Source: Phycisphaerales bacterium UBA966 (GTDB taxonomy: Bacteria > Planctomycetota > Phycisphaerae > Phycisphaerales > SM1A02). Taken from it: a DNA stretch of 35,698 nt. Position numbers and translations under genes: made by a program. The notes beneath the pieces were generated by a model. The model searched no databases and was not told where the DNA came from. It saw nothing but the letters and a program-made list of their open reading frames with translations. Below, in pieces: positions 1-35,698 of this stretch. The stretch covers positions 896-36,593 of the forward strand of contig DBCE01000188.1 of the NCBI GenBank assembly GCA_002292895.1, read 5' to 3'. Position 1 is the first letter of the stretch. Each line of letters opens with the position of its first letter.

Positions 1-974
1 CTTGATTGTTCCATCGGATGCGCACTCGCCATGGCTCGCTGCGCGCGGAACCACGGAGCGCCGGCATCGTGATCGGCTTGCATAGCGCGACTAAAGGTGC
101 CGTCCTTGATTTCTTTCAGCAGTGTTCGCATGGCCGTCTTGGTTGCATCATCGACCATGCGCGGCGCTGCGCTGTACGCGCCAAACTCCGCTGTGTTGCT
201 GATGGCTGCTCGCATCCCAGCCGGCCCGCGCGCATACAGCAGATCAGCCACTTGCTTGATCTCATGAACGCACTCCATGTACGCCAATAGCGGTGGATAG
301 CCCGCTTCAACCAGTGTTTCATAGGCAGCTTGCGCTAAGCCCATCATGCCGCCGCACAGAACGGCTTGCTCGCCAAAGAGATCGGTCTCTGCTTCGTCGC
401 CAAAGGTTGTTTGCACAATCCCCGCGCGCGCGCAGCCAAGTCCAGCGGCCCATGCGCGCGCGAGCTCATGTGAAGTGGGTCCGCCAGTTCCTGGTGCGCG
501 CTCTTGAGCAACAGCAAGCAGAGCCGGAATGCCCTGACCCTGCACGAATCGCTCGCGCAGGGTGGTTCCTGGTCCCTTGGGGGCCACCAGCACCGCGCCA
601 ATTCCCTCTGGAATCCGCACCAGTCCGAAGTGGACGCTTGATCCATGGATGAACCCGATTGTTTGTCCCGGCTTCACGTGCGGTGCCACGGCGGACTTCC
701 AGACCTCGGCATGCACCTCGTCAGGAAGTGCCATGACCACCAGGTCTGCCCCCACTACGGCCCGATCGGTATCGCTGGTCTGAAATCCGTCTCTCTGCGC
801 ACGCGACCGGGCAGTTGACCCGGTGCGACCTGTAACCGTGACCTGAATTCCAGAATCGCGCAGATTGAGGGCGTGGGCTCGTCCTTGGTTGCCGTAGCCC
901 ACCAAGACCACCCTTCGGCCGAGCAGCGCATCGGCTGTACATGCTTGTTCCATAAAGGTTTGCGTGTCAGTCAT
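1..974 (-). CDS. ilvC: Ketol-acid reductoisomerase (class I KARI). The C-terminal end is cut by the window edge, so it is absent from the supplied ORF track.
   Basis: My own translation of the reverse complement from the ATG at 974 gives MTDTQTFMEQ...GRRVVLVGYGNQGRAHALNLRDSGIQVTV...GFIHGSSVHFG...APKGPGTTLRERF...FGEQAVLCGG...ISNTAEFG. There is no stop before position 1. These are typical KARI motifs. Confidence 0.9.
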   Translation of the reverse strand, partial: MTDTQTFMEQACTADALLGRRVVLVGYGNQGRAHALNLRDSGIQVTVTGRTGSTARSRAQRDGFQTSDTDRAVVGADLVVMALPDEVHAEVWKSAVAPHVKPGQTIGFIHGSSVHFGLVRIPEGIGAVLVAPKGPGTTLRERFVQGQGIPALLAVAQERAPGTGGPTSHELARAWAAGLGCARAGIVQTTFGDEAETDLFGEQAVLCGGMMGLAQAAYETLVEAGYPPLLAYMECVHEIKQVADLLYARGPAGMRAAISNTAEFGAYSAAPRMVDDATKTAMRTLLKEIKDGTFSRAMQADHDAGAPWFRAQRAMASAHPMEQS

Positions 975-1350
975 GGGGGATTAGGTAGTGCCGGGCGAGG
1001 CGTTCCGTGCGCCGATTTCGTGCCACCAAGCAGCGGAGGGCACCTGCATAGAAATGACATTCTGAATGAATATTGAAGAAAGAAGGCACACATTACCTGA
1101 CCGGGGGGGTTCGGAATAGCAGACTGTCGGTGTCTACACCTGAAATTGACTCGCTCGTTGCGATTCGTCGGGGGGTGGATGGGTCTCAGGTTCAAGGATG
1201 AACTTGCCAGAAGAACGTCCGAAATTCGGGATTTCATGCTTATCGAGCAGAATGACCGAACCATTGGTAATCCAAGGACGTTTCCCTATGAAGCACCCAG
1301 GTTCGAATTATCTATGCGGCCACGGAATGTTCGGCCAAGGAGCTATTGGA

Positions 1351-1875
1351 ATGGTCAGCGTTGAAGCCCCAAACCGGCGGTCGGATGATCGCTTTCGGTT
1401 TGATCCCGCCTACACCCGGGTAGTGGTTATCCCTTCGACGCTTGCCGTAAGTAGTTCAGCGGTCAGCCTCGCAGCATTCGTTGCCGCTGTTCCTGCCTCC
1501 AGCCGACCAGCCCCCACGAATCCAAACGAACTCCACGAGCCGGGCTTGGAAGCCCTTGGCCTGGAAGACTTTGACTCCGGACTTGCAACCCCAACGGGCG
1601 GTCTCGAAGGTCATGGATACGACATCTCGCTCACCGGTATGCGGTTTGAGCTTGACGATGAACTCCCCACAAACACCGAGGTGCAGATAGAGGTCTATCC
1701 GCCCGCCGAACAGGATCCGATTCGAATGCACGGCGTGGTCGTTCGCGTCTTCTCGCATGATGACGATCCGGGTCCGCGCCGTATGGCAGTGCAATTCACC
1801 GCATTTGCCACCCCCCGCGACCGTCAGCGCCTGATCAACCGCATTGCGGCCCGCGCTTGCTGCTGGCCGGAGTGA
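1351..1875 (+). CDS. PilZ-domain protein, a putative c-di-GMP receptor
   Basis: The ORF 1198..1875 has an RxxxR motif (RRSDDR) and a D/NxSxxG motif (YDISLTGMRF), followed by a beta-barrel-like C-terminus. I prefer the ATG at 1351 because AAGGAG lies at 1337-1342. Confidence 0.7.
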   Translation: MVSVEAPNRRSDDRFRFDPAYTRVVVIPSTLAVSSSAVSLAAFVAAVPASSRPAPTNPNELHEPGLEALGLEDFDSGLATPTGGLEGHGYDISLTGMRFELDDELPTNTEVQIEVYPPAEQDPIRMHGVVVRVFSHDDDPGPRRMAVQFTAFATPRDRQRLINRIAARACCWPE

Positions 1876-2029
1876 GCTTAACGGCCCACTTCGTTGCTGA
1901 AAGTTGGAACGCGAAGGCGAATCCGACCGAAAGTACTGTCAGCGAGTGTCACACTTTGATCAAGAACGTCCGTTTCAGCACCCTGCGGTGAGCGCTGCGC
2001 TCTCTGCAAGAAATGCTATTTCCGCTGAG

Positions 2030-2470
2030 ATGGCGGTAGCGGGGCGGGCTGGTCATGATCCATTCGACCGTTTCTGGCAGGAAGCGCAGGGTGCACCGCA
2101 CTCAGCGGGACACTCGGCGTGGGTGTTAGCGTCGGACGCCTACGCGCAGATGCGCGAAGACCTTGCTGGATTTGACCCATCGGAATATCCAGGAAACGAA
2201 GGCGCGGTGAGCGCTGCAGTTTCCGAGTCGTTTGGCAAGCATGCCAGTGCACTTGCCGCACTTGCTACACCCGTCGCTGGCGCAGCGACCACCGCATCCC
2301 GCTCGGCTCGTCTGGCTCCTGCTGTGGCAGCAGAGGCAACTCATCGCCCCGCAGCTCGCCGTCGCCGTGAACGACTGCAGACAGCCGGTTGGTTCGTGCT
2401 CGGCGGTGTCGGCGGATTGCTCTTGGCATCCGCGGTGCATCTCATTCAGATGGTGCTGGCGTGGCGCTGA
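2030..2470 (+). CDS. Hypothetical tail-anchored membrane protein with a single C-terminal TM helix
   Basis: This is the ORF 1904..2470. The C-terminus GWFVLGGVGGLLLASAVHLIQMVLAWR is hydrophobic. Its TGA stop overlaps the rnc ATG (TGATG at 2468-2472). The start is uncertain (TTG at 1904 or ATG at 2030). No family was recognised. Confidence 0.4.
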   Translation: MAVAGRAGHDPFDRFWQEAQGAPHSAGHSAWVLASDAYAQMREDLAGFDPSEYPGNEGAVSAAVSESFGKHASALAALATPVAGAATTASRSARLAPAVAAEATHRPAARRRRERLQTAGWFVLGGVGGLLLASAVHLIQMVLAWR

Positions 2471-3204
2471 TGCCTGACCCGGCAATTCTTGAAGAGATGG
2501 CCGCCGTCACTGGTCATCGGTTCCGCGATCCGTCACTGGCTGCGATCGCTCTGGTTCACTCATCAGCAGCTGATGGGCGGCTGAACTCCAACGAGCGCCT
2601 GGAGTTCCTTGGCGATTCCGTCTTGGGATTCATTGTGTGCACGCACCTATTCGCTGAGCGCCCAGACTTTCTTGAGGGCGAACTGACCAAGGTGAAGTCG
2701 AACATTGTCAGCGGGCGAGTCTGTGCTGAACTTGCCGCTGAGTGCGGCATGGAAAGTTGGATGCGCATTGACAAGGGAGTTCGCGGTCCACAAGGGCTTC
2801 CCGAGAGCCTATTAGCAGGTGTATTTGAAGCCGTGGTGGGCGCCCTCTACCTCGACGGCGGACTGGAAGCCGCGCGCGCATTCGTGCTGCCTCGCTTGGC
2901 GTTGCGGATTGATTCCGCGCTGCGACTGGGGCACCAACAGAATTTCAAGCAGGTGCTGCAGCAGTGCCTGGCGCAACTTGAAATGGGCGCGCCGCAGTAC
3001 ATGGTGCTCGACGAGCAAGGCCCGGACCACGCGAAGTGCTTTGAGATCTGCGTCCTGACCGGAGCGCGCCGATTTGCAGGCGCATGGGGTCCGAGCAAGA
3101 AGCAGTCAGAGCAGCTTGCAGCGCTTGCCGCGCTCAAAGAACTTGGGATTGCTGCCGATACCCCCGAAGGCGAAATTCACATTACCTGGCCCACCAAGCG
3201 CTAA
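2470..3204 (+). CDS. rnc: Ribonuclease III
   Basis: It carries the RNase III signature NERLEFLGDSVLG and a C-terminal dsRBD (KQSEQLAALAALKEL). The ATG at 2470 gives the normal N-terminus MPDPAILEEMAAVTGHRFRDPSL. Confidence 0.92.
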   Translation: MPDPAILEEMAAVTGHRFRDPSLAAIALVHSSAADGRLNSNERLEFLGDSVLGFIVCTHLFAERPDFLEGELTKVKSNIVSGRVCAELAAECGMESWMRIDKGVRGPQGLPESLLAGVFEAVVGALYLDGGLEAARAFVLPRLALRIDSALRLGHQQNFKQVLQQCLAQLEMGAPQYMVLDEQGPDHAKCFEICVLTGARRFAGAWGPSKKQSEQLAALAALKELGIAADTPEGEIHITWPTKR

Positions 3205-3210
3205 CAGGCA

Positions 3211-3762
3211 TTAGCCCGCTGAGTTTTCTGCCGCGCGTTCGAGCATTTCGACGCTGGCTGCCGTGTGGCCGCTGGTGGAAACCACCGCATCGGCGAGCGT
3301 GCGGTACATGGGAAGGCGCGCCTCACCAAGGAGCAGGGCTTCTTCAGCGAACGAAGCGCCAGCGAGAAGTGGGCGGTCGCCTGGATTGTTGGTGAGCCGT
3401 GCACCCAGCGTTTCGGGTGGCGCTTCCAACAGGATGATTCGAATGGTGCCCGCCGCGCGGGCGGACTCTAGGAGCGCGCGTGCCGCCGGTGTAGTGGGCG
3501 TTCCGCCCCCAAGGGCGATCACAGCACCGGACGTCGATGGGCTGCTGAGAACGTGGGTCAGCGCGGCGCATTCAGCCGCCCGGAAGGCGGGCTCGCCAAC
3601 GGAACGAAACATGGCCGTCACCGATGGCTGACCGGAACCAGCGACGGTGACGTCGTCAAGATCAATGAATTGAGTGTTGAGTCGCTTGGCGAGCAAGCTC
3701 CCAAGCGTGGTCTTACCAGATCCGCGCAGGCCGATGAGCACAACGCGAACAGTTGCTGGCAC
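3211..3762 (-). CDS. aroK: Shikimate kinase
   Basis: The Walker A motif is VVLIGLRGSGKTTLG, followed by FIDLDD. The maximal ORF reaches 3795 but would overlap rpmH. A GTG at 3762, 4 nt after the rpmH stop, gives MPATVRVVLIGLRGSGKT. Confidence 0.85.
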   Translation of the reverse strand: MPATVRVVLIGLRGSGKTTLGSLLAKRLNTQFIDLDDVTVAGSGQPSVTAMFRSVGEPAFRAAECAALTHVLSSPSTSGAVIALGGGTPTTPAARALLESARAAGTIRIILLEAPPETLGARLTNNPGDRPLLAGASFAEEALLLGEARLPMYRTLADAVVSTSGHTAASVEMLERAAENSAG

Positions 3763-3766
3763 GGCT

Positions 3767-3901
3767 TTAGCGCACGTGAATCTTGCGACCCACACGACGC
3801 TTGCGATTCAAGATCGCGCGCCCCTTGCTCGTCTTCATACGAGCTCGGAAGCCAATCTTGCGGACTTTCTTGATTCGACTAATTCTGTGCGGGTAATGCA
3901 T
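3767..3901 (-). CDS. rpmH: 50S ribosomal protein L34
   Basis: The 44-aa product is MHYPHRISRIKKVRKIGFRARMKTSKGRAILNRKRRVGRKIHVR. It contains the conserved GFRARM...GR..L..RR..GRK core. Confidence 0.9.
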   Translation of the reverse strand: MHYPHRISRIKKVRKIGFRARMKTSKGRAILNRKRRVGRKIHVR

Positions 3902-4085
3902 GGCTGTTTCCGAGCCGCGTAGTGTAACCAAATCCCGGCGCTGCGGGAAGGGGTGCATCGAAATGGTTTAAATCGGATTATCGGAGTTGCCGGCGGCGTC
4001 ACTACGCCGCGGAAGGCGCTTGAAAACGCCTGATTTGTGGGGGAATCACGCGACACCCGGAAATCAACCAAGCGGCGCGCCTGCG

Positions 4086-4742
4086 TCACTCCCCGTGTCG
4101 AGCGATTCGTCCTTCAACAAGGAAGATCACGTCTTCAGCAATGTTGGTGGCGATATCAGCGATGCGCTCCAAGCGCTGGGCAATCTGCATCATGTCGATG
4201 GCCTCGGCGGTGCGGGAGACGTCCTCTTGAATCAGTTTCCTGGACGCAGCCGCCACTTCCTTGTTGAGTGCATCAACGCGCCGGTCGGCGCGCCGAACTT
4301 CATGGCAGCACTCCGTGTCTTCGTCAGAGAGGGCGCCGAGCACTTCGGAAAACATGGTTCGAGCCGCGCTGGCCATGTCGGCAAGTGCGCCAGGAACCTC
4401 GGTTGGACCATGACCGGTGGACCATCGAAGGACCTTCTTGGAAATGCCGCGACTGAGGTCAGCGATGCGCTCAAAGTCGCTGGAGATTCGCACCACGCTC
4501 AGCACAAAGCGCAGGTCATGGGCAACTGGCGCGCCGAGTGCAAGAATGCGCATGCATTGCGATTCAAGCTCAACTTCCATGTTGTCAATTTCGCTGTCGC
4601 CAGCCTTTACCTCTTCCGCAGCTGCAATATCGCCATGAACGAGAGCGCGGGTGGTGAGTTCAAGGCGACGCTCGGTGGCGGAGCCCATGGCAAGCAGGCC
4701 ACGTCGAAGGCTCAAAATTTGGGACTGAAGGTCGATTGCCAT
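4086..4742 (-). CDS. phoU: Phosphate signalling complex protein PhoU
   Basis: It has two PhoU repeats: E.D....E......L.....P.A.DLRF, then FERIADLSRGI, and a second ERIADIATNIAEDV. It lies immediately downstream of pstB. Confidence 0.9.
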   Translation of the reverse strand: MAIDLQSQILSLRRGLLAMGSATERRLELTTRALVHGDIAAAEEVKAGDSEIDNMEVELESQCMRILALGAPVAHDLRFVLSVVRISSDFERIADLSRGISKKVLRWSTGHGPTEVPGALADMASAARTMFSEVLGALSDEDTECCHEVRRADRRVDALNKEVAAASRKLIQEDVSRTAEAIDMMQIAQRLERIADIATNIAEDVIFLVEGRIARHGE

Positions 4743-4767
4743 TATTGGGATTTAGTTTAGCGTTTCT

Positions 4768-5625
4768 TTAGCCAAAGCGACCGGAGACGTAATCCTCGGT
4801 CTGCTTGTTGGCAGGATTGGTGAAGATGCGATCGGTACTGCCGCATTCCACCAACGTGCCTTCAAAGAAGAACGCAGTGCGATCGCTGACGCGAGCGGCT
4901 TGCTGCATGTTGTGGGTGACGATGACAATGGTGTAACTGGTCTCGAGTTCGCGGATCAGTTGCTCAATGCTGGCGGTCGACTTGGGGTCAAGTGCCGAGC
5001 ACGGCTCGTCCATCAACAGCACTTCCGGTCCAACCGCAATGGCTCGTGCAATGCACAAGCGCTGCTGCTGGCCGCCGGAAAGGCCTAAAGCACTGGAATT
5101 CAGGCGATCTTTGACCTCATCCCAAAGTGCCGCTGCGCGCAGGGAGTTCTCCACCAGTTCGTCAAGGTCAGTGCGGCGAAAGGACCGGTGCAGGCGCGGT
5201 CCGAACGCAACATTGTCGTAGATGGACTTTGTGAATGGGTTTGGTTTCTGAAAGACCATGCCCACGCGGCGGCGCAGTTCCACCACATCGAGCGACCGGC
5301 TGAGCAAGTCATCGCCGTGCAGGGTCAGGGTGCCGCTGGCGCGCGCGCCCGGAATCGGATCGTTCATCCGGTTGATCCAGCGAAGAAAGGTGCTCTTGCC
5401 GCAGCCGGATGGCCCGATCAAGGCGGTCACGCGGCACTTGGGAATTTCCAGCGAGATGCCTTTGAGCGCCTGCACACTGCCGTACCAGCTGTCCAAACCC
5501 TGAGCACGGATCGCAATGTGTTCCGTGTCGGCAACAGGTGCTACCACCACAGCCGGTGCGCCCACGGTCATGGGAGGCTTGATGTCAATGTTTCGTGGCG
5601 GGGGTGCGTTGGGGGGAGTGTTCAT
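4768..5625 (-). CDS. pstB: Phosphate ABC transporter ATP-binding protein
   Basis: Motifs are Walker [10 protein letters not shown], signature [14 protein letters not shown] and Walker [12 protein letters not shown]. The ATG at 5625 lies just after the pstA stop, whereas the longer ORF start at 5748 overlaps pstA. Confidence 0.93.
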
Positions 5626-5644
5626 GGAATGCTCGTGGGCGGCA

Positions 5645-6643
5645 TCAGCCGTTGGCACGTTGCAGGCGATGGCGGATGATGACCGCCAAGGCATTGAGGG
5701 TAAGGAGGACGGCGAGCAACACGATGATGCCGGCAGCGGCCAACTCATGGAATCCAGATTGCTGGCGCATGGACCAGTTATAGATTTGTAGAGGCAGCAC
5801 AGTGAAATCGCTCATCAGGTTCGTTGGCGTGGAGCGAATGAATAGCGGAACGCCAAGTACCAGAATGGGCGCGGCTTCACCGATGGCGCGGCTCATGGCC
5901 AAGATGCCACCGGTCATGATCATGGGAATCGATGCGGGAAGTGTGATATTCCAAGTGGTTTGCCACTGTGTGGCACCCAGCGCTAGGGACGCAGTGCGCA
6001 AACTTGCCGGCACTGTGCGCAACGCTTCTTGGCTGGACACGATGACAATCGGCAACACCACCAGCATCAACGTCAATCCGCCGGCCAGCACTCCGTGGCC
6101 GAACGGGAGTTGTAGATAGAAGAACGACTCCGGCTGTCCAAAGGTGATCGGGCTCTCGCTGTTTGCCGTACCGAACGCACGCGCAAATGCAGTTAAGCCC
6201 AGTATTCCGTAGACAATGGACGGAACGCCGGCGAGATTAGCGATGTTGAGTTGGATGAAACTTCGGAACCGGGATCGTTTGGAAAATTCTTCCAAGTAGA
6301 TGGCGGTGCCCACGCCGATCGGTAATGCCGCAACGGCGCAAATCACGCACACCCAGATGCTGCCCCACAAGGGCGCACGCACGCCGGCTTCTTCAGTCTT
6401 TCGGCTGGCAAATGAAGAGAGGAATTGCCAAGACAGCCGCGCGTGACCGTCCTGCCAAATGGAGACGACGAGCACCACCAAGAGCAACACCGCTAGCGCA
6501 GTGAACGCAATACACACGCCAAGGAATGCGCGATCAACGATGCGTCGACCCACTTGTGATGTCGGCGTTGCCGCGGCAACAATCTCGCCCGGGGTTCGAG
6601 TCCGGGCAATAGACGGAGAGCGTGCGCCGAGGGAGTGCATCAC
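5645..6643 (-). CDS. pstA: Phosphate ABC transporter permease PstA
   Basis: It is a multi-TM permease with an EAA-like loop ([24 protein letters not shown]). It sits between pstC and pstB. Confidence 0.9.
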
Positions 6644-7611
6644 TCGTATTCCTCTCGGAATGCGCGGAGGAAGAGGTTTCCAACAACAGTGAGCGCAAGA
6701 GTGATGACGAAGAGGACGGTGGCTACTGCGAAACTCGACTTGTATTCGATGCCGTACGCGGGGGCGTCGCCGGTAAAGATCTGCACCATGTACGCGGTCA
6801 TGGTTTGCACTTCATTCGCAGGATTGAGGGTCATGCTGGCCAGTCCGCCAGCTGCAAGCGCCACGATCATGGTTTCGCCGATGGCGCGGGTGATGGCTAG
6901 CAACCAACTGGCCACAATACCACTCAGAGCTGCAGGGACAACCACTTTGGTGCTGACATCAAAGCGCGTTCCGCCCATGGCGAACGCAGCGTCCCGCAAG
7001 CTGCGTGGCACCGCTCGCAGTGAATCTTCGGAGAGGCTGGCAACGATCGGCAAGATCATGATTCCAACTGCTAGGCCAGCGCCGAGCGCATTGAACGTGC
7101 CAAACGATTCGCTGACATGGTCATGGAGGAACGGTGTGATGACAGCAAGTGCAAAGAATCCGTAGACGACCGTTGGAATACCTGCAAGTACTTCAAGAAT
7201 GGGCTTCAGAATGGAGCGCACGCGCGATGGTGCGTATTCGCTGAGATAGATGGCAACCACGAGTCCAACGGGCAGCGCGAACGCTGCGGCAATGGAAGTG
7301 ACGAGGAGTGTTCCCGCGATCAGTGGCCAAATTCCAAAGTGCTTCTCTTCCCCTAAGAGTGGCGCCCATGTGGTGCCGGTGAAGAACTCCCACGCGGAGA
7401 CTTGCGGCAAGGCAAAGAACGAAGCGCTTTGCACAAGCAGGATCGCCAAGATGGTGAAGGTGGTGACGATGGAAAGTAGCGCACAGGCGAGGAGGCCGCC
7501 GCGAATGACTCGTTCCGTGCCGATCCGTGCTGCTCGTGAACGTGCAGTGCCTCGGCTGTTTGCGGCTGCTGCGCGACTGGTTGCTGTGGAGATTTCGGCG
7601 ACGTTCGACAT
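6640..7611 (-). CDS. pstC: Phosphate ABC transporter permease PstC
   Basis: It is a multi-TM permease with the loop EDSLRAVPRSLRDAAFAMGGTRF. Its stop overlaps the pstA start by 4 nt. I prefer the ATG at 7611 (MSNVAEIS). Confidence 0.9.
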   Translation of the reverse strand: MSNVAEISTATSRAAAANSRGTARSRAARIGTERVIRGGLLACALLSIVTTFTILAILLVQSASFFALPQVSAWEFFTGTTWAPLLGEEKHFGIWPLIAGTLLVTSIAAAFALPVGLVVAIYLSEYAPSRVRSILKPILEVLAGIPTVVYGFFALAVITPFLHDHVSESFGTFNALGAGLAVGIMILPIVASLSEDSLRAVPRSLRDAAFAMGGTRFDVSTKVVVPAALSGIVASWLLAITRAIGETMIVALAAGGLASMTLNPANEVQTMTAYMVQIFTGDAPAYGIEYKSSFAVATVLFVITLALTVVGNLFLRAFREEYE

Positions 7612-7692
7612 GGTTTCAGCGGAAGGTATCGGGCGGCCGATGTGCCAGGAGCGGGGTGTTGCCCGCCCGGCAGTGCAGGGCGCCGGTGCCAA

Positions 7693-8700
7693 TCATTTGT
7701 AAATGTCCGCCAGAATTCCCATGCGCTCCATGCCGTTTTCGTCCAGCATTTGTGTTCCCAATTTGCTGGCGGCAAGATTGGCTTTGGCGCGCTCGTAAAT
7801 CACGGTGGGAAGTTTGATGTAACCAACTTCGGCCGCGAGTTTGGCGCCATTGTCCAGCGCGAACCCTGCGTACGCCGCCACGGCAGGCTTGGCCAATGAC
7901 GCCTTGTTCACGTAGATGAACAATGGTCTGCTGAACGGTGCGTAACTAGCGTCTTCAATGGTTGTCGGCGAGGGCGTAACGGCAGCGCCAGTCTTTGGAT
8001 TGACTATCGGGACGGCATTCAATTTGCCTTGATTCTCTGCAAAGTAGGCGTATCCAAAGAACCCAATGGCATTCTTGTCGCCTTCAATGGAGCGCACGAT
8101 CACGTTGTCGTCTTCGCTCACGCTGATGTCGGCGCGGATCTTGCCTTCTTTGCCGACGGTGACTTCCTTGAAGTAGTCGAACGTGCCGCTGTCGGTGCCA
8201 GGCGAGTAAACCTTGATCACATCGCTTGGCCAAGACGGATCAACATCCTTCCATGTCTTGGCAGTCTCGCTTGATGCGAAGATTTTTTTCACCTGCGCCA
8301 TGGTGAGCTGCTTCGCCCAAGTGTTTCCCTTGTTGGTCACGATGGTGAGTCCATCAAACGCCACGGGCAGTTCAATGAACTCGATCTTGTGACTCTTGCA
8401 GGCATCGATCTCTGGCTGCTTGATGCAGCGCGAGGCGTTCGATATATCGATCTCACCGTTGCTGAAGCGCTTGAAGCCTCCACCGGTTCCAGACAATCCC
8501 ACGGTGACATTCACTCCGGGAGCCACCTTGGAGAACTCCTCGGCGACGGCTTCGGCAATCAGATACACGGTGGACGATCCGTCAACGCGAACCGCGCCCT
8601 TCAGATTCTTGGGGTCTTGCGTCGGCATCGCCGAGGATGCGGCCATCGAACCGAGAACGGCGGCTACGAGAAAGGCGTTGATCGCTCGAATGGGTCGCAT
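7693..8700 (-). CDS. pstS: Phosphate ABC transporter substrate-binding protein PstS
   Basis: It has a signal peptide (MRPIRAINAFLVAAVLGSMAASSA) and PstS-family motifs (VDGSSTVY...GTGGGFK...SNASR, SPGTDSGTFDYF). Confidence 0.9.
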   Translation of the reverse strand: MRPIRAINAFLVAAVLGSMAASSAMPTQDPKNLKGAVRVDGSSTVYLIAEAVAEEFSKVAPGVNVTVGLSGTGGGFKRFSNGEIDISNASRCIKQPEIDACKSHKIEFIELPVAFDGLTIVTNKGNTWAKQLTMAQVKKIFASSETAKTWKDVDPSWPSDVIKVYSPGTDSGTFDYFKEVTVGKEGKIRADISVSEDDNVIVRSIEGDKNAIGFFGYAYFAENQGKLNAVPIVNPKTGAAVTPSPTTIEDASYAPFSRPLFIYVNKASLAKPAVAAYAGFALDNGAKLAAEVGYIKLPTVIYERAKANLAASKLGTQMLDENGMERMGILADIYK

Positions 8701-8757
8701 GTAGTTCTCGTTCAGATAGTGTGAGGCTCGATCACTCCACGCAATCCAGGCTGGCTG

Positions 8758-10122
8758 TCACGCCGTGCGGCGGGCAGCGGAAGGAGTTACGGGCAGTGTC
8801 GCGGGATCATGTTCATTTGGCGTGTGCAAGGGGGTGGCATCTGCCAGCGGCAGGCTCTTCACTCGCCCGTTAGTGGCGAGGGGCATCCGAATCCGGAATG
8901 TACTGCCGTGATTGGCGTCCGTCCGGCTATCAACCTCCGCATAACCGCCGTGGACCATGGCAACGTGCTTCACGATGGCGAGGCCAAGTCCAGTGCCGCC
9001 GGAATCACGGCTGCGGGCTCGATCCACCCGGTAGAAACGCTCAAACAGGCGCTCGCGGTGAATTTCTGGGATGCCCGGGCCGTGGTCGGTGACTGAGATA
9101 ACCGCATAGCCGCCTTCGGCAGCGGCGGTGACGGCGATCCGCGAATCTGCCGGTCCGTACTTGGCGGCGTTGGAGACCAGATTGACCACGGCATGCGCAA
9201 GGAGTCCGGCGCTTCCAAGAACCCACAGGGAGGGATCGACGGCGACATCAATCGTCAGGCGCTTCTCCGTGGCAGCGGGGGTGACCTGTTCAACTGCTTC
9301 AGCGACGATCCCTGCGATGCGGACAGGCGTGCTGGCGATATCGCCGCGGGCTGATGGGTCCTCAAGTGAGGAGAGGAGCAGGAGGTCATCAATGATCGCG
9401 CCAAGACGGCTGGCACTGCGGGCGATGGTTCGTGAGAAGCGGGCCGCGTCCGGCGGAAGCTCAAAATTTTCCGCCAACGTTTCGGCATACCCACGAATGG
9501 AAGTGATGGGCGTGCGGAGCTCATGGCTCACGTTGGCAACGAACTCGGTTCGCAGAGATTCCAAGCGACGCAGTTCGGTGCGATCTTCAAGCACCAGTAG
9601 TAGTTGTGCGTTGGCAACATCGCGCGAAAGCGGGACCACGGAGCAACTGGCGCGACGCTCGCCCGTGACGGCGGAGAATGGCAGTTCGGCCTCGGCGCGG
9701 CGGCCAGTTTCGCGGGCGCTTGCAATCAGGGTCTCGAGATCGGGACTGCGAACGATTTCAATGAGAAGTCGACCTTCGACAGCGCGATCGTTTGCATCAA
9801 ACAGGCGCACCGCCGCTGGATTGATGGTCACGATGCGGTCGACCGAGTCAAGCGCAACGATTCCGACGGGAGCGGTCGCCAAGATCGCACGCAACTCGCT
9901 GAGCGCGCCATCAAGTCGAACCGCTTCATTGGCCGCTGCACGGGCGCCGCGAACCGGGTTCGATTCAAATCCACCAAGTGCCCCCAGCGCGGCTGCAATG
10001 CGTCGATGTTCAGCTCGGCGCTGCAGGAACAACATGGCAAGCAGCGCTCCGCAGGCAACGGCCACCACGGCTGCCCCAACAAATGGCACGAAATACGAAG
10101 CTGCGTCCGTGGTTGGCTGCAT
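8758..10122 (-). CDS. phoR: Sensor histidine kinase, PhoR-like
   Basis: It has an N-terminal TM helix, a PAS-like segment, the H-box FVANVSHELRTPITSI, the N-box NLVSNAAKYG and the G-box GTGLGLAIV. It lies between phoB and pstS. Confidence 0.85.
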   Translation of the reverse strand: MQPTTDAASYFVPFVGAAVVAVACGALLAMLFLQRRAEHRRIAAALGALGGFESNPVRGARAAANEAVRLDGALSELRAILATAPVGIVALDSVDRIVTINPAAVRLFDANDRAVEGRLLIEIVRSPDLETLIASARETGRRAEAELPFSAVTGERRASCSVVPLSRDVANAQLLLVLEDRTELRRLESLRTEFVANVSHELRTPITSIRGYAETLAENFELPPDAARFSRTIARSASRLGAIIDDLLLLSSLEDPSARGDIASTPVRIAGIVAEAVEQVTPAATEKRLTIDVAVDPSLWVLGSAGLLAHAVVNLVSNAAKYGPADSRIAVTAAAEGGYAVISVTDHGPGIPEIHRERLFERFYRVDRARSRDSGGTGLGLAIVKHVAMVHGGYAEVDSRTDANHGSTFRIRMPLATNGRVKSLPLADATPLHTPNEHDPATLPVTPSAARRTA

Positions 10123-10136
10123 GGATGCGTGGAACG

Positions 10137-10850
10137 CTACTCGACTGCCACCAGGGACTCACCGAACCGGTACCCAACGCCGCGGACGGTTTCCACGCAC
10201 CCAGCGAGTTCGCCAAGTTTCTTGCGCAGGGCCGTGACGTGAACGTCAATGGTGCGGCTGGAGAGGATGACGTTGCGGCCGTGCACCGCTGCGATGATTT
10301 GGTCCCGCGTTCGGACGAAACCGGGGCGTTGCGCCAAGTGATTGAGGATGCCGAATTCTGTCACCGTCAGTTCAACGACGCTGCCATCAACGCTGACCAC
10401 ATGGCGATCAGGATCGATCACCAGTCGGCGATCGAGTCGCTCCAGGCGGTTGTCATCACCGGTGTTCTGCTCTTCGAGTTTGCGGCGCAACACGGCCCGT
10501 ACGCGGGCCATCAGAATGCGTGGGCTGAATGGCTTGACCACGTAGTCATCGGCGCCGATTTCAAGTCCGGTGACGATGTCGGTCTCTTCGCCCTTGGCGG
10601 TCACCATGACGATCGGAAGTTCGCGGGTCTCCGGCCACTGCTTGAGTCGTCGGCAGATTTCCAGGCCGCCGACATCGGGCAGCATGAGGTCAAGGATCAG
10701 GAGGTCCGGCGTTTCGCGCTTCACTTGATCAAGCGCAACCTTGCCGGTGCCCACGGTTCGTGCGTCCATGCCTTCGCGGTCGCAGTGGAATCGGATCAGC
10801 TCGGCAATGTCGGGCTCGTCTTCAACGATCAGGACAGATGGCTTTGCCAT
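10137..10850 (-). CDS. phoB: OmpR-family response regulator, PhoB-like
   Basis: The receiver domain shows VLIVEDEPDI...DLLILDLMLPD...TAKG..., followed by a winged-helix output (VHVTALRKKL...ETVRGVGYRF). Confidence 0.88.
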   Translation of the reverse strand: MAKPSVLIVEDEPDIAELIRFHCDREGMDARTVGTGKVALDQVKRETPDLLILDLMLPDVGGLEICRRLKQWPETRELPIVMVTAKGEETDIVTGLEIGADDYVVKPFSPRILMARVRAVLRRKLEEQNTGDDNRLERLDRRLVIDPDRHVVSVDGSVVELTVTEFGILNHLAQRPGFVRTRDQIIAAVHGRNVILSSRTIDVHVTALRKKLGELAGCVETVRGVGYRFGESLVAVE

Positions 10851-10920
10851 TGTGGGAGTGCTCTACTGTGATAGGAGTCAGGGCTGGACAGATCAGTGAG
10901 GTAGTTTGGCGGGGCGGTGT

Positions 10921-12066
10921 TCAGGTCGTGTTCAGCGCAGGTGGGGAGTTTGCAGCACTTGAACGAATCCATGTTCCGGAGGGTAGGAGCGAAGGGGATG
11001 CGCGCTGGGTCACTGCCGGGAGCGCGATATCAAGTCCGTCGGCAGCAAGTGCCCCCAGGATGGCCCATTCGAGTGCTTCGCGGCAGGAAACCGGCACGCC
11101 CAAGTCTGAAGAAGCAATCACCTTGCAGTTGGCGGTGATGGCAATCGCTGCGCACAGCCTGCCATGGCGAGCGCCGCCGCCCGCGACCACCGCATCGTGG
11201 ACGCCGGACTGACGGATCGCGGAACCGATCGCTTCACCGGTGGCATCAGCAGCGGTGGCGAGCAGGTCGGCGGGTGCCAAGTGTGGCGTGTGGCGATCGA
11301 CCCAGGCGAAGAATTCATCGCCGGTGCCAAGGCTGCGGCCATCCGCGCGGGGGGCGAGAAGCGCGCGGAGTTCTGCAAAGGCAGCATCGTTGCGCGTGCC
11401 GTTGGCGGCCACGGCGCCGCCGGAGTCATAGGGCTGGTCGATCGCGCTGCGCGCGGCGTGGTCGAGCAGTTGATTGCACGCGCACAGGTCAGCGCCACGA
11501 ATAGCAGCCACTTGTTGCGCGTGCGTTCGATCATCATCGGCGGGAAGGAACGTGGCGTTGGCAAAGCCCCCGAGGTTGATGACGGCGCGCGGATGTGCAG
11601 TGCGGAAGAGAATCCAATCGGCAAGCGGGGTGAGTGGGGCGCCTTGCCCGCCGAGCGCCAAGTCCGCGCCGCGCAGGTCAAACACCACATCGCACTGCAG
11701 CGCCAGTGCAACCGGATGCGCGTTCAGCAGCTGCCAACTTTCCGGCGGTCGATGAAAGACCGTTTGACCATGTAAGGCGGCAAGATCTACGTGGGGGATG
11801 CCGGCGCTCCGAAGAAGTTCGATGGATTCCCGTGCGTGCAGCACGCCGAGTTCGCGTGCGATGGCAGCGAATTCGCTGGCGGGCATCGGATGTTGGTTGG
11901 CGGCGGCGCGGAGGCGATCGGCAAGGGGACCGAGCGGAGCAGAGCGCTCCGCGAGCAGTGTGGCGCGCATGGCCAGGCCGGCGCCATCGATACTGGCAAC
12001 GGCGAGATCGATGCCATCGATGCTCGTGCCAGTCATTGCTCCAAGGACGAGGCGGGTTCGTTGCAT
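10921..12066 (-). CDS. anmK: Anhydro-N-acetylmuramic acid kinase
   Basis: The N-terminal motif is GAMTGTSIDGIDLAV, and NLGGFAN is also present. The length of 381 aa fits the family. Confidence 0.88.
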   Translation of the reverse strand: MQRTRLVLGAMTGTSIDGIDLAVASIDGAGLAMRATLLAERSAPLGPLADRLRAAANQHPMPASEFAAIARELGVLHARESIELLRSAGIPHVDLAALHGQTVFHRPPESWQLLNAHPVALALQCDVVFDLRGADLALGGQGAPLTPLADWILFRTAHPRAVINLGGFANATFLPADDDRTHAQQVAAIRGADLCACNQLLDHAARSAIDQPYDSGGAVAANGTRNDAAFAELRALLAPRADGRSLGTGDEFFAWVDRHTPHLAPADLLATAADATGEAIGSAIRQSGVHDAVVAGGGARHGRLCAAIAITANCKVIASSDLGVPVSCREALEWAILGALAADGLDIALPAVTQRASPSLLPSGTWIRSSAANSPPALNTT

Positions 12067-12149
12067 GAGTGCGGATGTTCGCAGTGCGGAGCCTGGCGGT
12101 CAAGCATGGCGGTTCGCGTGCGTTGCTGAGAAGCGCATACACTCGCGGG

Positions 12150-13139
12150 ATGCCTCGTTCATTGGTTACAGGTGGTGCCGGTTTCCTTGGTTCGCATCTG
12201 TGCGACTCGCTGATTGCGTCTGGTCACAGCGTGATCTGCCTTGACAACTTGTTCACGGGTAATCGGCAGAACATTGCGCATCTGGATGGAAAGCGCGGAT
12301 TCACGTTCGTGCATCACGATGTGGTTCATCCCTTTGACTTTGATGTTGATTACATCTGGAACATGGCATGTCCAGCGGCTCCCGGGCATTACCGATACGA
12401 ACCGGTGAAGACCATGATGACTTCGGTTCTTGGAGCACTGCATTCGCTGCAGTTGGCTCATCGCACGGGCGCGCGCCTGTTGCATGCTTCCACCAGCGAG
12501 GTGTACGGAGATCCAGAGGTTCATCCGCAGCCAGAGTCATACCGAGGCAACGTCAATCCGATTGGTCCGCGCGCGTGTTACGACGAGGGCAAGCGTGCCG
12601 CAGAAACGCTGTGCTTTGATTACCGACGCATGCACGGAACATCTATCAAAGTAGTACGAATCTTCAATACGTACGGGCCGCGCATGCATCCGTATGACGG
12701 GCGTGTAGTCAGCAATTTCATTCGACAAGCGGTTGGCGGCGAGGCACTGACGATCTTTGGCGATGGATCGCAGACGCGTTCGTTCTGCTACGTGGACGAC
12801 TTGATTGCAGGTTTCCGACTGATGATGGATTCGCGCGAGGAATTCACGGGCCCCGTGAATATGGGCAATCCGCATGAGTTCACCATGTTGGAATTGGCGC
12901 ACGCCGTTGCGCGCGACGCGGGATGCACGGCGCAGATTGAGCATCGGCCACTGCCGATGGATGATCCGCTGCAGCGGCAGCCAGACATCACGCTTGCCAA
13001 GCGCGAGCTTGGGTGGAATTCCAAGATCAATATTGCGGAAGGAATTCCTCGCACTATTGAGTGGTTCCGCACCATTCGTTTGTCGGACTACCCACCGCCA
13101 AGCCCGAACGTGATGCAGCCGGAAACTCAGGCCAAGTAA
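12150..13139 (+). CDS. UDP-glucuronate decarboxylase (UXS-type SDR)
   Basis: Family motifs are [60 protein letters not shown] and [14 protein letters not shown]. The ATG at 12150 gives [12 protein letters not shown]. Confidence 0.87.
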
Positions 13140-13539
13140 GGCAACGAGGGGGAGTCCGCGGGTGGCTTTCGTAGGCCTGCGGGGTGCCGAACGCCCAATT
13201 CTGCCTGACCGTGGCCCCGGGCATCCCCGTCCAGAATTTCGCCAAAGAAAAAGGGCTTGATGTCGCAGATACTTCACTTTGAGGTCGTACTGTTCCCTCA
13301 TCGCCAGTCCGGTTCGGGCCTGGTGGTGGGTGCCCGCGAGGCGGAATACCCGAAAATTTACCGAACAGACCTTGACAAGTCCGATGGTTTGGGAGAACCT
13401 ACCAAACACCGAACAACCATCGGCTTACTCAAACAGTGAAACGCGCATGACCCGCAAAGTACGCGGAATGCAGAGTGTGCAAGGAACGCAGCACGGTGAC
13501 CCAGACGGGTTGCCCCAACCGACGGAGCGAAAGAAACAG

Positions 13540-14841
13540 ATGGCACAGACGACCACGACGGCGAACACCACCACGAACGGAACCCCGGCCTCGGCCGCCC
13601 GCACCTCCAGCACCACCTCCGGCGCGGCGGTGGCGACCCCCGCAGGGCGCGAGAACTTTGGGAAGATGGGCTCCATGCCAACCACCCCCAACAAGTCGTC
13701 CGATTCCCGCGTTGATGTCAAGACTGACGTCAAGAGCGAAGTCAAGGACGCAAAGTCTGCCGCAGCAGCAAAGCCAACAGTGAAGTTGACGCCCGCAGAA
13801 CTGACCGCGCGTACCGCGAAGTCCAAGGCGCTTGAGGCGGCCGTTGGACAGATTGAGAAGAACTTCGGTAAGGGATCGATCATGCGTCTCGACAACGAGA
13901 CCGTGCCGGTGATCCCGTCGATTTCGAGCGGTGCGCTCAGTCTTGATATTGCCCTCGGTGGACGCGGACTCCCGCGCGGTCGAGTGGTGGAGGTCTTCGG
14001 GCCAGAAAGTTCTGGTAAGACGACCCTGGCTCTCACGGTCATTGCCAACAGTCAGAAGAACGGTGGCGTGGCCGCGTTCATCGATGCTGAGCATGCGCTT
14101 GATCCATCGTGGGCCAAGCGTCTGGGTGTGAACCTTGACGAAATTCTGGTGTCGCAGCCCGATACGGGCGAGCAGGCGCTGGAGATCTGCGAGATGCTCG
14201 TGCGTTCCAATGCGGTGGATGTCATCGTGGTTGACTCGGTGGCGGCATTGATCCCACGCGCGGAAATCGAAGGTGAAATGGGTGATAGTCACGTTGGTTT
14301 GCAGGCGCGGCTCATGAGCCAGGCACTGCGCAAGCTGACGGGCGCCATCGCGAAGAGTGAGTGCATCGTGATCTTTATCAATCAGCTGCGCGAGAAGATC
14401 GGCGTCATGTTCGGATCGCCCGAAACAACGACCGGCGGACGTGCGCTGAAGTTCTACTCATCGGTGCGCATTGATATTCGCCGTATTGGCGCGATCAAGG
14501 ATGGCGACCGCAATGTTGGTAATCGTGTGCGTGCGAAGGTAGTGAAGAACAAGGTTGCGCCGCCGTTCCGCGAGGCCGAGTTTGACATCATGTTTGAGGA
14601 GGGCATCTCCGTGTCGGGAGACATTCTCGACCTGTCAGTGCTCGACGGCGTGGTGGACAAGGCTGGTGCTTGGTTCAGCTTCGGAGATGTGCGACTTGGA
14701 CAGGGTCGTGAGGCATCGAAGTTGTTCCTGCGCCAGAACCCAAACCTGATGGAAGAGATTCGCCGCGAGGTCTTGACCAAGCGGTTGGCGAATCCATCGG
14801 CGCCGACTAAGGCTGCACCTGCACCTGCTGCTGACGATTGA
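13540..14841 (+). CDS. recA: Recombinase RecA with an N-terminal low-complexity extension. The start is uncertain; 13447, 13540 and 13676 are possible.
   Basis: Motifs are [21 protein letters not shown], Walker [22 protein letters not shown] and VVDSVAAL. The core starts about 88 codons after the ATG at 13540, which has GGAG 12 nt upstream. Confidence 0.92.
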
Positions 14842-14870
14842 TTTCACTGCTGTCGGAGGTAGTGAATTTC

Positions 14871-14908
14871 CAGCGCCGGACGCCCCACGACGGTGGCGTC
14901 CGGCGCTG
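14871..14908. terminator. GC-rich hairpin between the convergent recA and tsaD genes, a probable bidirectional terminator
   Basis: CAGCGCCGGACGCC (14871-14884) pairs perfectly with GGCGTCCGGCGCTG (14895-14908). This gives a 14-bp stem and a 10-nt loop. No strong U tract is present. Confidence 0.55.
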
Positions 14909-14969
14909 TGCATTGGCGTTGTGCACGCGGTGCGTCGGCGTTCCGCATCAGCGCTCGCTGCGCGGATGT

Positions 14970-16118
14970 TTAGCAACGGCCGAGCAAGGAGTGCGAGCGC
15001 GGAGCGAGGCGCAAGGTGTCGTGTTCGTGGGCCGCGTATCGCCAGTGGGCAAGGGCGGCGATCATGGCGGCGTTGTCAACGCAATATTTCTGAGCCGGTA
15101 AGCGGACATCGATGCCGTGCGTCGTGCCGAACTGTGTCAATTCGGCGCGCAGGTGGCGGTTGGCAGTGACCCCGCCGCCCACGAGGAGCGTTGCGGGGCG
15201 ATCGTTCTCTGCTTCGAGCCTTTCAAGTGCGCGCTTGAGCACGTCCATGACTTGGTTGACCGCGGCTGACTGAAAGCTGGCGGCAAGGTCAGACACGCGC
15301 TGCTCGGTGAGTGGCAGTGGTGGTCGGGGCGCGGGTCGATTGGCAACGGGTGGGATGCCGCGCACTGCGTAGAGCAGGGCGGTCTTCATGCCGCTGAAAC
15401 TAAAATCAAGCGTGCGTTCGGTTGATTGACCGCCTTCGCGGGCGCTGCGCGCAGTCAGCCGTGGGGTAGGGAATCGCATGGCCGCTGGATCGCCCAACGA
15501 ACTGCGCTCGTCCAAGAGTGGCCCGCCTGGGTAGCCGAGTGATAGCAGTGTGGCTGCTTTGTCGAACGCCTCGCCAATGGCGTCGTCGATGGTGCGGCCG
15601 AGGAGTTTCATCGACCGCGGTCCGTCCATGCGAAAGAGATGCGTGTGTCCACCGGAGGCCACCAAGCCAAGCGCTGGCCAACGAACCGGCGGAGCATCCA
15701 GCAGCCCCGCCACCAAGTGCGCGGCAATGTGGTCAATGCCGATCACTGGAATGCCCAACGACCAGGCATATGCCTTTGCCGCCGCATTGCCAACGAGGAG
15801 CGATCCAATCAATCCGGGTCGATTGCCAACAGCAACCGCGCTGACGTGCTTGCCTTGCAGATCCGCGCTTCGCAGCGCCTCGCGAACCACCGGGACGATC
15901 CGTTCCAGATGCGCACGACTGGCAAGCTCCGGCACCACGCCTGCGTAGCGCGCATGAATTTCATGTTGCGTACTCACCACGTTTGAAAGGACGCGGGGCG
16001 CACCATCGCGCCACTCCACAATGCTTGCGGCGGTTTCGTCGCAACTGGTCTCGATACCCAGAATGAGCGTGCCATCAGTGGGCTGGTGCGGCGGATTGTT
16101 CGGCGCGGATGGACTCAC
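14970..16118 (-). CDS. tsaD: tRNA N6-adenosine threonylcarbamoyltransferase
   Basis: Motifs are ILGIETSCDETAASIV, GIDHIAAH and SGGHTHL. The GTG start overlaps the stop of the upstream S41 peptidase gene (GTGA). Confidence 0.92.
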   Translation of the reverse strand: MSPSAPNNPPHQPTDGTLILGIETSCDETAASIVEWRDGAPRVLSNVVSTQHEIHARYAGVVPELASRAHLERIVPVVREALRSADLQGKHVSAVAVGNRPGLIGSLLVGNAAAKAYAWSLGIPVIGIDHIAAHLVAGLLDAPPVRWPALGLVASGGHTHLFRMDGPRSMKLLGRTIDDAIGEAFDKAATLLSLGYPGGPLLDERSSLGDPAAMRFPTPRLTARSAREGGQSTERTLDFSFSGMKTALLYAVRGIPPVANRPAPRPPLPLTEQRVSDLAASFQSAAVNQVMDVLKRALERLEAENDRPATLLVGGGVTANRHLRAELTQFGTTHGIDVRLPAQKYCVDNAAMIAALAHWRYAAHEHDTLRLAPRSHSLLGRC

Positions 16119-17806
16119 TTACCCTCCGGCTCGCGCGCAGGCGTGTATTCCGGGGCAGGAATGGCGCTTGCACCAATACCGGTGCGCAGTGCCGATGGGT
16201 CCTTGACGATCCAGCGGCCGATGACATGGCCATCGCGGTCGCGGAGTTCAACGGCGCCATCGATAAGCGACGCGTCGTTGCCAAGAATCGGATCATCCAC
16301 ACCGGCGCCGCCGCCGCGGAGGGTGCTGATCGCCTGATCTGTCTTATGAAGTTCATCAAGTAATCGCCGGCGGTATTCGATGCTCGATCGCAACTCATCG
16401 TTGCCAGCGCCGACGTCACCGGAGAGGTCGCCGACGACTGGCCATTCCACCATGTCGAGGTAACCCTGTATGGCGTCTACCGCCCCAGCAAGTTGCGGAT
16501 CATGCGCCACGCGAGTGATGGACGCCGACGAACTCCAGATCACTGGTGGCGAAGCAACGGCGCCGCCTGCTTCGCGCAATTGGCGTGCCGCTGCGCGGGC
16601 GATCGATTCTTGCTCTGTCATGGGCACGCGAAACCCCGTGTCTGGTTCAACGCCCCAGCGCGATGCGCCAACGGCGCGATGCGGCGAGGTGCCGCTCGGT
16701 AAGTAATAGCGAGCAGTGGTGATCTTGACCGTGCCGGCGCCGTCAGGAAGTTGCAGCACATCTTGCACACTGCCCTTACCGTAGGAACGGGTGCCGATGA
16801 TCTTGGCGCAGCCGTTGTCGCGCAATGCACCCGCCACTACTTCGCTGGCGCTTGCACTTCCTTGGTTGATGAGCACCACCATCGGAATGTGCAGGTCTTC
16901 CGGTGACGATGTTGCGTCCCACGTTCGACCAGTGTCGCCACGGCCGCGAATACTGACAATCGCCCCTTCGGAGATGAATCGATCCACCACCCCGACAGCA
17001 GCAGTGAGCGAGCCTCCGCCATTGTCACGCAAATCAAGAATGATGCCGGAAACGCCGTCGGCACGAATCCGTGCAAGTGCGGCATCAACTTCTGCAAGCG
17101 TTCGATCATTGAACTGCGCGATCCGAATGTACGCCACGCGCCGGTCCGGATCGATGGTAAAGCGCCAACCGTCCGCGTCGCGGAGTATGCCCTTCACGCT
17201 TGGCGTTTCCACCACACGGCGCGGCACATTGAGCGTTCGTTCATTGCCATCGGCGCGGCGAATCACCAACGCCGCCACGGTGCCGGGCGCGCCCGGAAGG
17301 AGCGACTCCAGCGTGGCAGCGCCGATTCCTTCAGTGGACTTTCCATCAACAGAGAGAATGGTGTCGCCCGCCAAGATGCCCGCTTCCATCGCTGGCGATC
17401 CGTCGATGGCGGTAATCACGATCGGCCGGCCATCGTCAAGGTCCAACTCAACGCCGATACCCACATAGCTTCCCGACAGTTGTCTACGGAATGCGCCCTC
17501 GTCAGCGGGCGGAATGTAAACGGTGTACGGATCGCCAAGCGCTTTGGTCATCGCCTCCATGGCGGCACGCTGCATCGCGGGCGCATCAATTGGATCGACG
17601 TAACTACCCACAAGGAGCGCGCGCAGGTCGATGATTGGATCGAGCCAGCGATAGGCGCCCTCGGTGGCAGGTGGCACGGTGCGCGCGCCATCATCGGTTG
17701 ATTGGGGCATTCCAGCCAGCAACGCGGGCGCCAGAAGCGCGACGAATGCAGCAGAAGCGAGGAACATTGTGAATCGGACCACGCGGCGATGATAGGGGCG
17801 CGCCAT
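16115..17806 (-). CDS. S41-family C-terminal processing peptidase with a PDZ domain and an extra C-terminal region of about 150 aa
   Basis: It has a signal/TM segment (FTMFLASAAFVALLAPALLAG), a PDZ domain (GIGVELD...ITAIDGSPAMEAGILAGDTILSVDG), the catalytic Ser context LINQGSASASEVVAGAL and the Lys context TRSYGKGSVQ. Confidence 0.88.
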   Translation of the reverse strand: MARPYHRRVVRFTMFLASAAFVALLAPALLAGMPQSTDDGARTVPPATEGAYRWLDPIIDLRALLVGSYVDPIDAPAMQRAAMEAMTKALGDPYTVYIPPADEGAFRRQLSGSYVGIGVELDLDDGRPIVITAIDGSPAMEAGILAGDTILSVDGKSTEGIGAATLESLLPGAPGTVAALVIRRADGNERTLNVPRRVVETPSVKGILRDADGWRFTIDPDRRVAYIRIAQFNDRTLAEVDAALARIRADGVSGIILDLRDNGGGSLTAAVGVVDRFISEGAIVSIRGRGDTGRTWDATSSPEDLHIPMVVLINQGSASASEVVAGALRDNGCAKIIGTRSYGKGSVQDVLQLPDGAGTVKITTARYYLPSGTSPHRAVGASRWGVEPDTGFRVPMTEQESIARAAARQLREAGGAVASPPVIWSSSASITRVAHDPQLAGAVDAIQGYLDMVEWPVVGDLSGDVGAGNDELRSSIEYRRRLLDELHKTDQAISTLRGGGAGVDDPILGNDASLIDGAVELRDRDGHVIGRWIVKDPSALRTGIGASAIPAPEYTPAREPEGK

Positions 17807-17828
17807 CCCGTCCTACAATCCTTCCCAC

Positions 17829-19256
17829 ATGGAAACAGGACGCCACGCAGAAGTCGACATCCGGGCCGAGCCCGCGATCCTTGTCGGCGTCCGCCTTCGA
17901 GATAATGAAACCACCTTCGACGACTCGCTTGCCGAACTACAGGCATTGGCGGAAACAGCCGGGGTGCGTGTGGTGGGCACCCTTGAACAGCGCCGGGTTG
18001 CGCCGCGCGGCAAGACCTACATTGGCAAGGGCAAGGTGGAAGAACTCTCTGCCATGTGCAAGGAGCTTGGTGCCAAGGTTGTGATCTTTGACAACGAACT
18101 CGCTCCCAGTCAGATTGCTGAACTGGAGAAGGCGCTCGAACTCAAAGTGATCGACCGCAGTGAAGTGATCTTGGACATCTTTGCCAACCGCGCCACTACC
18201 AAGCAAGCGCAACTGCAGGTAGAGATTGCGCAGCTTGAGTACACCGCCCCACGACTCCGCGCCATGTGGTCGCACTTGGGACAGGTCACTGGTGGCGCGC
18301 CCGTGGGTGTTGGTACCCGTGGACCCGGCGAGCAGCAGTTGGAGATCGACCGTCGCATCGTCAAGGCAAAGCTGGACAAACTGCGGCGCGAGCTTGGGGA
18401 GATTGAAGGTCGCCGATCACGCGAAGTAAAGCAACGCCGCGATGAGCACTACACCGCAGCGCTGGTTGGTTACACCAATGCCGGTAAGTCGAGCCTCTTC
18501 AATGCATTGACGCGGGGCGGGGCATATGCCGCTGACAAACTCTTTGCAACACTGGGAACACGCGTTGAAAGTTGGAATCTGGCAGGTGGAAACGCAGCCA
18601 TGCTCTCCGACACCGTTGGTTTCGTGCAGCGTCTTCCCCACCATTTGGTAGCGAGCTTTCGTGCCACGCTTGAAGATGCCATTGCCAGTCATGTGATATT
18701 GATCGTTCTTGATGTTGCGGACCCCAGCGCGCTCATGCAGTATGAGACTGTGCAATCGGTGCTTGATGAGATCGGCGCAGATCAACAGCCGCGCATACTG
18801 CTTCTCAACAAGGCTGATCGATTGCCGCCCACCAGAATTGGCATAGACCCGCGAATCACTGAGTGGATGGAGCGCGTTCCCGGAGCGTTGCCCATTTCTG
18901 CGCTGACCGGTGCAGGGCTCCCGGAGCTCTCCGAGCGGGTGCTTGGGCTGATGAAGGGCGACATTCGTGACTGCACGCTTTCAGTTCCGCTCACCGATGG
19001 ACGTGCGGTGGACTTTGTGGAGAAGCGTGTTCCAGTACTGAGCCGCGATTGGACGGAGGCCTACGTACAACTCAAAGTGCAGATTGGTCGCCGGCAACTG
19101 GAACAACTGCTCTCAAGTGGAGTGCGCATGTTGGTGGATGGAATGCCAGCGCACGAAGGGTTGCGATCGTTGTGGCCCGATGTCAAGATTGATGTTGCAC
19201 CGCGCATTCGTCCCCACGATTCCTATGCGGTTGGTCAAGAAGTCGAAGACGAGTGA
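17829..19256 (+). CDS. hflX: GTPase HflX
   Basis: It has the HflX N-terminal domain, a coiled-coil linker (QLQVEIAQLEY), G1 GYTNAGKSSLFNAL, G3 DTVGF and G4 NKAD. Confidence 0.92.
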   Translation: METGRHAEVDIRAEPAILVGVRLRDNETTFDDSLAELQALAETAGVRVVGTLEQRRVAPRGKTYIGKGKVEELSAMCKELGAKVVIFDNELAPSQIAELEKALELKVIDRSEVILDIFANRATTKQAQLQVEIAQLEYTAPRLRAMWSHLGQVTGGAPVGVGTRGPGEQQLEIDRRIVKAKLDKLRRELGEIEGRRSREVKQRRDEHYTAALVGYTNAGKSSLFNALTRGGAYAADKLFATLGTRVESWNLAGGNAAMLSDTVGFVQRLPHHLVASFRATLEDAIASHVILIVLDVADPSALMQYETVQSVLDEIGADQQPRILLLNKADRLPPTRIGIDPRITEWMERVPGALPISALTGAGLPELSERVLGLMKGDIRDCTLSVPLTDGRAVDFVEKRVPVLSRDWTEAYVQLKVQIGRRQLEQLLSSGVRMLVDGMPAHEGLRSLWPDVKIDVAPRIRPHDSYAVGQEVEDE

Positions 19257-19291
19257 AACCCGCCGTTCAGGCGTAGGTGCCGCCCCGTGGA

Positions 19292-20308
19292 TCACAGTTC
19301 CCGAGTGGCGCCCATCACACGGCTCATGAGTGAAGCCACGGCCCCATCACGAACATGCGGAGTGCCGTGCGGCGCGCGTTCCCAGATATGCGCAGGCGCG
19401 CTGCCATCCACCGGGAACCACGCCACCAACGAACTCATTTCATATTGACCGCGTGCCCAGAATCCGTCCTCGGCACGGCCGTGCGCCACCCGATGTCCGC
19501 GTGGCGGAAATCGATCCCAGCGCTCAATGATGGTTCCGAGCAGCGCAGTTTCGACTGCCTCGTATGCGGCGGATGAATCGCTGGCGATGCAGATGACATT
19601 GACTGCGCCGGGCATGAATTGCGAATACGCCTTGCGAAGTAGCCGCTGAACGCGCGGTATGGCAGCCTCCCAACCCGCATCGACACCGGTTCGAACGGTC
19701 ACGGTGCCTTCCGCGGTTGGTGCCACAATGCGCGCCGCTCCCAACCATGCGCCGTCTTCAGCGCGAACCACCACTTCATCGCCGACGCTTGCTTCACGCA
19801 CGAACGGCTCCAGTGCGTTCCGTAGGGTGAGTAGTTGCGCGTCATTGGCAGTGGGCGACCAACGCACTGCGATGGCGACCGGCCGCTTTATTGCGGAAAG
19901 TTGGCTTAAGACTGCGGGGAGTGGGGTGCTCGACTCCATGGCATGCGGCGCGCCCACGCGTTTGACATGGACCCAGCACTCCACGTTGTTGGAGGCGCGC
20001 ACAAAGAAGTCAGCGTGACGACCGCCCGCAGTTGGTCGTTCGATATCGATCGCGCATCCATCTTCCAACAGTCGACGTGCCAGCACTGCTTCGGCCACCG
20101 TGCTGAGGAATCGATCTTCACGTCCGCTCGGTTCGTCGAGCGCTTCCACGAGGCGGCGAATTTGTCGCCCTGCCACTCGACCGCCGCGGTCAGCGGAGGG
20201 AGGGGTCATCCACGAGAGGATTTCCTCTCGCAGGCGTCGAACATCAATGGGTGAGCCCAAGTCGGGAAGGGTAGCTTCGTTGCGGCCGATGAGCGAAGCG
20301 GGCGTCAT
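19292..20308 (-). CDS. Hypothetical protein (338 aa), no family recognised
   Basis: It is the only long ORF here with a protein-like composition. It contains a weak nuclease-like segment (GGRHADFFVRASNNVECWVHVKRV). It is convergent with hflX and lies downstream of the tRNA-Phe terminator. Confidence 0.5.
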   Translation of the reverse strand: MTPASLIGRNEATLPDLGSPIDVRRLREEILSWMTPPSADRGGRVAGRQIRRLVEALDEPSGREDRFLSTVAEAVLARRLLEDGCAIDIERPTAGGRHADFFVRASNNVECWVHVKRVGAPHAMESSTPLPAVLSQLSAIKRPVAIAVRWSPTANDAQLLTLRNALEPFVREASVGDEVVVRAEDGAWLGAARIVAPTAEGTVTVRTGVDAGWEAAIPRVQRLLRKAYSQFMPGAVNVICIASDSSAAYEAVETALLGTIIERWDRFPPRGHRVAHGRAEDGFWARGQYEMSSLVAWFPVDGSAPAHIWERAPHGTPHVRDGAVASLMSRVMGATREL

Positions 20309-20351
20309 GCAATCGCAGGTGCGGCTATCGAAGACCGAGTTTCATCATGCG

Positions 20352-20388
20352 AAACGCCGCCCGATCTAGTCAGGATCGGGCGGCGTTT
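20352..20388. terminator. Perfect 15-bp hairpin just 3' of tRNA-Phe, an intrinsic-terminator-like element
   Basis: AAACGCCGCCCGATC (20352-20366) pairs with GATCGGGCGGCGTTT (20374-20388) across a 7-nt loop. T/A runs flank it on both strands. Confidence 0.6.
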
Positions 20389-20392
20389 TGAA

Positions 20393-20465
20393 TGGCAACT
20401 CGCGGACTTGAACCGCGGACCCGCGCATCTTCAGTGCGCTGCTCTACCAACTGAGCTAAGTTGCC
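20393..20465 (-). tRNA. tRNA-Phe (anticodon GAA)
   Basis: I folded the reverse complement GGCAACT TA GCTC AGTTGGTA GAGC A GCGCA CTGAAGA TGCGC GGGTC CGCGG TTCAAGT CCGCG AGTTGCC A by hand. It forms a full cloverleaf of 73 nt. CCA is not encoded. Confidence 0.93.
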
Positions 20466-20514
20466 GCGCGCGTTACAACCCAGTGACGGGTCGCTTCGAG
20501 CAGTAATTTGGATG

Positions 20515-21144
20515 TCACCCTCGGAACCCGGGACGCGTTTCGGCGCCCGCGGCCATTTGGGCAGGAATGCGAAGGGTACGCACTTCTTCCACCGTGTCAA
20601 GGCGCTCGGAGGCACTTGCTGCTCGTCCGAGCTCCACTTCGAGGCTCCCCAGGAGCCTTTCAGCCAGCCAATACCGCAGTGGGCGGGTGGCGGCAAAGGT
20701 TCGGAGGTCGGGGGCACGAACGCCGCGCGGGCGGCGGACGGTGGTTCCGGAGCGTCCGCTGCGCGTGCGGGCATCGGTGGTCGGCCCGAGCGTGGAAACG
20801 CGTAGGTCAATCCAGAATCGGCGCGCGAATGCAATTCCGCGCATCGGGTCAAGGCGCGAAGCACAGGCGCGATCGAAGCCAGGTGCCAGTACGGTCTGCA
20901 AGTCGGCCCATGACTGCGCAACACCGCGCGCCAGTGCGGCAGCGTGCACCGCACATTTAATGTTGTCGATAGCGCGCTCTGGTCGCGGCATGCGACCGAG
21001 ACCCGCATTCTCCAAATGCTCAATGACGTCGGAAACGCTCATTCCGTAGCGCACGGCTAATTCGCCTGATTCTGCGAAATACGCCGAGCGAATGCTCGCT
21101 TCAATCGATCCATCTAATCGGCGCGCCGAAGAGCGCTCAGCCAT
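20515..21144 (-). CDS. Hypothetical protein. The maximal ORF extends to 21384, where its ATG overlaps the upstream stop as ATGA.
   Basis: Protein-like composition begins at MAERSSARRLDGSIEASIRSAYFAESGELAVRYGMSVSDVIEHLENAGLG, a possible HTH. The upstream 80 codons are basic and low complexity. No family was recognised. Confidence 0.45.
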   Translation of the reverse strand: MAERSSARRLDGSIEASIRSAYFAESGELAVRYGMSVSDVIEHLENAGLGRMPRPERAIDNIKCAVHAAALARGVAQSWADLQTVLAPGFDRACASRLDPMRGIAFARRFWIDLRVSTLGPTTDARTRSGRSGTTVRRPRGVRAPDLRTFAATRPLRYWLAERLLGSLEVELGRAASASERLDTVEEVRTLRIPAQMAAGAETRPGFRG

Positions 21145-21380
21145 GGTGCATGCACCACCGGCATTGTTCGAACCCCACAACGAGTGCGACTCCCACAGCG
21201 TGCCCGTTGCGTCAGTGGAATTCATTGAACTGTTCACTTTCATCGGTGTTCGCCTCCTGCGATTCCGTGGCGAGTGCCGCTGCTTGCATAGCCGCGCTGC
21301 ACTCACGCATTCCTTGCGTGCGCGGAGTGTAGAGCTGTGAAGTGGCGCGTCAATCCGTTTACGCAGAATCCCGGGCGATT

Positions 21381-22190
21381 TCATGCAATACGGACGTTGC
21401 CAAGAAGTGAGCGCCGAAGGTCACGCAAGGCCGGAAACTTATCGCGCCAGCGCAACAACTCATTGCGATCGAGTTCTGCAATAAGCGCTAACTCGCCATC
21501 CCCCGCCTCAGCGATGATCTCTCCGCTCGGCGCCACCACGAACGAGTCGCCGTGGTACGCGGCTTGTGGGTCGTGTCCGATACGGTTGCATGCGATGACA
21601 AATGCTTGGTTCTCGATGGCGCGGGCAACCGCAAGCGCACGCCGATGTACTGCGCGCGCACCCGGCCAATTTGCGCCCACGGTGAACACCTCTGCGCCCG
21701 CAAGTGCTGCAAGGCGAAAGAGTTCGGGAAAGCGGAGGTCATAACAAATGAACGGCGCAACTCGCCATGTACCGTCCGTGAGCGGCACATCAATCACCGA
21801 GATGGTGTCGCCCGGCGCGTAGTGTTGATCCTCACGAGCGGGCGAGAAGAGATGCATCTTCCGATATGTTCCGGCCACGGATCCATCCGGACGGATGATG
21901 CTGGCGGCGTTATGGAGCGCGCCAGTGGTGGCGTCGCGCTCGGCGTGCCCCGATTGCATCCAGACTTGGTGCCGCCGCGCGAGCTGTGCAGTGGCTTCAA
22001 CCGGATCCGGACGCCCGGCAGGGGGCGGATCCATGGTGAAACCGGTGTCCGCCAACTCAGGAAGCAGCACAAAGTCGCCCGCGGAAAGGTTTGCGGACGC
22101 AGCGAGCCGGTCGATGGTGGCCCAGTTGCGTGCGGGGTCCATCCACGCGATGTCAAACTGCAGGGCGGCGATGCGCATGGCGCGCACCAT
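21381..22190 (-). CDS. Carbon-nitrogen hydrolase family protein (nitrilase superfamily, omega-amidase-like)
   Basis: The E-K-C triad contexts are LLPELADTGF, YRKMHLF and FICYDLRFPE. The ORF track extends it to 22349, but that part is the translated tRNA-His. Plausible starts are 22190 (MVRAMRIAALQFD) or 22178. Confidence 0.88.
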   Translation of the reverse strand: MVRAMRIAALQFDIAWMDPARNWATIDRLAASANLSAGDFVLLPELADTGFTMDPPPAGRPDPVEATAQLARRHQVWMQSGHAERDATTGALHNAASIIRPDGSVAGTYRKMHLFSPAREDQHYAPGDTISVIDVPLTDGTWRVAPFICYDLRFPELFRLAALAGAEVFTVGANWPGARAVHRRALAVARAIENQAFVIACNRIGHDPQAAYHGDSFVVAPSGEIIAEAGDGELALIAELDRNELLRWRDKFPALRDLRRSLLGNVRIA

Positions 22191-22291
22191 AGCGGTTCCC
22201 GCGCGATCAGCGCCGCACCGTGCCCCACAAGCGCCCAGTTGCTCCAAAAACAAACCACCCCCGCATAAGAACGGGGATGGTTTGATGAACG

Positions 22292-22365
22292 GGCGACCGA
22301 CGGGATTTGAACCCGCGACTTTCAGGATCACAACCCGATGCTCTACCAACTGAGCTACGGCCGCC
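22292..22365 (-). tRNA. tRNA-His (anticodon GUG) with a genome-encoded G-1
   Basis: The reverse complement is G GCGGCCG TA GCTC AGTTGGTA GAGC A TCGGG TTGTGAT CCTGA AAGTC GCGGG TTCAAAT CCCGT CGGTCGC C. It forms a cloverleaf with G-1 opposite the discriminator C73, which is the His identity feature. Confidence 0.93.
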
Positions 22366-22496
22366 GTAGTGAAGGGAAATCATGGTATCCGGACGAGGAA
22401 GGGGGGTCAATCCCCTCGGATTCCGAGCAACGAACCGGGCGACCAAGTCGGTATCCTTCGCCCTTTACGCTCCCCTTTTAGGAAAGCACTTCACCC

Positions 22497-24089
<1,593 letters not shown>

Positions 24090-24111
24090 CCGGCCCGAGG
24101 TACCTCAGACC

Positions 24112-25371
24112 ATGGCAACCATGCAAGCGACCGCGCACGCTGTCACGGATGTTGGCTTTGCGGACATCGTTGCAGCTCGCCAACGTATCGCGGGCGGGGT
24201 GTTGGTCACGCCGTGCGTTGAAAGCCCGGCGCTTTCAGCCATCACCGGCGCACAGATATTTTGCAAATTGGAGTACCAGCAACGCGCGGGCAGCTTTAAG
24301 GAGCGTGGGGCGTGCAACGCCTTGCTCCTTCTGAGTGCCGAAGAGCGATCGCGTGGCGTGATTGCAGCAAGTGCAGGCAATCATGCGCTGGCATTGGCAT
24401 TGCATGGCAAGCGTCTTGGCATTCCAGTGACCGTGGTCATGCCAATGCATGCGCCGTTGGTGAAGCAGCGGCGGTGTCGTGAGTTGGGCGCGCGCGTTCT
24501 GAATCACGGCGACAACATTGCAGAGGCACGAAGCCGCGCAGATCTGTTGGTGGCTGATGAACGTCTGACGTACATCAACGGATTTAACGACGCGGCGATC
24601 GTTGCAGGGCAGGGTACTGTTGGCCTGGAAATTCTTGAGCAAGTTCATGACCTTGATGCCATCGTGGTACCGATCGGTGGTGCGGGTTTGATTGCTGGTA
24701 TCGCCTTGGCAACCAAAGAACTGGCGCCACGCGTGAAGATTGTTGGTGTTGAACCATCCCGATGCGCAAGTTTCGCTGCGGCCATGGCTGCGGGCAAGCC
24801 GGTGCGCGTTTCGTCCGTAGCCACACTCGCTGACGGCCTTGCAGTTCCGGAAGTCGGTGCCCGTAGCTTTGAGATTGCACGAACGCGCGTCGATGAGTGG
24901 GTGGCGGTTGATGAGAACGCCATCGCACTTGCCATTCTGCGCTTGGCGGAGTTGGAGAAGGGGGTCGTAGAGGGCGCTGGTGCGGCGCCGCTGGCAGCAT
25001 TCCTGGCGGGCAAACTGGATTCACTGAAGGGCAAACGCGTCGCGTTGGTTCTTTGTGGAGGCAATATTGATCCGTTGGTGTTCAGCCGCGTCATTGAGCA
25101 GGGGCTTGCTGTTGATGGTCGGCTTGTGAAATTCTCGGCGGTGATTAGCGATCGTCCCGGTGGATTGGCTGATCTTGCTGGAACCCTTGCGAAGTGCGGT
25201 GCAAGTGTTCAAGACATCGTTCATGAACGCACGTTCGGCGAAGCCGATGTCTCTACCGTGACGGTGCAATGCATTGTTGAAGTCCGGGACCGTAGCCATG
25301 CGCAGGAGCTGTTTGAGGCCCTGCACGCGCGCGGGGTCCGTATTACCTCCCGCAGCGCCCCGGCGGAGTGA
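24112..25371 (+). CDS. ilvA: Threonine ammonia-lyase (threonine dehydratase), short form with one C-terminal ACT-like domain
   Basis: The PLP lysine context is KLEYQQRAGSFKERGA. SAGNHA and the glycine loop GGAGLIAG are also present. The length is 419 aa. Confidence 0.88.
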   Translation: MATMQATAHAVTDVGFADIVAARQRIAGGVLVTPCVESPALSAITGAQIFCKLEYQQRAGSFKERGACNALLLLSAEERSRGVIAASAGNHALALALHGKRLGIPVTVVMPMHAPLVKQRRCRELGARVLNHGDNIAEARSRADLLVADERLTYINGFNDAAIVAGQGTVGLEILEQVHDLDAIVVPIGGAGLIAGIALATKELAPRVKIVGVEPSRCASFAAAMAAGKPVRVSSVATLADGLAVPEVGARSFEIARTRVDEWVAVDENAIALAILRLAELEKGVVEGAGAAPLAAFLAGKLDSLKGKRVALVLCGGNIDPLVFSRVIEQGLAVDGRLVKFSAVISDRPGGLADLAGTLAKCGASVQDIVHERTFGEADVSTVTVQCIVEVRDRSHAQELFEALHARGVRITSRSAPAE

Positions 25372-25497
25372 ATTTCTTCAAAAATCCGGTGATGTGAACT
25401 TCAGACGGTGGTCCGGCGCGCCGATCCATGCGGTGGCGCAGCGTCCACCTCTGGATGCGGTGCCACCTATCGCGCTTTAAGGAGCATTGAGAATCAC

Positions 25498-26100
25498 ATG
25501 GCACAGAACGCATTCGGCACGGAAAAGGAAGCACTCACCACGGGCGAAGTTGCGCGCATCTGCAATGTGGCAGCTCGTACCGTGAGCAAGTGGATCGATG
25601 GCGGTCGTCTTGAGGGCTATCGAATTCCTGGTTCGCGTGATCGTCGTGTTCATGTTTCCGCGCTCGAGAACTTTGTTACTGCTCACGGGATTCCGTTTAC
25701 GGCCGAAGCGCCGCAAGCGGCAACCACTACCCGTGTTCTCTTGGTTGACCTGGACCGAACTGCTACGGAGACCGTTCGCGAAGTGTTGACGGATCTGGGT
25801 GGTTTCACTGTGGAGACCGCTTCCGATGCGCTCTCTGCTGCGATTGCGTGTGGATCCTCAGTGCCCGATGTAGTGGTGTTTGACTGCTCAGCCGGCGATC
25901 CGGTGGCGTTTATCACTGCGCTTCGGTCGCGCGCCAACTTTGCCAATACCCGCTTCTTTGCAAGTGGCACGGCCTTTCCGGACGGCGGCATTTCACTCAC
26001 TCGCCGCGGCTTTGAAGCGATTATCCATAAGCCGTATTCGGTGCGTGTACTGCTTGAAGCAGTCACTGCGCCACGAATGAATGCTCGCCACGCTGGTTGA
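25498..26100 (+). CDS. Regulator with an N-terminal excisionase/MerR-type HTH and a C-terminal receiver-like domain
   Basis: The HTH is LTTGEVARICNVAARTVSKWIDGGRLEGYRIPGSRDRRV. The REC-like segment is RVLLVDLD...DVVVFDCS...IHKPY. The ATG at 25498 is preceded by AAGGAG (25479-25484). Confidence 0.65.
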   Translation: MAQNAFGTEKEALTTGEVARICNVAARTVSKWIDGGRLEGYRIPGSRDRRVHVSALENFVTAHGIPFTAEAPQAATTTRVLLVDLDRTATETVREVLTDLGGFTVETASDALSAAIACGSSVPDVVVFDCSAGDPVAFITALRSRANFANTRFFASGTAFPDGGISLTRRGFEAIIHKPYSVRVLLEAVTAPRMNARHAG

Positions 26101-26144
26101 CATTGCCTCCGCACCGCGGCGTTGCCACCTAGACTGTCCGTCCC

Positions 26145-27866
26145 ATGCGGATTGCGCTTGCACGCTTCGATTCCCTCGTTGGCGATGTTCCCGGAAATTC
26201 CCGGCGAATGCTTGATCGCGCGGTGGAACTCGCCCGCGCCGGTGCGCAATGCGTGGTCTTTCCTGAACTCGCCATGGTCGGCTATCCGCCGCGGGACCTT
26301 CTGCAACGTGAAGGATTTGTTGATACCTGCGAATGCGCCGTGGTGGCGTTGGCGGCCAGCCTGAAGAGCGCCGGCGCTGGCGATGTTGCCGTCTGCGTTG
26401 GTGCTGTCATGCATGCGGCCGGTGCGGGTTCCGCGCTCATCAATGTGGTGGCAGTGCTGCGGGGCGGCCGCGTGGAAGCCACCTACGCCAAGCGGCTGCT
26501 TCCCGATTACGACGTCTTTGACGAGCCGCGGCACTTTGCGCCGGGCCGATCGCCCGTTGTGATTTCGTGTGGCGCTGAGCGCGTTGGTATTGTCATCTGC
26601 GAAGACCTGTGGCGCGCTGAAGACGCGGTTGCTACAGGTCACTCGTATTCCATTGACCCAGTCGCTGAGTCTGTTGCCGCGGGTGCAACAGTGATTGTCT
26701 GTCCGTCGGCAAGTCCATGCGCGGCAGGAAAGCATGCGCGCCATCTGGAGATCTTGCGCTCGGCAGCCCAACGCGTCGGCGTTCCGTTGTGTTCACTGAA
26801 CGCATCCGGCGCGGACGACGATCTGGTCTTTGATGGTGACGCGCGCATTGTGTTTCCTGATGGAACCGCCATTGCCGCTTCACGCTGGGGCAAAGATGCA
26901 CTGGCGCATGATTTCAAAGCCTCATCCGTTGCTGCTGAGCGCAGTGTCGTACTGAAAGCGGAAGGAGCAGAGCACGCGGAGCGCTGGCACACGGTTGTTG
27001 CAGGAATTGCTGGCTATTTCCGCAAGACCGGTCACAGTCACGCTGTGCTTGGACTGTCTGGTGGAATTGACAGTGCCCTGGTTGCTGCGCTTGCATGTGC
27101 GGCCCTGGGCGCAGACCGGGTCACTGGCGTATTGATGCCCAGCAAGTTCTCCAGCGATGGTTCGCGCGCTGATGCGTGGGAATTGGCGCGGCGGCTTGGC
27201 ATGAGCGCGCTGGAGATTCCAATCGAGCCAGCGCATCATGCGTTGGCTACCCATCTGCAGCCGTACCTTGCCAAAGTGGGTGCGGGGCTTGATGGCTTGG
27301 TTGATGAGAATCTGCAAAGTCGCCTGCGTGGAATTCAACTGATGGCCTTCTCCAATGCCACCGGCGCGCTGGTGCTTGCTACTGGAAATAAGAGTGAATA
27401 CGCCGTTGGATATTCCACTCTCTATGGCGACATGTGCGGCGCACTGGCGCCGATCGGTGACATCTTGAAGACCGATGTTTGGGCACTGGCGAGATGGGCG
27501 AACGAGCACTACCCAAAGCTGGCATTGGTTTCCGGATTGGATTGGCACTGCTCGCAACCGCCGATTCCTGAGGCGAGTATCACCAAGATTCCCAGCGCTG
27601 AACTTCGACCCGATCAGGCAGACCAAGACTCGCTGCCGCCCTATGAAGTGCTTGATGCCATTGTGCGCGGCTGGGTCGAAGAAGAGCGTTCCATCGACTC
27701 AATTGCGCTGGCCCACCAACTTGACCGTGCCTTAGTGGAGCGATGGACGCGGGCGATTGACATGGCGCAGTACAAGCGCGCCCAGGCTCCGGTGATCATT
27801 CGCCTGAGCCCGCGCGCGTTCGGTCCGGGCCGCAGAATGCCGATCGTCATGCGCGATGTGCGCTGA
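26145..27866 (+). CDS. nadE: Glutamine-dependent NAD+ synthetase
   Basis: The N-terminal CN-hydrolase domain shows FPELAMVGYPP and ICEDLW. The C-terminal NAD synthetase domain has the SGGxDS loop GLSGGIDSALVA. Confidence 0.93.
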   Translation: MRIALARFDSLVGDVPGNSRRMLDRAVELARAGAQCVVFPELAMVGYPPRDLLQREGFVDTCECAVVALAASLKSAGAGDVAVCVGAVMHAAGAGSALINVVAVLRGGRVEATYAKRLLPDYDVFDEPRHFAPGRSPVVISCGAERVGIVICEDLWRAEDAVATGHSYSIDPVAESVAAGATVIVCPSASPCAAGKHARHLEILRSAAQRVGVPLCSLNASGADDDLVFDGDARIVFPDGTAIAASRWGKDALAHDFKASSVAAERSVVLKAEGAEHAERWHTVVAGIAGYFRKTGHSHAVLGLSGGIDSALVAALACAALGADRVTGVLMPSKFSSDGSRADAWELARRLGMSALEIPIEPAHHALATHLQPYLAKVGAGLDGLVDENLQSRLRGIQLMAFSNATGALVLATGNKSEYAVGYSTLYGDMCGALAPIGDILKTDVWALARWANEHYPKLALVSGLDWHCSQPPIPEASITKIPSAELRPDQADQDSLPPYEVLDAIVRGWVEEERSIDSIALAHQLDRALVERWTRAIDMAQYKRAQAPVIIRLSPRAFGPGRRMPIVMRDVR

Positions 27867-27905
27867 TTTGCAGCCTAGCGCCCACGCATCAATTCACCGC
27901 GCTAC

Positions 27906-28703
27906 TCAACTGCTCGTGGAACTCTGCCCACGGAACGCCGTTGGAACTTCAATGCCCGGAATGGGCAGCGTTTCGCCGTGCACTTGCAACAATTGATCCG
28001 CTTCAATGCAATACGCAGTCAGCGCACCACCGTAGGCGCAGCCCGTATCAATGTTTGCAAAGTACGGCACGCCGTTTTCTGAGCGCAGGATGATTGGTTG
28101 TCGAACTGGTCGATGTCCGACGATGATGAGCCCATCGGAACCGTCATAGCGCTCCCACCAATTCTGCTCGCCTTCGGCAGCCTTCACGTGGATCTTCACG
28201 TCGTCGGGCGTGTTCTCAACGCCAAGTTTCGGATCGATGCCGCCATGGACAACCGTCCACGTTCCGCGTGGGTGTCGCACTTCAACGCGGTCGCATGCCT
28301 CAGTGAGTAGCCATGTAGCTTCACGCATGAGTCCGGCACGTTGCAGCATTTCAATGGCGACGCGTTCGGTGCGTGGCAGGAGATCGATACTGGCACCCGA
28401 TTGCATGCGCACCACCGCACTCAGCAGCCGCAGGTCATGATTGCCACAGACCAGGTCAACGCGGTGACCCTGCGCGCGGCGATCCATGATGGCCCGCACC
28501 ACGCGACCCGGCTCCGGGCCTTTGGTGAAGAGATCTCCAACCAAAATGATGCGCGCGCCGGGAAACCAACGATCGACCAGGAGCAGCAACTGCTCAAACT
28601 CTGCCCCGCATCCATGAATATCACCAATGGCAACCGTGGAGGTCTTGGACCGTGCCGGGGTGCGTCCTGCACCGGAATTGCTGCCCGTCCTAGGCGTTTC
28701 CAT
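27906..28703 (-). CDS. Metallophosphoesterase (PPP-family Ser/Thr phosphatase or ApaH-like)
   Basis: Motifs are VAIGDIHGC, LVGDLFTKGP, GNHD and VVHGG. The maximal ORF starts at a TTG at 28733, but I prefer the ATG at 28703 (METPRTG). Confidence 0.8.
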   Translation of the reverse strand: METPRTGSNSGAGRTPARSKTSTVAIGDIHGCGAEFEQLLLLVDRWFPGARIILVGDLFTKGPEPGRVVRAIMDRRAQGHRVDLVCGNHDLRLLSAVVRMQSGASIDLLPRTERVAIEMLQRAGLMREATWLLTEACDRVEVRHPRGTWTVVHGGIDPKLGVENTPDDVKIHVKAAEGEQNWWERYDGSDGLIIVGHRPVRQPIILRSENGVPYFANIDTGCAYGGALTAYCIEADQLLQVHGETLPIPGIEVPTAFRGQSSTSS

Positions 28704-28767
28704 GGCGGTAGTGTGACATGGAAGGTGCTTCAAGTCCAGTAGTCGGGGCGATCTTTACAATCCGCGC

Positions 28768-30534
28768 ATGCCGATTCGTCTTCTTCCGCGCCAGCTTGTT
28801 GATCAAATTGCCGCAGGCGAGGTGGTAGAGCGTCCGGCCAGCGTCGTCAAGGAATTGGTGGAGAACGCCATCGACGCCGGTGCGCAACGCGTTGAGGTTT
28901 CCGTAGAAGGCGGCGGAGTGGATCGCATCGTGGTGGCCGACGATGGCGGCGGCATTGCTGCAGACGAACTTCCGCTTGCCATTGCAAGCCATGCCACCAG
29001 CAAGATTTCTTCGTCCGATGATCTTGCCGCCATCGGCACCATGGGATTTCGCGGCGAGGCGCTCGCTTCCATCGCGAGTGTTTCGCGCCTCTCAATCACC
29101 AGTCGAGTCACTGGGAGTGACGCTGGCGCACGCATTGAGGTGGACGGAGGCGTTGCCAGCGAGGTGCGCCCAGCCGGTTGTCCAGTCGGCACGGTGGTTG
29201 AAGTGCGGCAGTTGTTTCACAACGTGCCAGCGCGACGGAAGTTCCTGCGCACGGCTGGCACCGAACTTGGTCGCATTGAAGAAGTACTGGAATCGATCGC
29301 TTTATGTCGCCCCGACGTTGCATTTCGGCTTGTAGCGGACGGCAAGACACGCATCGACCTTCCTGCAACTACTGACGCGCGCCGACGCGTATTGGCCGTG
29401 TTGGGCGAATCAATTGCGGACGGATTGTTGGAAGTCACCGCCGACACCGTCCTTGAAGGTGGGGCACCGATCACCCTGTGGGGATTAGTTGGACGACCAT
29501 CACTCGCGCGCGGTTCCGGGCGTGCATTGCGGTTTGCCCTGAACGGGCGCGCCGTGCTCGACCGCACGCTTGCGCACGCAGTGAAGGAAGCCTTCCGCGG
29601 CCTGGTTGATCCGGGGCGAACTCCCATCGCGTTTGTAGCGGTGGAGATGGATCCATCACTTGTTGATGTCAACGTGCATCCAGCCAAGACTGAGGTTCGC
29701 TTTCGGCAACCAAACTTTGTTCACCAGTGCGTGATGCGTGCGGTACGCGATGCTTTGCGCGCTGCGGACCTGGTGCCTTCATTCACGCTGATGCCTCATG
29801 CACACAGCGTTGTGTCTGCGATTCCCACTATCCCGATGGCCACCAGAAATCCCACCGATTTCAGTGACTTTGCGGCGCTGGCTGTTGACCGAGCGCTGCA
29901 TGCCACTCCACCGGTTGCGCTCGTCAGCGCTGCGCCGGAAACACTCCATGGAAATCGCACCGCTCGCCGGGTGATGCAGGTGCACGGCAGTTACTTAGTG
30001 GTAGAGGACGCCGAGGGCATCTTGGTGGTTGACCAACATGCGCTGCATGAGCGCGGCATGTTTGAAGAGTTGAAGGCGCGCATTGCCGCATCTCCGTTGG
30101 AATCGCAGCGCATGCTGGTGCCGGTCGCTATTGAAACTGACCCGCGTGCCGTGGAGGCGATTGCTGACGCGGGGCCACTCTTGGAACGGCTTGGTATTGA
30201 GCTTGGCGCCGTTGGACCGCGCGCTGTCCTGGTGCATGCCTATCCGACATTCCTCCTTGGACGCGGCGTTGAACCAGCGACGTTTGTGCCGGGTCTCTTG
30301 GCGCAGATTGCCGAAGACGGGCACGCAGACTTTGAATCAGCACTGCATTCTGTTCTTGACATGATGGCATGCAAGGCATCAGTGAAGGCAGGCGATCGAT
30401 TGTCACCAACAGAGATTGACGCGCTTCTTGATTTGCGCGATCGCATTGAGCGTGGCACCGCGTGCCCGCATGGTCGACCCACCGCGTTACGCATCACCAT
30501 GCGTGACCTCGAACGAAACTTTGGAAGGTCCTGA
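28768..30534 (+). CDS. mutL: DNA mismatch repair protein MutL, endonuclease-type
   Basis: The GHKL N-terminus is LVDQIAAGEVVERPASVVKELVENAIDAGA. The C-terminal endonuclease motif is DQHALHERGMFE (DQHAx2Ex4E), followed by ACKASVKAG and CPHGRPT. Confidence 0.93.
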   Translation: MPIRLLPRQLVDQIAAGEVVERPASVVKELVENAIDAGAQRVEVSVEGGGVDRIVVADDGGGIAADELPLAIASHATSKISSSDDLAAIGTMGFRGEALASIASVSRLSITSRVTGSDAGARIEVDGGVASEVRPAGCPVGTVVEVRQLFHNVPARRKFLRTAGTELGRIEEVLESIALCRPDVAFRLVADGKTRIDLPATTDARRRVLAVLGESIADGLLEVTADTVLEGGAPITLWGLVGRPSLARGSGRALRFALNGRAVLDRTLAHAVKEAFRGLVDPGRTPIAFVAVEMDPSLVDVNVHPAKTEVRFRQPNFVHQCVMRAVRDALRAADLVPSFTLMPHAHSVVSAIPTIPMATRNPTDFSDFAALAVDRALHATPPVALVSAAPETLHGNRTARRVMQVHGSYLVVEDAEGILVVDQHALHERGMFEELKARIAASPLESQRMLVPVAIETDPRAVEAIADAGPLLERLGIELGAVGPRAVLVHAYPTFLLGRGVEPATFVPGLLAQIAEDGHADFESALHSVLDMMACKASVKAGDRLSPTEIDALLDLRDRIERGTACPHGRPTALRITMRDLERNFGRS

Positions 30535-30538
30535 CCCT

Positions 30539-31411
30539 ATGGCGAGGCAGCAGAATCTCACCGAAGAGTGGCTTGAAGCCGAACGCGGCGCGCGGGCCTT
30601 CACGGTTGCCGGTGGATGGGGAAGTGCCGACGGCGTGGTTGCGTCACCGTCACGGGATGCTGGTTGGGCGACACGCTCGCGCGGCACGCATGGAAGTCAT
30701 GGCGCCGCCGTACCGGTGGTGCTCTTGGCGCCGCAATGGCCTGGATTGGAAGACTCCGTTGCAGTGGCACTGGCTGATGACGCGGTGGCCGTGGGGCTGC
30801 TGCGCGGCGGTGTTCGTGTGGCTCGCTTGCGCGCGCTGAACTTTTCCGGTCCGCCCGATGTTGGAATGTGGGTTGATGCCATTGTTGACTCACTGCAATC
30901 GATCGCAAGTGGTTCGGGCGCCGTTGGATTGGCTGGAACCTGGGTGGCCGGCACCGCGTGCGCACTGGCCGCTGCGCGTCACGAACAGTTGTTGCTACTG
31001 GTATGTGCTGGAGCCCCCAGCGCCGAGATCATGAGTCGCAGAACTCCAGAGAATGAGGACGACTCCATGTGGACGTCCTCGGCAACGTTGCAACTCATTG
31101 AGCAACTTGCCGACCTGGCACCGCTTGAAGCAGTTGGAGTCTTTCCTCGCCCGTCGTTCTTTGTGCAGGGCGCCGTTGATGAACTGTTGACCGCTGCACA
31201 CTTTGAAGCGTGGCGCGCAGCCATCACCGCCACTGGTCGTTCAGCTGACGGCGTAGAGATTGGTTTCACGGACGCATTCTTTCGATGCGTTGATGCAGGT
31301 GGTGCCATTGACGTGCACGGCGAAGAAGGTCGATCGCTGCTCGCCGACGCAGTGGCGGGCTGGGTAGCGCGTACCGTTACTCCGACCGCAGAGGCTCGTC
31401 GCGTTCGGTGA
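30539..31411 (+). CDS. Hypothetical protein, alpha/beta-hydrolase-like with a degenerate nucleophile elbow
   Basis: The ATG lies 5 nt after the mutL stop. A GLAGTWVAG segment sits where GxSxG would be expected. Family assignment is weak. Confidence 0.45.
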   Translation: MARQQNLTEEWLEAERGARAFTVAGGWGSADGVVASPSRDAGWATRSRGTHGSHGAAVPVVLLAPQWPGLEDSVAVALADDAVAVGLLRGGVRVARLRALNFSGPPDVGMWVDAIVDSLQSIASGSGAVGLAGTWVAGTACALAAARHEQLLLLVCAGAPSAEIMSRRTPENEDDSMWTSSATLQLIEQLADLAPLEAVGVFPRPSFFVQGAVDELLTAAHFEAWRAAITATGRSADGVEIGFTDAFFRCVDAGGAIDVHGEEGRSLLADAVAGWVARTVTPTAEARRVR

Positions 31412-31598
31412 CGATCTGGTGGTACACGGTTTCGCCGGTGCGCATGGTGCGACGGACGTAGGGCGCACACAGCCCGCACCCGGTTCCACACTTGAATTCC
31501 TGCTTGATATCAGCGAACGTTGCGCCCGGATGTGATTCCAGCCACCGCTTCACGGTGCTGAACTCCACCTTGTGACAGACGCATCGCTCAATACGCAC
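31377..31598 (-). CDS. BFD-like [2Fe-2S]-binding domain protein (73 aa)
   Basis: The Cys pattern is CVCHKV...KCGTGCGLC (CxC...CxxxCxxC), typical of BFD-like domains. The GTG start lies 3 nt after the stop of the DUF1559 gene. Confidence 0.65.
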   Translation of the reverse strand: MRIERCVCHKVEFSTVKRWLESHPGATFADIKQEFKCGTGCGLCAPYVRRTMRTGETVYHQIVTERDEPLRSE

Positions 31599-31601
31599 GA
31601 A

Positions 31602-32402
31602 TCAATCGCCTCCATACGCAGCATCGGTTGAAGACAGGAATCCGTTGTCTGGGAATCCCATGACCCATGTTGCCATGGTCGGTGGAATGTTCGGGCTTGA
31701 TTGCGGATCAGCGTAGGTACCAATGTGACCATCAAGGTGCGCGCAACAGGTGCATCCGCCCCAGTGTCGAAACGCTTGTGTCCCTGCCGCAACAAGACCC
31801 AGATCGCCCTCGGCGCGATTCATGGGCGCGCGCATGAATTTGTTTGCACCGCCGCGCCATCCGCCATCACCAAAGACGGCGGTTCCGGAAGGGTCACGGA
31901 TCGCCGTTGGCGGAACGCCCATGCGCGCGGTACGCCATCCGTCAAGCGCATTGCCGCTTGGGTCCACCGTTGGATAGGTGCCTTCGTGCCCAAGGTAACT
32001 GGTGTTGTAGTTGTAGCCCGTATACGGGTCCGCACCGAACGTCGATGCGCCCTCAAAGTCAGGGCATTGCTGCACCGCCAGCGGCGTATCCGTGTAGTCC
32101 CACAGTGGCCCGGGTGTGACAGCGCCGGCGCGTTGCTCAAAGTCCCACGCGATGGTTCGGACCACGCCGGTGTCAAGGACGTAGAGGACCGCCGCAGGCA
32201 TGGCGCCATTGGAGGAAACGTAGGCCTCACACGCGACGGAAATCTGCCGCAAGTTGGAAGTACATGCAGTGCTGCGTGCAATTCCAGAAGCAGATCGAAG
32301 CCCGGGCAATAGCACCGCGATGAGTATGGCGATCACCGCCACGACGACCAAGAGTTCAACAATGGTGAACGCGCGGCGCGGATGTGCGTTGCCGTGTGTC
32401 AT
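31602..32402 (-). CDS. Prepilin-type N-terminal cleavage/methylation domain protein, DUF1559 (H-X9-DG-like) family
   Basis: The N-terminus RRAFTIVELLVVVAVIAILIAVLLPGL is a class III signal. The C-terminal segment is FRHWGGCTCCAHLDGH. The ATG at 32402 overlaps the upstream stop (ATGA). Confidence 0.85.
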   Translation of the reverse strand: MTHGNAHPRRAFTIVELLVVVAVIAILIAVLLPGLRSASGIARSTACTSNLRQISVACEAYVSSNGAMPAAVLYVLDTGVVRTIAWDFEQRAGAVTPGPLWDYTDTPLAVQQCPDFEGASTFGADPYTGYNYNTSYLGHEGTYPTVDPSGNALDGWRTARMGVPPTAIRDPSGTAVFGDGGWRGGANKFMRAPMNRAEGDLGLVAAGTQAFRHWGGCTCCAHLDGHIGTYADPQSSPNIPPTMATWVMGFPDNGFLSSTDAAYGGD

Positions 32403-33337
32403 GACCAATTCCCCAGCATGATGCCAAGGTCGTTGCCGCCCACGTTGCCGTCGTTATTCATATCGCCTGGGCAATCAGCGCACGGCCCCCATGTTCCGAG
32501 CAGCATTCCAAGGTCAATGCCGTTGACTCGGTTGTCATTGTTCAGATCGCCCATCAGACGTGTTGCATGTACGGCAACCACCGCGTCCACCTCCGGAACG
32601 CTGGCGGCGTCCACTGCAACGCGAATGCGGATGAAGCGTGCTGCAGCAATTCCAGCATCAGCAAGGTCAATGCGTGTTCCGCCTGCGGAGTTGCCGTACA
32701 GCGCAAGGAGTTCTTGCCAACTCAGTCCAGCAATGGAATCTGCGGTGATTTGCGGGTCAATCGGCAGCGCAGGATCCGTCGGCAGCGTGCCGGGTGCAGT
32801 GGAGTAGGGCGCAACATCGGTCCAGCCCAGCGTGGGAAGTCCGCCGTCTGCGATCGCGTTCGGAACGGCGAACCACGTGACGCCATCGATACTGAGGTCG
32901 ATCGATCCGCCTTCTGTAAACACCCAACCCGCAACGCCGCCGGGGTAGCCAATGTCTCCGCACATTGCGTTGCCATAGACAATGAGATCCACTCCGAACG
33001 GGTGTGATGCATCATCAACAATCGGTTCTTCAAATGCGATCACCAGTTCGCCACCTCTGCCGATCGACACAATCTCCGACGGCATGAAAGCGGGACGGAA
33101 CGGAGTCACTGCGCCCGGTTCCATTCCAACGCCCGTGAATCGTGTGGGAGGTCCAAGTGCGCTGGCCGGATTTTGGTACGAGCCGCCCGCGCCGCTTCCC
33201 GCGGTGTAGCGAACAACGGTGGTTGCGCAACGCGGCGTATCGGCAACGGATGTCATGCTGGCAATCGCTACGCTGACACACGCCGCGATCATGCGCGTGT
33301 GCATGCCATCCATGGCATGTGCAGGGGTGAATTCCAT
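32399..33337 (-). CDS. Secreted hypothetical protein with C-terminal dockerin-like (EF-hand-like) repeats
   Basis: It has a signal-like N-terminus (MHTRMIAACVSVAIASMTSVA). Two DxNxDxxVNxxDL-type repeats are present (GDLNNDNRVNGIDLGMLLGTWG and GDMNNDGNVGGNDLGIMLGNW). Possible starts are 33337, 33313 and 33304. Confidence 0.7.
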   Translation of the reverse strand: MEFTPAHAMDGMHTRMIAACVSVAIASMTSVADTPRCATTVVRYTAGSGAGGSYQNPASALGPPTRFTGVGMEPGAVTPFRPAFMPSEIVSIGRGGELVIAFEEPIVDDASHPFGVDLIVYGNAMCGDIGYPGGVAGWVFTEGGSIDLSIDGVTWFAVPNAIADGGLPTLGWTDVAPYSTAPGTLPTDPALPIDPQITADSIAGLSWQELLALYGNSAGGTRIDLADAGIAAARFIRIRVAVDAASVPEVDAVVAVHATRLMGDLNNDNRVNGIDLGMLLGTWGPCADCPGDMNNDGNVGGNDLGIMLGNWS

Positions 33338-33417
33338 ACTGGCCTAGCTCAGCCGCGCCTGCGGCCGTAAATGGTCCATCCGGTCTTAAGCCCAAATCGC
33401 GTGGGCGTGACCGATGC

Positions 33418-33575
33418 GCAGGCCGGTCTTCCGGCTAAGGGCTCCGGCTCCGCCTTCCCAGTCCAGCGCGTTGCACGCGGGACCAGTGGCTCATGGAGTC
33501 CGGCTGCGGGAGTGCCCGCTGCCCATTCACGGCGGCGCGTCCGCGGCGGTCTTTCACCGCCTTCCCGAGCCGGAA
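33418..33575 (-). promoter_or_regulatory. Cobalamin (AdoCbl-type) riboswitch aptamer in the 5' leader of the 33337..31377 operon
   Basis: Conserved blocks occur in the canonical order on the minus strand. They are GGGAAGGCGGUGAAAGACCGCC, GCGGACGCGCCGCCGUGAA, GCCACUGG-hairpin-CUGGGAAGGC, and the B12 box AGCCGGAAGACCGGCC (plus 33421-33436). UUCCGGCU just 5' of GGGAA is complementary to AGCCGGAA in the B12 box. Confidence 0.8.
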
Positions 33576-33618
33576 ATCGTGCATTTGGACGGACCTGTCC
33601 AAATGCGCCAGTTTCCGG
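33570..33618. repeat. Nested inverted repeat (extended hairpin or operator) abutting the riboswitch
   Basis: The outer arms are CCGGAAA (33570-33576) and TTTCCGG (33612-33618). The inner arms form a perfect 10-bp repeat, GCATTTGGAC (33581-33590) and GTCCAAATGC (33597-33606). Confidence 0.6.
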
Positions 33619-33698
33619 CCTTCCGCAGCCACGGGGCTGCGAACGCCTGCGCAAGGTCGAGTGTAGCCGCTGCGGCGGGCAGCGTCCCGAAACTTTCA

Positions 33699-33728
33699 TT
33701 GACACCACACCGTCCGGTGGCGTAGATT
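33699..33728 (+). promoter_or_regulatory. Sigma-70-like promoter candidate for the gene starting at 33903
   Basis: The pattern is TTGACA (33699-33704), an 18-nt spacer, then TAGATT (33723-33728). This implies a 5' UTR of about 165 nt. It is a sequence match only. Confidence 0.35.
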
Positions 33729-33902
33729 CGCGACCCTTCCCGGGCATCCGGAAGGGGTTCGGCTGCGTAGCCCTCCACCGAAGGATCGGTGGGGCCACCG
33801 GCCTTCCGCCCTCCGTCTGCCCCGTTCAGCCATCCTGGCTGGGCGCCGTTTGTACCGAGCTTCCCCGTTTGGCGGGGAGGCGCTCCGAATTGAGGTCCAG
33901 AA

Positions 33903-35698
33903 GTGCACGTCCTGAAGCGTTCGCAGCTGATTCTCCCGCTCGCACTCGTTGCCATCACTGGCGGCTTTACGCTGCCTGCCATGGCGCAGGATGGCGCGGC
34001 TCCGGCTGCTGCTCAGCCTGAGTCTGGTGCGGATCGCACCAAGCTCATCGAAGCGGCTTCGCTCTATGTGCACAACGTCATGATTGCCAAGCCCGAGGGC
34101 GCGACCGCCGCGGCCAATGTGTTGCTTGCTGACTCCGTGGAGCCAAGCGAACTGGCCATGGTGATCGACAGCGCCGACCTTGGTAAGCGCATGGACGAAG
34201 CGTTCCGTCGCAGCCGTCGGATGGCCGATGTCGCCGATGCCTCCGCTGCACTGGAAACCAAACTTGAAGCAGGGCGTCAGTTGCTCGCGCGCAAGATTGA
34301 TCGCATTGAAGAAGCCGTCAAGATGCTGGTTGGACCGATGCGCGGTCAGATGATCGCCACCGATCGATTGATGGCTGCTGGTGAGTACGCCACCCCCGCG
34401 CTCATGCGTCAAGTGGTTGAAGGCCGTGATCTTGGGCTCGAAGCCGCATCCATGCGCATGCTGGTGCAGATGCGCCGTCAGTCAGCGCTGCCGTTGGCAC
34501 TTGCAGTGAAGTCACTCGATCCAGCCGCGCAGCGCAAGATCTGCGTGATCTTGGGTCAGCTTGGCTATCCGGTATCGGTTCCAGTTCTCTTGGATTTGGC
34601 ACAAACGAAGGGTGTAACGCCAGATGTCAGTGGTGCTGCCATGGACGCCGTCCGCGCGCTCGGCGCCACTGATCAGCCTGCCCACAAGGCGTATGCAGAG
34701 CAGGCCTATGCGTTCCTCACTGCCGATCCATCACTCGCTGCGTATCCCTCCGAGTCAATGCAGAACGTCTGGAAGTGGACGGAGTTTGGCGGCCTGGCTG
34801 CGGACCGCATTTCTACCAAGGTTTACTATGACGCCATGGCGATGATGCTTTCGCGCCGCGCGCTTGAACTTGATGCAAGCGATGACCGTGCGTTGGCAAT
34901 CTTTGTTGCCGCTGACTTGCGTCGCGAAGCCGCGATGACCGACGGCGTGATCGATCCGCTCTTTGATGGTCAAGGTCGGTCCGCGCAGTTCTATGCAACC
35001 ACTGCTGGTCCGCAGACGATGCAGGCCGTATTGCAGATCGGTATGGATTTGTCGGACACTGGTCTGGTGCGTTCGTCGCTTGCTGCGCTTCGTGAGACAG
35101 CCAGCGCATCCGCCATGATTGGCGATGGTTCAACATCGGTAGTGAAGGCGCTGGATTACGCGGATCGTCGCGTGCAGTTTGAGGCGGCGTTCACGCTCGC
35201 TTCGATTACACCGAAGGCTTCGTTTGCAGGGAGCGAGCAAGTTGTTCCGCTGCTTGCGCAGGCCATTCGTGGCGGCAACGAAACCTACGCAGGCGTGATT
35301 AGCCGCGGTACCGAGGATGCGCAACGCATCGCGGGCGCTCTGCGCACCCTGGGCTTCATGCCGTTGACGACCGCAAGTGACGCCAAGGAATTTGGGGCGA
35401 TCGCAGCGCGCAATGCGGGCGCGGACATCGTGGTGATTGCTGGAAACGGCGCGCAGGTGCGTTCGCAGTACCAGGCTGTTCGTGCGATGCGTATCGGTGC
35501 GAACATCCCGGTCATTGTGGTGGCGCAGCCCGCTGACAAGGCTGGGCTCGACAAGCTTGCTGATGACGGTCGTACCGTGGTCCTCGGCGCTGACATTTCC
35601 GATGATGCATTCAAGGCCGGCGCAGACGCGTTGGTTGCCAAGGCACTCGGTGGTCGATTGGGCGCTGCGGACAGTTCGCGTTACGTGAACGACGGAAT
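33903..35698 (+). CDS. Secreted alpha-helical (HEAT/ARM-like) repeat protein. The 3' end runs off the window, so it is absent from the ORF track.
   Basis: My own translation from the GTG at 33903 (GAGG lies 8 nt upstream, with an in-frame TGA at 33891) gives VHVLKRSQLILPLALVAITGGFTLPAMAQD, a signal peptide. About 570 further codons follow without a stop, to 35698. HEAT-like segments include ATPALMRQVVEG...ALPLALAVKSLDPAAQRKICVILGQLGYPVSVPVLLDL. Confidence 0.75.
   Translation, partial: MHVLKRSQLILPLALVAITGGFTLPAMAQDGAAPAAAQPESGADRTKLIEAASLYVHNVMIAKPEGATAAANVLLADSVEPSELAMVIDSADLGKRMDEAFRRSRRMADVADASAALETKLEAGRQLLARKIDRIEEAVKMLVGPMRGQMIATDRLMAAGEYATPALMRQVVEGRDLGLEAASMRMLVQMRRQSALPLALAVKSLDPAAQRKICVILGQLGYPVSVPVLLDLAQTKGVTPDVSGAAMDAVRALGATDQPAHKAYAEQAYAFLTADPSLAAYPSESMQNVWKWTEFGGLAADRISTKVYYDAMAMMLSRRALELDASDDRALAIFVAADLRREAAMTDGVIDPLFDGQGRSAQFYATTAGPQTMQAVLQIGMDLSDTGLVRSSLAALRETASASAMIGDGSTSVVKALDYADRRVQFEAAFTLASITPKASFAGSEQVVPLLAQAIRGGNETYAGVISRGTEDAQRIAGALRTLGFMPLTTASDAKEFGAIAARNAGADIVVIAGNGAQVRSQYQAVRAMRIGANIPVIVVAQPADKAGLDKLADDGRTVVLGADISDDAFKAGADALVAKALGGRLGAADSSRYVNDG

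Follow-up and report, generated by a model that had tools for sequence, protein, structure and literature searches.

The window considered here, a stretch of 35,698 nucleotides from the freshwater planctomycete Phycisphaerales bacterium UBA966, contains three minus-strand genes lying behind a cobalamin riboswitch. The aptamer (RF00174; positions 33404-33613, minus strand) was recovered at full length by covariance-model search (cmscan; model positions 1-189 of 189) with a score of 60.8 bits against a gathering score of 31.5 and an E-value of 7.7e-13, and it includes the B12 box AGCCGGAAGACCGGCC. Its 3′ end is located 66 nt from the ATG of gene 1 (33337), confirming the claim of the earlier note that a B12 riboswitch heads the three genes. 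The span given there, 31377-33337, is that of the genes, the riboswitch being outside it. Gene 1 (32399-33337) specifies 312 residues, gene 2 (31602-32402) 266 residues counted from its ATG, and gene 3 (31377-31598), which begins with GTG, 73 residues. The TGA of gene 1 overlaps the ATG of gene 2 as ATGA (32399-32402), and three nucleotides (TTC, 31599-31601) separate genes 2 and 3; both had been read in the same way before and are found in the sequence, and the overlap is kept in orthologues. The three genes downstream of the riboswitch are translationally coupled. On the plus strand, and outside riboswitch control, lies a divergent neighbour (33903-35698, running off the window), the 5′ part of the gene for a 768-residue secreted, α-helical (HEAT-like) protein with a signal-peptide-like N-terminus; the gene was called in loci L015 and L016, and its start maps to 33903.

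Cobalamin riboswitches are normally OFF switches. Directly 3′ of the aptamer, a P13-like hairpin (GCCCA-CGCGAUU-UGGGC; 33390-33406, minus strand) occupies invariant columns of the leader alignment, and the CGCG of its loop is complementary to a CGCG in L5. At the paired L5/P13 positions 58 loci have G-C and L022 has A-T, a compensatory change and the sole clear one in 61 loci. An L5-L13 kissing loop, which we infer from this complementarity, would belong to the expression platform; it is unproven, and sequestration of the RBS is unresolved. A small hairpin (GCCGC-AGGC-GCGGC; 33352-33365, minus strand) is situated 15-28 nt 5′ of the start codon, and its counterpart in L007 and L008 is GCTGC-TTCG-GCAGC, where both sides are altered and pairing is kept. 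A simple consensus scan of the leader and operon (31000-34600) revealed no intrinsic-terminator-like site.

The product of gene 1 consists of a signal-peptide-like N-terminus (about residues 1-33), a β-sandwich domain of an unnamed family (residues 36-258; 32564-33232, minus strand) and a dockerin-like double F-hand tail (residues 259-312; 32402-32563, minus strand). Two DxNxDG F-hand repeats, DLNNDNRVNGIDLGMLLG and DMNNDGNVGGNDLGIMLG, are present at the C-terminus, in keeping with the previous description of a signal-peptide protein with two dockerin/EF-hand-like repeats. Gene 1 falls below the gathering score of the Pfam dockerin model (PF00404; 18.8 vs 22.9 bits). This model is matched at E ≤ 1 by 35 of 52 gene-1 family members, the best E-value being 9.7e-9, and some members without a dockerin carry a PEP-CTERM tail. 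The gene-1 profile matches dockerins in the PDB (E 5e-4 to 1e-2), and Foldseek aligns the tail with 2y3n_B over 56 columns (TM (target) 0.82, rmsd 1.4 Å). The tail is a duplicated calcium-binding F-hand with the dockerin fold, which it satisfies without reaching the Pfam cut-off.

None of the 137 homologues of gene 1 has a name beyond "hypothetical" or "dockerin-anchored." The N-terminal domain belongs to a family of 1938 cluster representatives for which there is no Pfam model, and it gave neither a Pfam match nor a PDB sequence match. At E ≤ 1 the 52 members matched 13 Pfam families, comprising dockerin, EF-hand, PEP-CTERM and FG-GAP families together with weak one-offs; no B12-binding family, DUF4465 included, was among them. 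Clear homology to an unrelated enzyme family, which according to the earlier note would refute its interpretation, did not emerge, no enzyme family having been matched. The domain contains many invariant Asp and Gly residues, and PQQ_2-type β-propellers occur beside it or fused to it, in either order.

The AF2 model of gene 1 has a pLDDT of 91 overall, rising to 96 in the domain. For this model Foldseek gave a single PDB match at E ≤ 0.001, to BtuG1 from the B12 transporter BtuB1G1 of Bacteroides (8blw_B; E 1.6e-5 and 2.4e-5, probability 1.0), the E-value being more than 100 times better than that of any lectin; generic CBM32/discoidin jelly rolls come next. A structural comparison with BtuG/BtuH/BtuF-like folds, suggested earlier, thus has BtuG1 as its best match, at the level of the fold only and weakly (TM 0.32 with the full-length protein, 0.41 when domain-normalised, rmsd 13 Å; the aligned part of BtuG1 was not reported). 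BtuH2 (7BIZ) is not found in the top 50 Foldseek matches, and neither are the BtuJ and D5EK51 entries (DUF4465, IPR027828), for which the content of the library is unverified. In BtuH2 the vitamin is contacted by Tyr510, Trp511, Trp577, His476, Asn399 and Gln333; no alignment of these residues to gene 1 was obtained, so that they cannot be mapped. Profile and single-sequence searches of the PDB gave no sequence match between gene 1 and BtuH or BtuG.

BtuG, BtuH and BtuJ are accessory B12-binding surface lipoproteins of Bacteroides (PMC6143338, PMC8941943, PMC10404256, bioRxiv 10.1101/2025.08.21.671476), and BtuG1 contains a BtuH-type B12-binding domain (PMC10404256, PMC8941943). They have in common with the gene-1 system riboswitch control, secreted surface anchoring and non-enzymatic β-rich domains, and the β-sandwich located beside or fused to a propeller in the gene-1 family parallels the propeller plus BtuH domain of BtuG1. 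On the other hand there is no sequence similarity, and the anchor is a dockerin or PEP-CTERM tail rather than a lipid. The linked propellers are of the PQQ_2/BamB type, whereas those neighbouring DUF4465 genes are PF16819 according to the DUF4465 preprint, and a pilin is linked to gene 1 where the Bacteroides loci have the TonB-dependent transporter BtuB. We propose that gene 1 encodes a surface-anchored corrinoid-capture protein, for which there are no binding data.

Gene 2 starts with a prepilin leader (residues 1-11) with a predicted cleavage site between A11 and F12 (RRA/FTIVELLVV) and Glu at +5. It exceeds the cut-offs for N_methyl (27.0 vs 21.2 bits) and TIGR02532 (21.3 vs 16.3), and residues 12-66 align from residue 1 of the mature pilins in PDB filaments. 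Judged by its leader, the Glu at +5 and a hydrophobic α1 helix, the protein is a pseudopilin of the type IV pilin class. This part of its earlier description as a DUF1559 pilin-like protein stands; membership of DUF1559 (PF07596, SBP_bac_10) does not, the score being below the cut-off (21.8 vs 23.3 bits) and the match covering profile positions 7-36, that is 30 of 268. When compared using hhalign with a bona fide DUF1559 protein the probability is 99%, over the first ~90 residues only. DUF1559 is the largest paralogue family of Planctopirus limnophila, with 68 copies and unknown function (PMC10632474). Gene 2 resembles such DUF1559/H-X9-DG proteins (PF07596, TIGR04294) in possessing a prepilin leader, an α1 helix and RH...DG near the C-terminus. 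It differs from them in its sub-threshold score and partial profile coverage and in the lack of a TIGR04294 (H-X9-DG) match at E ≤ 0.1, the motif near its C-terminus (RH-WGGCTCCAHL-DG) having a spacing of 10 rather than H-x9-DG. The globular domain is divergent, DUF1559-like, and forms a subfamily of its own.

Gene 3 matches Fer2_BFD (PF04324) above the cut-off (29.9 vs 26 bits), lacks a signal peptide, and possesses Cys6, Cys8, Cys41 and Cys44 as a CxC...CxxC set. From this match and the four cluster cysteines it is assigned as a BFD-like [2Fe-2S] domain protein, as had been claimed for the 73-residue product, with cluster binding being inferred. In L017, L020 and L023 the pilin is followed by a counterpart with the same cysteine pattern, and no BFD-like gene is present in L018, L022 or L104; the gene is accessory and not universal.

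The earlier note had proposed looking for recurrence of RF00174 upstream of these genes in relatives, and it is found upstream of gene-1 homologues in nearly every locus examined. A same-strand riboswitch precedes the homologue in 11 of the 12 genome loci whose upstream DNA is long enough, and in the twelfth (L012) a riboswitch like that of L011 is slightly sub-threshold. It is likewise present in six of six further loci (L017, L018, L020-L023), in all five loci of the PEP-CTERM branch, and in 39 of 40 distant metagenome loci (42-53% whole-protein identity), the sole exception (L052) having the aptamer core deleted. The pilin-like gene lies beside the gene-1 homologue wherever flanking DNA suffices. 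The linkage of riboswitch, gene-1 family and DUF1559-like pseudopilin, in that order, is conserved across Phycisphaerae/Planctomycetota. Most of the ~100 loci represent one vertically inherited synteny block, and independent support is therefore confined to the eight loci lying outside the block of the window (L020, L021, L023, L104-L108), all of which have the riboswitch. The divergent neighbour adjoins the operon throughout this block wherever upstream DNA is present, and also in L017, L018 and L022; it is missing in all eight loci outside. One of the latter, L023, has distant neighbours (S41 peptidase, HflX) in common with the window.

The operon of L104 opens with a riboswitch (111 bits), followed in order by a PEP-CTERM protein, the gene-1 homologue, the pilin and a small lipoprotein-like ORF, and then by Peripla_BP_2, FecCD and ABC_tran. 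The best NCBIfam matches are BtuC for its permease and a corrinoid ABC ATPase for its ATPase, with BtuF being the second-best match of the binding protein. The logic is that of the E. coli-type BtuB-BtuFCD import system, where RF00174 lies upstream of uptake genes, and the L104 operon includes a BtuF/BtuC/BtuD-like importer. Unlike that system, the operon in the window has no transporter genes, and no TonB-dependent receptor or Plug domain was found in it or in any annotated locus. No literature on a system comprising the riboswitch, gene 1 and the pilin was found.

The set of switch and genes recurs in relatives and is once joined to a B12-type importer, and we therefore conclude that the operon probably represents a route of B12 scavenging not described before. 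With somewhat better than even confidence we regard it as a corrinoid (B12) scavenging module switched on at low B12, in the absence of any binding, regulation or uptake data. A surface or periplasmic corrinoid capture or uptake module had already been put forward in the earlier note, and it gains computational support from the conserved riboswitch linkage, the weak BtuG1 fold match, the L104 importer and the separate riboswitch in front of a bona fide DUF1559 pilin in L105. At low cellular B12 the riboswitch would leave the mRNA open for expression. The signal peptide would direct the export of gene 1, and the calcium-binding dockerin-like tail (in relatives a PEP-CTERM/exosortase anchor) would keep it at the surface, where its β-sandwich might capture corrinoids from the water, the role of BtuG, BtuH and BtuJ in Bacteroides. 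Prepilin peptidase would cut gene 2, which may then enter a pseudopilus of the type II secretion or type IV pilus-like kind, either to carry the corrinoid, or gene-1 protein loaded with it, over the outer membrane and periplasm or to position gene 1 on the surface. Uptake would be completed by an inner-membrane BtuFCD-type importer elsewhere in the genome; neither its presence nor a lack of BtuB is visible from the window. The cytoplasmic BFD-like protein might be an optional electron donor, for example in the reduction of incoming Co(III) corrinoid that would precede adenosylation or decyanation. Of all the steps this one has the weakest support; the redox-partner role, like any corrinoid binding, is pure inference.

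Competence pseudopili (ComGC/PilA), which take up DNA through the outer layers, resemble gene 2 in pilin class and in co-regulation with uptake, and the analogy is functional only. In the present case the ligand would be a vitamin of ~1.3 kDa, retraction-driven uptake is purely hypothetical and, unlike in the competence systems, gene 2 has no linked genes for an assembly ATPase, platform or secretin. It is doubtful, though conceivable, that Phycisphaerae take up B12 without a TonB-dependent receptor, by way of a surface protein of a new fold family, a DUF1559-type pseudopilin, a type II secretion/type IV pilus-like machine and finally BtuFCD.

Pseudopili are classically export devices in type II secretion, and at its N-terminus gene 2 is most similar to GspG, ComGC and PilA-type pilins; furthermore, the gene-1 and propeller proteins are secreted and must get to the surface. 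Corrinoid acquisition might accordingly be served by a pseudopilin that never contacts B12 and is dedicated to type II secretion-type export or anchoring of gene 1, with an unlinked BtuB or a porin carrying out transport across the outer membrane. We think this unlikely but worth keeping in mind. Pseudopilins of type II secretion do not, as a rule, serve a specific cargo or share the regulation of a single one. L105 has a bona fide DUF1559 pilin (150 bits; TIGR04294, 22.1 bits vs 19) under an RF00174 of its own, separate from the copy before the gene-1 homologue, and the operon of L107 has two different pilins. A linked BtuB, moreover, is absent from all loci, even from L104 with its linked BtuFCD.

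A B12-starvation-induced adhesion module is an improbable explanation. Here the lectin-like β-sandwich, the pilin and the propeller of relatives would fasten cells to B12 producers or to particles without binding the vitamin. The fold neighbours other than BtuG1 are indeed carbohydrate-binding domains, and dockerin and PEP-CTERM anchors are, with pilins, typical of adhesins. Phycisphaerae are reported to be frequently associated with algae and cyanobacteria (PMC7029141, PMC11136935). Against adhesion stand the single operon with a BtuFCD-like importer in L104 and the best structural match, a B12-binding lipoprotein that far outscores any lectin. To our knowledge adhesins are not part of the known cobalamin-riboswitch regulons. 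Capture of cobalt or of another tetrapyrrole or metal complex for B12 synthesis, rather than of finished corrinoids, is very improbable: cobalamin riboswitches also regulate cobalt transporters and cob/cbi genes, the invariant Asp and Gly of gene 1 could bind metal and the operon has its BFD-like Fe-S protein, but the L104 importer is of the Peripla_BP_2/FecCD class (corrinoids, haem, siderophores) and not CbiMNQO, NiCoT or CorA, and cob/cbi genes are found in no locus.

In aquatic microbial communities B12 is traded as a commodity, and the known outer-membrane route to it (BtuB; BtuG/H/J in Bacteroidota) is missing from all of these riboswitch-controlled loci. B12 scavenging by a conserved, B12-regulated surface family of about 1900 cluster representatives together with a pilin would add new families for binding or handling the vitamin, and DUF1559-type pilins would gain their first ligand-linked functional handle. 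The domain of gene 1 is small, secreted and confidently modelled, so that the central claim is directly testable. Should the receptor-free pilin route prove true, it would assign the first ligand to the DUF1559 family and would point to substrate-specific uptake pilins as the identity of the dozens of paralogues that planctomycetes have in this family.

A single match to RF00174, the Rfam cobalamin riboswitch model, was found in the window, on the minus strand at 33404-33613 (60.8 bits against a gathering score of 31.5, E 7.7e-13, whole model); it possesses a B12 box. Gene 1 (32399-33337, minus; 312 aa) begins with an ATG 66 nt downstream of the riboswitch, the ATG of gene 2 (31602-32402, minus; 266 aa) overlaps the gene 1 stop as ATGA at 32399-32402, and gene 3 (31377-31598, minus; 73 aa) starts with GTG 3 nt after gene 2. 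On identical contigs, gene calls made independently reproduce this set of three. The RF00174 match, the ATGA overlap and the 3-nt gap confirm the earlier note's description of a riboswitch heading three coupled genes; the interval assigned there, 31377-33337, covers the genes and leaves out the riboswitch.

Directly 3′ of the aptamer is a hairpin (33390-33406, minus) with a CGCG loop complementary to the CGCG of L5, and in a relative's locus, L022, both sides of this pairing are altered together (CGCA with UGCG). A second small hairpin lies 15-28 nt upstream of the gene 1 ATG on the same strand, where a two-sided change in loci L007/L008 preserves pairing. The mode of start-site occlusion is not resolved. 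No terminator-like site was present in a consensus scan of 31000-34600, which includes the leader and the operon, and simple promoter and terminator scans produced nothing usable. An 11-codon leader uORF (33344-33379, minus), ending 6 nt before the gene 1 ATG, is probably non-functional, because its ATG is ACG in L007-L009; the minus-strand ORF at 33696-34412, upstream of the riboswitch, was rejected as a gene, being the shadow of a plus-strand gene of 768 codons. At the far end, a conserved 290-aa gene without a known function (30539-31411, plus), located after mutL, converges on gene 3; the 3′ ends of the two share 35 nt (31377-31411), and there is no space for a terminator between them.

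Gene 1 has homologues in metagenome-assembled genomes of Phycisphaerales/Planctomycetota, most of them from fresh water; the closest (95% identity) is in a Lake Baikal genome. Recurrence of the riboswitch in relatives, which the earlier note had put forward as a check, was indeed observed: RF00174 lies upstream of the gene 1 homologue, on the same strand, in 11 of the 12 genome loci with enough upstream DNA, in six of six further loci (L017, L018, L020-L023), in 39/40 metagenome loci at 42-53% whole-protein identity, and in all five loci of the PEP-CTERM branch (L104-L108). The twelfth genome locus, L012, has a copy like that of L011 just below threshold. In L052, the one exception among the 40 metagenome loci, the aptamer core is deleted (3272-3472), both flanks and the downstream genes being kept; this natural deletion should leave the operon B12-blind.

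Most of the loci compared belong to one synteny block, with the order HEAT-like gene, riboswitch, gene 1, pilin, BFD, 290-aa gene, mutL, and with MutL identity down to ~43%. The 80 metagenome loci all lie in this block and were for that reason not counted as independent; they show retention across deep divergence, not independent association. The independent support for the linkage is the eight loci outside the block (L020, L021, L023, L104, L105, L106, L107, L108), every one of which has the riboswitch and a DUF1559-like pilin beside the gene 1 homologue. L023 is only partly independent, because its distant neighbours, an S41 peptidase and HflX, are also found near the window operon.

The divergent 768-aa gene (33903-35698, plus, running beyond the window; L015 951-3257) encodes a secreted alpha-helical protein, HEAT-like below the Pfam cut-off. 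It adjoins the operon at every locus of the synteny block for which upstream DNA is available (32-99% identity) and also in L017, L018 and L022, where gene 1 is dockerin-tailed; none of the eight loci outside the block, which mostly have PEP-CTERM tails, contains it. Its divergent transcription and its absence from those eight loci led us not to adopt it as a component of the system; it might be a docking partner, which is untested. Elsewhere in the window, a phosphate-type ABC set (PBP_like_2, two BPD_transp_1 permeases, ABC_tran; 4768-10122, minus) is preceded on the same strand by a PAS/HisKA/HATPase sensor kinase, an ordinary housekeeping context. The RecA ORF as listed (13279-14841, plus; 520 aa) has its RecA domain from residue 183, and either its TTG start is mis-set or it has an unusual N-terminal extension.

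The gene 1 product consists of a signal-peptide-like N-terminus, a domain of ~220 residues and a C-terminal double F-hand. Sequence searches of Pfam, NCBIfam and the PDB matched only a dockerin or PEP-CTERM tail and nothing in the domain. This tail resembles dockerins: the window copy falls short of the Pfam cut-off, but Dockerin_1 is matched by 35 of 52 homologues, the family profile also matches PDB dockerins, and in Foldseek a type II dockerin superposes on the tail at 1.4 Å. The family numbers 1938 representatives of 50%-identity clusters at E <= 1e-3, most with signal peptide, domain and PEP-CTERM or dockerin tail, a layout which implies a predicted location at the cell surface.

AlphaFold2 modelled gene 1 confidently, with a pLDDT of 91 for the full protein and 96 for the domain. 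In both Foldseek searches of the models the sole PDB match at E <= 0.001 was 8BLW chain B, which is BtuG1 from the BtuB1G1 B12 transporter of B. thetaiotaomicron (probability 1.0; E 1.6e-5 and 2.4e-5), followed by the jelly rolls of CBM32, discoidin and the galactose-oxidase N-domain at E >= 3e-3. In absolute terms this is a weak match (TM 0.41, rmsd 13 Å). BtuG1 comprises a beta-propeller and a C-terminal BtuH-type B12-binding domain of ~250 residues (PMC10404256), and for the BtuH domain the only likeness described was to alginate-lyase-associated globular (CBM-like) domains (PMC8941943). The aligned range is unreported; since gene 1 has no propeller, the modelled match most likely falls on the H-domain. 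BtuH2 (7BIZ) was not among the top 50 Foldseek matches, no sequence bridge from the gene 1 family to BtuG, BtuH or BtuJ was found, and a viral structure library returned generic jelly rolls only. We thus regard the likeness of the model to BtuG1 as a lead, not as family membership.

Gene 2 has the prepilin leader RRA|FTIVELLVV and passes N_methyl and TIGR02532, and the first ~55 residues of the mature protein can be aligned to the alpha1 helix of pilins from solved filament structures. Its DUF1559 match is under threshold and spans 30 profile positions only, and the orthologue profile aligns with a bona fide DUF1559 protein (99% probability) over the first ~90 residues only, which makes gene 2 a divergent DUF1559-like pseudopilin. 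Of the earlier assignment to DUF1559 pseudopilins, the pilin class therefore stands and strict DUF1559 membership does not. In the window's clade a Cys-rich insert, GGCTCCAH, interrupts the RH...DG motif (residues ~213-226, window 32060-31750, minus) and might form a disulfide or bind metal; it is missing from the L017 and L022 pilins. Gene 3, without a signal peptide, scores above the Fer2_BFD cut-off and carries the cysteines of the CxC...CxxC pattern, in keeping with its earlier description as BFD-like. BFD-like ORFs sharing this pattern occur 3′ of the pilin in L017, L020 and L023, and are absent from L018, L022 and L104.

The most telling variant is L104, where a 111-bit riboswitch is followed by a PEP-CTERM protein, the gene 1 homologue, a pilin, a small lipoprotein-like ORF, Peripla_BP_2, FecCD and ABC_tran. 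The best NCBIfam matches are BtuC for the permease and a corrinoid ABC ATPase for the ATPase, BtuF being second-best for the binding protein, all under the equivalog cut-offs. L105 contains two cobalamin riboswitches in tandem units: the one at 4508-4739 heads a pilin that is a bona fide DUF1559/H-X9-DG member (150 bits), and the one at 5725-5930 heads the gene 1 homologue. A secreted PQQ_2-type beta-propeller lies between the gene 1 homologue and the pilin in L020, L021, L023 and L106, with a dockerin-like tail in L020 and L023; another dockerin protein takes its place in L108. Propeller and gene 1 domain are fused, in either order, in proteins P0249, P0262 and P0148; P0262 and P0249 were rejected as intermediates, PDB searches giving no link to BtuG/BtuH. 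Two pilins, differing in subtype, occur in L107. No TonB-dependent receptor was found in any locus examined.

Several of these loci hold further genes. The L107 operon region goes on (9388-11261) with genes for a flavoprotein (Pyr_redox_2) and for a secreted, Cys-rich protein of 171 aa; the two proteins may be alternative redox partners replacing the BFD-like gene. Between riboswitch and gene 1 homologue, L104 (638-1231) encodes a second uncharacterised PEP-CTERM surface domain, found likewise in P0136 (residues 1-230), with the motif F-D-D-[IV]-E-[FY]-W-x-G-[ST]-G ... W-D-G-W-S. It is joined to the gene 1 domain in a single gene call in ~10 cluster representatives, where an internal PEP-CTERM suggests that some are merged gene calls. 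In L017, 3′ of the gene 1/pilin/BFD set (10259-14777), are three paralogous membrane proteins of ~380-455 aa with CPECG-motif ends, together with a 201-aa member of the nitroreductase family. The lower-ligand synthase BluB falls within the nitroreductase superfamily; there is no evidence on whether the L017 protein is related to it.

The evidence best supports reading the operon as a corrinoid-scavenging module that would be expressed when B12 is low. Gene 1 would capture corrinoid at the cell surface, the rivals here being capture of cobalt or another ligand and starvation-induced adhesion. The gene 2 pseudopilin would relay the ligand inward or install the capture protein, if it does not serve export only. 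In the scavenging module, gene 3 would be an optional cytoplasmic Fe-S partner, with inner-membrane import by a BtuFCD-type system encoded elsewhere or, as in L104, in the operon. Cargo of the metE or nrd type, a B12-independent isozyme, is excluded, since no enzyme family was matched by any of the three proteins.

Full-text searches revealed no paper that connects cobalamin riboswitches with DUF1559, with pilins or with PEP-CTERM proteins, nor one on B12 uptake in Planctomycetes. DUF1559 has been reported as the largest paralogue family of P. limnophila, its function unknown (PMC10632474). The proposed module works like the accessory B12-binding surface proteins of Bacteroides, but with different families and anchors and with a pilin in place of the linked TonB-dependent transporter; pseudopilus-mediated vitamin uptake, which would be new in category, stays possible.
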